A stretch of 64,000 nt of DNA from Squalus acanthias (taxonomy: Eukaryota): contig CM059431.1 of NCBI GenBank assembly GCA_030390025.1, forward strand, positions 148,554,001 through 148,618,000, written 5' to 3'. Both the position numbers and the translations under genes were made by a program. The notes under the pieces were generated by a model. The model did no database searches. It was not told the origin of the DNA and worked only from the letters and a program-made list of their open reading frames with translations. Position 1 is the first letter of the stretch, and the number at the start of each line of letters is the position of its first letter. Shown piece after piece: positions 1 through 64,000 of the stretch.

Positions 1-1720
1 GAGGTCCTGCCGAAGAAGCCTTGGCGAGTTGCTGAAGTGCATTCTGTAGATGGTACAAACTGCAGCCACGGTACGCCGGTGGTGGAGGGAGTGAATGTTT
101 AATGTGGTTGATGGGATGCCAATCAAGCGGGCTGCTTTGTCCTGGATGGTGTCGAGCTTCTTGACGGTTATTGGAGCTACACTCATCCAGGCAAGTGAAG
201 AGTTTACAATCACACTCCTTACTTGTGCCTTGTAGATTGTGTTTAGGCTTTGGAGAGTCAAAGGTAAGACACTCGGCGCAGAATACCAAGCCTCTGAACT
301 GCTCTTGCTCCACAGTATTTATGTGGCTAGTGCAGTTAAGTTTCTGGTTAATGGTGACACCCAAGATGTTGATAGTGGGGGATTCGGCGATGGTAATGCC
401 ATTGAATGTCAAGGGGAGGTGTTTAGACTCTCGCTTGTTGGAGATAGTCATTGCCTGGCATTCTGTGGCGCGAATGTTACCTGCCACTTATCAGCCCAAG
501 CCTGAACGTCATGCAGGTATTGTTGTATGCGGGCATGGACTGCTTCATTATCTTTTGAGTTGTGAATGGCGCAGAACACAATGCATTCACCAGCGAACAT
601 CCCCATTTCTGACCTAATGTTGGAGGCAAGGTCATTGATGGACCAGCTGAAGATGGTTGGGCCCAGGACACTGCCCTTATGAACTCCTGCAGTGATGTCC
701 TGGGGCTGTGATGATTGACCTTTAAACCACGACAATCATCTTCCTTTGTGATAGATAGGAATCCAGCCAGTGGAGCGTTTTCCCATTGACTTCAGTTTTA
801 CTGGGGCTCCTTGATGCCACACTCGGTCATATGCTGCCTTGATGTCAAGGGCAGTCACTCTCCCCTCACCTCTGGAGTTCTGCTCCTTTGTGCATGTTTG
901 GACCAAGTCTGTAATGAGGTTGGGAGCCGAGTAGTCTTGGCGGAACCCAAACTGGGCATCAGTGAGCAGGTTATTGGTGAGTAAGTGCCGCTTGATAGCA
1001 CTGTCGATGACACCTTCCATCACTTTGCTGAGGATTGAGAGTAGATTGATGGCGCGTTAATTGGCCGAGTTGGATTTGTCCTGCTTTTTGTGGACAGGAC
1101 ATACCTGGGCAGTTTTCCACATTGTCGGATAGATGTCAGTGTTGTAGCTGTACTGGAACAGCTTGGCTAGTGGCGTGGCTAGTTCTGGAGCACAAATCTT
1201 CAGCACGATAGCCGGGATGTTGTAGGGGTCCATAGCCTTTGCTGTACCCAGTGCACTTCGCCGTTTCTTGATATCACGTGGAGTGAATTGAATTGGCTGA
1301 AGATTGGCATCTGTGATGGTGGGGATCTCGTGAGTAGGCCGATATGGTCCATCCACTCGGCAGTTCTGGTTGAAGCTGGTTGCGAATGCTTGAGCCATGT
1401 CATTTGCACTCATGTGCTGGGCTCTACCATCATTGAGGATGGGGATATTCTTTGAGCCTCCTTCTCCCGTTAGTTGGATGTGGGAAGCCTGAAGAGCAGA
1501 TCCGTTCATTTTGGGATCGCTTCGCTCTCTCTATAGCTTGCTGCTTCCGCTTTTAAGCATGAATGTAGTCCTGCGTTGTAGCTTCTCCAGTTTGGCACCT
1601 CATGTTTAGGTACGCCTGGTGCTGCTCCTGACATGCTCTTCTGCACTCGTTGTTGAACCAGGGTAAATCCCCTGCTTCGTGGTAATTCTAGTGGAAACCA
1701 TATGCCGGGCTATTAGAAAT
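1..1720 (-). mobile_element. Degenerate L2/CR1-group LINE, ORF2 (RT region) relic
   Basis: Minus-strand ORF pieces 1057-1509, 736-1023 and 448-735 give KAMDPYNIPAIVLKICAPELATPL, QFGFRQDYS, ALDIKAAYDRVWH, GSVLGPTIF. Frameshifted. Same family as 22310-23615. Confidence 0.85.
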
Positions 1721-1774
1721 ATTATGGATGACCGCAATCCCCAGGCCGCACGACCTCCCGCCGGCGTGGAAATT

Positions 1775-2095
1775 CACATCACAAAGATGGCGCATCCGGC
1801 GCATGGTTCAAAGATGGCGGAAACGGCACCCGTCACAAATATGGTGACGCCGTTGACTCGCATAAAGATAACGGCGCCGACGCGTCGCACAAAGATGGTG
1901 GTTCCGTTGCCTCACACCAATGGCGGAACGCACGTTCCGGACAAAGATGGCGGCTCCGGCGCCGGGCACAAATTTAGCGGCTCTGGCGCCCCTAACAAAG
2001 ATGGCGGCGCTGGCGCTACGCACAAAGATGGCGGCGCTGTCGACCCGCACAATAATGGCGTCTCCGGCGCCCGTAACAAAGATGGCGGCACTCGT
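1775..2095 (+). repeat. 27-bp CpG-rich tandem array (~12 units) with conserved AAGATGGCG (YY1-type) core
   Basis: Core or variants start at 1784, 1811, 1838, 1865, 1892, 1917, 1944, 1971, 1998, 2025, 2052, 2079; spacers diverged. Confidence 0.85.
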
Positions 2096-2226
2096 TCCAA
2101 CATTATAACCCTTTATAAAACATTATACATAGATACATAGATACATAGAAGATAGGAGCAGGAGTAGGCCATCCGGCCCTTCGAGCCTGCTCCGCCATTT
2201 AATGAGATCATGGCTGATCCTCCAAT

Positions 2227-5099
2227 TCAGTATCCCGTCCCCGCCTTCTCTCCGTAACCCTTAACCCCTTTTGCCTGTAGAAATATATCTAATTCCCTCT
2301 TAAATATATTTAATGAGCTGGCGTACACTGCCCTCTGTGGCAATGAGTTCCACAGGTTCACCACCCTCTGAGTGAAGAAATTCCCCCTCATTTCTGTCCT
2401 AAATGGTTTAGCCCTTATCCTTAAATTATGTCCTCTAGTTCTGTTCTCACCCGCCAAGGGAAACATTCCTTCTGCATCTAGTCTGTCTAGACCTGTCAGA
2501 ATTTTATACACTTCTATGAGGTCCCCTCTCAATCTTCTAAACTCCAGTGTGTACATCCCTAAACTACATAGTCTCTCCTCATAGGTCAATCCCGCCATTC
2601 CTGGTATCAGCCTGGTGAATCGCCGCTGCACCCCCTCCATGGCAAGAACATCTTTCCTCAGATGAGGCGACCAAAACTGTACACAGTACTCGAGGTGTGG
2701 TCTCACCAGTGCCCTGTACAGCTGCAGCAAGGTATCCCTGTTCCTGTATTCCAAACCTTTTGCTATGAAGGCCAGCATACCGTTTGCCTTCTTGACCGCC
2801 TGTTGCACCTGCATGCTCGCCTTCAGTGACTGGTGTACAAGAACACCCAGGTCTCTCTGTACTTCCCCCTCTCCCAATTTATTGCCATTTAAATAATAAT
2901 TTGCCCTCCCGTTCCTGCACCCAAGGTGGATAACTTCGCACTTGTCCACATTATAGTGCATCTGCCATTTATCCGCCCAATCACCCAGTCTGTCCAAATC
3001 GCTCTGGAGCTTCCTGGTCTCCTCCTCTGAGCCCACCCCCCCCCCCCTCCTAGTTTAGTGTCGTCTGCAAATTTGGAAATGCTGCATCCGACTCCCTGAT
3101 CCAGGTCATTAATGTAAATTGTGAACAGCTGGGGACCCAGGACAGATCCCTGCGGTACCCCACTTGTTACTGCCTGCCATTCAGAAAATGAGCCGTTTAT
3201 TCCAACTCTCTGTTTTCTATCTGACAGCCAGTTCTCTATCCACGTCAATACTTTCCCCTTTATCCCATGAGCTTCAATTTTCCCTGCTAATCTTTTATGT
3301 GGGACCTTATCGAAGGCCTTTTGGAAGTCCAGGTACACCACATCTACTGGCTCTCCCCCATCTATTTTACCAGTTACTCCCTCAAAAAATTCCAATAGAT
3401 TAGTCAAGCACGATTTACCCTTTGTAAATCCATGTTGACTCTGTCCTATCCTGTCCCCATTTGCTAAGTGCTCCGCTATTTCATCCTTAATGATGGACTC
3501 CAGCATTTTGCCCACAACTGATGTAAGGCTTACAGGTCTGTAATTACCTGCTTTTTCCCTACCCCCCTTTTTGAATAGTGGGGTAACGTTAGCTACCCTC
3601 CAATCCATGGGCACTGTTCCCGAGTCTAATGAATTCTGAAAAATCATACTTAGTGCATCCGCTATCTCTAGGGCCATCTCCTTCAGCACCCTAGGATGCA
3701 TGTTATCAGGCCCTGGGGATTTGTCCGCCTTCAATCCCTTTAGCTTCCTTAACACCATATCCTTAGAGATATTGATTTGCGTCAGTTCCTCCTTTGCAAA
3801 TGTCCCTATTTTTCCCGATATCCCAGGGAGGTTTTTTGTGTCTTCCTTCGTAAAGACTGACCCAAAGTATGCATTTAGTTGGTCTGCCATTTCCTTATTT
3901 CCCGTTATATATTCCCGCGTATCTGACTGCAATGTGCCAACTTTGGTTTTCACCAGTCTTTTCCTCTTGATATACTTATAAAAGCTTTTGGAGTTAGTTT
4001 TTATATTTTCCGCCAGCTTGCTTTCATAAGCTATTTTGCCCCTCTTGATTAAGCCCTTTGTCCTCCTTTGCTCTATCTTAAACTGTTCCCAATCTTCCGC
4101 TCTGGCGCTTTTTTTGGCTACTTTATACGCCCTATCTTTGGATTTTATGCTGTCTCTAATTTCCCATGTTATCCACGGTTGGTTCACCTTTTTAGATTTC
4201 CTTTTATGCCAGATTGGTATAAACAATTTTTGCAATTTTGTCATTCTATCTTTAAATGCTTGCCATTGCTTATCTACCTCCAGTCCACCCAGGAACGTTG
4301 TCCAATCAGACCTACTCAGTTCCCGTCTAATGGCATCATAATTCCCCTTGTTTAAATTCAGGACCTTCGTATCTGAGTCAATTTCTTCGCTCTCCATTTC
4401 GAGTGAGAAATCGATCATGTTATGATCGCTCTGACCCAAGGGTCCCCGTACAACAAGATTACTAATTAGTCCCTTCTCATTGCACAGTACCCAGTCCAAT
4501 ATAGCCTGTTCCCGAGTTGGTTCCTCGACATATTGATCCAGATAACCATCCCTTAAACACTCAAGGAATTCCTCCTCCTCATTATTTTTACTGATTAGGC
4601 TATTCCAATCTATATGTAAGTTAAAGTCACCTATGATGACAGCTGTGCTCTTATTGCACGCTTCTCTAATTTCCCTCGTGATGCCCTCCCCAACCTCTAT
4701 TTTACTATTTGGAGGCCTATATACCACTCCTATTAATGTTTTTCGCCCCTCGCTATTTCTTAGCTCCACCCATATAGATTCTGTATTAACTGAGTTAATA
4801 TCCTTCCTTTCAATTGCATTTATCCCTTCTTTTACCAGCAATGCTACCCCTCCTCCCTTTCTTTTTTGTCGATCCTTCCTAAATACTGAATACCCCTGTA
4901 TGTTAAGCTCCCAGCCCTGCTCACCCTGCAACCATGTTTCCGTAATCCCAATTAGATCATAATTATTAACCTCTATTTCCACAGCTAATTCATCTACCTT
5001 GTTCCTGATGCTTCTCGCATTAAGGTATAAAACCCTCAGGCTTTTTTTATGCTCACATTTTTTATGAATTAGTTTGGCCCTTTGTTTTTTGTTCCTCAC
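2227..5099 (-). CDS. CR1 ORF2p (APE endonuclease + reverse transcriptase), one frameshift at a C12 run (3036-3047)
   Basis: YLNARS, ETW, GDFN, SDH (endonuclease); [28 protein letters not shown] (RT). C-terminal part in ORF 2227-3036. Confidence 0.92.
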
Positions 5100-5173
5100 C
5101 CTTTTACCATTTATTTCTGTCTGCCTTTCACTTTCCTCTATTTCACTGCATAGGTTTCTAGCCCCCTGCCATA

Positions 5174-6079
5174 CTAGTTTAAATGCTCCCGAACTGCTTT
5201 ATCAAAAATTACCCCGAGAACATCAATTCCATCTTTGCACAGGTGTAGACCGTCCCTTTTGTATAGGTCACACCTACCACAAAACTGGTTCCAATTCCTC
5301 AAAAATTTAAAACCCTCCCTCTTACACCAATGCTCAAGCCACGTATTTAGCCTAACTATCCTCTTCTCTGTACTCTTACTCGCACGTGGCACTGGTAGTA
5401 ATCCAGAGATTACTACCTTCGAGGTCCTACTTTTTAGCTTGGCTCCTAACTCCCTAAATTCTACTTGTAGGACCTCTTCCCTTTTTTTAGCTACGTCGTT
5501 GGTACCAACATGTATCACGACAACTGGCTGTTCCCCCTCCCCCTCCAGAATGTTCTGCACCCGCGCCGAGACATCCTTGACCCTTGCACCAGGGAGGCAA
5601 CATACCATCCTGGAGTCTCGGTCGCGACCACAGAAACCCCTATCTATTCCCCTTACAATCGAATCCCCTATTACGATAGCCCTGCCACTCTTTTTCCCTC
5701 CCTTCTTTGCAACAGGGCCAGTCATGGTGCCATGAGCCTGGCTGCTGGTGCCTTCCCCCGATGAGTCATCCCCCCCGACAACAGCACCTAAGGCGGTGAA
5801 CCTGTTGCTAAGGGAGACAACCCCAGGGGATTTTTGCACTACCTTCCTGCCCTTGCTCTGCCTTTTGGTCACCCATGTACTATCTACGCTGGCCTTAACC
5901 TGCGGTGTGACCAACTCACTAAATGTGTTATCCACAACCCTCTCAGAATCGTGGATGCTCCAAAGTGAGTCCATCCGCAGCTCAAGGGCCGTCATGCGGT
6001 CCCACATGAGCTGCAGCTGGACACACTTCCCGCACACATGGTTGTCAGGGACACAGGAAGCGTCCCTGATTTCCCACAT
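5174..6079 (-). CDS. CR1 ORF1p: N-terminal Cys motif/coiled coil plus SGNH/GDSL esterase domain
   Basis: [39 protein letters not shown] esterase blocks; open for 301 aa. Confidence 0.9.
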
Positions 6080-6107
6080 GTTACAGGAGGATATGATAAT
6101 AGATAAA

Positions 6108-6510
6108 TGTTTTTTTATTCATTTTTCTAATGTGGGTGTCGCTAGCAATGCCAGCATTTGTTGCCCATCCGTAATTGCCCTGGAGAAGGTTGTGGTGCGA
6201 CGCCTTATACAACTGAGTGGCTTACTCGGCCATTTCAGAGGAGCAGTTAATAATCAACCACATTGCTGTGAATTTAGAGGCACATTGCGGCCAGGATGGG
6301 TAAGGACGGCAGATTTCCTTCTCTGAAGGATATTAGTGAACCAGCTGTGTTTTTACGACAATCCGGAAGTTTCATGTTCATCATTACTGACACTAAACTT
6401 TTGTTCCAGATTTGTTTAATTAATCGAATTTAAATTGCACAGCTGTTGGGACTTGAACCCAGGATCATTCATCCATGCATCTGGTTTACGAGTCTAGCAA
6501 CATAACCACT
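6108..6510 (-). mobile_element. tRNA-derived SINE with 3' tail shared with the L2/CR1-group LINE
   Basis: B-box-like GGGTTCAAGTCCC on minus (~6448-6460); body homologous to 62400-62850; tail matches LINE 3' end at ~22310-22420. Confidence 0.7.
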
Positions 6511-6519
6511 AAACTAACG

Positions 6520-6725
6520 TAAACTTCAAATATATCGCCGTTCCTTCATCGTCACTGGGACAAAAGCATGAAATTCTTCCATAACAGTTTTGTGGGAGCA
6601 CCTTCACCACATGGACTGCTTGCGGCTCAAGTTGAAGGCCCACAATTTTCTCCTGGGTAACTAGGGATGGGCAAGTAATGCCGGCCTTGACAGCGCCGTC
6701 CATATCCTGAGAACAAATAAATATA
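6520..6725 (+). mobile_element. 3' end fragment of the L2/CR1-group LINE
   Basis: Reverse complement homologous to ~22320-22520 (CGCCGTTCCTTCATCGTC...GGGATGGGCAA). Confidence 0.7.
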
Positions 6726-6959
6726 AATAATAAAATGGGAATAAATTCACTGATTATGAAATTCACTGATTGAAACCAGGCGAGGCCTGTGATCAGAGCG
6801 GAGCTTCATGTTCCGCCAAAAAAAATGCCAACACAACTTGGCTCACCAATTCTATGGTTTTATGATTGATACTTCTTACACTTTATCAATTTCCCTATAC
6901 TTGCAAAAGCTGCTTGATAAAGCAGCACATATTTCCAAAATTTAAGCCCATGGGATAAA

Positions 6960-7675
6960 AGTGGCAGTGGCAACAGTGAGTGGTGCGACTTATGTCAGTA
7001 TTACAGTGTGGGGTGAAACCTTCCAGAGTGTGGCATGTATCAGAGGGCTACAGTGAGGGATGTGAGGAATATCAGTATTACAGTGAGTAGTGTGGGGATA
7101 ATAGTCCAGAGTGTGGCATGTATCAGAGTGTTACAGTGAGGGGTGTGGGCTATATTATAATGATACAGTGAGGGTGGGTTATATTAGAGTATTACATTGA
7201 GGTGTGTGAAGTATATCGGTGTATGTTACAGTGTGGGGTGTGGGCTATATTATAATGATACAGTGAGGGTGTGGGTTATATTAGAGTATTACATTGAGGT
7301 GTGTGAAGTATATCGGTGTATGTTACAGTGTGGGGTGTGGGCTATATAAGAGTGTTACAGTGATTGGTATGGAGTATAGCAGAGTGTGTTACAGTAATGG
7401 AGGTGGAGTATATCAGAGTGTTACAGTGAGTGATGTGGGGTAAATCAGAGTGTTACAGTGAGGGGTGTGGTCTGTTTCAGTGTGTTACAGTGAGGGGTGT
7501 TGTGTTTCTCGGAGTGTTACAGTGAGGGGTGTGGTGTATATCAGAGTATTACAATAAGTGATGCCGGGTAAATCAGAGTGTTACAGTGTGGGGCGTAGGG
7601 TATATCAAAGTCTTAAATTCAGGGGTTTGCGGTATATCAGAGATTTATAGTGTAGGGTGTTGCGTATATCAGAGT
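6960..7675 (+). repeat. 32-bp minisatellite (TGTTACAGTGAGGGGTGTGGGGTATATCAGAG-like)
   Basis: TTACA(G) recurs at 7389, 7421, 7453, 7485, 7517, 7549, 7581; reverse complement array at 58100-59030. Confidence 0.9.
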
Positions 7676-7685
7676 GGCCTCCATG

Positions 7686-8855
7686 GTGACCTCCATGATG
7701 AAGCAGAAGACCTCAAAATGGTTAGTTTTGGAATCAGTGCTAAACCGATGTATGTCGTCTCAAAATCTTTATTTCGGCGGTAGTAGAAAAAGATCCCTAA
7801 AGCTGATTCCTTGGGAATATTGGGAGTCCCGTATGCGGGAGACCAGGAAGACTCCCTGAACCAGGTGGAATGGGACACACCCAGGGCCCGAAATAATTGC
7901 AGTAAGACACTTCTGTACCACATTCATCACAAATGTCACATAGGAATCCAGTAAGGTCCTGATTCTGGTTAAACTCATTGTTTGCAAACAATCTTTCTAA
8001 ATGCCTCTTCATTATCTCGTTGTGTTCCTCCATACTTTCTATATCTATTCTGCTTAGTCCCGCTAACCTTGCCATGGCTCCTATTCATCGCCATTCTGCC
8101 ATCCCTGGCTTCCTTCTCGATTTAAACTGATTCTCCTTCTGCTCCTCATCTTCCTCAGCCCTTGGTTCCTATTTTATGTTCTTTACTAGCACATTATTTA
8201 CTCATTCTCCTTCCATTTTGCCTATTAATTGTGAATAACTCCCATCACATAATCTGGTTGACAGATTCAAGTTCAAGTTTACCGCAACCTGTATAATTTC
8301 AACACACACATACATTTCCTGATTCAATTATTTCTAGTCCATCAGCGTTTGGGTTATTTTGCTAGATCGGACAGGTAGAGATCAGTTTGTGAGGTGGGAT
8401 GTCTTTCTTTTGGTGTCACAAAGGTTTTAGTGTTACGTTGATCACCATCAGCGTTTGTACTTGGCAAAGCAATAGTTAATATTACTTATCAACATAAGAC
8501 ATTTGTTACTTTAAAATAACTTGCTGAAGTTTTCTTGTAAGTTTGTATTGAAGTCTTTTACAATGTTCTCGAATTCATTTTTGTCCCAGTCTGATATTAA
8601 GTCTTTAACTGAACCCTATGAATTCAGTGACCAATTTAGTGTTTGGGGTCAGGGTGTATCCCATCTCACCTGGTTCAGCGGGATCTTCCTGGTCTCCTGC
8701 ATACGGGACTTCCAATCTTCCCAAGGAGCCTGCTTTAGGGTTCTTTCTCTATTATCACCGACATTAGGCGATTGAGATGCTGCACCTCGGTTTATCACTG
8801 ATTACAAATTAAACCCTTTTGATGTCTTCTGCTTTCTCATGCAGGTTGCCTCTCA
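7686..8855. repeat. Diverged ~215-bp inverted repeat (arms ~7686-7900 and ~8640-8855)
   Basis: GGAGTCCCGTATGCGGGAGACCAGGAAGACTCCCTGAACCAGGTG (+) versus the reverse complement of CACCTGGTTCAGCGGGATCTTCCTGGTCTCCTGCATACGGGACTTCC. Confidence 0.85.
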
Positions 8856-9415
8856 CTTGGATCCATGTTTTGTTATGGAACCTGTAAGTTATGGCCTCCT
8901 GGTCTCACACCATCAGCTTGTAGCTGATTTGGATACAACCATGTCCACCTTGTCCAGACAGAGACAGGTCTCGGCCTCCGTTAATATATGTTGTTTTTAC
9001 CCTCCCTACAATCTTTCTTTGTTCAATACTTAGTAGAGGCCTTGAAGCTGACGACAAAGTTAGCGGTAAGGAAATCCTAATTTGATGAGCATTATCTTGA
9101 CTTTTAATTGTAATGCCTCTGACAGGGTTTTTAACACTATCCTGAATATTTAAAATCGGTTTCTCTATGGAGAATGTGTCGTGGCCTTTATGATTTAAAA
9201 AGTGTCTCACTCTCCTGAGCCACATCAGCCATTTCATGTTGTGCTGCTGTCGATAACGAAGCATGTTTGAGACTCGTTCGTTCACGCACAAAACCGTATC
9301 CCAATATCATGCCACACGTGACATCGGATCCAAGCCATTCTCGGGTTTTCAGGTGATCTTATCAAAAGATCGTGAGGTGTCTGGAGATCTTTGCTTATCT
9401 CCTTCTGCGTGGTTC

Positions 9416-10586
9416 TGTAAGGGGTATCTTGATGGGGTCAGCCTTGGCTTTCTGACAAAGTGAGCGGTTCCAATAGCTCCAACACCCCTCCTTTTACTAG
9501 ACTTTGGGCTTATTTAGGGGTTGTGAACAAAATTGCAGTAAACAGGTTCTGATGAAAGAATTTGAATTTATTAAAGGAAAAAGGTAACGAACTTGAAACA
9601 CACTTATTACTTAAACGCAGATTCGGGTAACACACGGTACAAGCGAGGGAAATGACAATATATCAAACACAACCTTATCCCTCCCAAACTTCCCACTATC
9701 TGGCAAGGTTTTTGGTTTCAGGAGGTCAGGGATAATGTTCACCAACGAATCCTTGACAGGATATTAGAGTCTTTTGTTTATGTGCGAGGTGTCTGATGGT
9801 CACTGAGACAGTCGCTCTGGTTTATTCTTGCGTGCTGGTTTTATGGCCTTCTTCCTCGTGGCTTGTGGTAAGTTTTGCTGGAGCAGGGACAGAGCCGTAT
9901 CCGCGTCGTCAGTCAGTCCGAAAAAGAGAGAAATTATGGCACAGGCTCTCAAATTATACTGTTTCTTTTTCGCGCCCAAAAACCCGTTACTAAAACGAAT
10001 TCCTTTTTGATTGTAAATGAACCTTGCTTAGTCCAATTGTTTAGTTTTTGTCGTTCTTGCCAGTTCCGATGGTTTTTGCTTAGTGTTAATCGTTTTCCGA
10101 TTTAAAAACACAGCCTTATCTACACGTCAACTCTCCACCCTATTGTCCTTCTGTTGGCGGGCTGTTAAATCTGTTCTGTGGAAACCTGGTTGATTGTTTT
10201 TTTGATGGGATAATGGCTATGAAACTGTGTGATCGAAGTTATATTGTCATTGAATCGTTTTTAGATTTCCAGCATCTTGTTTCCCCTGGGGATCCATATT
10301 TGAATGTGTTTGTGAGTTTTGCTTTGTCTCAAACAATTCCCAGACAGCTTGATCTGTTCACTGACCGGCCACGCCCCTCGCAGCTTGTGCCTGTGAAAAA
10401 GATGTCTCTCTCAACAATAAGATTTAAAAAAAAATCAGTTTCCTCAGTTTTTTCTTCCATGATCTATAGGTTTTTACATCAAATCACTTTACTTAGGCCC
10501 CATCGTCCCAAGTTTGTATGAAAAGTCCAAAAATCACTCCCTTTAGGGATCTGTTCGAGTTTCTGGGGAATTTTGCGAAGCCTACA
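9416..10586 (-). repeat. 3' LTR (1171 bp)
   Basis: TGTAAGGGG...GCCTACA on +; direct repeat of 17192-18387; AATAAA on minus at 9567-9572. Confidence 0.95.
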
Positions 10587-10598
10587 TCCCCCACTTTC
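10587..10598 (-). promoter_or_regulatory. Polypurine tract
   Basis: Minus strand GAAAGTGGGGGA directly abuts the TGTA of the 3' LTR. Confidence 0.85.
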
Positions 10599-10869
10599 AT
10601 ACTAACACTGAATTAGTATCATTAACAGGGGAGCAAAATTACCGATCCCCGAAAAGCAACCTTCCCCTGTATTACATAAACTAAAAACCCAAACATTAAT
10701 TCCCCTTTTGAAAGTGGGGTTTCAGGTACATACAGGTAATAATCAATCTTTATTTCACATCCAAGCACGGAGAGGGTCCGACACCCCTGCACAGCTTGGA
10801 AAAAACACATCATACACATCATAAAAATGAAACAACACACGTACAATTTGTTTTATTAAAAGACAAAAT

Positions 10870-13213
10870 TCAAGGTTTGTTCCATCCCCGGCCATAGCCT
10901 TTATTTTGATGCACTTCCCAAGGACCTTCGTGTCTGCAGCGGAGCTCCTCGTCCCTTCCCCTTCACTTTGTACACAGCAGGTAGAGAACTATCCCGAGCT
11001 GGCAGACCACCAAAAGATGGGAAGCCATCCTCATCCAGGACGGCACCTCTATATTCTCGAAAATATCCCGCCAGTTTTGAACTACTATATCCAAAATCTC
11101 TGCCCCTATTTCAAATGTTTTCTGTTCCAGGTTGTAGAAATGTTTTTGTGAAATCTCTGCAGCTTTAAGTAGGATGTTAAGTAGGGGGAATTTTATATCC
11201 AAAGTAAGTCACATACTATTGCAGGTTTGTAATGTTTTCTGTAACAGTGAGGTGAGGAGTGAAGGTTTCAGGAATGGGGACAATCCGTTCCTGGGCAACT
11301 TGAACTTCTGCCTCGGGTTTAAAGCAGAAACTGCTGTCACTTACCGGACACCAGAAGTGTCCATGCTGGTAGTGGGACGCACCTGTGGTGACACAATATG
11401 TCCCACCCCATATATATGCTACCTGTGGGGAAACATGGCCGTGTGCCATCACCTCCATGGTACAATTGATAGGTCGTGCGCCAGCAGCTTTAAACCCGCA
11501 CTGTGGTTTGGAATAGGCGGTCAAGTGCTGGGGACACAGTATTATGTGTGAACCCCGGCTCCGGCACCCGGAGAGGTCAGTACCTGTCATGCCTTCCTCC
11601 CACTTTATGATATAAGGTGGGACCGCTGTAAAACGGATGTGTGCACCCCCTTGAATTACTCCACTGTTCTCCACCCTGTATACCGGTACGGGTCGGGCTG
11701 TCCCACTCATGACTGGCATTCTCACTACTATCCCCATGACAGTGTGATTTGAACGCCCACAATCTATTGGGACAGGGCAGGCTTCAGAGGCTAGACGAAA
11801 TTGGCATGGACTCAGCGAATTACTAAACGGGTTGAGGGCTGTAAGGTGCTTGTTGCTGATCCAGCAGGGGACTAAACCTTGCTTTAAATCCTCCAGGTTG
11901 CGACGGTCCTCGCCCAGTAACCATGCCCCGTACAGCACACACACCTCATTCTGTGCAGCCTGATCCGATGCATTTCTATCCTCCCGTATGAGTGAATTTA
12001 CTGTTTTGGCATGCCTTTCCAATTCTGCAATAATTTCCTTTAAATGAACCGTCAAAGCTTGGTCCTCATGTAGCTCTGAGCCTACCACTGTGTTCCCATC
12101 CTTCAGGATCTTACTTAACTGGGTTTTTCAACCATTTATCTGTGTCTGTAATTCCATGTCATTCAGGCTATTTATTACAGAGGACCCTGTACTATAGGCA
12201 GTGAAGACATCATTCCAGGCTCCCCTTCTTTGTCTACCCGTGCCCATAGGGTTCTCAGGGTGTATTCTGTATAGCTCTACTTTGTCTATATTGGCAAAAT
12301 CAAATTCGTAAAATTTCCTAAACATTTCCTTCAGCAGGGCCTGGTACAGCTGCTCCGTTTCCTTAGGACACCACACAGGTAAGTATACCTCGGTAAGGTT
12401 TAATATTACTGAAGCTACTGCATAGTGTTCCCCCTGGTATAGTACCTTTTCGTTTGGTGCTAGGACTAACCCATTCCCTGGTCCCTTGGTGGTGGTAGGG
12501 CACTTTTCTTCCAGGGTTTTCGGTACCTGGCTCGTGGGTAGGGGCTTTCGGGTGTGTGCCACGAGTTCAGTGGCATTAACTGGGACCTGAATGTGTGGCA
12601 CCACGCACCCATGCAGGCTAGAATCACACCCTATCCCCTCCCCGGCATCTTGCCATTGGCTGGAGAAGATGATGGATTCCCCTATGGGGCAGGCTTCCTA
12701 TGATCCCCACATACAACCATAGACTCCCTGTTCCGACTCCCACCACTTATCCCAACAAACACTAACTTCTCCTTGGGTCCCTGTGATTGTCCGGTGGGTG
12801 TCGTTCCCTAATCTTTCCCAGTCGGCTGTATGGTACCCTGCGTCCCTGCTCAGCTTCCTGAGCCACCACCACCTAGTCAGGGGAATTCGTCCCTTACAGG
12901 TAAGGCACATACGCTTCCCCTCGGTGACACTGACCCTGGTGGCAACGACCTGCATTCTGGGTCATGGGAGGTAGGCCTCCCCGTACGTGAACCCGGGCTG
13001 GGTGGATTATTTAGTAAAGTTGGACCCCAGCCACCCTGGCCACCTCCCCTCGTGGAAGTAGATGGCGAGCTCCACCACTACCCGCTCGCCACCCCCTGCG
13101 GTGACGACTGGTGCTCTCACTCCTGAGCACCCATAGATGTGAGAGTCCTCCACGTCACCTCGGTAGCCGATGCTCACCCCTACCAGGGCGAAGAGGAGCA
13201 GAAACCTTGTCAT
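10870..13213 (-). pseudogene. env: env: signal peptide, Ig-like domain, furin site, F-type fusion ectodomain, TM anchor
   Basis: ORFs 13007-13249, 12698-12955, 12128-12604 and 11216-12088 share one frame, separated by stops; 10963-11202 is frameshifted. MTRFLLLFALVGVSIG; RQRR|GAWNDVFTAYSTGSSVINSL; heptad region; Cys-rich DLSGC..IILCP, YCVTT, FCF; TM-like HLLVVCQLGIVLYLLC. Confidence 0.85.
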
Positions 13214-13225
13214 CCCGATGTCCTT

Positions 13226-13252
13226 TCTGTAGGGGCACACACAAAACATATA
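13226..13252 (-). promoter_or_regulatory. Probable env splice acceptor
   Basis: Minus strand TTTTGTGTGTGCCCCTACAG| lies 13 nt upstream of the env ATG (13213). Confidence 0.6.
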
Positions 13253-13439
13253 TCCATGTCCCAGAAAGGTTCTCCGGCTGGATAATCAATCAAGCCCTTA
13301 AACTTAAAAAAAACTCTACAAACAACGAAACTAATGATAACTCAAAACCACCAAAACTGCAATTACTTAAAAACCCAAATTTATGTTCATTTGCCGCCCG
13401 TCTCCGGGCGGCCAGGTTAAATCATGTTTGGTCTCTGCC

Positions 13440-14374
13440 TTATGCGGCCTCTGGATGGCTTGTACACCTGGGTGTCGTGCGGCCTGTACCGCAGACCCAG
13501 AAGGCCTTCCTCAAATCCGCTGGGGGTATCTTAACATCCCAGCTGCGTCCTGTGCTGCAGCACACTACCCACTTTGGTGTGTTTGCAGCGCCCTCGTTCA
13601 TATCTGTGGGCTCCTCCCAGCCTGAGGCTGCGGGCGGGGGACCCTTCTCTCTCTCTCCTTCCAGTACTACCTCTCCTGTGAAACCCTCACTGTTGGAGGC
13701 TGTAGGCTGGGAATCACCAACTTTAGAACGCTCCCTGCTCTTGGGCGCCCTTCTTCGGATTGCAACCCTCTTTGGGTGGGACCCTCTTAACAGATACACC
13801 TGTGGCCACAGTAGCCTTTGCTGTGGTGTGCGGGGAGACCTTCTTAGGGCTCTGGCCACTGGGGGTGTGCTTGAGCCCCACATAATCGGTGGAGTGACCT
13901 CTCCTGTGAGACAACACACTGTCCCTCCCGCTCCAGCCTGTGCGTCTGCCACAGTTGTGTCTGGCTGCGGATTTCTAACTTGGGGGCAGTCCACCTTTGC
14001 CGGCTGTTCCCTTTTAGGTTTAAACAGTTTGCACTGGTCAATCTCCCACTCGTGAGTTATCTGGGGTTCTAACAGCAGCCTATCTTTCTGGTGCTGGCTC
14101 CCCAGGTTACTGGCTGCTTGCCAGTGATTCTGTTTAAAAATCTGGTCCTCTGCCCTGAAAGGACCTCCGAGGGACTCCCCTCACTCTCTCTACCAGGCCG
14201 GACTTAAAGACGGGATGCTGGGCTTGGACCTGCTTTAAGTCCGGGGGCTAAGCTACCCCCTGTGTGCCTCCCTTGTCCCGGATTGCAGCTACCGGACCTG
14301 CATTATAGGGATCCCATAACTCTCCTTCACTGGCCCCCTGCTTGGCCAACTTGTCGGCCTTTTGGTTACCCTCC
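13440..14374 (-). pseudogene. pol: pol remnant: RNase H C-terminus, integrase-flanking segments and a Pro/Arg-rich tail; RT and IN cores absent
   Basis: My translation: GNQKADKLAKQGA (14332-14370), DLKQVQAQHP, then HWQAASNLGSQHQK...HEWEIDQCKLF running into ORF 13440-13994. No YxDD or DDE motifs seen. Confidence 0.75.
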
Positions 14375-17116
14375 CACGTGGTATGGAGGGATCCTAAATC
14401 TATGTCCAAAGGTTTGGATATGGCCCCAGCCTGCTTGTTCCCTGTGATTCACATTAAACTGTACGGGACCCCGCTAGACCTGAGTGAATTGGTCAGGTCT
14501 GCCGAATGGACCACCGTGCTGGCGGCTCCGGTGTCCACCAAACATCTCCCCTGCACTTTCTCCACCCCCTTCTTCACATCGTATCCCAGGGGAACACAGG
14601 TAGACAGGCTGCGCTGGTTCCAGTCATAGGTCTGCATTAGGGTGGGGGCTGATGGGATTAATGCACCAGTAGCTACCTTCCCTGGGCCACCAAACAGGAC
14701 TCTGATGGCCGCTACTATTGTGTCCAGTGTGGGGGAAGAGGTCGATGCCTCTACTTTTGGGGCAAAAGCTGGGGAATTTTTTGTCAGCATATCCTTCCAG
14801 GGATTTCTACAGTCCTTTCTCCAGTGCCAACTCTTCCCGCACCCGAAGCAGTTACGCTTCATATCTGAAGGTTTACCACCTTCCTGGTCCCACTCCTTCT
14901 TATCCTGAGTGGGCTTTATCTCATACACCTTCCCTTTCAGTGGGGTGTCTTCAGCTCCCCTACCGTTCCGGTAGGCTAGGGTCAGTTGCCAGACCACTGC
15001 CTCCTCGGTGACCCGGGGATCTCTTGGGTCAAACCAAAGCACAGCCATGGCTTTGACTCGTGGCAAGCTGTTTGCCACTTGGTTACGGAGCCAGTGGGCT
15101 AGCTCGTCCCTGTTCAGGTTAGCCCTGTCGAGAGCCCCATTACAGGCAACCATGTACACCGGCCACAGCCTGTCTGCGAAAGCCTGTGGGATCACCCCTG
15201 CGAGCTGCACTGTTTTTCTCCACCCGGGAGAAAGGACTTCCCTCATTCATTCCCATGGCCTCTAAAACTTCCTCCCTGAGGGAAGCATACCCGTTCTGTC
15301 CTCTCTTGCTCTCATTAGAGAGTGACTGGTACAATTTCCCATCAATGAGAACAGGAGCTATTTTGCCATTTCGGCATCGTCACAATCGTTAATGGCTGCT
15401 GATTGTTCCACCTCCATGAAGTGAACTGCGGGGTCTTCCTTTTGGGTAAGTTTACTCTTGTGGTTTACCATAGCCCTAAGCTCTTGTGTACCGTGGGGAG
15501 CCAAGAATTGACTTTCAAGGGGTCGCTGACCTCCACCACCGGCGGGCGAGCCGAATTTTTGCTGTCGTGCTGGGCACATTGGCCCTGGCTCCGACTTCTC
15601 CTGCATCGGTTCGCCCCCCTCTCCCTGCTGCCAGACCGAGTCAAAACTCGGCGCCACAGGTGCTGGTGTGCACTCCCTGTCAGCCTCACAGATTGTCTGC
15701 ACCTTCTGCTGCCTAAACAAGCTTCTCCTTGGCGCCACAGGTGGTGGTCGAACAGTCTCCCCCTGCTCTACCAGGTCTGCCTGGGCCGCACCCGGGCTTA
15801 TCAGGCACAGCATGCCTTTTGTCTTGATCAGAGCAAGGTTCAGACTCTCAATCTGCTTCTGAGAGGGGCCGTGGTCCCCTACCTCAAACTCCCTTTTACT
15901 GGCTATTCTATAGGCTGCCTGAACATCGTTTAACTTCTCTGTGAGTTCCCTTAATTGCTTGGCAAGGCGGGTGTTCTGTTCCCGCAATGCCAGTTCACTA
16001 CTTTTGGCCCCGGTGGACTGATACTGGAGGTATCCCTTACTGGCACGGTGTTCCTCCAGCATCTGTGACTGTTCCTGATCTTTTGAGCCGAGCTCTGCTA
16101 ACAACCTATCTCCTGCTATAGCTCTGGCACGGGACAGTTGGCTTTCTTTCTTTAGCTCTTCTGTGAGAGCCTGAATACACTTCCCATAAGCTGCATTTGT
16201 TTCTGGGAGCAGACCAACCATATGGCTTTATCCACAGACTTATTGGCCCAGAAATTGATCTCGCTCTGTTCCCGCGGGGGTAAGCCTTCCCCGCGTTGTC
16301 TCACCTCGCTTGTGCTTTTTCAGATCCAGCTCGCACGAACTTGATGTTCCAGACATCAGCTGTGCTGGGCTTGCGTATCCCAGCGGCGTAGTGAATTCGT
16401 GCGAGCTGTGGGATCACGTGACTCAGATGGAGTCAATGGCAGCACACCATCTTCCATTCATAAGTTTCACAGACCTGCTCTGAAATCTATGAATCTTACA
16501 ACCCCCCAAAATAACAGCTAAACCTCAATTAAATTTAAAAAAAAACCATCACATTAATAAAATAAGTATAGTTAATTAAATTAACCATTTTAAATAAAAA
16601 ATTAAATTTTTGAAAAAATTTAAAATCTTTTAAAAAGTTATAAAAATAAACTTACCTGTCTTTAAAGTCTCTAAAAAAGATATACCTGTAAAAAAAAATT
16701 CAAAAAAATACTTAATTCACTACTTACCTTCTTAAAAGCGGGTCTTACTCCTCCTTTTTACATTTCCAAAATCTTCCCTACTTACCTGCGCGTCCAAAGC
16801 ATGAAGTGCACAGCGTGCGCGCAGCCTGTAGCGCGCACGCGATGCACCCAGGACCCGCCCCCTTTTCAGAAGAGCAATTGCCGGTTTTCAGCGCATGCGC
16901 AGGGCATGCAGAAAACCGGCAATTGGAGTGGAAATACGCGAGAGTACGCAGTGCGTACTCTCACTTCCCGGGATGAATTTTCGGCCCATTGTATTCCTTG
17001 CTCTCAGTCCATGCAGCTGCAGCGTCCATGGGACGTTCAGCATGCAACAGCCTGAGGACCCATTTCTGGGTGATATTTACTTTTTTATATACATAGGATG
17101 ACATCCTCTCTTCCAT
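14375..17116 (-). pseudogene. gag: gag-pro: coiled-coil N-region, capsid-like region, CCHC knuckle, PSAP motif, aspartic protease N-half; broken by MITE, stops and frameshifts
   Basis: ORFs 16961-17188, 15358-16221, 15140-15334, 14449-15246. CFGCGKSWHWRKDC (14809-14850), PSAP (14644-14655), CLVDTGA (DTG 14527-14535). Confidence 0.85.
16245..16987. mobile_element. MITE (PIF/Harbinger-like, 3-bp TSD) inserted in gag
   Basis: Imperfect TIRs GGCCCAGAAATT / AATTTTCGGCCC; ATT on both flanks; homologous to 56764-57476. Confidence 0.8.
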
Positions 17117-17170
17117 TTTTGTTCTCTCCTCAAAACCAGCATTTACTGCTTCACAACCCTTTCGCCAAAC

Positions 17171-17187
17171 TCCTGCCACGGTCGCCA
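17171..17187 (-). promoter_or_regulatory. Primer-binding site, tRNA-Arg(UCG)-type
   Basis: Minus strand TGGCGACCGTGGCAGGA, 4 nt after the 5' LTR. Complements the vertebrate tRNA-Arg-TCG 3' end as I recall it (...TCCTGCCGCGGTCG-CCA) with one mismatch. Confidence 0.8.
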
Positions 17188-17191
17188 TTTA

Positions 17192-18387
17192 TGTAAGGGG
17201 TATCTTGATGGGGTCAGCCTTCGCTTTCTGACACAGTGAGCGGTTCGACTCGCTCCAACACCCCTCCGGTTCCTTGACTTTGGGCTTATTTAGGGATTGT
17301 GAACAAAATTGCAGTAAACAGGTTCTGATGAAAGAATTTTACTTTATTAAAGGAATAAGGTAACACACTTGAAACACACTTATTACTGCAGCACAGATTC
17401 GGGGAACACACGGTACAAGCGAGGGAAATGACAATATATCAAACAAAACCTTATCCCTCCCAAAGATCCCACTATCTGGCTAGGTTTTAGGTTTCAGGAG
17501 ATCAGGGATAATGCTCACCAACGAATCCTTGACAGGATATTAGAGTCTTTTGTTTAAAAGGACTCCGTAAGGCCCTTGTTGCTGCGAGGTGTCTGATGGT
17601 CACTGAGGCAGTCACTCTGGTATCTTCTTGTGTGCTTGTCTTCTGGCCTTCTTCCTCGTGGCTTGAGGTAATTTTTGCTGGAGCAGGGAGAGAGCTGTGT
17701 CCACGTCGTCATTCAGTCCGAAAAAGAGAGAAATTATGGCACAGAATCTCAAATTATACTGTTTCTTTTTTGCGCCCAAAAACCCCTTACTAAAACGAAT
17801 TCCTTTTTGATTGTAAATAAACCTTGCTTAGTCCAATTGTCTAGTTTTTGGCGGGCTTGCCAGTTCCGATGGTTTTTGCTTAGTGTTAATCGTTTGGCCC
17901 ATTAAAACACAGCCTTACTTACGCGCCAAATCTCCAACCTATTGTCCTTCTGTTGGCGGGCTTTTAAATCTGTTCTGAGGAAACCTGGTTGATTGTTTTT
18001 TTCGATAGGATAATGGGTATGAAACTGTGTGATCGAAGTTATATTGTCATTGAATCGTTTTTAGATTTCCAGCATCTTGTTTGCCCCTGGGGATCCAAAT
18101 TTGAATGTGTTTGTGAGTTTTGCTTTGACTCAAACAATTCCCAGGCAGCTTGATCTGTTCACTGACCGGCCAAGCCCCTCGCAGCTTGTGTCTGTGAAAA
18201 AAATGTCTCTCCCAACAATCAGAATTTAAAAAAAATCATTTTCCTCAGGTTTTTCTTCCATGATCTATAGGTTTTTACATCAAATCACTTCACTTAGGCC
18301 CCGTCATCTGAAGTTTGTATGAAAAGTCCAAAACTCACTCCCTTTAGGGCTCTGTTCGAGTTTCTGGGGGATTTTGCGAAGCCTACA
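17192..18387 (-). repeat. 5' LTR (1196 bp)
   Basis: Same termini as the 3' LTR; many substitutions and one ~25-bp indel relative to it; followed on minus by the PBS. Confidence 0.95.
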
Positions 18388-18529
18388 GTTCCGATATCTC
18401 GGGTAGGGGCCAGGCTATAAAATTCAGTTTTCTTATTGTTCAGTATAGGCAATGTCATAAACATCTCCAACAGAAAGTCTATCAATTTACGACACTTCCC
18501 TGACTTTCACAATTATTTACATTAATTCG

Positions 18530-18810
18530 AGGTTGCATCAATGTTCCCGCGAAGGTGTGCGGATGCACGGTCGCGTAGCCATCTGCAAGGCCCCGCGCAG
18601 TCACATTCACAGGTATGTGGAGAGCTGGGCCGGGGGCGGGGGGCGCAGAACAATGGCCAGAGCGCCAGCGGCTGCAGAGAGCGCGGGATACAGTGCAGTT
18701 AGGGGCGGGGTGGGCGAGAGCTTCATCTGTTTGGCTGTCAGTTTTTGCGTAAATGCTTGGTTCGAACTTTGGGACACGCTCTGGGCCAATGACCGGTAGG
18801 TGTGCTGTGT
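18530..18810. promoter_or_regulatory. Small CpG-rich promoter-like island
   Basis: High CpG; GC boxes GGGGCGGGG at ~18632 and ~18702; CCAAT at ~18786; splice-donor-like CAGGTATGT and CCGGTAGGT. Confidence 0.45.
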
Positions 18811-18824
18811 GCTCTAAGTGGTAA

Positions 18825-19385
18825 AAGAGTAAAGACGTCTTTACACAGTTATATAGTGCCCTGGTGAGACAACGCCTGGAGTATTGTGTACAGTTTTGTT
18901 CTCCTTACCTAAGGAAGGATATACTTGTCAAAGAGGGAGTGTAATGAAGGTTCACCAGACTGGTTCCTGGGATGGGGGAGTTGTCCTATGAGGAGAGATT
19001 GAGTAGACTATATCTATATTCTCTAGAGCTTAGAAGAATGAGTGGTGTTATCATTGAAACATACAAAATTATTACAGTGCTTGAAGACGTGTATGATTGT
19101 CAGCTGCAACATCCAATGGAGTGCGGAACTGAACTCCAATCGCCATACCTTTGATTCCCCTAGAGTGCAAAAATCTATCTATCAAAGCCTTGAATATAAT
19201 TAAAGACTCAGCATCCAACGTCCTCTGGGTCAGATAATTCCAAAAATTCACAACTCACTGTGTGAAGAAATTCCTCCTCATCTCAATCTTAAATGGCCTA
19301 CCCCTTATCCTGAGATTATAACCCCTAGTTCTAGACACTCCAGCCAGGCGAAACAACCTTTCAGCTCATATCCTGTCAATCTCCT
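18825..19385. mobile_element. Old CR1 3' fragments; second half inverted
   Basis: + piece 18825-19085 (YEERLSRL..ETYKII) and - piece 19140-19385 (the next part of the CR1 C-terminus). Confidence 0.7.
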
Positions 19386-19389
19386 TCGG

Positions 19390-19810
19390 AGAGAGGAAGA
19401 TGGACAAAGTGACAGAAATAGAGAGGAGATATAAATGGAAATAGAGAGAGGAGTGATTAATCAATATAGATAGGGAGAGATAGGGTGACGGAGATAAAGG
19501 AGAGATAGATGGAGATAGAAATAGTAGAGATTATTATGTACAGATAGGGAGAGAGAGAGGGTGACAGATATAAAGGCGAGATAGATGGAGCTAGAGAGAG
19601 AGGAGAGATTACTAGATATAGATACCCTACCTGAAGAAGGGGCGACAGCTCCGAAAGCTTGTAATTTTAAATAAATCTGTTGGACTATAACCTGGTGTTG
19701 TGCGACTTCTCCTGGATATAGATAGGGAGAGAGAGTGGTTGACAGACATAGAGGAGAGATAGATGATAGCAGACAAACGCGAAGTCAGAGGTAGATTTTA
19801 GACAGAGGGA
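19390..19810 (+). repeat. GA/GATA-rich low-complexity tract
   Basis: GAGATAGA-like units. Confidence 0.8.
19625..19711 (+). ncRNA. Solo Penelope terminal repeat with minimal hammerhead ribozyme motif (stem II degenerate)
   Basis: TAC-CTGAAGA-AGGGGCGACAGCTCC-GAAAGCTT-GTA, then AATAAA and TGTTGGACTATAACCTGG; same unit at ~26584 and 44351. Confidence 0.7.
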
Positions 19811-20144
19811 GATGTGTTTCCCTCTTGGTTTTGTAAAATTCTGTGTGCTGTGGGCCCATTGAGCTGTTCAAGGTTCTTAAACAGAATTTGCGTTACTACT
19901 GGATGTGATCTCAGATTTACTATCTCCAATAATTTCACAGAGCTGAGCTCCTGCCAACAAAACAGCAGCAACTTTTTGGAAGGACAGTAGAGAGGTACCA
20001 GGAAGAAAGAGGATTAATTTCAATCCACTGGGACGACAGAAGCAGGAATTGATATATCGACACTGATCCGACAGAGACTGGAGCTGAGCAATCCAGGCAG
20101 GGGCATCACTGAGAGAGGGGAGGCAGTGATCGTTGGGAAATCTA

Positions 20145-20480
20145 CAGGATCCAGCCCGGCCTGTGTTGAGTTAGCCTGATCTCACACCCGGTGTGATACT
20201 GAGCCGCACAGACACACAGGGCAGGAAAGGCCCAGGCTCTATCCCCGGCTGGTGCTGAGTTAGCCTTTTTCCACCGCTGTGGTACTGAGCCCCACACAGA
20301 CACAGATCAGAAAAGCCCAGACTCCGTTCCCGGCCTGTGCTGAGTTAGCCTTATCTCACCCGCTGTGGTACTGAACCCCACACAGACACAGAAAAGGAAA
20401 GCCCAAGGCTCCATCCCAGGGCTGTGCTGTGTTAGCCTGATCTCACTCCCGCTGTGGTACTGAGCACTTTATACACAGAG
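20145..20480 (+). repeat. ~87-bp tandem repeat (4 units), probably SINE-head derived
   Basis: GAGTTAGCC (or variant) at 20168, 20257, 20342, 20429; GGTACTGAGC motif in the units. Confidence 0.7.
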
Positions 20481-20487
20481 AATGGTG

Positions 20488-20612
20488 CAGTGTAGAGGGA
20501 GATTTAATCTAGAAGTAACCCATGCTGTACTTGCACGGGGAGTGTTTGATGGGACAGTGTAGATGGAGCTTTAGTCTGTATCTAACCCCGTGCTGTACCT
20601 GCCAGGGGAGCA
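20488..20612 (+). repeat. Two units of a ~67-bp minisatellite
   Basis: AGTGTAGA.GGAG.TTTA..CT...TAACCC..TGCTGTAC duplicated. Confidence 0.6.
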
Positions 20613-21019
20613 GTTTAAACTAAGATGGTTGTCATTCCCAATTTATCAAATACCTGACCATTAATCTGAGACAGTGTTTGTGTTGATCACTTCTGTTATT
20701 ACAAAACTCCTTCTGTTCACCCAGGAACGTTTTGTCTCTCACTGGCGTCCGGCCTCCTCTGGCAGTTCCTTAGGAGTCAGTGCTGAGTGTTGCTATTGAA
20801 ACGTGGGAGGTGTCACGGTTAGTCTCCATCGTGATTTCAGTTTCCATAACAATGGCCGTCTCCGCCCCTGCCTGAGCTCATCTTCTGCTGAAACCCTCAT
20901 CCATGTCTTGGTTACCTATAGATTCGATATCCAGAGAACAAACAGATATAAATAATGTAATAGGATTATAATCAATGATTTTACTTCACTGATTGAAACC
21001 AGGCAAAGTTGAACAAATT

Positions 21020-22300
21020 GCACAGAATAAACAAGCACTGAAACAGGCCATTCAGCCTAACTGCTCCATGCCGGTGTTTATGTTCCACAGAACCTCCTCC
21101 CATTCCTCCTTCCTCTTACACTATCAGCATAACCTTCTATTCCTTTCTCCTTCATGTGTTTATCACGCTTCCCCTTAAATGGAAAAATGCGATTCACCTC
21201 AGCCACTCTCTGTGGGAGCGAGTTCCACATTCTCACCTCTCTCTGGGAAAGTGCTTTCTCCTGAATGCCTGATGGCATTTATTTGTGACTACCTTATATT
21301 CATGGCCGCTATTTTATTCTCATAACTATTTAATGATTTCAGTTTTTATGAACTCTATTATAAATTTGTCAACACACCTTGTCTCACCAGCACGTTGTGT
21401 TAGTTTTTCCGCTGTCGACTTTATCAGATTCCAAGTAACGATTAGAATCCGGCTCAAAAACTGCAGAAGGCCGAATCTACACGTGAGAGCAGGACACCGT
21501 GGCTTCTGTTATCACAGAATCATTCAGCACAGAAGGAGGCCATTCAGTCCATCGAGCCTCTGCCGGCTCTTTCAAAGAGCAATACCAGTTGTGCCCCTCT
21601 CCTGTTCCTTTCCCACAGTCCTGCAAGTCCCTCACTTCCAGTATTGATCTAGTCCCCATTTGATGGTTATTATTGAATCTGCTTCTATCACCTTTTCAAG
21701 CAGTGCATTCCAGATCATAACAACTCGCTGCGTAGAACAAATTCTCCTCATCATCCCTTTGGTTCTTTTCATAATTATTTTACATCTTTGCCTTCTGGTT
21801 ACCGACCCTCCTGCCAGTAGAATTTATCTTACTCCATGAAACCCGTCATAATTTTGAACATCTCCCATATATCTCCCTTTTATATTGCGTGCTCTCTGGA
21901 GAAGAACTCCAGCATTTCTTGTCTCTCCGCATAAATTAAGACCGTCATCCTTGATACCATTGTTGTAAGTCTCCTCCGTGCCCATTCCAGGAACTTGACA
22001 TCTTTCCTAAAGCTGCCAAGATTTGGACACAATACTCCAGCCGGGGCCTAACAAGTGATTTATAAAGGTTCAGCATAACTTCCTTGCTCTTGTTCTCTGC
22101 CTCTATTAATAAAGCGAAGGATCCCATGTGTTTTTTTAACAATCTTGTCAATTTGTACTGCCATCTTCAAAGGCTTCTGTAAGTAAACTCCCAGGTGTCT
22201 CTTTTCCTGCACCGCGTTTAAAATTTTACAGTATAGTTTATATTGCCTTTCCTCATTTTCCTCCCAGATGTATCCTTAACACGTCTCTGCATGAAATTGC
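21020..22300 (-). mobile_element. Degenerate CR1 3' fragments
   Basis: VRMWNSLPQRV; NLYKSLVRPRLEYCVQ. Confidence 0.75.
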
Positions 22301-22309
22301 ACCTGTCTT

Positions 22310-23615
22310 TTTTACATTTTAATCAATTCATGGGATGTGGACATGTTTGGCACGGCCAGCAAATATTGCCCATCCCTAATTGCCGTTTAGAAAGTGGCGT
22401 TGAGCCGCCTTCTTCAACAGCTGCAGTCCGTGAGGCAACGTTTCTCCCACAGTGCTGTTAAGGAGGGAGTTGCAGGATTTTGACCCAGCGACGATAAAGG
22501 AACGGCGACATACTTCCAAGTCAGGACGGACTGTGACTTGGATAGGAACTTGGAGGTGCTGATGTTCCATGCGCCTGCTACCCTTGTCCTTCTAGGTGGT
22601 AGAGGTCGTGGTTTTGGGTGGTGCTGTCGAAGACGCCTTGGCGAGTTGCTGCAGTATCCAGTAGATGATACACACTGCAGCCACTGTGCGCCGGCGGTGG
22701 AAGGTCTGAATGTTTGAGGTGGTGGAAATTTGCCAATCAAGCGGGCTGCTCTGTCCTGGATGATGTCGAGCATCTTGAGTGTTGTTGAAGCTGCAACTCA
22801 TCCAGACAAGTGGAGAGTATTCCATCACACTCCTGACTTGTGCCTTGTAGATGGTGGAAAGGCTTTGGGGTGTCAGGAGGTGAAACAATCGCCGCAGAAT
22901 ACCCAGGATCTGACATGCTCTTGTAGCCACAATTTTAATGTGGCTGGTCTCGTTCCAGTTAAGTATCTGGTGAATGGTGTTCCTCAGGATCTAGTTGGTG
23001 GGAGATTTGGCGATGGTAATGCCATTGAAAGTCACGGGCAGTTGGCTCTTGTTAGAGATCGTCATTGCCTGCCACTTGTATGGTGCGAGTGTTATTGCCG
23101 CTTATCATCCCAAGCCTGAAAGACGACTAGGTCTTGTTGCATGCGGGCACGGACTGCTTCATTATCCGAAGAGATGCGAATGGAAGTAAACACTGCAATC
23201 GTAAGAGAACATCCCCAGTTCCGATCTTATGATGAAGCGAAGGTCATTGATGAACCAGCTGAAGATGATTGTGCCTAGTACACTTCTCTGTCCTGGGGCT
23301 GAGATTATTGACTTCCAACAACCACAGCCATCTTCCTTTGTGTAAGGTATGACTCCAGCCAATAGAGAGTTTCCCCCTCATTCCCAATGACTTCAATTTT
23401 ACTAGGGCTCCTTGATGCCACACTTGGTCAAATGTGACCTTGATGTCGAGGGCAGTCACTCTCACCTCAGCTCTGGAATTCAGCTCTTTGTCCATGTTTG
23501 GACAAAGGCTGTATTGAAGTCCAGGCTGAAAACAATCTGAGCGCCGGTGATTAGTTTATTGGTGAGTAAGTACCACTTAATAGCACTGTCTCCGACACCT
23601 TTCATCATTTTGCTC
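22310..23615 (-). mobile_element. 5'-truncated L2/CR1-group LINE
   Basis: VTALDIKVTFDQVWHQG, YKAQVRSVMEYSPLVW, LDIIQDRAARLIG; 3' tail at ~22310. Confidence 0.85.
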
Positions 23616-23718
23616 ATTTCACCAGTCTGTCTATGTCCTCCTGAAGCCTACTGCTATCCCATTCAGTGTTTACTACATTTCCCAGTTGCGTGTCATCTGC
23701 AAAAGTTAAATTTTTGCC

Positions 23719-23721
<3 letters not shown>

Positions 23722-23751
<30 letters not shown>
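23722..23751 (+). repeat. (TA)15 microsatellite
   Basis: Direct reading. Confidence 0.95.
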
Positions 23752-23754
<3 letters not shown>

Positions 23755-24125
23755 GAGTCATAGATAGAGTCATAGAGATATACAGCAGAAAAAGAAGTCC
23801 TTCGGCCCATCGTTTTCTCGCCGGCCATCAAGCCCTGTCTATTCTATGCCCATTTTCCAGCACTTGGTCCGTAGCCTTGTATGCTATAGCGTTTCAAGTG
23901 CTCATCTAAATGCTTCTTGAATGTTGTGAGCGCTCTTGCCTCTACCAACCTTTCACGCAGTGAGTTCCAGATTCCAACCACCCACTGGGTGAAAATGTTT
24001 TTTCTCAAATCCCCTCTAAACCTCCTGCCACTTACATTGAAACTATGCCCCCTTGTTATTGACCCCTCTACCAAGGGGAAAAGTTCATTCTATCAACCCT
24101 AGCCATGCCCCACATAATTTTCTAT
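23752..24125 (-). mobile_element. CR1 3' end fragment
   Basis: TRGHSFNVSGRRFRGDLRKNIFTQWVVGIWNSL; ATAGAGTC-type tail on +. Confidence 0.85.
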
Positions 24126-24129
24126 AACT

Positions 24130-27100
24130 GTAGAGTTCAGTTTGTCACGGAGTGCAGATCGGAACAGAGTTTTAAGCTGCGAGTTTGGTGAGTGAGGGAG
24201 TGAATCTTAAGGGTTAATCTCCTTTTTATAAAATCTAGTCTTGTGTGCTTGCAATTAGCATTTAACTTAAATTTTATATTTATTGTTTCAAGTTTTAAGT
24301 TTCTTCCAGTCTTGGGCAGGGCTAAGCAAGCTCTGTGCAGGAGAGCAGGTGAGAGTAATTAATTAATTAATTAGTCTAATCTGGTTCTGTAACTGCCAGA
24401 TAGCTCAGTTATTTCAATCTCAGCAGTATCAACAAGGGAGGCTAGCGTGCAGTTCGTCACGGTGTGCAGATCGGAACAGAGTGTGAAGCTGCGAGGTTGG
24501 TGAGTGAGGGACTTCGGGGAGGGAGGTGTTCCTTTCTTTTTCTATCTTTGTCAGCTTCCAGGAGAGCAGGAGCTAAGAATCTGCACAAGAGGGGACAGAG
24601 AACCAGCGGTGAGTATTTCTATAGTATTTCTACATTCCAGTCGTTAAAGTAAAGCTAAGGTCTCTAGTTTAGAAGAAGTAGTTTTTAAAGGGAGATAAGT
24701 TCCCTTGTTTATTTAATATTATTTAATTTAAAGGAACTAAAGGCAGTAAATTCAGCGTAGGACATGGCAGGGCAGCTCGGCAGCGTAGAGTGCTCCTCCT
24801 GTGCTATTTTGGAAGTCAGCAACACTTTAGCTTTCCAAGGCGAACACATGTGCATGAAGTGTCTCCAGATGTAGCTACTCGAAATCCGCGTTTCAGATAT
24901 GGAGCTGCGGCTAAAGTCAGTGTGGAGCATCCGCGAGGCTGAGATCTACATGGATAGCACGTTTACCAAGCTGGTCACACGGCAGGTAAATAGTGCACAG
25001 ACAGACAGGGAGTGGGTGACCGCCAGACAGAGTAAAATAAATAGGACGCTAGAGCAGGAGTCCCCTGGGTCCATCTCCCTCTCCAACAGTGTTTCCGTTT
25101 TGGATACGGCTGGGGGAGATAGTTTCTCAGGGGAATGCAGCAAGAGTCAAGTCCGTGGCACTACGAGTGGCTCAGCTGCACAGGAGGGGAGGAAAAAGAG
25201 TGGGAGAACCATAGTGATAGGGGATACTATCGTAAGGGGAACAGATAGAGGTTTCTGTGTCCGCAGACCTGACCCCAGGATGGTATGTTGCTTCCCTGTT
25301 GCCAGGGTCAAGGATGCCAGTGAACGGCTGCAGGGCATTCTGAAGGGGGAGGGCGAATAGTTAGAGATCGTGGTTCACATCGGTACCAACGACATGGGTA
25401 GAAAAAGGGATGAGGTCCTGCAACAAGAATTTAGGGAGCTAGGTATCAAATTAAAAATCAGGAACTCAAAGGTTGTAATCTCTGGATTACATCCGGTGCC
25501 ACGTGCTAATGAGTATAGGAATAGGAGGATAGAACAAATGAATTTGTGGCTAAAGAGTTGGTGCAGGAGGGAGGGCTTTAGCTTCCTGGATCACTGGTCT
25601 GCTTCTGGGGAAGGTGGGACCTAAACAAGTCGGACGGGTTGCACCAGAACCGGAATGGGACCAGCATCCTTGCGGGGAAGTTTGCTAGTGCTGTTAGCGG
25701 GGTGGGGGGAGGTTAAACTAACTTGGCAGGGGGATGGGATACGGAGTGGAGCTATAGTAGGGGGTGATGCACAGCCAAATATAGAGGAAAAAACAAGTCA
25801 GCCTGGAAGGCAGAGCAAATATGTAACGGCACAAGGGAGTATGGCAAGGCTGGAATGCATTTATTTGAATGCAAAAATATACTGGGGTATAGAATCTTCA
25901 GGCGAGATAGAGGGACGTGTTCAAGATTAGGGGGTGCGCAATATTAATCAAGCAGTCAATTACTGCAGTAAGGAGGGATGATATCTTAGCAGTTTCCTCT
26001 AATGAGGGCATATGGGTAGAACTTAAAAACAAAAAGGGGGAAAGCATTTTGCTGGGAGTGTTCTATAGGCACCCAAACAGTCAGGGGGAGATATAGGAAT
26101 AGACTTGTAGGCAAATCTCAGAGAAGTGTAGAAATAATAGGGTAGTAATAGTAGGGGATTTCAACTTCCCCAATATTAACTGGGTAGGCAGAGTGTGAAA
26201 GGCTTGGAGGGTGTGGAATTCTTAAAGTGCATCCAGGAGAGCTTTTTGAGCCAGCATGTAGAAAATCCTACAAGAGAGGGGGCGGTACTGGACCTAATTA
26301 TATGTAACGTAGCCGGGCAAGTGGGAGAAGTGACAGTTGGAGAGCATTATGCTGATAGTGACCATAATTCGGTGAGATTTTGGGTAGTCATGGAAAAGGA
26401 CAAAGATGGACCGGAAATAAATGTTCTAAATTGGGGGAAGATCGATTTGAATATGATAAGGCAGGATCTGGCCAAAGTGGACTGGGATCAGCTACTTGTA
26501 GGAAAATCCACATCAGAGCAGTGGGAGTCTTTCAGAAAGGAAATAATGCAGAGATGACGGTGTTGGACTGGAGTGGACAAGAATGAGAAGTCGCACAACA
26601 GCAGGTTATAGTCCAACAGTTTTATTTAAAATGACGAGCTTTCGGAGCGCTGCTCCTTCTTCAGGTACAAGTACAGTGAGGGAATCTATTACACAGTATA
26701 TATACACAGAAAACAAAGGTCTGCAGAGATACAATCTGTTAGGGAGGCATTACATCAAAGACACATCAGAGTACAGCTGAGACAATGAGGTTGGTCACAG
26801 GGGGTCCAACGTGTCAAATGCTGCCGTCTGCAGTTTAGCTTTTAACTTTTTTTTTGAACTGTAAAAACAGACAACGATGACTTTTTAAAAACAGGAAAAA
26901 CAGACAACGATGTCGAGTCACGTTCTGTAGCGTGACATGAACCCGAGATCCCTATTGAGGCCGTCCTCATGGTTGCGGGACCTGGCTATCAGTTTCTGCT
27001 CGATGATTTTGCGTTGTCGTGTGTCTCGAAGGCCGCCCTGGAGAACGCTAACCTGCAGATCCGAGGCTGAATGTCCATGACTGCTGAAGTGTTCCCCAAC

Positions 27101-29720
27101 TGGGAGGTAACAATCCTGCCTGGCGATTGTGCGCGGTGTCCGTTCATACGTTGTCTCCGTATCTGCATGGTCTTGCCGATGTACCATGCCGCTTTGCATT
27201 CTTTCCTGCAAAGTATGAGGTAGACAATGTTGTCCGAGTCACATGAGTATGTACCATGTACCTGGTGGGTAGTGTCCTCACGTTTGATGATGGTATCTGT
27301 GTTGATGATCTGGTATGTCTTGCAGAGGTTGCCGTAACAGGGTTGTGTGATGTCGTGGTCGCTGTTCTCTTGACAGCTGGGTAATTTGCTGCGAACGGTG
27401 GTACATTTGAGGTTAGGCGGCTGCTTGAAGGCGAGTAATGGAGGCGTGGGGATGACCGTAGCAAGGTGTTCATCGTCATCGATGACATATTGAAGGCTGC
27501 GAAGAAAATGGCGTAGTTTCTCCACTCCGGGGAAGTACTGGACGACGTAGGGTACTCTTTTGGTTGTGTCCCATGTTCGTCTTTTGAGGAGGTCTATGCG
27601 GTTTTTCGCTGTGGCCCGTCGGAACTGTCGATCGAAAGGAACTAGAGAGAGTACAACGCCAACATGTAACCGTATAGGTCAAGGGTGGGAACAAAAAGCC
27701 CAGGGAAACCTGGATGTCAAGGGATATACAAGAATGGATTAGGAAAAAAGGAAGGCTTTTGGCAGACACAAAGGACTAAAACAGTGGAAGCCATAGAGGA
27801 GTATAGAAAGTGCAGGTGGGTACCTAAAAAAGAAATTAGGAGAGCGAAGAGGGGGCATGAAAAAACATTGGCAGGCAAAATAAAGAAAAATCCCAAGGTG
27901 TTTTATAAGTATATTATGGGCAAAAGGATAACCAGGGAAAGAGTACGGCCCATTAGGGAACAAAGTGGCAATCTGTGTGTAGAGCCAGAAGATGTCGGTG
28001 AGGATTTAAATAAATATTTTGTATCTCTGTTCACTGTGGAGAAGGACGATGTAGGCATAGAAATCAAGCAGGGGTATTTTGATAAACTTGAACAAATTAG
28101 TATAGAAAGGGAGGAGGTACTAGCGGTTTTGGCGGGCTTAAAAGTGGATAAATGCCCAGGCCCAGACGAGAGTTATCCCAGGCTGCTGTGTGAGGCAAGG
28201 GTGGACATTGCAGGGGCTCTGACACAAATTTTCAGCACCTCTCTGGCCACAGGAGAGGTGCCAGAGGACTGGAGAACAGTTAAAATAGTACCATTATTCA
28301 AGAAGGGTAGTAGGGATAAACCAGGGAATTACAGGCCAGTGAGCCTAACATCAGTGATAGGGAAAATATTGGAAAAAATTCTGATGGCAAACGAATTAGT
28401 CTCCAATTGGAGAGGCAAGGATTAATCAAGGATAGTCAGCATGGCTTTGTCAGGGGGAGATCACGTCTGACCAATTTGATTGAATTTCTCGAGGTGATGA
28501 CTAGATGTGCGGATGAGGGAAGTGCAGTTGATGTGATCTACATGGACTTTAGTAAAGCTTTTGACAAAGTCCCGCATGGGAGACTGATCAATAAGGTAAG
28601 AGCCCATGGGTTCCAGGGCAATTAGGCACATTGGATCTAACATTGGCTTCGTAGCAGGAGGCAGAGGGTGATGGTCGAAGGTTGTTTTTGTGGTTGGAAT
28701 CCTGTGTCCAGTGCTGTACCGCAGTGATCGGTGCTGGGTCCTTTGCCGTTTGTAGTGTACATTAATGATTTAGATATGAATGCAGGAGGCATGATCAGTA
28801 AGTTATCTGATGACACGAAAATTGGGAGAGTGGTAAATAGCGAGGTGGGAAGCATCAGGCTACAGGACGATATAGACGGTTTGGTCAGATGAGCAGAACA
28901 TTGGCAAATGGAACTTAACACAGAAAAGTGTGAGGTGATGCATTTTGGGAGGACTGTCAAGGCAAGGGAATAAACTATGAATGGTAGCACTCTAGGAAGG
29001 ACAGAGGATCGGAGACAACTTGATATGCATGTACATAGATCCCTGTCGGCAGCAGAATAGGTAGATAAGTTGGTTAAGAAGGCATATGGGATACTTGCAT
29101 TCATTAGCCGAGGCATAGAATATAAGAGCAGGGAGGTTATGATGGAGCTGTACATAATGCAAGTTTGGTCTCAGCTGGAAAACTGTGTGCAGTTCTGGTC
29201 GACACACTATAAGAAGGATGTGATTGCATTAGAGAGGGTGCAGAGGAGATTCACCAGGATGTTACCTGGGCTGGAAAGTTTCAGCTATGAAGAGGGACTG
29301 GAAAGGCTGGGGTTGTTTTCGGTAGAGCAGAGGTGGCTGAGGGTGGACCTGATTGAGGTGTACAAAATTATGAGCGGCATAGATAGGGTAGATAGAAAGG
29401 AACATTTCCCCTTATTAGAGGGTTCAATAACCAGGGGGAATAGTTTCAATTTAAGTGGCAGGAGGTGTAGAGGGGATATGAGGTAAAACAAATTCACCCA
29501 GAGAGTGTTTGGAATTTGGAACTCACTGCCTGAACGTTTGGTAGATGCAGGAACCCTCACAACAATCATGAACCATTTAGACGAGCATTTGAAACGCCAT
29601 AGCATACAAATCTACGGACCATATGCTGGAAAATGGGATTAGAGTAGATAGGGCAAGATGGCCGGCGCAGACACGTTGGGCCGAAGGGCATCTTTCTGCG
29701 CTGCATAACACTACGACAAT
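24130..29720 (+). mobile_element. Full-length but decayed CR1 (second subfamily), interrupted by a Penelope element
   Basis: 5' UTR with a duplicated ~60-bp motif (24139, 24450); ORF1 esterase (IVIGDTIVRG, HIGTND); ORF2 pieces ([19 protein letters not shown]); many stops. Confidence 0.9.
26555..27635 (-). mobile_element. 5'-truncated Penelope-like element (GIY-YIG endonuclease) with hammerhead-bearing terminal repeat
   Basis: NIVYLILC..AWYIGKT..QRMNGHR, PVGEHF, EQKLI, GLNRDLG. Minus strand CTGAAGA-AGGAGCAGCGCTCC-GAAAGCTC at ~26635-26664. Confidence 0.9.
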
Positions 29721-31217
29721 ATTTTAAAGAGATAGTCTCTCCCTCAGGGACCCCATTTAAAGAGGGAGACTCACCATCAGGAACCCCTTTTAAAGAGAAT
29801 GTTTCAGCATCAGGGACTCATTTTAAAGAGAGAGTCTCACCATTAGGGATCCCATTTAAACAGGGATTGTCACCATCAGGGACCCGTTTTAATGATGGTG
29901 TTTCACCATCAGGGACCCCTTTTAAAGAGGGAATCACACCATCAGGGACCCTTTTAAAGAGAGAGACTGGCCATCAAGGACCCCTTTTAAAGAGGGAGTA
30001 TACCCATCAGGGATCACTTTTCGTGAGAGAGTCTCTCCACCAGGGACCACGTTTAAAGAGGGAGTCTCACCATCGGGGATCCCTTTTAAAGACGGAGTCT
30101 CACCATCACGGATCCCTTTTACAGAGGGAGTTTCAGCATCAGGGAACGCTTTTAAAGAGATAGTTTCTCCATCAGGGAGCCGCCCTTTTAAAGAGTGAGT
30201 CTCACCATCAGGGAACGCTTTTAAAGAGGGAGTCTCACCATCAGGCACACCTATTGAAGAGTGAGTCTCACCATCAGGGACCCTTGTAAAGAGGGAACCT
30301 TACCATCAGGGACGTCTTTTAAAGAGAGATTCTTTCTATCAGGGACCCCTTTTAAAGAGAGTTTCTCCCAATTAGGGAACCCTTTTAAAAAGTGTGTTTC
30401 AGCATCAGGGACACTTTTTAAAGAGGGAATCTCCCCATGAGGGAAGCCTTTTAAAGCGGCTCACCATCAGGGACCCATTTTAAAGAAGGTGTTTCAGCAT
30501 CAGGGATTCCAATTAAAGAGGTTGTCTCACCATCAGGGATCCATTTTAAAGATTGTGTCTCACCATAAGGGAGCATTTTTAAAGAGGGAGTCTCACCATC
30601 AGGGACCCATTTTAAAGAGGGAGTCTCACCATCAGGGACCCTTTTAAAGAGGGAGGCTTACTATCAGGAACACCTTTTAAAGAGAGTTTTCTATCAGGGA
30701 CCAATTTTAAAGATGTAGTCTCATCCTCGGGGACCCATTATAAAGAGAGAGTCTTTCTATCAGGGACACCATTTTATGAGATATTCTCCCCACCAGGGAC
30801 CCCTTTTAAAGAGGGAGTCACATCATCAGGGACCCCTTTTAAGGAGGGTGTTTCAGCATCAGGGAAACTTTTTAAATAGAGTTTCTCCAAAAGTGTACCC
30901 TTTTAAAGACAGAGTCTCACCATCAGAGAGTATTTTAAAGAGACAGTTTTTCTATCAAGTTCCCTTTTTATAGTGGGAGTCTTTTTTATCAGGGACCCCT
31001 TTTAAAGAGAATCTTTCTATCAGGGACATCATTTAAAGAGAGAGTCTCACCATCAGGGACCCCTTTTAAAGAGGGAGTGTCTCCATCAGTGACGCCTTTT
31101 AAAGAGGTTGTTTCAGCATCAGCGTCTCCAATTAAAGAGGGAGTCTCAGCATCAGGGACCCCTTTTAAAGAGAGAGTCTCACCTTCAGGGAACCATTTCA
31201 ACGAGCGTCTCACCGTC

Positions 31218-31437
31218 TGTGACATGAATCTTGTCATTCATGTATGAAATAATACTAGCCGGCCTTCTGGTGGCGCTGTCCAGGGAGAGTATAAATACTA
31301 GGGCATGGGCCCAGCTTGCTTAGGACATTCCTTTACAGGAACCAGTAAAGGATGCAACTAGACCTCCATGTTGAAAAACAGTTGATTAAAGCTTTGTTTA
31401 ACGCTTAGACCAAGTGCCTAGTAGTTTTCATACATCA
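31218..31437 (+). mobile_element. ~220-bp solo-LTR-like insert in the satellite, copy 1
   Basis: TGT...CA ends, TATAAATA, ATTAAA, inner TGTATGAAA/TTTCATACA inverted repeat; GTC on both flanks. Confidence 0.6.
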
Positions 31438-31800
31438 GTCAGTGTCCCCTTTTAAAGAGGTTGTCTCACCATAAGGGACCACATGTAAAGAAGGCATCTC
31501 ATCATCAAGGACCCTTTTTAAAGAGAGTGTCTCACCATCAGGGACACTTTTAAAGAGGGACTATCTCCATGAGGGGCCCGTTTTAAAGAGGGAGTCTACC
31601 CATCAGGTACCCCTTTTAATGAGAGAGTCTCTCTATCAGGGACCACTTTTAAAGAGGGAGCCTCACTGTCAGTGATCCCTTTTTCAGAGGGAGTTACAGA
31701 ATCAGGGACCGCTTTTAAAGAGATAGTCTCACCATCAGGGACCCCTTTTAAAGAGAGAGTCTCACCTTCAGGGAACCATTTCAACGAGCGTCTCACCGTC

Positions 31801-32020
31801 TGTGACATGAATCTTGTCATTCATGTATGAAATAATACTAGCCGGCCTTCTGGTGGCGCTGTCCAGGGAGAGTATAATTACTAGGGCATGGGCCCAGATT
31901 GCTTAGGACATTCCTTTACAGGAACCAGGAAAGGATGCAACTAGACCTCCATGTTGAAAAACAGTTGATTAAAGCTTTGTTTAACGCTTAGACCAAGTGC
32001 CGAGTAGTTTTCATACATCA
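31801..32020 (+). mobile_element. Solo-LTR-like insert, copy 2
   Basis: Near-identical to copy 1, same flanks. Confidence 0.6.
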
Positions 32021-33845
32021 GTCAGTGTCCCCTTTTAAAGAGGGTGTCTCACCATAAGGGACCACATGTAAAGAAGGCATCTCATCATCAAGGACCCTTT
32101 TTAAAGAGAGTGTCTCACCATCAGGGACACTTTTAAAGAGGGACTATCTCCATGAGGGGCCCGTTTTAAAGAGGGAGTATACCCATCAGGTACCCCTTTT
32201 AATGAGAGAGTCTCTCTATCAGGGACCACTTTTAAAGAGGGAGCCTCACTGTCAGTGATCCCTTTTTCAGAGGGAGTTACAGAATCAGGGACCGCTTTTA
32301 AAGAGATAGTCTCACCATCAGGGACCGCTTTTAAAGAGGTTGTCTCAACATCAGAGACACCTTTTAAACAGGGGATCTTAACATCAGGGACCCCTTTTAA
32401 AGAGGGAGTTTCACCATTAGGGACCACTTTTAAAGAGAGAGTCTTTCTATCAGGGACTTCTTTTAAGGAGCGAGTCTCACACTCGTGGACACATTTTAAC
32501 GGGAGAGTCTTTCTATCAGGGACCCCTTTTAAAGAGAATGTCTCCCCATTAGGGACCCCTGTTAAAGAGGCTCATCATCAGGAAACCCTTTTAAAGAGAG
32601 TGTTTCAGCATCAGGGACACTTTTTAAAGGGGGAGACTTTCTCTCAGGGATCCATTTCAAAGAGAGAGTCTCCCATTTGGGACACCTTTTAAAGGGGTTC
32701 ACCATCAGGGACCCCTTTTAAAGAGGGTCTTTTAGCATCAGGCACCGATTTTAAAGAGAGAGTCTCACCATCAGGTATCACTTTTAAAGAGGGAGTCTCA
32801 CCATCAGCGACTCCTTTTAAAGAGGGTGATTCAGCATCAGGGACCGCTTTTTAAGAGAGGCTCTCCATCAGGGACACCTTTTAAAGAGTGACTCGCCATG
32901 GGACCCATTTTAAAGAGAGTGTCTCACCATCAGAAACACCTTTGAAAGAGAGAATCCGACCAACAGGGGCCCATTTTTAAGAGGGAATCTCCCCATCAGG
33001 GACCCCTTTTAAAGAGGCTAACCATCAGGGACCCCTTTGAAAACGGTTGTTTCAGCATCAGGGACTCTTTTTAAAGAGGGAGTCTTTCTATCAGAGATCC
33101 CTTTTAAAGAGAGAGTCTCACCATCAGGGATTCCTTTTAAAGAGGGAGTCTCACCATCAGGGATCCTTTTTAAAGAATGTGTCTTAGCATCAGGGATCGC
33201 TTTTAAAGAGACAGTCTCATCATAAGGGACCCGGTTTTAAAGAGGGAGTCTCACCATCAGCGACCGCTTTTAAAGACGGAGTCTCACCAACAGGGATACC
33301 TTTTAAAGAGGGAGTCTCTCCCTCGGGGAAACAATTTAAAGATAGAGTCTTTCTATCAGGTACACCTTTTAATGAGAGAGACTCTCCACCAGGGACACTT
33401 TTAAAGAGGGAGTCTCACCATCAGGGACCACTTTTAAAGAGGGAGTCACATCATCAGGGACACCTTTTAAGGAGGGTGTTTCAGCATCAGGGACACTTTT
33501 TAAATAGAGTTTCTCCATCAGCGTACCCTTTTAAAGACAGAGTCTCACCATCAGGGAGTATTTTAAAGAGACAGTTTTTCTATCAAGTTCCCTTTTTATA
33601 GTGGGAGTCTTTTTTATCAGGGACCCCTTTTAAAGAGAATCTTTCTATCAGGGACATCATTTAAAGAGAGAGTCTCACCATCAGGGACCACTTTTAAAGA
33701 GGGAGTGTCTCCATCAGTGACGCCTTTTAAAGAGGGTGTTTCAGCATCAGCGACTCCAATTAAAGAGGGAGTCTCAGCATCAGGGACCCCTTTTGAAGAG
33801 GGAGTCTCACCTTCAGGGAACCATTTCAACGAGCGTCTCACCGTC

Positions 33846-34063
33846 TGTGACATGAATCTTGTCATTCATGTATGAAATAATACTAGCCGGCCTTCTGGTG
33901 GCGCTGTCCAGGGAGAGTATAAATACTAGGGCATGGGCCCAGCTTGCTTAGGACATTCCTTTACAGGAACCAGTAAAGGATGCAACTAGACCTCCATGTT
34001 GAAAACAGTTGATTAAAGCTTTGTTATAGCTTAGACCAAGTGCCTAGTAGTTTTCATACATCA
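33846..34063 (+). mobile_element. Solo-LTR-like insert, copy 3
   Basis: Near-identical to copy 1, same flanks. Confidence 0.6.
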
Positions 34064-37000
34064 GTCAGTGTCCCCTTTTAAAGAGGTTGTCTCACCATAA
34101 GGGACCACATGTAAAGAAGGCATCTCATCATCAAGGACCCTTTTTAAAGAGAGTGTCTCACCATCAGGGACACTTTTAAAGAGGGACTATCTCCATGAGG
34201 GGCCCGTTTTAAAGAGGGAGTATACCCATCAGGTACCCCTTTTAATGAGAGAGTCTCTCTATCAGGGACCACTTTTAAAGAGGGAGCCTCACTGTCAGTG
34301 ATCCCTTTTTCAGAGGGAGTTACAGAATCAGGGACCGCTTTTAAAGAGATAGTCTCACCATCAGGGACCGCTTTTAAAGAGGGTGTCTCAACTTCAGGGA
34401 TACCTTTTAAACAGGGGATCTTAACATCAGGGACCCCTTTTAAAGAGGGAGTTTCACCATCAGGGACCACTTTTAAAGAGAGAGTCTTTCTATCAGGGAC
34501 TTCTTTTAAGGAGGGAGTCTCACACTCGTGGACACATTTTAACGAGAGAGTCTTTCTATCAGGGACCCCTTTGAAAGAGAATGTCTCCCCATTAGGGACC
34601 CCTGTTAAAGAGGCTCATCATCAGGACACCCTTTTAAAGAGAGTGTTTCAGCATCAGGGACACTTTTTAAAGGGGGAGACTTTCTCTCAGGGATCCATTT
34701 CAAAGAGAGAGTCTCCCATTTGGGACACCTTTTAAAGGGGTTCACCATCAGGGACCCCTTTTAAAGAGGGTCTTTTAGCATCAGGCACCGATTTTAAAGA
34801 GAGAGCCTCACCATCAGGTATCACTTTTAAAGAGGGAGTCTCACCATCAGCGACCCCTTTTAAAGAGGGTGATTCAGCATCAGGGACCGCTTTTTAAGAG
34901 AGGCTCTCCATCAGGGACACCTTTTAAAGAGTGGCTCGCCATGAGGGACCCATTTTAAAGAGGGTGTCTCACCATCAGAAACACCTTTTAAAGAGAGAAT
35001 CTGACCAACAGGGGCCCATTTTTTAAGAGGGAATCTCCCCATCAGGGACCCCTTCTAAAGAGGCTAACCATCAGGGACCCCTTTGAAAACGGTTGTTTCA
35101 GCATCAGGGACTCTTTTTAAAGAGGGAGTCTTTCTATCAGAGATCCCTTTTAAAGAGAGAGTCTCACCATCAGGGATTCCTTTTAAAGAGGGAGTCTCAC
35201 CATCAGGGATCCTTTTTAAAGAATGAGTCTTAGCATCAGGGATCGCTTTTAAAGAGACAGTCTCATCATAAGGGACCCGGTTTTAAAGAGGGAGTCTCAC
35301 CATCAGCGACCGCTTTTAAAGACGGAGTCTCACCAACAGGGATACCTTTTAAAGAGGGAGTCTCTCCCTCGGGGAAACAATTTAAAGATAGAGTCTTTCT
35401 ATCAGGTACACCTTTTAATGAGAGAGACTCTCCACCAGGGACACTTTTAAAGAGGGAGTCTCACCATCAGGGACCACTTTTAAAGAGGGAGTCTCACCAT
35501 CACGGGTCATTTTAAAGAGAGAGTCTTACACTCATGGAGTCCTTTTAAAGAGAGAATCTCACCATCAGGGGTCCCTTTTAAAGAGTGAGTATCCCGGTCA
35601 GGGACCACTTTTAAAGAGGGAGTCTCACCATCACGGGTCATTTTTAAAGAGAGAGTCTTGCACTCAGGGAGTCCTTTTAAAGAGGGAGTCTCACCATCAG
35701 AGACCCTTTTAAACAGGTGGTCTTTCTATCAGGGAGCCCTTTTAAAGAGTGAGACTCACCCTGGCGCACCCATTTTAAAGAGAGAGTCTTTCTATCCTGG
35801 ACCCCCTTTAAAGATTGAGTCTTTCCATCAGGGAGATCTTTTAAAGAGAATCTTCCGATTAGGGATACCTTTTAAAGAGAGTGTCTCACCATCGGGGTGC
35901 CCTTTTCAAGAGGGTGTGTCTCTATGAGGAACACCTTTTAAAGAGGCTGTTTCCCCATCAGGGATTCCTTTTAAAGAGAGAGTCTCACCATCAGAGAACA
36001 TTTTAAAGAGAGAGTTTTTCTATCAAGGTCCCTTTTTAAAGTGGGTGTCTTTTTATCAGGGACCGCTTTTAAAGAGAATCTTTCCATCAGGGACACCATT
36101 TAAAGAGAGACTCACCATCAGGAACCCTTTTAAAGACGGGATATTTCTGTCAGGGAGCCCTTTTAATGAGTGAGTCTCAACATCACGGGTCACTTTTAAA
36201 GAGAGAGTCTCACACTCAGGGACCCCTTTTAAAGAGTGTGTCTCACCATCAGGGATCACTTTTAAAGAGGTGGTCTTTCTATCAGGGAGCCCTTTTAAAG
36301 AGTGAGACTCACTTTGGGCTCCAATTTTAAAGAGAGAGTCTTTCTATCAAGGGCCCCTTTTAAAGAGAATCTTCCGATTAGGGACACCTTTTAAAGAGAA
36401 TGTCTCACCATCAGGGTGCCCTTTTCAAGAAGGTGTGTCTCTATTAGGAACACCTTTTAAAGAGGGTTATTCCCCATCAGGGACCCCTTTTAAAGAGAGA
36501 CTCTCACCATCAGGGGTCCCTTTTAAAGAGTGAGTATCCCGGTCAGGGACCACTGTTAATGAGAGAATATCTCCACCAGGGACCCTTTAAAAGAGGGAGT
36601 TTCAGCATCAGAGACCGGTTTTAAAAAGAGAGTCTCACCATCAGGGACCCATTTTAAAGCGGGTGTCTCACCATCAGGGACACCTTTTAAAGAGAGAGTC
36701 TCACCATCAGGGACAACATTTAAAGAGGGAGTATACCCATCAGGGACCCATTTTAACGAGAGTCTCACCGTTTGGGTACCCTTTTAAAGATGGTTTCTCA
36801 CCATCAGGGTCCCCTTTTAAAGTGGGAGTCTCCCCATCAGGGACCCCATTTAACGAGAGTCTCACAGTCGGTGGCCTCTTTAAAAGAGGGAGTCTCACCA
36901 TCATGGACCTCTTTTAAAGAGGGAGTCTCACCATCAGGGACACCTTTTAAAGAGAGAGTCTCACCATCAGGAACCCCTTTTAAAGAGAGGAACTCGCCAT

Positions 37001-38937
37001 CAAGGACCCCTTTTAAAGAGGGGATCTCACCATCAGGAATCCATTTTAAAGAGGGCATTTCAGCATCAGGGACCCCTTTTAAAGAGAGAGTATCACCATC
37101 AGTGGCCACTTTTAAAGAGGGATAATACCCATCAGGCACCCCTTTTAAAGTGAGTGTCTCTCCACCAGGGACCACTTTTAAAGAGAGACTCTCACCATCA
37201 GGATCCGCTTTTAAAGAGGGTGTCTCACCATCAGGGACCCCTTTTAAAGAAGGAGTCTCACTCTCAGGGACGACTTTTAAAGAGAGAGTCTTTCCATCAG
37301 CGACCCCTTTTAAAGAGAGAGTCTCCCCAATAGGGAGAACTTTTATAGGGGCTCACCAAAAGGGAACCCTTTTAAAAAGGCTGTTTCAGCATCAGGGACA
37401 CACTTTAAAGAGGGATACTTTCTATCACGGACCCCTTTTAATAAGAGAATCTCCCCATTTGGGACCCCTTTTAAAGAGGCTCATCATCAGGGACCCCGTT
37501 TAAAGAGGCTGTTTCAGCATCAGGGACTCCTACGGAAGAGAGAGTCTCACCATCAGGGACCACTTTTAAAGGGAGAATCTCACCATCAGGGACCACTTGT
37601 AAAGAGAGAATCTCACCATCAGGGACCACTTGTAAAGAGAGAATCTCACCATCGGGGACCCATTTGAGAAGGAGTCTCACCATCAGGGACCCCTTTTAAA
37701 GAGAGAGTCTCACCATCAGGGACCCATTTTAAAGAGGGAGTGTCTCAATCAGGGATCCATTTAAAGAGGGAGAATACACGTCAGGGAACCCTTTTAAAAA
37801 ACGGAGCCTCATAATCAGGGACCCCTTTTAAAGAGAGAGTCTCATCATTAGGGATCCGTTTTACAGATGGAGTTTCAGCATCAGGGCCTGCTTTTAAAGA
37901 GAGCGCCACTCCATCAGGGGCCCCATTTAAAGAGAGAGTCTCATAATCATGGACCGCTTTTAAAAAGGGTGTCGCCCCATCAGGGGCCCCTTTTAAATAG
38001 GGAATCTTACCAACAGGGACATCTTTTAAAGAGGGGGTCTCACCATCAGGGACCACAATTAAAGAGTGAGTCTCACTATCAGGGACCCCTTTAAAATAGG
38101 GCATCTTACCATCAGGGACCGCTTTTAAAGAGAGAGTCTTTCAGTCAGGGACCCCTTTTAAAGAGAGAGTATCCCCATTAGGGAACCCCTTTAAATAGGC
38201 TCACCATCAGGGACCCCTTTTAAAGAGGGTATTTCAGCATCAGGGACTCCTATTAATGAGGGAGTCTCACCATCAGGGACTCATTTTAAACAGAAAGTCT
38301 CACCATCAGGGACCACTTTTAATGAGGGAGTTTCACCAACAGGGACCCATTTTAAAGAGGGAGATTCAGTATCAGGGACCGCTATTAAAGAAATAGTCTC
38401 ACCATCAGGGACCCCTTTTAAAAAGGGTGTATCACCATCAGGGGTCCAATTTAAAGAGGGAGTCTCATCATCAGGGATCCCTTTTAAAGAGAGAGTCTCC
38501 CCAAATGGTACCCCTTTTAAAATAGAGTCTTTCTATCAGCTACCCCTTTTAAAGAGAGAGTCTCTCCACCAGGGACCCCTTTTAAAGAGGGAGCCTCACA
38601 ATCGGGGACCCCTTTTAAAGAGGGCGATTCCGCATCACGGACCCTTTTTAAAGAGTGAGTCTTACCTTCTGGGATCCCTTTTAAAGAGTGAGCATCACCA
38701 TCAGGCAGCCCTTTTAAAGAGGGATTCTTTCTACAATGGAGTACACTTAAAGAGAGACTTACCATCAGCGATCACTTTTAAAGAGGGTGTCTTTCTATCA
38801 GGGAGCCCTTTTAATGAGTGAGTCACCAACAGGGATCCCTTTTAAAGATACTCACACTCAGGAATCCTTTTAAAGAGGGAGTGTCACTATCAGAGACCCT
38901 TTTAAAGAAGGAATCATTCTATTGCTCCCCTTTTCAT

Positions 38938-41750
38938 TTAGAAACATAGAATCATAGAAGATAGGAGCCATTCGGCCCCTCGAGCCTGCTCCGCCATTCA
39001 ATGCGATCATGGCTGATCATCCAAGTTCAGTACCCTGCCCCTGCTTTCTCCCCATATCCCTTGATACCCTTAGCCTTAAGAAATATACCTAACACCTTCT
39101 GAATATATTTAATGAATTGTACTCAACTGTCTTCTGCGTTAGAGAATTCCACAGGTTCACCACTCTCTGAGTGAAGAAATTACTCCTCATCTCAGTCCTA
39201 AATGGCTTACCCCTTATCTTTAGACTGTGACCCCTGGTTCTGGACACCCCCGCCATCGGGAACATCCTTCCTGCATCTAGTCTGTCTAGTCCTGTTAGAA
39301 TTTTATAAGTTTCACTGAGATCCCCTCTCATTCTTCTAAACTCTTGCGAATACAAGCCCAATCGACCCAATCTCTCTTCATACATCATTCCTGCCTTCCC
39401 ACGTATCAGCCTTTTGAATCTTCGCTGCACTCCCTCCATGGCAAGAACATCCTTCCTCAGATAAGGCGACCAATACTGCACACAATACTCATGGTGTGGT
39501 TTGACCAAGGCCCTGTACAATAGCAGCAAGACATCCTTGCTCCTGTGCTCGAATCCTCTCGCTATGAAGGCCAACATACCATTTGCCTTCTTAACCGCCT
39601 GCTGCACCTGCATGCTTACCTTCAACGACTGGTACACAAGGACTCCCAGGTCTCGTTGCACTTCCCCTTTTCCCAATCTATTGCCGTTCAGATAATAATC
39701 TGCCTTCCTGTTTTTGACACCAAAGTGGATAATCTCGCATTTATCCACATTATACTGCATCTGCCATGCATCTGCCCAATCACGCAACTTTTCTAAATCA
39801 TACCGGAATTTCTCTGCATCCTCCTCACAGCACACATGCCCACCCAGCTTTGTGTAATCTGCAGACTTGGAGATATTACATCTAGTTCCCTCGTCCAGAT
39901 TATTAATATATATTGTGAATAACTGGGGTCCGAGCACCGATCCCTGCGGTACGCCACTAGTCGCTGCCTGCCACTCGGAAAAATACCAGTTTATTCCAAC
40001 TCTTTGCTTCCTGTCTGCCAAACATTTTTCTATCCAAGTCAGTACGTTACCCCCAATCCCATGTGCTTTAACTTTGCACGCTTATCTCTTATGCGGGAGC
40101 TTATCAAAAGCTTTCTGAAAGTCAAATACACCACATCCACTGGTTCTCCCTTATCTATTCTACCAGTTACATCCTCAAAAAATTCCAGTAGCTTAGCCAA
40201 GCATGATTTATCTGTTGTAAATCCATGTTGACTTTGACCGATCATGTCACTGTTTTCCAAGTGCTCTGCTATTGCATCTTTTATAATGACTCCAGCATTT
40301 TCCCCACTACCGATGGCATGCTTACCGGACTACAATTCCCCGTTCTCTCTCTTCCATCTTTTTTAAATAGGGCGTTTGCATTAGCAGCCCTCCAATCCAT
40401 GGGAACTGTTCCAGATTCGATAGAGTTATGGAAGATGACGTGCAATGCATCTACTATTTCTAGGGCCAATTACTTAAGTACCCTAGGATTTACATTATCA
40501 GGCCTTGGGTATTTATCGGCCTTCAATCCCATTAATTTCCTGAATACCAATTCCCTAAAAATACTGATTTCATTCAGTTCCTCCCTCTCATTAGACCATA
40601 TGTTCCCCGACATCTCTGGGAGGTTATTTGTGTCCTCCTTTGAGAAGACAGAACCAAAGTATGTATTTAAAGGCTCTGCCATTTCTTTGTTCCCCATTAT
40701 AAATTCCCCAGATTCTGACTGCAAGGGACCTATGCTTGAATTCATCAATCTTTTTCTCCTCACATATCTATAGAAGCATTTCCAGTCAGGTTTTATGTTC
40801 CATGCAAGCTTTTTCTCATACTCTATTTCCCCCCTCTTAATTAAGCCTTTTGTCCTCCTTTGCTGAATCCTAAACTGCTCCCAATCCTCAGGTTTGCTGC
40901 TTTTACTGGCCAATTTATATGTCTCTCCTTGGATCTTATGCTATTCATAATTTCCCCTTGTTAGCCACTCTTGAGTCATCATTCTTGTTTTATTTTTATG
41001 ACAAACAGGGATGAACAAATTCTGTAGTTCATACATGCGATCTTTAAATGTTTGCCATTTCCTATCCACCGTCAACCCTTCAAGTAACGTTCCCCAATCC
41101 ATCCTAGCCAACTCGCGCCTCATACCACCGTAGTTTATTTTATTTAAATGCAGGACCCTAGTCTCTGAGTCAACTACTTCATTCTCCATCTAAATGAAGA
41201 ATTCTATCATATTATGATTGCTCCTCCCTAAGGGCCTCGTACAACAAGATTGCTAATTAATCCTTTCTCATTACATAATACCCAGTCTAAGATGGCCGGA
41301 TCTCGAGTTGGTTCCTCGACATATTGGTCCAGTAAACCATCCCGTATACACTCTAGGAATTCCTCCTCCACAGTATTGTTACTAATTTGATTAGCCCAAT
41401 CTATATGTAGATTGAAGTCAGCCATGATAACTGCTGTGCACTTATTGCACGCGTCTCTAATTTCCCGTTTAATGCTATCCCCAACCACAGCATTACTGTT
41501 TGGCGTTCTGTGTCCAACTCCCACTAACGTTTCCTGCCCATTGGCATTTATCAGCTCTACCCATACAGATTCCACATCGCCAGAGCTAATATCGTTCCTT
41601 ACCATTGTGTTAATCTCCTCTTTAACCAGTAAAGCTACCCCGCCTCCTTTTCCTTTTTGCCTGTCCTTCCTGAATATTGAATACACCTGGATGTTGAATT
41701 CCCAGCCTTGGTCACCCTGGAGCCATGTCTCCGTAATCCCAATTATATCA
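38938..41750 (-). mobile_element. 5'-truncated CR1 embedded in the satellite
   Basis: ORFs 39089-40021 and 41228-41686 are homologous to ORF2 of 2126-6090; CATAGAA tail at ~38940. Confidence 0.92.
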
Positions 41751-44085
41751 TTAAAGAGGGAGTATCACTGTCAGGGACCCCTGTTAATGAGAGCATCTCT
41801 CCTCCAGGGACACCTTTTAAAGGGGGAGTCTCACCATCAGGGACCCTTTATAAAGAGGGAGTTTTAGCATCAGTGACCGCTTTCAAAGAGAGTCTCTCCA
41901 TCAGGGACCCATTTTAAAGAGAGAGTCTCACCATCCGGGACCACTTTTAAAGCGGGTGTCTCACCATCAGGGACATATTTTAAAGAGAGAGCCTCACCAT
42001 CAAGGGACCCTTTTGAAGAGGGATTGGCAACATCAGGGACCCCTTTTAAAGAGGGAGTCACCCCATCAGGGACACTTTTTAACAAGGGTCTCAACGTCAG
42101 TGTCCCCTTTTAAAGAGGGAGTCTCACCATCAGGGGCACCATTTATCGAGGGAGTCTCAACATAAGGGGACCCTTTTAAAGAGGGAATCTCACCATCAGG
42201 GACACTGTTTAAAGAGGGATTCTCATCATCAGGGAACCCTTTTAAGGAGAGAGTCTCACCATCAGAAACACTTTTTAAAGAGGGAGTCTTTCTATTCGAA
42301 CCCTTTTAAAGAGAGAGTCCCCCCATTCGGGACCCCTTTAAAAGATGGTGTTTCAGCGTCAGGGACTCCTATTAAAGAGGGAGTCTCAACATCAGGGACC
42401 CATTTTAAAGAGAGAGTCTGACCATCAGGGACCACTTTAATGGGAAAGACTTTCCATCAAGGATCCCTTTTAAAGAGGGAGTCTTTCTATCAAGGACACC
42501 TTTTAAAGAGATTCGTCCTATTAGGGACACATTTTAAAGATAGATTCTCGTCATCAGCGAACCCTTTTAAAGGGGGAGTCTCACCATCAGTGTTCCCCTT
42601 ATAAAGAGGGAGTCTTCCTCTCAGGGATTCGTATTAAAGAGAGTGTCTCACCATTAGGGAACACTTTTAAAAGGAAGTTTCACCATCAGGGGCCCGTTTT
42701 AAAGTGGGAATCTCAACATCAGGGATCCCCTTTAAAGATTGAGTCTCACCATCTGGGATCCCTTTTAAAGAGGAAGTCACCATGTGGGATCCCTTTTAAA
42801 GAGAAGGTCTCCCGATTAGAGATCCCTTTTAAAGAGGAAATCTCACCATCAGGTATCTCATTTAAAGTGAGAGTCTCACCATCAGAGACCGTTTTAAAGA
42901 GGGAGTATTTCGATCAGGGATGCCTTTCAACGAGAGTCGTACAATCAGTAACCATTTTAATGAGTACGACTCACCATCAGGGATCCCTTTTAAAGAGAGA
43001 GGCTCACACTCAGGGATCCTTTTTAAAGTTGGAATCTCAACATCAGGGACCCCTTTTAAAGTGGGAGTCTCCCCATCAGGGACACCTTTAAAAGAGGGAG
43101 TCTCCCCATCAGGGACACCTTTTAACGAGAGTGTCTTTCCATCACGGAGCATTTTTAAAGAGGGAGTCTCACCCTCGGGGACCCATTTAAAAGGGTGATT
43201 CTTTCTATCAAGGGCCCCTTTTCAGGATAATCTTCCTATTAGTGACACCATTTAAAGAGCACGACACACCATCAGGGACCCCTGTTAAAGCGGGAGTGTC
43301 TCCATAAGGGACACATTTTAAAGAAGGTGTTTCCCCATCAGAGACCCCTTTTAATGAGAGAGTCTCTCCACCAGAATTCACTTTTAAAGAGGGAGTATCA
43401 ACATTAGGGAACCCTTTTAAAGAGGCTCACCATCGGGGTCCCCTTTTAAAAAGTGTGATTCAGCATCAGGGACTCTTTTTAAAGAGGGGGTATATCTATA
43501 AGGGACCACTTTTAAAGAAAGAGTCTTTCTATCAGGTACCCCTTTTAAAGAGAAAGTATTTCTAGCAAGGTCCCCTTTTAAAGAGGAAATCTTTCCATTA
43601 GGGACCCCTGTTAAAGAGGGACTCTCACCATCAGGGACCCGTTTTACAGAGGGTGTTTCAGCATCAGGAACACCTTTTAAAGAGTAAATCTCAGCATCAG
43701 GGGACTTTTTAAAGAGGGAGTATCCCCTTCAGGTATTTTAATGATAGAGTCTCTCCACCAGGGACCCCTTTTAAAGAGGACGTGTCTCCATCAGGGAACC
43801 ATTTTAAAGTTGGAGTCTCACCATCAGGGACCACTTTTAAAGAGGGAGTCTTTCTATCAAGGGCCCCTTTTAAATAGAGAGTTTTTTTTTAAATCAGGGA
43901 TACATTTTAAAGATAATCTTCCTATTAGTCACACCATTTAAAGATAGATTCTCACCATCAGGGACCCCTTTTAAACAAGGAGTCTCACCATCAGGGAACA
44001 TTTTAAAGTTGGAGTCTTACCATCAGGGACCTTATTAAAGAGGGAGTCTTTCTATCAAGGGGCCTTTTTAAAGAGAGAGTCTGTT
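41751..44085 (+). repeat. 33-bp satellite, block 2
   Basis: Same unit and orientation as block 1. Confidence 0.97.
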
Positions 44086-47000
44086 GACCATGTGTGCGGG
44101 AAGTGTATCCAGCTGCATCTACTAGCAGACCGCATTGCAGCACTGGAAGCTGCGAATGGATGCATACTGGAGCATTCGCGATGCTGAGGACATCGTGGAT
44201 AGCATGTTTAGGGAGTTGTGCAAACCGCAGGTAAAGGCTGCACAGGCAGGAAGGGAATGGGTGACCACCAGGCAGAGTAGTAGGCGCAGGCAGGTAGTGC
44301 AGGGGTCCCCTGTGGACATCCCCCTCTCAAACAGATATACCACTTTGGATGTATCACTTCACCTGACGAAGGAGCAGCGCTCCGAAAGCTTGTGATTTCA
44401 AATAACGCTCTTGGACTATAACCTGGCGTTGTGCGACTTCTCACACTTTGGATATTGTTGAGGGAGATGGCTTATCGGGCGAAGGCAGCAGCAACCAAAT
44501 TGCTGGCACCATGGGTGGTTCTGCTGCACAGGACGGGAGGAAAAAAACCCGGAGAGCTATAGCGATAGGGGATCATATTGTAAGGGGAATAGATACACTT
44601 TTCTGCATCTGCAAACGAGACTCCAGGATGGTATGTTGCCTCGCTGGTGCAAGGGTCAAGGATGTCTCGGAGCGGCTCCAGGGCATTCTGGAGGGGGAGG
44701 GTGAACAGCCAGTTGTCCTGGTGCATATAGGCACCAACGCTTCAGGGAAAAAACGGGATGAGGTCCTAAAAGCTGAATATAGGGAGTTAGGAGGTAAATT
44801 AAAAAATAGGACCTCAAAGGTAGTAATATCAGGATATCTACCGGTGCCACGTGCTAGTCAGAGTAGAAATAGAAGGATATTTCAGATGAATACGTGGCTA
44901 GAGGAATGGTGCAAGGGTGCGGGATTAAAATTCCTAGGACATTGGAACCGGTTCTGGGGGAGGTGGGACCAGTACAAACTGGAGGGTTTGCACCTGGGCA
45001 GGACCGGGATCGATCTCCTATTGGGAGTGTTTGTTAGTGCTGTTGGGGAGGGTTTAAACTAAAATGCCAGGGAGTTGAGGACCTGTGCACGGAGAAGAGG
45101 AAAGGGTAGCAAGGATAGAAGCAAACGACAGGAAGGAGAAAAGCAAAAGTGGAAGGCAGAGAAATCAGGGGTGTAAATCAAAGAGGGCTACAGTAAATAA
45201 TAATTATAAAAGTACTAAGAGTGTTAAAAAAAAAAGCCTGAAGGTGTTGTGTCTTAATGCGAGGAGCATTCGTAATAAGGTGGATGAATTAGCTGCGCAA
45301 CTAGATGTAAATAGATATGATATAATTGGGATGACGGAGACATGGCTCCAGGGTGACCAAGGCTCGGAATTCAACATCCAGGGGTATTCAATATTCAGGA
45401 AGAACAGACAAAAAGGAAAAGGAGGTGGGGTAGCATTGCTGGTTAAAGAGGAGCTTAACTCAATATTAAGGAAGGATATTAGCTCTGATGATGTGGAATC
45501 TGTATGGGTAGAACTAAGAAATACGAAGGGGCAGAAAATGCTGGTGGAGTACAGACCCCCCAAACATTAATACGGAGGTTGGGGATGGCATTAAAAGGGA
45601 AATAAGAGAAGCGTGCAATAAGAGCACAGCAGTTATCATGGGCGACTTTAATCTACCTATAGTTTGGGCTAACCAAATTAGTAACAATACTGTCGAGGAG
45701 GAATTCCTGGAGTGTATACGGGATGGTTTCCTGGATCAAAATGTCGAGGAACCAACTAGAGATCAGGCCATCTTAGACTGGGTATTATGTAATGAGAAAG
45801 GATAAATTAGCAATCTTTTTGTGCACGGCCCCTTAGATTGGAGCGATCATAATATGATAGAATTCTTCATTAAGATGGAGAGTGATGTAGTTGAATCAGA
45901 GCCTAGAGTCCTGAATTTAAATAAAGGAAACTACGATGGTATGAGACGCGAGTTGGGTAGGATTGATTGCGGAATGTTACTCAAAGGGTTGACGGTGGAT
46001 ATGCAATGGCAAACATTCAAAGATCGCATGAATAAACTACAGAATTTGTTCATCCCAGTTTGGCATAAAAAAGGTGACTCAACCGTGGCAAACAAGGGAA
46101 ATTAGGGATAGCATAAGAGCCAAGGAAAGAACATATACATTGGCCAGAAAAAGCAGCAAACCTGAGTATTGGGAACAGTATAGAATTCAGCAACGAAGGA
46201 CAAAGGGATTAATTAAGAGGGGGGAAATAGAGTATGAGAGTAAGCTTGCATGGAACATAAAAACTGACTGGAAAAGTTTTTTACAGATTTGAGAAGAGAA
46301 AAAAATTGGTGAAGTCAAGCGTAGGTCCCTTGCAGTCAGAATCAGGGGAATTTATAATGGGGAGCAAAGAAATGGCGGATCAATGAAATACATATTTTGG
46401 TTCTGTCTTCACAAAGGAGGACACAAATAACCTCCCAGAGATGTCGGGGAACATAGGGTCTAATGAGAGGGAGGAACTGAAAGAAATCAGTATTTGTAGG
46501 GAAATAGTGTTCGGGAAATTGACAGGTTTGAAGGCCGATAAATCCCCAGGGCCTGATAATCTACATCCTAAGGTACTTAAGGAAATGGCCCTAGAAATAG
46601 TAGATGCATTGCTGCTCATCTTCCAAAATTCTATAGACTCTGGAACAGTGCCCATGGATTGGAGGGTAGCTAATGTTACCCCACTATTCAAAAAAGGTCG
46701 TCGAGAGAAAACGGTGATTTATAAACCGGTAAGCCTGACATTTGTAGTGGGGAAAATGTTAGCGATCATTATAAGAGATGTAATAGCAGAGCACTTGGAA
46801 AACAGTGACAGGATCGGACAAAGTCAACAAGGATTTACAAAAGGTAAATGGTGCTTCACTAATCTACTGTAATTTTTTGAGGATGTAGCTGTTAAAATAG
46901 ATAAGGGAGAACCAGTGGATGTGGAGTATTTGGTCTTTCAGAAAGCTTTCGATAAGGTCCCGCATAAGAAATTAGCGTGTAAAGTTAAGGCACATGTGTT

Positions 47001-48134
47001 TGGGGCAAGGTATTGACTTGAATAGAGAACTTTTTGGCAGACAGAAAGCAAAGAGTTGGAATAAAAGGGTATCTTTCTGAGTAGCAGGCAGTGACTAGTG
47101 GGGTACCGCAGTGATCGCTCCTACGACCCCAGCGTTTCACAATATATATTAATGAACTGGACGAGGGAATTGGATGTAATATCTCCAAGTTTGCAGACGA
47201 GACAAAGTTGGGTGGGAGAGTGAGCCGTTAGTAGGATGCCGAGAAACTCCAGTATGATTTGGACAAGTTGGGTGATTGGGCAGCAGCATGGCAGATGCAA
47301 TATAATGTGGATAAATGCGAGGTTATCCACTTTGGTGTCAAAAACAGGAAGGCAGATTATTATCTGAATGGCAATAGATTGGGAGAAGGGGGAGTGCAAC
47401 GAGACCTGGGTGTCCTTGTGCATCAGTGGCTGAAGGTAAGCATGCAGGTGCAGCAGGCGGTTCAGAAGGCAAATGTTATGTTGATCTTCGTAGCGAAAGG
47501 GTTCGAGTACAGGAACAAGGATGCCTTGCAGCAGTTGTACAGGGCCTTGGTGAGACCACATCTTTAGTATTGTGTGCAGTTTTGGTCGCCTTTTCCGAGG
47601 AAGGATGTTCTTGCCATGGAGGGAGTGCAGCGAAGATTCACCAGGCTGATACCTGGGATGGCAGGAATAACGTATGAGGAGATATTGGGTCGATTGGGCT
47701 TATACTCGCTGGAGTTTTGAAGAATGAGAGGGGATCTCCTTGAAACTTATAAAATTCTAACAGGACTAGACAGACTAGATGCAGGAAGGATGTTCCCGAT
47801 GATCGGGGAGTGCAGAACCAGGGGTCACAGTCTAAAGATAAGGGGTAAGCCATTTAGGACTGAGATGAGGAGGAATTTCTTCACCCAGAGAGGGATGAAC
47901 CTGTGGAATTCTCTACCACAGAAGACAGCAGAGGCCAATTCATTAAATATATTTAAGAAGGAGTTAGATATATTTCTTAAATCTAAAGGGATCAAGGGAT
48001 ATGGTGAGAAGGCAGGGACAGGGTACTGAATTTGGATGATCAGCCATGATCTCATTGAATGACGGAGCAGGCTCGAGGGGCTGAATGGCCTGCTCCTGCT
48101 CCTATCTTCTATGTTTCTATGTTTCTATGTTTCT
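44086..48134 (+). mobile_element. CR1 (ORF1 5'-clipped to 3' tail), decayed
   Basis: Esterase ORF1 44448-45062; ORF2 fragments; (TTCTATGT)n tail ~48107-48134. Confidence 0.93.
44351..44443 (+). ncRNA. Solo Penelope terminal repeat with intact minimal hammerhead ribozyme, 10-bp TSD
   Basis: CAC-CTGACGA-A-GGAGC-AGC-GCTCC-GAAA-GCTT-GTG; CACTTTGGAT at 44341-44350 and 44444-44453. Confidence 0.8.
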
Positions 48135-48725
48135 GCCCCTGATCATTGTCCAGTTAGCCCTGGTTTAGATAGAGGTGAAACAAGCCATGCTTCCTGCGCC
48201 TGATCATTGTCCAGTGACCCGTGGTTGAGTTAGAGGTGAAACAAGCCATGGTTCATGCGCCTGATCATTGTCCAGTGAGCCCTGGTTCAGATTGAAGTGA
48301 AACCAGCCATAGTTCCTGCGCCTGATCATTGTCCAGTGAGCATTGGTTTATAGAGAGTAGAATTCCGCCAGGGTTCTTGCTCCTAATCACTGTCCAGTGA
48401 CACCTGGTAAATAGAGAGTCGAAATCAGCCAGGATTACTGAAACTGATCACTGTCCACTGGGCCCTGGTTTATTGAAAGTTGAAATCAGACAGTGTTCTT
48501 GCTCCTGATCACTTTCCAGTGACGCCTGGGTTTGGGAGGGTGGGACTGAGCCAGTGTTCCTGCTCCTGGTCACTTTTCAGTGAGCCCTGGGTTTGAGAGT
48601 TTGTGGTTGAGCCATAGTTCCTGCTACTGAGCCCTGTCCAGTGACCCCTGGTTTAGAGAGAGGTGCGATTAGCCAGGGTTCCTGCTCCTGATCATTGTCC
48701 ATTTACCCCTCGGTCCGAGAGAGAG
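48135..48725 (+). repeat. 61-bp minisatellite (~10 units)
   Basis: CTGATCA.TGTCCAGT at 48139, 48200, 48261, 48322 and onward. Confidence 0.9.
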
Positions 48726-48831
48726 TCAGGAAATGTAACCCCACTATTTAAGAAAGGAGGGAGAGAGAAAACGTGGAACTACAGATCAGTTAGCCTTATA
48801 TCAGCAGTAGGGCAAATGCTAGACACTATTA

Positions 48832-51563
48832 TCTCTTAGGTCGTCCCTCGAATTCGAGTTTGACTTGCTTCCAAACTAAAAATAAGTTATCAGGTGACTG
48901 ATGAGTCTAATGCGGGACCTACAGTCTCTGTCATAGGTTGGGCAGACCGTGCTTGAAGGGGCGGGTGGTTGAGGTGCGCTCATTTTCCTGTTTGCGCTTG
49001 GCTTCCGCTTGCTCCTGCCTAAGAGATTTGAGTGGTTCGGCGCCTTCCCGGATGCTTCTTTTGCATTCTGTGCGGTCTTGGGCCAGGGATTCCCAGGTGT
49101 CGGTGGGGATGTTGCATTTTTTCATGGAGGGTTTGAGGGTGTCCTTCAAGCGTGTACTTTGCCCACCTGGGACTCTCTTGCCGTGTCGGAGCTCCGAGTA
49201 GGGCGCATGATTTGGGAGTCTAGTATCAAGCATGCGGACGATGTGACCCGTCCATCGGAGCTGATCGAGCGTGTTCAGAGCTTCGTTGCTGGGGATGTGG
49301 GCCTGAGTGAAAATACTGACGTCGGGGCTTCTTTGGATTGGCAGGACCTTGCAGAGACAGCGTTGTTGGTACCTCTCCAGTGATTTGAAGTGCCTGCTGT
49401 ACATGGTAAATGTCTCTGAAGCATACAGGAGAGGTTCTGTAAACCATGACCTTAGTGCCGGATTTGAGGTCCTGGTCTTCAAACACTCTTTTCCTCAGGC
49501 GTCCAATGGCTGCACTGGCACACGGAAGGTGGTGTTGGACTCCGTCATCGACGTCTGTCCTTGTTGACAGTAGGCTCCCGAGGTATGGAAATTGGTCCAG
49601 GTTGTCCAAGGCCATGTCGTGGATTTTGATATTCGGGGGGCAGTACTGTGTGGCGGGGGCAGGTTGGAGGAGGACCTTTGTCTTACGGATGTTTAGTGTA
49701 AGGCCCATGCACTCGTACGCTTCGGTGAATGTGTTGAATTTGGATTGCAGTTCGGCCTCAGAGTGTGAGCAGACGCAAGCGTCGTCTGCATTCTGTAATT
49801 CGATGAAAGTGGATAGGACGTCCTTGGATCCGGACTGGAGGCGACAGAGTTTGAACAGTGTTCCGTTTGTTCTGTAGATTAGTTCCACTTCAGCGGGGAG
49901 TTTACTGAGGGTGAGATGGACATTGCAGCAAGGAAGATCGAGAAGAGCTTTGGTTTGATGACACAGCCTTGCTTGACCCCGGTCCGTGCGCGAATTGGGT
50001 TTGGGGTTGATCTGTTGGTCAGGATCACAGCTTGCATGTCGGCACAGAGCAGGCGGAGGTTGGTGATAAACATTTGACGGCAGCCGAATTTGAGGAGGAC
50101 AGTCAATAATCCCTCATGGTTGACGATGTCAAAGGCGATTTTGAGGTCAAAGAAAGCCATGTACAGGGGTTGGTTCTGTTCCCTGCCTTTCTCTTGCAGT
50201 TGACGCACGATGATTATCATGTCTATTGTGCCCCTCAGTGGACGGAATCCACTTTGCGACTCTGGGAGGATCACTTCAGTCACTGGGAAAAGGCGATTGA
50301 GGAGGATTTTTGCGATCACTTTACCTGTGGCAGACATCAGGGAGACTCCTCTGTAATTACGGCAATAGGACTTGTCAACTTTCTTGAAGATGGTCATGAT
50401 TACCACATCTCTGAGATCACCCGGCATGCTCTCCTCCTTCCAAATAAGAGAAATGAGTTCACGTATTCATGCCAATAGTGCTTCTCAGCTTTGTTTTAGC
50501 GCCTCTGCGAGAATTCCATCTACTCCTGAGGCCTTGTTGTTCTTCAGTTGTCGTGTGGCCTTTTCTACATCATGGTGTTGTGCTGAGGTGGTGGCGGGTA
50601 GCATGCTGCAGGATGGAGTTGAGGACACTCACGTCGAAGACAGAGTCTTTGTTAAGGAGATCTTCGAAGTGCTCCTTTCAGCGGGCACTGACTGCCTCTC
50701 TGTCCTTGATGAGCATCTCTCCGTTCTTGGCCCGCAGTGGGGTAGGACCTTGGGTAATTGGGCCGTCGGTGCTCTTGACTGCGCTAAAGAATCCACGCAT
50801 GTCATGGTTGTCGGCTAGCTGCTGGATCTCCTGTGCTTACTCCACCCACGATCTGTTCTGTAGGTCGCGAGTTTTTTGTTGGACCTCGGCATGCAGGCGT
50901 TTGTAGAGCTGCTTTCTTGCTCTCGAGTTGTGTTGCTGTTTCCAGTTCAGGAATGCCTTGCACTTGCGATATTTTAGCTCCTGGATATCCTGGTCGTCCT
51001 CGTCGAACCAGTCTGTGTGTTTCCTGGTCGAGCGACGAGAGTCTCTTCACAGGTGCTGATTATGGAGGCCTTGAGTGCAGCCCAGGCGCTGTGGACACTC
51101 TGTGTCTCTGCATCACTGGGAGTCATCAATATTGTTTGTGAGTCGCAGTCTGAATAGGGCTTTTTTAACGGGGTCTTTAGAGTGCTCCAGTGTTGATTTT
51201 CCTGCGGCATTGTTTCAGTTGCAGCCGCTTTTTTGGCGCTACATTGTTGGAGATGACAGAACGGATTAGTTGTTTGTCTGTCCAGCAGTCTTCAATTCCT
51301 GCCATGGCGCAGGTAATGCGGACAAACTTGCAGTCGCTCGCTCGGACGATGACGTAGTCCAGCAGATGCCAATGCTTGGAGCGAGGTTGCTGCCATGAAG
51401 CCTTGCACTTCTCTCTCTGAGGGAACAAATTGTTGTTTATGACAAAGCCATGTTCTCATCATTTCGTCAGGAGGAGGCATTCCCTACACCTTCTCTTCTG
51501 ATCACACTTCCCGAGAGGACTGTGTCTTTTCCAACTCTGGCGTTAAAGTCGCCAAGGAGGATT
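48832..51563 (-). mobile_element. RTE-clade LINE, 3' part (decayed)
   Basis: RQLQEKGREQNQPLYMAFFDL, GVKQGC, ELQNADD, QLRWTGHIVRM, WHLLDYVIVR. Confidence 0.9.
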
Positions 51564-54500
51564 TAACATAAGAAAATAACAAATAGTGGCAGGAGTAGGC
51601 CAATCGGCCCCTCGAGCCTGCTCTGCCATTCAATAAGATCATGGCTGATCTGATCCTAAGCTCAAATCTAAAGAACACAAGATGTAGGAGCAGGACCCGG
51701 CCACTCAGCCCCTGGGCCCGCTCCGATACCCACAGGGCCTTGACCGATCCGAACTCAGCCTCATGTCCAACTTCCTGCCCGCTCCCCGTAACCCCTAATT
51801 CCCTTTACTTCCAGGAAACTGTCTATTTCTGTTTTAAATTTATTTAATGATGTAGCTTCCACAGCTTCCTGGGGCAGCAAATTCCACAGACCTACTACCT
51901 TCTGAGTGAAGAAGTTTCTCCTCATCTCAGTTTTGAAAGAGCAGCCCCTTATTCTAAGATTATGCCCCGTAGTTCTAGTTTCACCCATCCTTGGGAACAT
52001 CCTTACTGCATCCACCCGATCAAGCCCCTTCACAATCTTATAGGTTTCAATAAGATCGCCTCTCATTCTTCTGAACTCCAATTAGTAGAGTCCCAATCTA
52101 CTCAACCTCTCCTCATATGTCCACCCCCTCATCCCCGGGATTAACCGAGTGAACCTTCTTTGAACTGCCTCGAGAACAAGTATGTCTTTTCTGAAGTATG
52201 GACACCAAAACTGTATGCAGTATTCCAGGTGCGGTCTCACCAATACCTTATATAACTGCAGCAATACCTCCCTTTTTTTATAATCTATCCCCCTAGCAAG
52301 AAAAGCCAACATTCAGTTGGCCTTCTTGATCACCTGCTGCACCTGCATACTAACTTTTTGATTTTCTTGCACTAGGACCCCCAGATACCTTTGTAATGCA
52401 GTACTTCCCAGTTTCTCGCCATTAAGATAATACCTTGCTCACTGATTTTTCCTGCCAAAGTGCATAACCTCACATTTTCCAATATTGTGTTGCATCTGCC
52501 ATATCTCCGCCCACTCACCCAGCATGTCTATATCCCCTTGTAGGTTTTTTACGTCCTCCTCACTTTCTACTTTCCCTCCCATCTTTGTATCATCTGCAAA
52601 CTTTGATATGTTACACTCTGTCCCCTCCTCCAACTCGTTAATATAGATTGTAAAGAGTTGGGGAGCAAGCACCGACCCCTACGGAACACCACTGGCTACT
52701 GGTTGCCCGTCCGAGAATGAACCATTTATCCCAACTCTCTGCTTCCTGTTAGATTAGCAATCCTCTACCCATGCCAGAATATTACCCCCAATCCAGAGAT
52801 TTTTTATCTTGAGCAATAATCTTTTATGTGGCACCTTGTCGAATGCCTTCTGGAAGTCTAAATACACTACGCCCACTGGTTCCCCTTTATCCACCCTGTA
52901 CGTTATGTCCTCATAGAACTCAGGCAAATTTGTCAGACATGACTTCCCCTTCATAAAGCCATGCTGACTTTGTCCTATTAAATTATGTTTATCTAAATGT
53001 TCCGTTATTGTCTCCTTAATAATAGACTCCAAAAATTTTCCCACCTCTGATGTTCGGCTAAGAGGTCTATAATTTCCAGCATTCTACATACTACGCTTTT
53101 TAAATAAGGGTGTTACATTAGCAGTTTTCCAATCTGCCATGACCTTTGCTGAGTCCAGGGAATTTTGGAAAATTATTACCAAAGCATCCACAATCCCTAC
53201 TGCCACTTCCCTCAAGACCCTAGGATGTAAGCCATCAGGTCCAGGGGATTTATCCGCCTTGGGTCCCAATATTTTACTGAGTACCTATTTCTTAGTCATT
53301 TTAATCGTATTTAGCTCCTCCCCCCCTAGAGCCCCCTTTTTGTCTAGTGTTGGGATATCCTTAGTGTCCTCTACCGTAAAATCTGAAATAAAATATTTGT
53401 TCAGCATTTTTGGCATCTCCATGTTATCCACCATTAATTTCCCGGTCTCATCCTCTAAGGGAACTATGTTTGCCTTAACCAACCTTTTTCTTTTTATATA
53501 ACTATAGAAACTCTTGCGATCTTTTTTTATATTTTTGGCTAATTTATTTTCATAATCTATCTTCCCTTTCTTAATCAATCCTTTAGTAACTTTTTGCTGT
53601 CTTCTGAAGACTTCCCAATCTTCTATCCTCCCACTAAGTTTGGCTACCTTATATGTCCTTGTTTTTAGTCGGATACTATCCTTAATTACTTTATTTAGCC
53701 ACGGACGGCTGTCATTTCTTTTAAACCCTTTTTTCCTCAGTGGAATATATATTTTTTGAAGTTGTAAAATAACTCCTTAAATGAACACCACTGCTCATGT
53801 ACCGTCTCACCCTTTAATCTAGTTTCCGAGTCCACTTTATCAATTCCGCGCGCATACCATCATAGTCTCCTTTATTCAAGCTCAGTACGCTTGTTTGAGA
53901 ACCAACCTTCTCACCCTCTAATTGGATATGGAATTCAACCATGTTATGATCTCTCATTCCAAGGGGATCCTTAACTAGTTCATTCTTAATTAATCCTGAC
54001 TCATTGCACAGGACCAGGTCCAAGGTTGCTTGCCCACTTGTAGGATTAGTTACATACTGCTTAAGAAATCCATCCCTAATACACTCAATAAACTCTTCCT
54101 CATGGCTGCCCTGCCCAATTTGATTTGTCCAGTTAATATGATACTTAAAATCCCCCATAATTATAGCTGTTCCCTTATTTAATGCCCCAACTATTTCCTG
54201 ATTAATACTTCTTCCAGCAGAGTTGCAACTATTAGGAGGCCAATATACCAATCCCACTAGTGTTTTTTTCCCCTTAACATTCCTTATCTCCACCCAAACT
54301 GTTTCATTATCCTGATCCTTTGACCCAATATAATTTCCCTGTATTCCAGTCTTTCCTTCCTTTCTTAACATAGCCACCCCACCTCCCCTACGTTCCTGCC
54401 TGTCCTTCCTGATTGTTAAATAACTTGGCATTTTTAATTCCCAGTCGTTGTCACCCTGCAGCCATGTTTCGTAATGGCCACAAGATCATAAACATACATA

Positions 54501-56140
54501 GTTATTTGTGCCGTTAACTTATCTATTTTTTTACGAATGCGACGTGCATTCAGATAAAGAACTTTCAAATATGTTTTGTGACACTTAGTTCCTGCTTTTT
54601 CCTTTTTTAACACTTTACCTTTTACTCCATACCTTCTGTCCCTTCCTGAGACGCTTTCCTCTGTCTCCCTGCTCAGGTGACCAACCCCCTGCCACTTTAG
54701 TATAAACCCTCCCCAACAGCACCAGCAAACCCTCCCACTAGGACAGCGGTCCCGGCCCTGCCCAGGTGCAGAGCATCCGGTTTGTATTGGTTCCACCTCC
54801 CCCAGAACCGGTTCCAATGTCCCAGGAATTTGAATACCTCCCCCTTGCACCATTCCTCTAGCCACGTATTAATTTGAAATATCCTCCTATTTCTACTCTG
54901 ACTAGCATGTGGCACTGGTAGCAATCCTGAGATTACTACCTTTGAGATCCTATTTTTTAATTTACCTCCTAACTCCCTCTATTCTTCTTTTAGGACCTCA
55001 TCCCCTTTTTTACCTATATCGTTGGTGCCTATGTGCACCACGACAGCTGCCTTTTCGCCCTCCCCCTCCAAAATGTTCTGTAGCCGCTCCGAGACGTCCT
55101 TGACCCTTGCACCAGGAAGTCAACACACCATCCTGAAGTCTCGGTTGCGGCCGCAGAATCGCCTATCTATTCCCCTTAAAATTGAGTCCCCTATCACTAT
55201 AGCTCTTCCAATCTTTTTCCTCCCAGCCTGTGCAGCAGAGCCACCCATGGTGCCAGGAAGTTGGCTGCTGCTGCCTTCCCCTGATAATTCATCCCCCGCA
55301 ACAGTATTCAAAGTGGTATATCTGTTTGAGAGGGGGATGTCCACAGGGGACCCCTGCACTATCTGCCTGCACCTCTTACTCTGCCTGGTGGTCACCCATT
55401 TACTTTCTGCCTGTGCTCCCTTTGCCTGTGGTGTGACCAAATCTCTAAACGTGCTATCCACGAGGTTCTCAGCATCGCGAATGCTCCAATACGCATCCAT
55501 CTGCAGCTCCAGCGCCGCAATGCGTTCTGTCAGTAGCTGCAGCTGGATATACTTCCCGCACACATGCTTGTCAGGGACACCGGAAGGGTCCCTGATTTCC
55601 CACATCGAGCAGGAGGAGCATAACACGGGGCTGGGCTGTCCTGTCAGGACTTACCCTTTAATTAAATGAACTTAAATTAAATCAAATCAATACGACCAAT
55701 TACACTCAATTAAATGCTCTACTCAAGGGCATGGTTACTAGCACTAGAAACTATATCCACAAAATTAAGACCTTCTAAACTTTATAAACTATGAACCTTA
55801 ACTGTCAAACTATAGAGTAGTATAAATACTTCCCGAGCTTTACTCACCCAATCAGCTGCTCCCTCCAGCCTGTGTCACGTATTGAATCGTGATGTTGCTC
55901 TGAGATTGGTATGCCTGTGAAAGTAAATTCCACGAAAATGAGTTCAAATACTCACAGGACCTCCGGTCTCGTCGCTCCCGACACCAGCCTATGAAAGAAA
56001 AGCCCGTGAAAGTGAGTTGAAATACTCACCGGACCTCCGGTCTCGTCGCTCCCGACACCAGCCTGTGAAAGAAAAGCCCGCGAAAGTGAGTTCAAATACT
56101 CACTGGACCTCCGGTCTCGCCGCTCCCGACACCAGCCTGC
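51564..56140 (-). mobile_element. Full-length decayed CR1 nested in the RTE endonuclease domain
   Basis: ORF1 55120-55626 (CSSC..CGK, IGDSILRG); ORF2 fragments; 3' tail ~51564. RTE frame reads SRVPTGEK | ILLGDFNARVG across it. Confidence 0.9.
55915..56140 (-). repeat. Three 74-bp monomers at the CR1 5' end
   Basis: CAGCCT at 55985, 56059, 56133; each unit has a GTGAGTATTT-like donor motif on minus. Confidence 0.85.
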
Positions 56141-56745
56141 TTTTCGCCCGTTGGGACTCGGGACAGGGATTGTTCGAGGCTGGAGCAGAATTCCTCTTTT
56201 GTCTCGTCTGTGACTTCCAGTGTTGTCGCGTAAGCACTGATAACCTTTGCGCAGTGGTTCCGGGCTCGGTTGAGCTGAAGAGACATGAGTCACACATTTA
56301 TACCGCAAGGGGAGTCTCTGAGACGTCCAACTTGTTCATTTTTTTATGCCGAAGCCTACCCCATGGAGATCACGTCCGTCTTCAGGTTTGTCTTTCCAGA
56401 AGAAGTTGTAGCCAACGCCTTGCACCTTGAGCTGCCCTTCCCCTGCATGCCTGGTCTCACTTAGGGTGGCGATGTCATTGTCGAAGCGTCTGAGCTCCCA
56501 CGCAACAATAGCAGTATGGCGTTCCGGTTTGTCACTGTTGGAGTTGTCCATGAGGATCCTGAAGTTCCAGGTCCCGAACTTAATTTTAAAGGGTGGAAGA
56601 TGCCTGTGCGTGAATTATTTTAACGTGGGGTGGCCGTTGCACACCAGCTAGCACACGGGCATGACAGAGCAATGTCTTCGTCCAATGGCAAGGGGATACA
56701 TGACGATTGGAGACAATGCTCTGCTCCATCGGCCAAGCACACACA
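56141..56745 (-). mobile_element. RTE-clade LINE, 5' part (5' UTR and APE N-terminus)
   Basis: PERHTAIVAWELRRFDNDIATLSETR, LHGVGF, VISAYATT. Confidence 0.88.
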
Positions 56746-56763
56746 CACAAACATACTCCTAAT

Positions 56764-57476
56764 GGCCCAGAAATTAAACATCGATGATTCCCGCAGGGGT
56801 AAGGATTCCCCGCGATATCTCACTCCGCGCCTACCTTTTTGTTTGGGGCCCACATGAACTTTAGTTTCAGAGCCTCTCCCTGCTGCAATCGTGCAGTGCT
56901 TGCGTACCCAGAGGCGCAATGAGTTCATGCGAGCTCTGGGATCACGTGATTCAGTTAGAGCCAATGGCAGCACACCATCTTTTATTCATAGTTTTGACAG
57001 CAAGGGCTATCAAAACTATGAATACTACAAACCCACAAAAGAACAGCAAAACCTCAATTAATTTTTAAAAAAAGCCATCACATTAATAAAATAAGTAAAG
57101 TTAAATAAATTAACTACTTCAAACAAAAAATTAAATTTTTGAAAAAATTTAAAATCTTTTCAAAAGTTATAAAATTAAACTTACCTTTCTTTAAAGTCTC
57201 TATAAAAGATAAACCTGTTGAAAACTTTTTAAAATAACACTTAATTAACTACTTACTTTGTTAAAAGGGGGTCCTAGGCCTGCTTTCTTTATGTGTAAAA
57301 TCTTCACCACTTACCTGCGCGTTCAAACCTGAAAAAAAAACTAAGTGCACTGCACTTGGGAACCACCCCCTTTGCAATACACGAAGTGCCGGTTTCCCGC
57401 GCATGCGCAGTGCATGCAGGAAACCGGCAATTCGGGACCCAATACGCGAGAGTACACAGTGCGTAATTTTCAGGCC
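56764..57476. mobile_element. MITE, second copy of 16245-16987
   Basis: GGCCCAGAAATT...AATTTTCAGGCC; flanks AAT/ATT; shared internal sequence. Confidence 0.8.
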
Positions 57477-57799
57477 ATTATCCTCCTCCCTCCTTCCCAC
57501 AGGTCCTCTCTGCCTGGATTTCGTAGCATGCATTGTGGTACTCCCGACCTCGCTGTTGGCCCGTCCCGCACCTTACCTGGGCCCCGACCCCAAAGCTGGT
57601 CCACGCTGCGCATCTCTTGGGACTTGACCTCGCTGCTGTGCTCTTCCTGGCTTTTGGGTCCCTGCCTCGGACATGAATGATGTTTTGTCTCACAAGATCA
57701 AATTAGCACTGATATTCTGGTGAAGTTTAGCCGGGGGGAGGTTAGTGGAGCCCCATCAGGTTTCTGTATTTGTGCCTGTATTTGTATTAGTATTCCTGT

Positions 57800-58070
57800 C
57801 CCTGAGCGCCACACGCTGTTCCTGGCCCTGAGCTCGCCTCGCGGTTCCTGGCCCCGAGTTCGCCTCTGGTCTCTGGCCCCGAGCTCGCCACGCGATTCCT
57901 GGCCCCGAGCTCGCCTCGCGATCCCTGGCCCCGAGCTCCACACACTATTTCTGGCCCCGAGCTCGACTCGCTGTTCCTGGCCCCGAGCTCGCCTCTGGTC
58001 TCTGGCCCCGAGCTCCACTCGCGAAGCCTGTTCCCGAGATAGCCTTGCGATTCCTGGCCACACCACTCGG
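57800..58070 (+). repeat. GC-rich ~26-29-bp repeat (CTGGCCCCGAGCTC core)
   Basis: About 9 units by direct reading. Confidence 0.85.
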
Positions 58071-58099
58071 TGTCGTACTCTGTTATGCACCACATGCCT

Positions 58100-59030
58100 C
58101 AATGTAACACTCAAATAATCCCCACAACACTCATTGTAACAATCTGATATGCCCTAAACCCTCACTGTAACACACTGCAATTCCCCACACTCTTCATTGT
58201 AACATTCTGATATACCACACCACATAAATGTAACATTCTGATATACCCCAAACCTCTCAGTGCAACACCCTGATAGACACCCGCTGGCCAATAAATTTCA
58301 GATGTAGAGCTCAACTCTCGCTGTAACACTGATATCCGCTACACCAATCACTATAACGCTCTGATATAACCCACATCAATTAATTTAACACTCTGATATA
58401 CCCCACACCCCTCAATGTAAAGATCTGATAATACTCCACACCACTACCTGTAACACTCTGCTTTCCCCCACACCACTCATTGTAACACTCTGATATCCCG
58501 CACACCCCTCACTGTAACATTCTGATATACCCCTCATCACTCACTGTAACACTCTAATACACCCCACACCACTCAATGTAACACTCTTATATACCCCACA
58601 CCCCACACTGTAACTTACTATGATATACTTCACATCCCTCAATGTAACACTCTGATATAACTCACACCCTCACTGTAACATTAAAATAACCACTCTGATT
58701 TATCCAACAATCCTCGCTGTAACCTTCTTATATACGCCACACCCATTACTGTAACACTGATGTACCCCACACCACTCACGCAAACATCTGATATACCCCA
58801 CACTTCTCACTCTTACTCTCTTATATACTGCATAAATCCTCACTGTAAAAATCTGATATTACCCACACCCCTCACAGTAACACACTGCTATGACCCACAC
58901 CTCTCAGTTTAACACATTTATATACCCATACCCCTCACTGTAACACACTCGTATTCACCAGACACTTCACTGTAACAATTTGATATACCCCTCACCCCTC
59001 ACTATAACACTTGGATATACACCACACCCC
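58100..59030 (-). repeat. 32-bp minisatellite, inverted relative to 6960-7675
   Basis: CTCACTGTAACACTCTGATATACCCCACACC units. Confidence 0.9.
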
Positions 59031-60039
59031 TTTTTCTTATCCTCAGTACTTCAGTTACAATCAGCTGGGTTTGTTTATTCTGCAGTACAGCAGGAGGCAA
59101 CAGAGAATCACCCTGGGTCTCACTGAGAGATCCACTGAACTGTGACAGGCCTGCATGGGCTCCAATTGTAAATTCAAATACAAAGATTGGAAATAAACAC
59201 ATTGAAATATGTCTGAGTGAATATTTTTGAGAATGTAAATTATCCTAGTAATCCAATTCTAAACAACAGAATCAGTGCCACTAATGCAGAGCTGTATATG
59301 GTGGGAAAGGAGACACTGACTGGAACTGACTGATTAGCTGATATTTCAGACATTTAAAGATGTGGGTGTGATCTGTCAGGATTTGTTCCTGTGACACTGT
59401 GTCAGTAAACATACCGAGCATTCGCTGAAAACAAAAGCAAATTTCTGCGGTTGCTGGAAAATCTGAAAAAAGAATTGAAAATGCTTTAAATACTCAACAG
59501 GTCAGAAATCATCTGTGGAGAGAGAGAGAGAGAGTTAACGTTACAGGGTGATGTTCTTCCGCCATTTGCTGAAAACTCTCCTCAATCAAGACAATATTCT
59601 GCTGATCTGTTATAAATGTTCAGTGTAGATAGCAGAACGAAATTCGTTTAGCAAAGAGTATCGTCCAATATCATTTCTTGAGTTGAATACAGAAAAAAAT
59701 AATCTTGGTAACACAGTATCACCTTCAGAATCAACAGCCGACAGCAGTGGGGATGGGATGGATTATGACTAGAACAGTAATACAGTAAAACATGATTTAT
59801 ATAATTAATCGTTGGATACAGAGACTTACCAGTATCACCAATACCAGCGAGGATGTGCCAGTCTATTTAAACAACAACTCTTGCATTAACAAAATGCAAC
59901 AACTTGAAACACACGATACCATTAATAACTGAGTAAAGCACGAGAAATAGCAAGAATAATATTACAGTGTAATGTGATCTATATAATTAATAACTGGATA
60001 GAAATACTTACAAGAAACACTAACAGCAGCAAGAAGGGG

Positions 60040-60345
60040 ATAGAAACGCTCTGGAAACATTGAATTCACGCACAATCAAAGTCACAGAACCATTCCTATC
60101 AGTCAACATTCCCGACTCCTCCATCACCCTCTCAGGGCATATCCTGTTCCACCGGCAGTACAGACTCACCAAATGTGGGGGCACATGGATATACAGTCGA
60201 CTGGGAGAGATCCTGCGAGGCTTCAAATTTGCTTCCGGACATAATGAAGTATCGCGGCTTCCATTCAGACATGGGCAAGGTAACTTCCTGCTGATTACTA
60301 TCTACCGACATCATTCTGCTGATGAATCAGCACATCTTCAGGCAA
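60040..60345 (+). mobile_element. LINE endonuclease fragment
   Basis: NIPDSSITLSGHILFHRQYRLTKCGG...LLITIYR. Confidence 0.6.
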
Positions 60346-60469
60346 CCGATCAGATTATTTCAAAGCAGTCATAAACCTTTCGTGAATGGTAGTGAACAAT
60401 TAAACAGTTTCCTCAGTCCTGAAAATGTCTCCTTTTCTATTAGATATCGAATTACCTTTTGAAACTTAC

Positions 60470-61868
60470 TGCTAAGAAAGAGCGCCTTTCACGAACTTGG
60501 GATATCCCAAAAGCACTTCACAGCCAACGAAGTACTTTTGAAGTGAAGTCAGTGTTATACTGTAGGAAACCAGGCATCCAGTTTGTGCACAGCAAGTTGC
60601 CACAAACAGCATTGCAATAACGACCAGGTCATCTGTTTTAGTGATGTTGATTGAGATAAATATTGGCCAGAACACTGGGGAAAACCCCGCTGGTCTTCTT
60701 CGAATGGTGCCCTCGGATCATTTACTTCCAGCTGAGAGAGAGCAGACATGGCTTTGGTTTAAAATCGCATCCGAAAGACGGCCTCTCCGACAAGACAGTA
60801 CTCCCTCAGTATTGCACTTCCGACAGGGCAGCGCTCCCTCAATAGTGCAACTCCGACAGTGCAGCGCCCGCTCAGTTTTTCCCCTTCGACAATACAGTTC
60901 CCCCTCAGTACTGACCATCCGAAAGTGCAGCGTTCCAACAGCACTGCCCCTCCGACAGTGCAGGGCTCCCTCAGTTCTGCACCTCCGAAAGTGCAGCGCT
61001 CACTCACTTTTGACCCTTCGACAATACAGTTCTCCCTCAATACTGTCCATTTGACAGTGCAGCGTTCCCTCAGCACTGCCCCTCCGACAGTGCAGCGGAC
61101 CCTCAGTACCTAACCTCCGACAGTGCAGCTCTCCCTCAGTACTGAACCTCCGGCAGTGTAGCGCTCCCTCAGTACTGAACCTCCGACAGTGCAGCGCTCG
61201 CTCAGTACTGACCCTCCGACAGTGCAGCACCCGCTCAGTACTGAACCTCCGACAGCGCACCCTTAGTACTGATCCTCCGACAGTGCAGCACTCGCTCCTT
61301 ACTGACCCTCCGACAGTGCAGCGCTCGATCCGTACTGACCCTCCGACAGTGCAGCGCTCCCTCAGTACTGCCTCTCCGGCAGTGTAGCGCTCCCTCAATA
61401 CTGAACCTCCGACAGTGCAGCGCTCGCTCAGTACTGACCCTCCGACAGTGCAGCGTTCGCTCAGTACTGAACATCCGACAGTGTCGCGCTCCCTCAGTAC
61501 TGACAGTCCGACACTGCAGCGCTCTCTCACTACTGACCCTCCGAGAGTGCAGCGCACCCTCAGTACTGAACCTCCGACCGTGTAGCGCTCCCTCAGTACT
61601 GACCCTCCGACAGTGCAGCGCTCGCTCAGTACTGACCCTGCGACAGTGCAGCGCTCGCTCAGTACTGATCCTCCGAGAGTGCAGTGGTCTCTCAGTACTG
61701 AGCCTCCGACAGTTCAGCGCACCCTTCTTACGGCCCCACTGACAATGCCGTGCTTCCTCAGTACTGCACGGGAGTTTGAGCCTCGATCTTTGGACAAACG
61801 TCGCTGGAATGGGATTTGAACCCACAACCTTCTGAGTCAGAAGCGAGTTTGCTACCTACTGAACCGAT
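60470..61868 (-). mobile_element. Deu-domain tRNA-SINE (SacSINE1/AmnSINE1-related) with internal 33-bp minisatellite expansion
   Basis: Head on minus with A/B boxes (GGTTCAGTAGGTAGC..GGTTCAAATCC, ~61810-61866); Deu-like body and tail at 60470-60785, matched to my recollection of the consensus; ~30 x 33-bp units at 60785-61770. Confidence 0.78.
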
Positions 61869-61874
61869 TGAATT

Positions 61875-62380
61875 TGCTTCCAGCTGCCTTTCAGAGAGCT
61901 CATTCCAGATTATCTCATTGCGTGATCGGGGTTCGTCCTTTTGGTAATGACAGGTCAGCCAGTGGAAACAGTTTCTCTTTACTTATTGTTTATAAACCCT
62001 CCACATTTTGAGCACTTGTATTCAATCTCCCCCTAGAATTCGCTGCTCCACGGCGAAGATTCCCTGCTTCTCCAGTTTCTCCACATAACTGAAATCCCAC
62101 ATCCCTGGTGTCATTAAAGATAAATTCTCTCCACACAAGCGCCCGACGATGACCACATCCAGCAAGAGATAATTTATACTTGACAGTCATTGGCATTGCA
62201 ATCACCAAACCCTCCACCATCAAAACCCGAGTGGTCGACATTGATCGGAAAATCAACTGGACCAGCCACATAAATGCCTTGGCTGCTACAGGCTGGATAT
62301 TCTGCGGTGAGAAACTCACCTCCTGAATCCCTAAAGCATCTCCAACACCTAGAAGTCAATAGTGTTATGGGTTACTATCT
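61875..62380. mobile_element. Old LINE fragments (CR1 on minus, L2-like on plus)
   Basis: Degenerate similarity to the other copies in the window. Confidence 0.55.
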
Positions 62381-62399
62381 GTAGACACCAAGTACATCA

Positions 62400-62850
62400 G
62401 CATCGTGTTTATGTTACTGGACCAGTAACCCAGAGACATGGAGTAATAAAGTATGAGACTTGAGTTCAATCCCACCTCGACAGCTGGGGAATTTAAAATC
62501 AGTTAATTAAATACATTTGGAATTAAAATCTAGTATCAGTAATGCAGATCATGAAACTACAGGATTGTCAGGGAAAAAGCCAACTGGTTCGATAACATTC
62601 TTTAAGGATGGAAACCTGCCATCCTTAGTTGGGCTGCACATATGCGGTAGAATCTTAATTGCACTCTGACACGGCCCTGCACTCTGAAATGGCCTAGCAA
62701 GACACTCAGTTGTACAAAAGTCAGACACTGGGCAGTATCTTCACCACAAGGACTGCAGCGGTTCAAGGTATTATTAGAGCACCACCTCCTCAAGGACAAT
62801 TAGTGATTGGCTGGAATTGCCAGCATTTCCAACATCCATGAATTAAACAT
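62400..62850 (+). mobile_element. tRNA-derived SINE, same family as 6108-6510
   Basis: GAGTTCAATCCC B-box; CTCTGAAATGGCCTAGCAAG..CACTCAGTTG core; LINE-type tail. Confidence 0.7.
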
Positions 62851-63049
62851 ATTAAAATTAATAGTCTGCAAAATAAGCAGCTTGAAAGGGGTCATATTCA
62901 GGACCAGATTAGAATTTGTGAACGAACATTATTGGTCCAATAATCTGTAAGGACAGATATGGGGGCCTAGAATTTCCGATAAAAAAAAGCTGTTATGTGC
63001 CGTCGCCCGAGAAGGAATTTTTCGGCCCTTTTGCTTATGTCATTTTTTT

Positions 63050-63365
63050 CTCTTTGAAAAGCCTGTGTAACTGGTCCTTTATCATTTAAAAACCTGTGAC
63101 ATTGGTCTTGTCTGTTTAAAAAGCCTGAGTGACTGGCCATGTCTCTTTGAAAAGCCTGTGTGACTGATTATGTCTCTTTAAAAGCCTGTGTTACTCGTGT
63201 TGATTCTTTCAAAGCCTGTGTGACTGGTCATGTCTCTTTATAAAGCCTGTCTGACTAGTGCTGGTTCTTTAAAAATCTGTGTGACTGGTTCTGTCTGTTT
63301 AATAATTCTGTATGGCTGATTATGTCATTAAAAAATCTGTGTGACTGGTCCTGTGTCTTTCAAAA
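63050..63365 (+). repeat. ~30-bp minisatellite (AAAAGCCTGTGTGACTGGTCATGTCTCTTT), ~10 units
   Basis: Direct periodicity. Confidence 0.9.
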
Positions 63366-64000
63366 GTATAGTAAACAGAGAGTAGGATAGCGATAGAATT
63401 CAAGAGGAAATAGATAGGCTTGTGGAATGGGCGGGCAGGTGGCAGATTAAATTTAACGCAAAAAAAAGCGAAGTGATACATCTTGGTAGAAAGAATGAGG
63501 AGAGGAAATATAAACTAAAGCATACAATCCTAAAGGGGATGCATGAACAGAGAGACCGACGGATTATATGTGCACAAATCATTAAAGTTGGCCGGACTGT
63601 TTGAGAGAGCAGTTAAAAAAGCTTACAGGATCCTGTGCTTCATGAATAGAGGTATAGAGTACAAAAGCGTGGAAATTATGATGAACCAGTATAAAACACT
63701 GGTTTGGCCTCAACTGGCTTATTGTGTTCAATTCTTTGCACCGCACTTCAGGATGGATGTGAAGACCTTTGCGAGGGTGCAGCAAATATTTACGAGAATG
63801 ATTCCAGGGATGGGGGACTTCAGGTACGTAGTTAGATTGGAGAAGCTGGCGTTGTTCTCCTTGGAGCAGAAAAGTTTGAGAGGAGATTTGATAGCGGTGT
63901 TCAAATCACAATGGGTCTGGACAGAACAGATAGAGATAAACTGTTCCCATTGGCAAATGGTCGAGGACCAGAGGACACAGATTTAAGGTGATTGGCAAAA
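63365..64000 (+). mobile_element. CR1 ORF2 C-terminal fragment
   Basis: EWAGRWQIKFNAKKSEVIHLG, YKTLVWPQLAYCVQF. Confidence 0.88.

Follow-up and report, generated by a model that had tools for sequence, protein, structure and literature searches.

A pol-deleted endogenous retrovirus of Squalus acanthias with a predicted F-type envelope, probably from a deep SnRV-like branch of Retroviridae

The provirus at 9416..18387 on the minus strand of the window (the whole 64,000-nucleotide stretch of Squalus acanthias DNA analysed) is most probably a non-autonomous element that kept gag and env, lost most of pol, and is now a dead copy within a multicopy family of shark ERVs. That family is best placed on a deep branch of Retroviridae of class III grade (SnRV-like, 'Huo') and not among the lokiretroviruses (Loki). 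We give this reading a probability of roughly 0.8. Modelling predicts that the Env core folds like the fusion protein (F) of measles-type (paramyxo/pneumovirus) viruses.

Proviral structure and family history

The cis-acting parts that the original prediction had named, namely the LTRs, the GTTC target-site duplication, an Arg primer-binding site (PBS) and the polypurine tract, were all confirmed. Both LTRs end TG...CA, and the pair is 92.8% identical (1088 matches, 84 mismatches, K2P 0.075). The PBS is separated from the 5' LTR by a 4-nt spacer, and 17 of its 18 positions pair with the 3' end plus CCA of the host tRNA-Arg(TCG), one G-U included. A pattern search counted 52 exact LTR-PBS junctions, with 0 in the control. 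An Rfam search had no match, and no host gene was found within the window. The pol deletion, the MITE-like insertion in gag and the Ig-like domain of Env had no place in the original prediction.

Table 1. Features of the provirus, in positions of the window
Feature	Position	Strand	Remarks
Target-site duplication GTTC, left copy	9412..9415	.	
3' LTR	9416..10586	-	1171 bp, TG...CA
Polypurine tract (PPT)	10587..10598	-	adjoins 3' LTR; position shared with other copies
env, F-type (class Ib) fusogen (predicted)	10870..13213	-	broken
Env transmembrane segment (TM)	10972..11031	-	approximate; from translation; model helix 728-764
RQRR furin-type site	12224..12235	-	followed by weakly hydrophobic N-terminus and heptad helices
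Ig V-like domain, N-terminal part of Env	12665..12946	-	candidate receptor-binding module
Integrase C-terminus and pol 3' tail remnant	13440..14180	-	
RNase H C-terminal remnant	14200..14373	-	GNxxADxLAK motif; fused to protease by deletion
Protease remnant	14374..14620	-	DTGA; 77% identical to full-length copies
gag	14640..17100	-	approximate bounds; N-terminal coiled-coil-like stretch; broken by stops and MITE
gag CCHC knuckle, single	14809-14850	-	
MITE-like insertion, gag 5' region	16245..16987	.	743 bp; imperfect terminal inverted repeats, ATT duplication
Primer-binding site, tRNA-Arg(TCG)	17170..17187	-	
5' LTR	17192..18387	-	1196 bp
Target-site duplication GTTC, right copy	18388..18391	.	

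The pol interval hit by the deletion measures 0.34 kb here against 3.36 kb in full-length copies, so that about 3 kb are gone, and a Pfam search with the window's own ORF pieces gave no significant match. Twelve of 20 fetched relatives carry the same deletion as the window, five carry other deletions and three have a full pol, which retains PR-RT-tether-RH-IN. In two of these three full-length copies gag and pol share one frame with a single stop between them, and the third is frameshifted just upstream; Gag-Pol would be made by readthrough of that stop. Of the 20 fetched copies, none but the window and its segmental duplicate has the MITE at this gag site. A plausible history is that the pol deletion arose once and that a helper supplied, in trans, the RT and IN for copying the deleted RNA. 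This insertion would afterwards have decayed, acquired the MITE and, flanks included, been duplicated to a site 1.65 Mb distant. Relatives were found in sharks, a skate, frogs and coelacanth, the pol-env linkage in the frog and coelacanth relatives resting on one fused gene model. The closest named relatives are in Heptranchias (IN 91%) and Pristiophorus (env 78%), which indirectly favours the cartilaginous-fish host of the original prediction. A related-locus search of viral contigs found nothing.

The env of the family appears to have a history of its own. The window is 95% identical to the full-length copies in env and only 77% in the protease remnant, which points to an exchange of env between the deleted lineage and a helper lineage, probably through recombination. 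A second pol-deleted subfamily has 72-77% identity in gag and 92-94% in env. The env frame is uninterrupted across 740 codons in 8 of the best 30 copies. Among eight pol-deleted copies third codon positions diverge most (0.0126/0.0095/0.0216), and the window and its segmental duplicate have no third-position excess, in a selection test that used non-independent pairs, the best 30 matches only and a single neutral control pair. These data bear on whether env in the deleted copies is a mere passenger, spread by intracellular retrotransposition, whose sign of selection is inherited by recombination with helpers. Such a passenger would explain the env exchange with helpers, the divergent gag beside a fresh env in the second subfamily, and the only mild third-position excess among singleton changes (73/74/99). 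However, env was kept in 17 of 17 fetched deleted copies, although the copies were chosen by env, and repeated capture of fresh env by two deleted subfamilies suggests that env is useful. We regard a passenger env as rather unlikely.

The envelope protein

Four in-frame stops (codons 69, 84, 172 and 362) interrupt env in the window, the frame shifts near 11215, and another stop directly follows the TM. The RQRR site is followed by a heptad region, a Cys-rich region and the TM, all of them features that had been predicted from the sequence. The segment after the cleavage site had been described as fusion-peptide-like and weakly hydrophobic; the description is correct, since the mean Kyte-Doolittle value of the 24 residues after RQRR is -0.15 as compared with 1.60 in Loki Env. 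CX6CC, which had also been reported missing, is absent from a natural uninterrupted Env copy. Env would be furin-cleaved at RQRR and refolded in the manner of F.

A single-sequence AlphaFold prediction of Env (pLDDT 32) was set aside. The model used has a mean pLDDT of 62.8 and a pTM of 0.46, with whole-chain TM-scores of about 0.3. Foldseek matched it to hPIV3 F at E 6e-10, and all 35 PDB matches listed are paramyxo- or pneumovirus F proteins. VIA gave Z 12.2 to NDV F and 8.4-8.5 to foamy Env, and models of WDSV and WEHV Env match the same F fold. Foamy Env has been described as F-like (PMC11468914). ESM Atlas yielded leads at 0.85 to a chordate cluster and at 0.75 to a cluster with Baculo_F on 19% of its members. 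The Foldseek and VIA results thus support an F-type Env, as first proposed, and not a gamma-type SU-TM.

At the sequence level, an Env profile matched Loki Env at 98.3% (E 1.5e-14), which bears out the homology to Loki Env implied at the outset. A profile HMM gave 64 bits to Loki Env and 12.9 bits to SnRV Env, the best reported shuffle reaching 2.1, and hhalign aligned SnRV Env weakly (probability 27%, E 6.7e-4). Pairwise BLASTP reached only E 0.013 for SnRV Env and 0.042 for Loki Env, so the homology rests on profiles. PF00523 matches Loki Env and has no match to shark Env. Searched against PDB sequences, the Env profile retrieved no F protein, only weak Ig matches (best E 0.004). The idea of a pol/env chimera, with an Env that did not belong to the SnRV group, lost weight when SnRV Env proved alignable with shark Env. 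The premise of the original prediction that an F-type Env marks a lokiretrovirus proved wrong: foamy viruses and WDSV/WEHV share the fold, and SnRV Env is weakly alignable.

Residues 89-182 of the model align by VIA-align with the V domains of TREM-1, TCR and antibodies (Z 5.2-6.1), in a region where pLDDT is only 49-70. Pfam Ig_3 matches this Ig region weakly (E 0.011-0.057), and a PDB sequence search with it returned nothing significant. The N-terminus of SnRV Env also has weak Ig-like matches (E 0.05-0.06). From the model, the domain may be a receptor-binding module that replaces the separate attachment protein of paramyxoviruses. A literature search of accessible papers, with subscription literature largely outside it, found no published F-type or Ig-bearing Env of SnRV-like ERVs.

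Phylogenetic position of the family

Three RT trees, built without ERV-L, fish foamy-like ERV, alpharetrovirus, lentivirus, Odin or CmiERV rows, with Gypsy rows cut from 44 to 22, 10 or 7 and with 20 of 49 viral RT loci, place the family inside Retroviridae to the exclusion of Loki (support 100/100, 100/99 and 99/97). It falls outside the gamma/epsilon/beta/delta group (itself 99/96), and these trees do not fix the branching order at the base of the retroviruses. RT identity is 51-55% to frog and other relatives, 45% to SnRV, the closest named virus by this measure, and 35% to Loki. On RT the AU test does not reject a clade with SnRV (p=0.32); on IN it gives p=0.096. SnRV never groups with the family in the best RT trees, joining gamma and epsilon in one and standing alone in another, and falls elsewhere in the IN and RH trees. 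RT does not lie within Metaviridae (Ty3/Gypsy, errantivirus), and the RNase H is dual rather than single. What is found is an RT within the Retroviridae clade without Loki (99/97), gag-pro-pol-env between LTRs and a tRNA PBS.

The assignment to the lokiretroviruses in the original prediction is not supported, and an extension of the Loki range to sharks does not follow. A reading as a genuine lokiretrovirus, and the first from a cartilaginous fish, would accord with the Env profile match (98.3%, E 1.5e-14; 64 bits as against 13 for SnRV Env) and with the dual RNase H (tether plus RH) of the full-length copies, although the latter is not diagnostic because it is common to all retroviruses. For IN, identity is 44-45% to Loki and 38% to SnRV, and the best IN tree, which has no CGIN1 row, unites it with Loki at 39/72; the database names 'NYNRIN-like' are automatic. 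The RH tree groups the shark family with Loki and foamy viruses at 93/96 (158 columns, unstarred). Both trees used 15 of 49 viral loci, and low scores dropped one beta row from IN and delta, Gypsy and one beta row from RH. The RT, however, contradicts Loki membership on its defining test, lying on the retrovirus side in all three trees with a marginal AU p=0.044 from three Loki rows only. Shark RT reads LPQGFHNSP (retroviral LPQGF) and GYCRDF, and the Loki motifs (PFG in motif B, NYSR/NFSQ/NYLR near the thumb) are absent from it, whereas PFG or Y/F-PFG-like variants stand in motif B of each of the 24 published Loki RT rows. The Loki RT pattern finds Loki elsewhere and has 0 matches in this genome. 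Moreover, shark Gag has a CCHC knuckle, and Loki Env, with its hydrophobic fusion peptide, is not extended at the N-terminus. Loki membership is hardly credible.

For RH, IN and Env the affinity to Loki nevertheless exceeds that to SnRV, at weak or moderate support; for RT it does not. An old recombinant, with gag, PR, RT and tether from a retrovirus and an RH-IN-env block from a lokiretrovirus, would produce this split, and recombination between pol and env is reported to be frequent among the ERVs of anamniotes (10.1101/2021.11.23.469661). Against it, the RH tree pairs Loki with foamy viruses (94/88, long branches flagged) and leaves the shark group outside the pair, and IN comes no closer than a sister position to Loki, without nesting in it. 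SnRV Env belongs to the homologous set too, so that retention needs no transfer, and only 2-3 teleost-type Loki rows were compared. We consider such a recombinant improbable.

Envelope ancestry and comparison with known systems

An RT among deep-branching true retroviruses with an F-type Env suggests that such envelopes are ancient in retroviruses. A broader reading, which we hold tentatively and at slightly less than even odds, is that the shark family and its frog and coelacanth relatives form a slow-evolving basal lineage of Retroviridae. It would have retained, alongside a retroviral RT, the ancestral RH and IN of Loki type and a compact Env of F type, and captured an Ig V receptor-binding module; given that SnRV, epsilon and foamy Env are F-like as well, the common ancestor of Loki and all retroviruses would have had an F-type Env, and the SU-TM of gamma and beta viruses would be later replacements or reductions. 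If true, this would pick among four scenarios of Env origin that have been inseparable so far (PMC7947760) and break the class Ia rule for orthoretrovirus Env, which has been treated as unrelated to F (PMC11468914). A retroviral RT with an Env alignable by sequence to both Loki and SnRV Env links the groups, and an ancestral F-type Env becomes testable by phylogeny. The structure should be solvable, since sharks and frogs have uninterrupted natural env frames. Screens baited with gamma- or beta-type Env fail to pick up elements of this sort.

An arginine tRNA primer is a hallmark of SnRV, whose PBS begins TGGCGA. The shark family shares with it this Arg-type PBS start, the in-frame gag-stop-pol, and a coiled-coil Gag with one CCHC. 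The alignment of the two Env cores spans 331 columns, and their cysteines and cleavage site correspond. SnRV differs in an Env of about 1100 aa, as compared with 784 in the shark; no 3' accessory ORF was seen in the shark family, and shark IN and RH group away from SnRV. SnRV-like shark ERVs are already published. The SnRV-like ERVs (clade Huo) include CmiERV lineage I of elephant shark (PMC4422223), which is likened here by description.

Lokiretroviruses share a homologous F-type Env with RxxR, the tether and RH, the Loki/foamy RH group, a similar IN and gag-stop-pol. The shark family differs from them in about 230 extra N-terminal Env residues with the Ig-like domain, a polar post-cleavage peptide and an RT outside Loki, and Gag aligned with SnRV Gag and Loki Gag only at the CCHC. 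Loki was found in 0 of 6 chondrichthyan genomes of the original screen (PMC7947760). Foamy Env and paramyxo- and pneumovirus F have the same predicted core fold as shark Env at about 10-15% identity. Shark Env has one TM and a signal peptide, and its candidate binding module is N-terminal and Ig-like, whereas that of foamy Env is inserted. The RBD-C of gammaretroviruses, a modified IgV fold at the Env N-terminus (10.1101/2024.03.17.585361), offers a precedent for a receptor-binding role of such a domain; it sits on a gamma-type SU-TM and the shark Ig domain on an F-type core, and the two are likened by fold only.

The provirus and its relatives in the shark genome

The original prediction, made from sequence alone, read the minus-strand insertion as a lokiretrovirus-like provirus with an F-type envelope. 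The provirus itself was confirmed, since LTRs, a GTTC duplication, PBS and PPT are all present, and the env elements described at that time are in place.

Features of the window
Feature	Position	Strand	Observation
Provirus	9416-18387	minus	cis signals and gene remnants
5' LTR	17192-18387	minus	TG...CA ends, GTTC at flank
3' LTR	9416-10586	minus	TG...CA ends, GTTC at flank
PBS	17170-17187	minus	17/18 positions pair with host tRNA-Arg(TCG)
PPT	adjoining 3' LTR	minus	10587-10598
env	10870-13213	minus	RQRR site, heptads, Cys-rich region, TM
MITE (743-bp family)	16245-16987; 56765-57465		3-bp duplication
LINE	2227-6118	minus	ORF1 GDSL-esterase, ORF2 endonuclease-RT; presumably CR1/L2 type
Related LINE copies	near 24.7-25.6, 39.1-41.5, 44.4-48.0, 51.8-55.7 kb
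Long minisatellite arrays, 33-bp and 32-bp	29722-38912 (higher-order repeats); 41751-44082; 60801-61766; 7121-7676; 58058-59031

Four stops and a frameshift near 11215 disrupt the env reading frame, and a further stop follows the TM; gag is disrupted as well, and the 743-bp MITE within it has produced an ATT duplication. In pol, the protease runs into the end of RNase H, which is joined in turn to the integrase C-terminus; the RT and the integrase core have thus been lost. No host genes were found in the 64-kb window. The MITE family, which we take to be PIF/Harbinger-like, has insertions within or next to several copies of the ERV (family members at L021, L032, L038, L046, L116 and L118).

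The element belongs to a multicopy family. The env search of the 3.7-Gb genome gave 2398 first-look candidates, of which 40 were scored (identity 96-100%), and the RT search gave 2598, of which 40 were scored; neither figure is a copy number. Exact LTR-PBS junctions numbered 52, against 0 in the control. Among 20 fetched copies, 12 have the pol deletion of the window, three have a full pol in the order PR-RT-tether-RH-IN, four form a second pol-less subfamily and one has little beyond LTR and env. In all three full-pol copies gag is followed by a single stop. The second pol-less subfamily (L033, L037, L046, L048) has a different LTR, with gag at 72-77% and env at 92-94% identity; roughly 1 kb that does not align separates the two genes. 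The closest named relatives are in Heptranchias (IN 91%), Pristiophorus (Env 78%) and Rhinoraja (61-72%), which points to a cartilaginous fish, probably a shark, as host. On another contig (G000:C26, 39-42 Mb) a 1.62-kb unit with tRNA-Arg(TCG) (intron-length gene) and tRNA-Ser forms large tandem arrays, and the search pattern has 424 matches genome-wide.

LTR pairs were tried for 14 copies, at least three of which have exact 4-bp duplications. Eleven gave K2P of 0.012-0.034, two had no second LTR in the stretch, and the remaining one (K2P 0.073) repeats the window's insertion in inverted orientation, at a distance of 1.65 Mb and with 98.5% identity (G000:C7, 150.21-150.22 Mb; L031, L127). With flanks identical to those of the window's insertion and with the MITE in place, this copy is a segmental duplication and not a second integration. 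The window LTRs differ at 84 positions against 1088 matches (K2P 0.075). Rates of 2.2e-9 and 2.2e-10, taken from PMC7947760 and PMC4422223, respectively, would give about 17 to 170 million years, a doubtful range given the excess of transversions (53) over transitions (31). This excess, together with a divergence 2-6 times that of the 11 other pairs, suggests that the age may be inflated by conversion or recombination.

Classification by polymerase

The lokiretrovirus (Loki) references L061-L063, obtained by motif search, agree with the published rows and match PF00523; the RT of the 10,688-nt snakehead retrovirus (SnRV) reference, L064, agrees with its published row, and the other retrovirus rows were taken from further sequence searches. 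The RT of the shark family is 51-55% identical to frog and unnamed relatives, 45% to SnRV and 35% to Loki. The 40-row RT tree, which recovers Loki as sister to Retroviridae, places the family inside Retroviridae (99/97) and outside gamma, epsilon, beta and delta. It sits near the base, where its branching order relative to the SnRV, foamy, frog and coelacanth rows lacks firm support. Constraining the family with Loki was 24 log-likelihood units worse (p=0.044, marginal); constraining an SnRV clade was not rejected (p=0.32).

IN and RH, however, lean the opposite way to RT. At 44-45% identity, the family's IN is nearer to Loki than to SnRV (38%), and in the IN tree the named retroviruses including SnRV group without the family (94/91), which joins Loki at 39/72; an IN clade with SnRV was not rejected (p=0.096). 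In the RH tree the family forms a group with Loki and foamy (93/96) that leaves SnRV out. A Loki RT pattern had zero matches in the shark's own genome, and PMC7947760 gives Loki in 0/6 chondrichthyan genomes of the original screen. On the RT placement, the constraint and the missing pattern, the predicted Loki membership is not supported. In how it works, the family is like a retrovirus equipped with an envelope of Loki type. It fits best among deep retroviruses of class III grade, and a clade with SnRV is possible.

Envelope fold and Ig-like domain

A natural uninterrupted Env (L010; 784 aa counted from the matching start) returned 47 homologues; of the 20 looked up, those with a named source come from sharks, frogs and coelacanth, and skate relatives were obtained in separate searches. 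The model built from a 42-row alignment has a mean pLDDT of 62.8, with the core mostly at 70-96. Foldseek ranks hPIV3 F first among PDB matches (E 6e-10), and each of the 35 PDB rows listed is a paramyxo- or pneumovirus F. VIA-align matched it to NDV F (Z 12.2, rmsd 15.2, 334 aligned), hMPV F (Z 9.0, rmsd 5.8, 282 aligned) and foamy Env (Z 8.4, rmsd 5.6, 277 aligned), and the viral models matched include lispivirus glycoproteins, baculovirus F, WEHV Env and WDSV Env. The F-type reading of the envelope is thus upheld.

Model residues 89-182 resemble Ig V domains at a middling level (TREM-1, Z 6.1, rmsd 3.1, 90 aligned), with weak sequence support. The family Env profile aligns to Loki Env (98.3%, E 1.5e-14, 352 columns) from the beginning of the latter, and the Ig region of the shark Env is therefore an addition. 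The profile match to SnRV Env is weak (27%, E 6.7e-4), and the HMM gave 12.9 bits for SnRV Env versus 64.2 for Loki Env (best reported shuffle 2.1). The top matches of the SnRV Env N-terminus (L064:6176-6490) are perlecan and contactin Ig domains, weakly (E 0.05-0.06). In one frog gene model, a relative of the pol continues into an Ig segment that shares 48% identity with the beginning of an Env homologue (E 4e-33); this is an indirect tie between this pol group and this Env outside sharks.

In frogs and bamboo shark, uninterrupted Env homologues of 677-739 aa carry annotations as host genes of uncharacterized type (P0095 cluster, P0073, P0065). The P0095 cluster of Mantella aurantiaca has 16 members, which suggests a young family; single-member homologues could be domesticated.

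Proposed mode of life and known systems

The cis signals, the order of the genes, the deletion common to many copies and the match in fold are direct observations. By analogy with readthrough retroviruses, Gag-Pol would be made by readthrough, and Env, like F proteins, would be cleaved by furin and then refold F-style. Attachment could be mediated by the Ig-like domain, for which the IgV-like RBD-C is a precedent (10.1101/2024.03.17.585361, in excerpt). The peptide right after the cleavage site is polar, as it is across Env homologues and in SnRV, so the segment that enters the membrane may be a more internal one. The pol-less genomes must have used RT and IN of a helper. The window copy is 95% identical to full-length copies in env versus 77% in the protease remnant, which shows that env was exchanged with the helper.

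The env is uninterrupted in 8/30 copies, and its pairwise dN/dS, uncorrected for transition bias, is 0.36-0.52 by dS bin. A third-position excess is found in env and gag of pol-deleted copies and is absent in the window-duplicate pair. The evidence favours an Env in use during the spread of the family; selection on env may have acted in cis, or its signature may have been inherited through recombination, and the data do not separate these two.

Within the literature text available we found no description of SnRV-like ERVs whose Env is F-type or carries an Ig domain, and the supplements of 10.1101/2021.11.23.469661 may list such elements. SnRV-like ERVs have already been published in elephant shark (PMC4422223), and foamy Env has been described as F-like, with orthoretrovirus Env assigned to class Ia, a class of its own (PMC11468914). 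What the present family adds is an Ig-like domain together with an RH, an IN and an Env that lean towards Loki. With these features the lineage becomes a candidate bridge in accounts of how retroviral Env originated.

Follow-up and report, generated by a model that had tools for sequence, protein, structure and literature searches.

The window (the whole 64-kb stretch of Squalus acanthias DNA that was analysed) carries on its minus strand a degraded endogenous retrovirus bounded by a pair of long terminal repeats (LTRs). The 5' LTR (17189-18387) was recognised as a direct repeat of the 3' LTR (9413-10586) and by repeat families D1-D5, and the pair is 90.6% identical over 1201 aligned bases, with 84 mismatches and seven gap openings. 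The 5' part of gag (15358-16227) is a coiled-coil-rich open frame, 93% identical in DNA to gag in a full-length copy of the same family, and it matched no Pfam family above the cut-off. The 3' part of gag (14449-15246) combines a CX2CX4HX4C zinc knuckle with the protease motif DTGA; its translation contains CFGCGKSWHWRKDC and LVDTGAAS, and the corresponding open reading frame (ORF) of the full-length copy matched zf-CCHC with E 2.9e-4 and 21.2 bits, above the cut-off of 20.8. A remnant of the RNase H end (14248-14448) shows the motif GNQKADKLAK and a weak match to positions 122-140 of the PF00075 profile. About 3.4 kb of pol, comprising the reverse transcriptase (RT), most of RNase H and the integrase, are missing here: when the window was mapped by blastn against the full-length copy (L022), positions 3768-7135 of the reverse complement of the latter had no counterpart. 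From the 3' end of pol to the beginning of env (13172-14038), the DNA is 93.4% identical to the stretch directly upstream of env in the full-length copy, which encodes PR, RVT_1, RT_RNaseH_2, RNase_H, Integrase_H2C2 and rve. Among solved chains, the nearest to the RT of the family were RTs of the MLV type, with E 1.3e-67, slightly ahead of those of foamy viruses, with E 1.2e-62. The copy in the window is dead and internally deleted, and it belongs to an endogenous retrovirus family of very high abundance. In view of its LTRs, stops and pol deletion, the idea of a host gene co-opted here was rejected.

The env gene (10963-13213, minus strand) is broken by four in-frame stops (13007-13009, 12962-12964, 12698-12700 and 12128-12130) and by a frame shift near 11209-11216, and it ends prematurely at 10963. 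Over 3004 aligned bases, it shows 93.4% DNA identity to another genomic copy whose env is uninterrupted and encodes an Env of 796 aa from the first ATG (the open copy). The initial annotation had placed a signal peptide, an Ig-like segment, a stalk and a region resembling viral fusion (F) proteins in one frame. When the minus strand was read from 13300 to 11216 with stops as X, all these peptides did fall into a single frame, broken in this copy by the four stops, in the order MTRFLLLFALVGVSIG, VSVTEGKRMCLTCKGRIPLTRWWWLRK, GEVSVCWDKWWESEQGVYGC, VPVNATE..KPLPTSQVPKT..PTTTK and the fusion-protein part. The hydrophobic N-terminus MTRFLLLFALVGVSIG (13166-13213), which is kept in other copies, reads as a putative signal peptide. 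It is followed by the pre-Ig part of the head (12962-13165), containing the conserved motif GRWPGWLGSN, and by the Ig-like domain (12647-12961), assigned from Ig profile similarities. This domain spans 105 codons, one of them the stop at 12698-12700, and has its canonical Cys, Trp and Cys at 12896-12898, 12863-12865 and 12713-12715, respectively. Its first proposed limits (12698-12955) do enclose a segment that is Ig-like at the sequence level, but they stopped about 18 residues short: every similarity score became higher when these residues, presumably the G strand, were added up to 12647. A Cys-containing stretch and a short Pro/Thr-rich linker with one N-x-T sequon come next (12512-12646). 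The linker had been described as a mucin-like stalk; it is indeed rich in Pro and Thr, but, as counted on the sequence, it consists of ~40 residues with ~35% Pro+Thr and is not a long mucin-like region. The F2-like part (12224-12511) ends in the furin-type site RQRR (12224-12235), and the F1-like part (10963-12223) would contain a putative fusion peptide, a long heptad helix, a Cys-rich beta core, a second helix and a membrane anchor, its final 82 codons (10963-11208) being in the shifted frame.

The fusion body of the envelope protein

The structure of the full 796-aa Env was predicted with AlphaFold2 from 39 natural sequences, giving a model with a mean pLDDT of 45.5 that is usable only around residues 260-530. 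In a Foldseek search with this model, all eight matches at E<=0.001 were F proteins of RSV or hPIV3 (best E 2.2e-5, probability 1.00); model residues 275-515 aligned colinearly with RSV F 51-307, and the structural alignments of the body to F had ~10% identity. The best fold matches of the body were paramyxo-/pneumovirus F structures (PDB 1ZTM, 3RKI, 2B9B and RSV prefusion F), with the body starting about at the mature F2 start. Likewise, the language-model features of the body scored 0.92 to the Fusion glycoprotein F0 cluster, with 198 of 256 features in common. The open copy has a single R-x-K/R-R site, RQRR at 339-342, after which 454 residues follow, and in its model helices span 364-456 and 691-726, with a hydrophobic one at 741-768. 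The order signal peptide, F2, furin-type site, fusion peptide, heptad repeat A, beta core, heptad repeat B and membrane anchor was found, the naming of the parts being our reading, and the fold of F domains I-III was recognised on the low-confidence model. In its predicted fold, on this low-confidence model, the Env body agrees with both paramyxo-/pneumovirus F and foamy-virus Env. As initially proposed, the Ig-like segment would thus sit on an F-type fusogen, in a head joined by the linker to a body with a predicted F-like fold.

Paramyxo-/pneumovirus F and the shark Env both have a furin-type cleavage site ahead of the fusion peptide, but no sequence similarity between them was detectable. 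The open Env matched neither PF00523 nor Baculo_F nor the foamy-virus Env families of Pfam at E<=10, the broken Env likewise gave no Pfam match to F proteins, and these families were absent among the 25 listed of the 69 Pfam families for 39 members. Among solved chains, no F protein was reached by phmmer or by a 7-row family profile, and with the profile no chain was found at E<=10.

F-like retroviral Envs have been described in lokiretroviruses (Wang and Han, Mol Biol Evol 2020; PMC7947760), where Env matches PF00523 with an e-value of 2.2e-7 and where the hosts are lampreys, bony fishes, amphibians and reptiles. The shark Env resembles them in its F-like class I build, comprising signal peptide, R-X-K/R-R, fusion peptide, coiled coil and membrane anchor, and in its occurrence as endogenous copies in lower vertebrates (PMC7947760); unlike them, it has no PF00523 match at E<=10. 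A retroviral pol with tether and RNase H together with an F-like env, as expected of lokiretroviruses, was found in the shark family. The words shark, cartilaginous, Chondrichthyes and immunoglobulin do not occur in the main text of PMC7947760, and three word-seeded protein searches as well as an exhaustive one returned cartilaginous-fish env fragments only, with no link to bony-fish lokiretrovirus Envs and no host donor of the Ig-like domain.

Character, conservation and origin of the Ig-like segment

Among the Pfam families that had been named for the head segment, Ig_3 was matched in all seven diverse family members (the best with E 8.5e-4, over positions 2-74 of the 78 in the profile), although all seven matches stayed below the curated cut-off, the best score being 20.2 bits versus 30; V-set and I-set were absent from the reports on these seven members. 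In a larger alignment of 39 rows, 12 of which hold part of the Ig-like segment, Ig_3 was matched in nine. When solved structures were searched with the family profile, the top two rows were the Ig-V domain of CRTAM, at E 0.006 and 0.014, and DIP-eta came next at E 0.1; the other four of the seven rows were non-Ig proteins at E 0.8-7. The alignment to CRTAM (4h5s_A) runs end to end (7-98 to 7-97 of 101), and the family residues C22, W33 and C83 fall on the canonical Cys, Trp and Cys. A comparison by hhalign with 16 host Ig_3 exons gave a probability of 62%, a P of 7.4e-5 and a score of 27.5, with 30% identity of the first sequences over 71 aligned columns. None of 200 column shuffles reached this score (maximum 21.1), and the reversed alignment scored 10.4. 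Since the score obtained with the host-exon profile was unmatched by shuffles, the Ig-type motif is more than chance. Language-model features were at 0.90-0.92 to the V-set/I-set clusters. In seven sequences of 56-90% identity, C22, W33, G79, Y81 and C83 are invariant, the Cys pair having a distance of 61 residues, and in the alignments to CRTAM and the host Ig exons they coincide with their counterparts. The segment thus has the canonical Cys of strand B, Trp of strand C and D/E-x-G-x-Y-x-C of strand F at the spacing of Ig domains. The domain also has three extra cysteines, Trp clusters (WWW, WDKWW) and one conserved N-glycan sequon.

These last features, unusual in their Trp load and additional cysteines, could also be those of a non-Ig beta domain of the viral Env, conserved and rich in Cys and Trp, in which case the Ig matches would reflect a few common motifs (L-x-C, W, G-x-Y-x-C). 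Every Ig match lies under the curated thresholds, and AlphaFold2 produced no confident sandwich: the pLDDT was 34.2 for the head alone (232 residues, 13-row alignment) and 31-62 for the Ig-like segment of the full-length model. With the head-only model, Foldseek gave no match at E<=0.001 and no Ig chain, the weak top rows being the DNA-binding domains of p53, p63, p73 and grainyhead. However, even the low-confidence full-length model has seven strands in the segment where A, B, C', D, E, F and G are expected. Furthermore, three independent libraries indicate Ig, and no other fold with any consistency (Pfam in seven of seven members, the top three of the solved structures, and the host exons by hhalign), in alignments that cover the full length and agree at the Cys-Trp-Cys triad and at an hhalign score equalled by no shuffle. 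A non-Ig domain is, therefore, unlikely, and the similarities support, at the sequence level, a divergent Ig-like domain of V/I type.

The segment is present, at 87-100% identity, in at least 150 copies of the same genome, a number that derives from the best 150 scored of 5,377 first-look candidates. Among these best 150 matches, 128 have an 87-residue segment free of stops; open frames of at least 600 aa contain 33 of the 150, and frames of 785-960 aa contain 15. Continuous ORFs of relatives in Rhinoraja longicauda, Pristiophorus japonicus and Rhincodon typus contain it as well. Many copies and other cartilaginous fishes thus keep the domain within open env ORFs, and it is neither a separate ORF nor a copy-specific insertion. 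Between the shark copy and the skate protein, identity was 57% in the pre-Ig part (39/68) and 57% in the Ig-like domain, while the post-Ig stretch and the linker, with 40%, were least conserved. The dN/dS of the Ig-like segment was 0.16 between lineages A and C and 0.10-0.11 between A and B; elsewhere, it was 0.29-0.33 (pre-Ig part), 0.27-0.76 (linker) and 0.08-0.30 (fusion body, between lineages), with a dS of ~1.5 between lineages within the genome. These values indicate that the Ig-like segment is under purifying selection, and it is the most conserved part of the head. Retroviral receptor-binding domains often evolve fast; strong conservation of the Ig-like segment would also suit a structural or regulatory role.

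The initial annotation had explained the domain by capture from the host. In favour of the virus having taken up a host exon of the Ig superfamily (IgSF), of which the domain would still be a recognisable copy, Ig domains are overwhelmingly cellular and this one is Ig-like. In addition, heads differ between env lineages, so modules were gained or swapped, and the best solved match is the V domain of a host adhesion receptor, CRTAM. However, the exhaustive search, covering 1.84 billion representative proteins, yielded no IgSF donor and no host match to the head at E<=0.001. Its 17 hits were 16 env relatives and one spurious repeat protein outside the Ig segment; of ten hits looked up, seven were named, and all seven were env-type gene models of cartilaginous fishes. 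In the search for a donor within the own genome, the best 150 matches were all env copies, and a distant donor could lie beyond these. The likeness to host Ig exons is generic, as the identity over the 71 columns indicates. Since the domain is common to shark and skate elements (57% identity) and dS between lineages is ~1.5, any capture would be ancient and its donor no longer identifiable. We consider a recognisable host copy possible, if doubtful, and a capture, if it took place at all, to be old.

The N-terminal head and its proposed role

In the same genome, other env lineages have 31 ORFs whose alignment to the open copy, at 24-32% identity, begins only at residue 231, and their N-terminal parts are unrelated to the Ig-like head. 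Similarly, distant database relatives match query residues 210-361 only, and distant env lineages cease aligning upstream of the post-Ig/linker stretch. Within one genome, the same fusion body is found with at least four unrelated heads, one of them Ig-like. In the full-length copy that was examined, env is a single gene, and no further candidate for an attachment protein was seen. In paramyxo-/pneumoviruses, by contrast, attachment resides on a separate protein, and F has no N-terminal head.

An F-like scaffold with an added receptor-binding module has been described for foamy-virus Env gp130, termed 'class Ib' (Fernandez et al., Sci Adv 2024; PMC11468914; PDB 8RM0/8RM1), and class Ib fusion proteins are reported there to gain modules of this kind in viruses that do not possess a protein of their own for attachment. 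The foamy-virus module interrupts SU, lying between its N- and C-terminal parts, and there the leader peptide has a second membrane span; in the shark Env, the module lies N-terminal to the whole F2-like segment. Foamy-virus Gag is not known to have a Cys-His knuckle, unlike the Gag of the shark family with its CCHC zinc knuckle. Affiliation with the foamy viruses (Spumaretrovirinae) was rejected on account of this knuckle and of the head being N-terminal to the F2-like part.

Gamma-type Envs consist of an N-terminal receptor-binding domain, a proline-rich region and a C-terminal SU domain (PMC9967133). The shark Env resembles them in its N-terminal, putatively receptor-binding beta domain and in a poorly conserved Pro-rich hinge to the rest, but differs in its long F-like fusion subunit (~450 residues), the lack of CX6CC and the lack of any sequence relation. 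A gamma-type Env was rejected, given the absence of C-x6-CC from the 796-aa Env and the long TM subunit.

We propose that the protein is an F-like Env with a conserved Ig-like domain in its N-terminal head, most likely as a receptor-binding module, a reading to which we would give a probability of roughly two in three. In copies with an open frame, Env would be made as one precursor of ~796 residues, with signal peptide, head, linker and a complete F-like class I fusion protein. The head, of ~220 residues, would be built from a 70-residue part, the 105-residue divergent Ig-like domain (with additional cysteines besides its canonical Cys-Trp-Cys core) and a short stretch containing Cys, and the fusion part from an F2-like segment, RQRR, the fusion peptide, a long heptad helix, a core rich in beta structure, another helix and the membrane anchor. 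In a virus without a separate attachment protein, the head may act as the receptor-binding module, held above the fusion trimer by the flexible linker, and receptor engagement or a later cue would free the F-like refolding. The lineages may have swapped heads at the linker.

Instead of serving attachment, the Ig-like head could be an immune decoy, as suggested in the initial annotation, or a modulator, or it could shield and regulate the fusion trimer as a cap. That purifying selection is strong and variability low is easier to reconcile with a structural or regulatory role than with an interface in an arms race, and the segment carries the one conserved N-glycan sequon. However, the single env leaves the full-length copy examined with no other candidate for attachment, and the modules added to class Ib proteins are receptor-binding ones, as described in PMC11468914. 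We consider a decoy or cap quite unlikely.

A more specific variant of a receptor-binding head would be a cassette system, formed by the env genes of this group of elasmobranch retroviruses, in which the conserved F-like body takes interchangeable N-terminal heads at the Pro/Thr joint. One lineage would have gained a nectin/CRTAM-like V-type Ig from an adhesion receptor of the host, which would dock on the natural Ig partner of that receptor on host cells, with entry by mimicry of an adhesion pair. The Ig-V domains of CRTAM and nectin-like proteins (PDB 4H5S, 3RBG) are the best solved sequence match, aligned along the entire V domain such that the canonical Cys, Trp and G-x-Y-x-C coincide, but the shark domain differs from them in its three extra cysteines and Trp clusters, E reaches only 0.006-0.014 and there is no sign of descent. 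This variant would be a long shot.

The view that no retroviral env with such an architecture had been described needs to be narrowed: F-like Envs (PMC7947760) and added modules (PMC11468914) are both on record, although no Ig-like head on an F-like retroviral Env was found in the literature on lokiretroviruses and on env genes of shark and cartilaginous-fish endogenous retroviruses. Because F-like retroviral Envs and added receptor-binding modules were already described, the overall picture is not fundamentally changed. If the reading of a receptor-binding Ig-like head is true, it would extend F-like retroviral envelopes to cartilaginous fishes, hosts that are absent from the main text of PMC7947760, and would provide a natural example of the modular build proposed for class Ib fusion proteins. 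The small, conserved, disulfide-rich head would then be a tractable object for finding the receptor of an ancient fish retrovirus. The finding also bears on how retroviruses, paramyxo-/pneumoviruses and coronaviruses came to share a fusion scaffold.

The provirus in the window and its relatives

Repeat comparison detected a pair of direct repeats, each about 1.2 kb long, at 9413-10586 (3' LTR) and 17189-18387 (5' LTR) of a minus-strand element; they enclose a retrovirus-like interior. Their identity is 90.6% across 1201 aligned bases (84 mismatches, 7 gap openings). Between them, all on the minus strand, lie a gag-type open frame (16227-15358), a second frame in which a CX2CX4HX4C zinc knuckle and the protease motif DTGA occur (15246-14449), the remnant of an RNase H end (14448-14248), and an env frame that starts at 13213 with the residues MTRFLLLFALVGVSIG. 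In a full-length family member of the same genome, the gag product matches zf-CCHC and pol shows the order PR, RVT_1, RT_RNaseH_2, RNase_H, Integrase_H2C2 and rve; DNA alignment revealed that the window copy has no counterpart to about 3.4 kb of this pol. The window env carries in-frame stops at 13007-13009, 12962-12964, 12698-12700 and 12128-12130 and a frame shift near 11209-11216, and it ends prematurely at 10963. All the peptides quoted in the initial annotation were recovered by translating this env, in a single frame of the minus strand.

A locus about 1.65 Mb away on the same contig (L002, 150214016-150217276) carries a second copy of the Ig-like segment that matches the window's at 99% identity; there, as in the window copy, the segment forms an 87-aa open frame with stops on both sides. 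It seems that the already broken provirus was duplicated together with its surroundings, giving L002. Just beyond the 5' LTR, two adjoining, purine-rich direct repeats of 73 bases, 74% identical, occupy positions 19424-19570. In a Rhincodon typus gene model (P0013), a coiled-coil gag-type sequence like that at 15358-16227 of the window is fused to the env signal peptide and the pre-Ig head, which suggests that internally deleted gag-env elements may occur elsewhere too.

In a six-frame search of the 3.7 Gb genome with the 87-residue open piece of the window segment as query, the best 150 of 5,377 first-look candidates were scored and showed 87-100% identity. The segment was stop-free in 128 of these 150 matches, and the open frame reached at least 600 aa in 33 and 785-960 aa in 15, counts that are skewed towards intact copies since the top-scoring matches were the ones scored. 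One genomic copy encodes an Env uninterrupted for 796 residues from the first ATG, and this open Env was used as the numbering reference. In public protein collections, the segment was found within continuous frames of Rhinoraja longicauda (P0003, P0006), Pristiophorus japonicus (P0004) and Rhincodon typus (P0008), as well as in two metagenome-type records; among 10 proteins looked up, all seven named relatives came from cartilaginous fishes. An exhaustive search of 1.84 billion representative proteins with the first 361 residues returned 17 proteins at E<=0.001, of which 16 were env relatives and one was a repeat protein matching residues 256-308 only. With open env frames in many copies and in public relatives, the segment is a regular component of env and not a private insertion.

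Within the window's lineage, two signal-peptide/upstream types precede an identical Ig-like segment, MTRFLLLL... and MKGGILLL..., splitting L005, L010, L011, L014, L015, L017 and L018 from L003, L004 and L006-L009. These sequences hint at recombination or alternative env 5' ends. The Pristiophorus japonicus models P0004, P0005 and P0021, in which env fragments are fused to ZFP2-like zinc-finger, Niban 1-like and cadherin-related 5-like proteins, are probably annotation chimeras across ERV insertions.

Ig-like character of the N-terminal segment

In the 796-aa Env, a signal peptide ending at about residue 28 is followed by 68 residues (29-96) that include the conserved motif GRWPGWLGSN, then by the Ig-like segment (97-201), and by a Cys-containing stretch plus a short Pro/Thr-rich linker with one N-x-T sequon (202-246). 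The body starts near CPTTTKGPGNGLVL, at about residues 247-250, and contains RQRR (339-342) as its sole R-x-K/R-R site, two long predicted helices (364-456, 691-726) flanking a Cys-rich beta region, and a hydrophobic helix at 741-768. A CX6CC motif is absent from the 796-aa Env.

The Ig domain proposed from the sequence was partly borne out by Pfam: Ig_3, the sole recurring family, matched all seven domain sequences (mutually 56-90% identical), but the best match (E 8.5e-4, 20.2 bits, profile positions 2-74 of 78) stayed under the curated cut-off of 30. In a 39-row Env alignment, Ig_3 was matched in 9 rows, and at least part of the segment was present in 12. When a profile of the seven sequences was compared with all solved chains, the CRTAM Ig-V domain took the top two ranks (E 0.006 and 0.014), with DIP-eta in third place (E 0.1) and four unrelated proteins in the remaining rows (E 0.8-7). 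The CRTAM alignment places profile positions 7-98 on 7-97 of the 101-residue domain, with the invariant C22, W33, G79, Y81 and C83 on the B-strand Cys, the C-strand Trp and the F-strand G-x-Y-x-C. Adding 18 residues past the initially annotated end point, presumably the G strand, improved E from 0.096 to 0.006 for CRTAM and, in the open copy, from 0.057 to 8.5e-4 for Pfam. Against 16 aligned Ig_3 exons of the host genome, hhalign gave the viral profile a probability of 62% (P 7.4e-5, score 27.5, 71 columns); all 200 column shuffles stayed at or below 21.1, and reversing the alignment gave 10.4. For the window's 87 residues, language-model features, taken as a lead only, lay at 0.90-0.92 to unnamed or V-set/I-set clusters. 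Judged by its sequence, the segment is Ig-like, at a remote level.

A model of the head alone (13-row alignment) had a pLDDT of 34.2 and gave no Foldseek match at E<=0.001. The full Env, modelled from 39 natural sequences, reached a mean pLDDT of 45.5, with ten-residue block means of 31-62 in the segment. In this low-confidence model, strands at 103-108, 113-119, 143-148, 151-158, 161-167, 173-181 and 193-199 sit at the places expected for A, B, C', D, E, F and G, and the C strand appears as a short helix. Overall, we estimate a chance of about four in five that the segment folds as an Ig-type sandwich.

An F-like body with unrelated heads in related env lineages

A Pfam search of the Env gave no match at E<=10 to PF00523, Baculo_F or foamy-virus Env families, and a family profile had no match among solved chains. 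With the full-length model, all eight Foldseek matches at E<=0.001 were post-fusion RSV F or hPIV3 F (best E 2.2e-5, probability 1.00), at TM-scores of only 0.14-0.27. The aligned region, residues 274-515 approximately, has block pLDDT values of about 33-79, mostly above 55, and model residues 275-515 correspond to RSV F 51-307. By language-model features, residues 255-770 came closest to a cluster named 'Fusion glycoprotein F0' (0.92, with 198 of 256 features in common), 88% of whose members carry PF00523. These model-based comparisons support an F-like body. By extrapolation, its start would lie at about the mature F2 start, so that head and linker would represent extra sequence N-terminal to a complete F-type protein.

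Further env lineages were retrieved by a genome search with a distant relative, P0017 from Mustelus asterias. By BLASTP, 31 ORFs of other lineages were 24-32% identical to the 796-aa Env, and none of the alignments began before residue 231; among the env lineages of this genome, the head aligned only in the window's lineage A, in C (84% protein identity) and in B (about 60% over the head). In each of the other lineages, the N-terminal region is a different one: Cys-rich, about 90-300 residues long, and unrelated in sequence to those of the rest. A Pro/Thr-rich stretch comes next, ahead of the conserved body start C-P-x4-G-P-x-G-L/V-V-L. At least three such lineages with an F-like body, each with one head type, were distinguished (L037, L041, L046; L045, L048; L065, L066), and Pfam showed no family in their heads. 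A shared body with unrelated heads is the strongest support for the earlier view of the Ig-like region as a distinct module on a linker, and it points to replacement of heads in the course of this env group's evolution.

The RT/RNase H is nearest, among solved chains, to those of MLV-type (E 1.3e-67) and foamy (E 1.2e-62) viruses, far less close to Ty3 (E 2.8e-43) or HIV (about 1e-15), and the dual RNase H arrangement of the full-length copy is retroviral. Foamy-virus Gag is not known to carry a zinc knuckle, and the one in the present Gag disfavours a foamy virus. An F-like env is described as a hallmark of lokiretroviruses (PMC7947760). The lokiretrovirus Env of that paper matches PF00523, unlike the present Env, and the paper's main text makes no mention of cartilaginous fishes. 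The most apt description of the family, provisionally, is that of a retrovirus whose env is lokiretrovirus-like (F-type).

Constraint, origin and possible role of the head

Pairwise Nei-Gojobori dN/dS was calculated for single pairs of natural copies of the three Ig-headed lineages of this genome. The Ig-like segment gave 0.16 (A vs C) and 0.10-0.11 (A vs B, with dS saturated at about 1.5), compared with 0.29-0.33 for the pre-Ig part, 0.27-0.76 for the linker and 0.08-0.30 for the fusion body; neutral decay after integration could only push these ratios upwards. Between a shark copy and a skate protein, identity was 57% in the pre-Ig part (39/68), 57% in the Ig-like segment (60/105), 40% in the linker (18/45), 69% in the F2-like part (66/96) and 72% in the first part of F1 (50/69). 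The low dN/dS and the shark-skate identity indicate that the segment is a viral protein domain that is functional and under constraint.

The host IgSF donor sought for this domain did not emerge: none was present among the 17 proteins at E<=0.001 from the 1.84 billion representatives, and the hhalign likeness to host Ig exons is generic. Since the domain is older than the split of the compared lineages (dS about 1.5) and is present in shark elements and in those of a skate, it cannot have been captured recently; capture from a host IgSF gene in the distant past is plausible.

The full-length copy examined contains gag, pol and one env, and no further candidate surface protein. Paramyxo- and pneumoviruses leave attachment to a separate, second glycoprotein; lacking one, foamy viruses place a receptor-binding module within an F-like scaffold, and coronaviruses have such modules at the N-terminus. 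Class Ib fusion proteins are described as taking up receptor-binding modules where the virus has no attachment protein of its own (PMC11468914). By analogy, the Ig-like head would serve as the attachment module, furin-type cleavage at RQRR would prime the protein, the head and the F2-like part would form the surface subunit and stay on the F1-like part, and the long heptad helix would refold once a receptor, or some later cue, triggers it. So little variation in the domain is somewhat surprising for a receptor-binding surface, so that a structural or regulatory role stays alive as a rival to attachment. The immune-decoy role first suggested found no support.

The initial annotation knew of no described retroviral env with this architecture. 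In the literature searched, we found no Ig-like head on an F-like retroviral Env, no occurrence of it in elasmobranchs and no case of several unrelated heads on one body in a single genome. F-like retroviral Envs are a known kind, and so are class Ib scaffolds with an added receptor-binding module.

Follow-up and report, generated by a model that had tools for sequence, protein, structure and literature searches.

The window, a 64,000-nt stretch of Squalus acanthias contig CM059431.1, holds a 9.0-kb provirus on the minus strand, with two LTRs, a 4-bp target-site duplication (TSD), a primer-binding site (PBS) and a polypurine tract (PPT). Its features, in window positions, are:

9412..9415 (+), target-site duplication GTTC, left copy
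9416..10586 (-), 3' LTR (TG...CA), from LTR-LTR comparison
10587..10598 (-), polypurine tract, adjoining the 3' LTR
10963..13213 (-), env: signal peptide, Ig-like stretch, RQRR site, putative F-type body, transmembrane end
13440..14019 (-), orphan ORF past the integrase end, about 190 codons; open frame, no relative found
14020..14135 (-), integrase post-core helix, junction 3 and last integrase residues; weak profile match and a loose end in run X8
14127..14157 (-), interval of junction 2, between the linker and the integrase post-core helix; about 295 codons gone, comprising zinc finger and catalytic core
14157..14373 (-), final helix of RNase H and linker to integrase; one stop (14250) and a break of frame near 14180
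14371..14385 (-), junction 1, where protease meets the RNase H end; about 700 codons gone, in frame
14377..14553 (-), protease N-terminal half with DTG motif, from the P0013 alignment; one stop at 14449-14451
14641..17188 (-), gag: coiled-coil N half, capsid-like region, zinc knuckle; from P0009 and P0011 alignments
14809..14850 (-), CX2CX4HX4C zinc knuckle, from the sequence; zf-CCHC in relatives P0009-P0011
16245..16987 (no strand), 743-bp element with terminal inverted repeats and ATT/ATT flanks inside 5' gag; not proviral
17170..17187 (-), primer-binding site, 4 nt past the 5' LTR; overlaps an ATG in the gag frame
17192..18387 (-), 5' LTR (TG...CA), from LTR-LTR comparison
18388..18391 (+), target-site duplication GTTC, right copy

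The LTRs differ at 88 of 1170 aligned sites (K2P 0.079, 7.9% divergence). The PBS is presumably of the tRNA-Arg type, and the alignment of P0011 to the provirus begins beside it, at 17188; the PPT/LTR border reads GGGGGA then TG. Taken together, the TSD, TG...CA ends, PBS and PPT indicate that the provirus was inserted by integrase, though it encodes none. No second copy of its interior was found within the 64-kb window. It is an old, decayed copy of an endogenous retrovirus (ERV), with about 4% post-insertion decay plus stops, small indels and a nested MITE.

The gag product aligns to P0009 (42%, E 6e-138) and P0011 (37%, E 2e-93). The gene is full in extent, yet broken here by the MITE, a stop at 15360 and frame breaks; the match to P0009 residues 2-56 stops at 16991 and that to residues 58-76 restarts at 16241, on the other side of the MITE. 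A second copy of this element lies at 56760-57480 (77% identity). The 77% match at 56760-57465, considered as a second provirus, is this second MITE and was rejected.

Similarly, env is full in extent, yet carries five in-frame stops and one frame break. The sequence-only reading held that gag, env and all cis signals were retained, which is right for the cis signals and for the extent of both genes, but not for their integrity in this copy. A weak Ig-like stretch lies at 12698-12961 and the RQRR site at 12224-12235. Relatives of Env occur in sawshark and skate (51-66% identity). One relative, P0004 (65% identical to Env), falls with the Fusion_gly and Baculo_F clusters at 0.92, with 201 of 256 features and a TM of 0.58; through it, the provirus Env is a candidate F-type protein. 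The window's own Env had no Pfam or PDB match, and its predicted fold (pLDDT 30 from four sequences) is unusable. The window's Ig-like stretch gives no alignment with the Ig-like text that follows pol in P0021 (E 0.84).

The pol gene is much reduced. Set against the nearest full Pol, 1,218 residues long, it is short of about 1,050, namely RT, tether, integrase core and SH3; the RNase H core is likewise absent. As the sequence-only reading had it, the RT and IN cores are missing: in the interval from protease to env, domain and Pol-alignment searches matched none of RT, tether and rve. The peptides it quoted from pol all lie on the minus strand where it placed them. Its in-frame join of mid-protease to an RNase H C-terminal helix also holds, since both sides align to P0013, a full-length Pol. 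The protease piece (14541-14386) matches residues 2-53 (46%, E 2e-9), and the RNase H-end piece (14376-14218), in the protease frame, matches residues 753-807 (42%, E 1e-5); neither score was reached by any of 300 shuffles. The one protease stop it noted is seen at 14449-14451, while the second stop, at 14250, and the frame break near 14180 went unmentioned. The RNase H ending is retroviral, as proposed, and of the second-RNase-H type; the nearest Pols carry a tether and RNase H. P0015 (48%), P0016 (66%) and P0018 (42%), all undeleted pieces, match the RNase H end together with the linker, and the RNase H end itself matches Pfam RNase_H positions 122-140 of 141 (E 0.13).

The integrase remnant is fainter. 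For the post-core helix, a profile of the four nearest integrase ends gives 3.8 bits, a weak score reached by 7 of 1000 shuffles; its pairwise scores were reached by 53-251 of 1000, and it was missed by a blind search of 120 Pols and by a broad profile. The proposed RNase H and integrase motifs thus align well to relatives in the first case (42-66%) and weakly in the second. Junction 3, at about 14036-14048, marks the loss of about 50 codons of the SH3-like end. One X8 contig departs from the window at 14038 and continues in frame like a conserved integrase end, in a reading by eye. All three joints preserve the reading frame. The earlier claim of several separate deletions is firm at junction 1, and at junctions 2 and 3 depends on the weaker integrase alignment.

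About 1 kb of pol was said to remain, but only about 530 nt (14020-14553) can be aligned to known Pol; the remaining 590 nt are an open frame without relatives. In simulations, 18 of 20000 gave 196 open codons in a fixed frame, and Pfam, protein and Pol-profile searches found no relatives of the tail of about 190 codons. One 37-residue stretch of the tail looks like the integrase E-motif region and, with one of the 120 Pols, outscored 300 shuffles (65 versus 63); it scored -8.8 bits on the integrase profile and was treated as chance. Another protein, P0012, has a similar protease/RNase H join at another point, reflecting either a spliced gene model or a real deletion.

To look at other copies, we compared window positions 12900-15600, a segment inside the LTRs and flanks, with contigs at a likeness of at least 80 from four of 22 listed runs (X1, X8, X9 and X10; organisms A-D). 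Statements below on single contigs draw on the 32 pieces listed out of 3638, those on loose ends on 24 out of 274, and those on variants on 40 rows out of 414. The pol remnant region is covered without a gap in all four organisms (30 of 30 bins in each of the four runs). In X1, 2773 contigs were placed, with 138 partial fits, and 1% continue into unlike sequence. Summed X1 depth, which does not equal copy number, is 5,653-27,114 (median 13,784). Single contigs are hundreds of times lower: the eight longest X1 contigs listed have a median of 17.

Junction 1 is bridged by X1 record 4 (14257-14426) with 15 differences in 170 letters (9% diverged) and 0 gaps, and with flanks of 114 and 41 letters. 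The junction 2 interval is covered by X10 record 11 (14107-14368) and X9 record 30 (14111-14256), though for these to satisfy the 31-letter rule the joint must fall in the upper part of the interval; at 14144, inside it, lie eighteen X1 contigs with a depth of 8,806. No bridge of junction 3 was found among the 32 of 3638 pieces listed. None of the six listed X1 loose ends falls at a junction. Seven high-depth X8 and X9 contigs differ from the window by 4.6%, compared with half the LTR distance of 4.0%, and eight long X1 contigs differ by 11.7%. At 32 of the 40 listed variant rows, the window's letter disagrees with at least 99% of X1 depth, so most of its changes are private; at 22 of the 40 sites no X1 contig has the window's letter. 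Undeleted relatives are also seen: the X8 loose end at 14038, X10 record 12, which ends at 14371 with 29 unfitted letters, and P0015/P0018. Metagenome scans were empty, and the single viral match (L001) was rejected as a chance 27-residue match in a phage protein. Judged from contigs, the shortened pol is shared by other, diverged copies. The junctions, for which the sequence-only reading had asked whether they were unique to this locus, are thus not private.

Shared deletions across diverged contigs and the very high X1 depth probably reflect a high-copy, non-autonomous family. The sequence-only proposal of a trans-mobilised lineage that still supplied Gag and Env is thus supported in part: the mobilisation is probable, while a supply of Gag and Env would be conjecture, both genes being broken in this copy. 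We consider it very likely that this is an ERV family of cartilaginous fish moved in trans by the enzymes of an intact relative. Three successive losses, probably via template jumps in reverse transcription, would have removed about 3.1 kb of pol from a founder. Its RNA would have retained the packaging and priming signals and been packaged with the Pol of an intact relative, whose borrowed enzymes would have reverse-transcribed and integrated the deleted RNA in a burst dating to this insertion. High-depth contigs at 4.6%, near half the LTR distance, are as predicted by a burst from one template. The short pol pieces may have persisted as carriers of cis signals or as frame keepers, comparable to mouse IAP 1Δ1. 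No full-length cartilaginous-fish Pol, the candidate helper, is named among the 120 Pol matches listed, many of which are unnamed.

Shared junctions and high depth would suit any amplification after the deletion, and the compared segment holds neither flanks nor LTRs. A single deleted provirus might therefore have multiplied as DNA, by segmental or tandem duplication or within a larger mobile unit, with no RNA or helper. We regard this as quite improbable: the provirus has its own clean TSD, no second interior copy lies in the 64 kb, and contigs at about 4.6% in X8 and X9 and 11.7% in X1 suit independent decay from one template at insertion time. The undeleted relatives raise another account, in which the deletions followed insertion at one locus, the bridging contigs are orthologs and the high depth comes from intact copies matching the sides of the joints. 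Bin depth alone cannot tell the two forms apart, and 24 of 274 loose ends are listed. However, an intact majority predicts many supported loose ends at the joints, against none of six for X1, and only 1% of X1 contigs continue into unlike sequence. The bridging contig is 9% different, and the window's letter is missing from X1 at over half of the listed sites (22 of 40). Three private losses, all in frame and all confined to pol, would moreover have to coincide by chance (post hoc, the frames alone give 1 in 27), and we give this account hardly any credence.

A further alternative concerns anatomy: junction 1 could be the sole deletion, with junctions 2 and 3 misread and the sequence after the linker an unrelated filler, as in RecKoRV/ETn. 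The weak or absent matches of the post-core piece and the tail without matches fit this. The profile nevertheless aligns the post-core piece with the helix expected there, at a score reached by 7 of 1000 shuffles, and the X8 contig passes from an in-frame integrase-end motif into the window at 14038, so we judge a filler unlikely. Such a filler would alter the anatomy and leave the trans-mobilised mechanism unchanged.

Within trans-mobilisation, a more specific and rather doubtful proposal is a structural-gene satellite with open gag and an Ig-headed F-type env that borrowed only Pol and reached hundreds of copies in several shark-type species by reinfection. Its joints would be in frame because translation from the mini-pol into the tail of about 190 codons acts in cis or delivers an accessory protein, and it may have arisen more than once (P0012). 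If true, a pol-less, env-keeping superspreader would be the reverse of the usual env-loss route.

To place the lineage, we compared its pol pieces with full Pols. The best matches of the protease piece are the frog/coelacanth Pols P0013, P0020, P0021 and P0022 (118, 112, 99 and 92; next 59). These are also among the best for the RNase H end, and are full-length with the source label NYNRIN-like. P0013, the nearest, has a tether plus a second RNase H, both deleted from the provirus. In a quick tree of 87 of 120 Pol rows, built without SnRV, CmiERV lineage I or CmiFLERV/XtrFLERV references, the nearest Pols fall among class-I-like retroviruses (SH-aLRT 99) and outside a 25-row clade holding P0040. 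The P0013-type Pols are thus placed without the shark-frog FLERV clade (PMC5512871) or SnRV-like ERVs (PMC4422223). Ty3/Gypsy (Metaviridae), with its single RNase H, is disfavoured by the best matches, which are dual-RNase-H Pols, with Gypsy-like rows scoring much lower.

Comparisons with published systems draw on excerpts of the cited papers. Foamy-like fish ERVs lack a Cys-His box in Gag and have GGGTG where PPT and LTR meet, with a 4-bp TSD (PMC5210030); the CX2CX4HX4C motif at 14809-14850 and the GGGGGA-TG border argue against them, and the shared 4-bp TSD is not diagnostic. ERV4 has a 5-bp TSD and no Gag zinc finger (PMC4299795), against the 4-bp TSD and zinc knuckle here. Excerpts of PMC4607243 held no passage on pol. 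Lokiretroviruses (Wang and Han) have an Env with an RXKR-type site, related to paramyxo/pneumovirus F, and were present in none of six chondrichthyan genomes (PMC7947760). The shark provirus resembles them in its putative F-type Env with a cleavage site and in the dual RNase H of its nearest Pols, but its Env is extended at the N terminus by about 240 residues. Membership was rejected by proxy, the provirus having no RT: its nearest Pols lie outside the clade holding a Loki-Lro-like protein. The lineage would thus pair an F-type Env with a non-lokiretrovirus Pol.

Searches of the open-licence literature gave no description of the family. A family without RT would probably be missed by RT-based surveys. 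Defective retroviruses that depend on a helper are documented mostly from mammals and birds; this old, high-copy family would add cartilaginous fish. The pol pieces that survived three deletions are candidates for cis signals of a basal retroviral lineage. Should gag and env prove selected in the deleted lineage, it would offer a natural test of how envelope-bearing defectives spread.

The borrowed-enzyme strategy itself is already known from chicken and mouse retroviruses. EAV-HP of chicken has gag and env domains but no pol domain, and is said to need a trans-acting virus; it is related to Alpharetrovirus and young, with 10-15 copies per genome and known intact pol-bearing relatives (PMC3747184). 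Both proviruses keep gag and env, lack Pol enzymes and would need help in trans, whereas the shark family is a basal retrovirus, old, with a putative F-type Env, apparently hundreds of copies and three pol remnants. Mouse IAP 1Δ1 has a single 1.9-kb deletion of part of gag and pol that keeps an open frame; it needs proteins in trans yet outruns its helper, and most IAPs are without env (PMC6466679). Its fusion protein acts in cis (review PMC6466679, which cites Saito 2008). In the shark provirus, gag and env are instead full in extent and three deletions lie inside pol. In bovine ERVK[2-1-LTR] D-type, ETn/MusD and RecKoRV/KoRV, defective morphs dominate new insertions via trans-complementation; the centre is swapped for a piece of another retroelement, and D-types are without intact ORFs (PMC10924933). 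By contrast, the centre of the shark provirus appears to have been deleted stepwise, not swapped.

The provirus with the shortened pol lies on the minus strand. Its outline, its LTRs and an element nested in its gag are as follows:

9416-18387, minus strand: provirus, 8,972 bp
17192-18387 and 9416-10586, minus strand: LTR pair with TG...CA ends
16245-16987 (in gag) and 56760-57480: inverted-repeat element of roughly 740 bp, in a pair of copies that are 77% alike

GTTC flanks the provirus on either side as a target-site duplication (TSD). The PBS, which we take to be of tRNA-Arg type, begins 4 nt beyond the 5' LTR, and a PPT directly adjoins the 3' LTR. An ATG in the gag frame falls within the PBS overlap (17170-17188, minus strand), and another follows at 17116, only ~55 nt downstream, so the leader is very short; the relative P0011 has the same kind of start. 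In pairwise alignment the LTRs differ at 88 of 1170 sites (K2P 0.079), giving an insertion age of 18 to 180 million years at 2.2e-9 to 2.2e-10 per site per year, both rates quoted in PMC4422223. A measured shark mutation rate is 7e-10 per generation (PMC10587355).

Searching 1.84 billion representative proteins with the gag-end/protease/RNase H piece returned 11 matches. One is P0013, a 1,218-residue bullfrog Pol with protease, RT, tether, RNase H, zinc finger, integrase core and SH3-like end. Positions 14541-14386 align to its residues 2-53 and 14376-14218 to residues 753-807, in the same frame; none of 300 shuffles equalled either score. Because these two parts of P0013 align side by side, about 700 codons are absent at junction 1 (protease/RNase H, 14371-14385). 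Undeleted RNase H/linker pieces in P0015, P0016 and P0018 are 42-66% identical, and the likeness extends to a GPF motif near 14160. After this motif, past junction 2 (14127-14157), the sequence-only reading had seen a post-core-like piece of integrase. A profile built from the four closest integrase ends does place these 33 residues at the post-core helix, weakly (3.8 bits; 7 of 1000 shuffles) and with the profile region picked after the fact. Their pairwise scores were equalled by 53-251 of 1000 shuffles, and a blind search of 120 Pols and a broad profile both missed the piece. Junction 3 (integrase end, 14036-14048) is placed by a contig of public run X8 that leaves the window at 14038 and continues in frame into sequence resembling, by eye, the conserved integrase end.

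On the P0013 scale, ~171 of 1,218 Pol residues are kept and ~3.1 kb is lost, with protease joined to the RNase H end in one frame; pol is shortened by deletions, as that reading had claimed. All three joints preserve the reading frame (by chance 1 in 27, a post hoc figure), and the frame break near 14180 sits within the linker, away from any joint. P0012, a sister-family protein, also fuses early protease to the RNase H end, ~25 residues earlier, and departs after the same linker motif as the window's provirus; it represents a separate loss of pol sequence or else a gene model produced by splicing.

Copies of the deleted form occur in public sequencing data. Of 22 listed public runs, 20 (8 studies) contain some of the stretch, none of them more than 35% of its words. 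Contigs from four runs (X1, X8, X9 and X10; organisms A-D, four studies) were aligned to 12900-15600 at 80% likeness, and all 30 bins were covered in all four. X1 alone gave 2,773 aligned contigs, of which 138 fit only partly and 1% continue into unlike sequence. Its median summed depth is 13,784, and the eight longest X1 contigs listed have a median depth of 17; as summed contig depth is no copy number, we read this only as 'hundreds'. The listing gives 32 of the 3,638 pieces, along with 24 of the 274 loose ends and 40 of the 414 variant rows. Among the listed pieces, X1 record 4 runs across junction 1, reaching 114 letters to one side and 41 to the other (15 differences, no gaps). Position 14144, in the junction 2 interval, is covered by 18 X1 contigs (depth 8,806) and, in the three other runs, by 8, 8 and 3; X10 record 11 and X9 record 30 extend over the interval, not always by 31 letters. 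At junction 3 the X1 depth is 7,769, and none of the 32 listed pieces (of 3,638) crosses it; none of the six listed X1 loose ends falls at a joint. The earlier proposal of a trans-mobilised lineage is partly supported. Difference from the window is 11.7% in eight long X1 contigs and 4.6% in seven high-depth X8/X9 contigs. The latter is close to half the LTR distance, as would be expected if many copies arose from one template around the time of insertion. Undeleted relatives appear at low depth (the X8 contig at 14038; X10 record 12).

The provirus encodes neither RT nor integrase, yet its TSD is clean and the same deletions recur in many siblings. By established retroviral biology it must have borrowed both enzymes, and it very probably belongs to a trans-mobilised pol-deleted family. 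Co-packaging of a helper's Pol with the element RNA would be the likeliest route, and the deletions may have arisen through template jumps. The in-frame remnants might reflect cis-acting translation, as in IAP 1Δ1, an env splice acceptor within 3' pol, where such acceptors generally lie, or some role of the orphan tail, an open frame beyond the integrase end (13440-14019, minus strand). That the family is a structural-gene satellite whose in-frame mini-pol was under selection seems to us rather unlikely. The tail's frame is open for ~190 codons, and domain and protein searches found no relative of it. Among 20,000 simulated sequences, 196 open codons arose 18 times in a fixed frame and 297 times in any of six. 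The tail also holds a 21-nt pure-purine tract (13642-13662, minus strand), which may be just a simple repeat or may serve as an internal PPT. A 316-codon open frame on the opposite strand (13105-14055, plus strand) overlaps the tail and may be no more than a side effect of its coding frame.

The sequence-only reading had gag and env retained, which is correct for their extent and not for their integrity. Gag, which contains a CX2CX4HX4C knuckle, aligns to P0009 (42%, E 6e-138) and P0011 (37%); Env relatives in a sawshark and a skate are 51-66% identical, which makes a cartilaginous fish the probable host. The 743-bp inverted-repeat element splits gag, with P0009 residues 2-56 and 58-76 aligning on its two sides, and gag additionally carries a stop and frame breaks. 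Both copies of the element, presumably Harbinger-like, end in inverted repeats of GGCCCAGAAATT type and are flanked by 3-bp ATT/AAT. In env there are five stops in frame as well as one frame break. Small indels near 13493, 14179, 14588, 15213 and 15343 distinguish the window copy from contigs of other copies, so the breaks linked to them look like decay after insertion. An Ig-like stretch at the front of Env (12698-12961, minus strand; Pfam Ig_3, E 0.057, below cut-off) is conserved in the skate relatives P0006 and P0007. Three annotated host proteins, P0005 (Niban-like), P0008 (cadherin-related) and P0016 (forkhead), start with Env or RNase H pieces of this retroviral group and are probably gene-model read-ins from neighbouring proviruses.

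Elsewhere in the window, long 33-bp repeat arrays with higher-order units (29660-42500 and 60733-61852) have 26-, 32- and 61-bp arrays nearby. One repeat occurs in three diverged copies, 62-80% alike (2296-6118, 39095-41525 and 51830-54258); we assume that the ORF at 5174-6118 resembles a CR1/L2-type LINE ORF1.

Of 120 Pols tested, four from frogs and coelacanth match the protease piece best (scores 118-92, next 59). A quick RT tree, built from 87 of the 120 rows with SH-aLRT as its only support measure and without foamy or SnRV references, groups these four with retroviruses that we take to be class-I-like from their Pfam accessions (SH-aLRT 99). They fall apart from the clade containing P0040, which has a 9-residue motif and host species in common with the lokiretrovirus Loki-Lro. 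The window's Env looks F-type, seen only via its relative P0004, a lead and not an alignment. Lokiretroviruses have an Env of this type, and were found in none of six chondrichthyan genomes (PMC7947760). The provirus does not show the features given for a foamy-like fish ERV (PMC5210030) or for ERV4 (PMC4299795). It is an unplaced basal retrovirus.

The open-licence literature searched held no account of this pol-deleted family; sequence alignments in supplements may yet place the lineage. EAV-HP, with gag and env and without pol, is of the same kind (PMC3747184), as are IAP 1Δ1 (PMC6466679) and bovine D-type, ETn and RecKoRV (PMC10924933). The kind of element is already established by these parallels.
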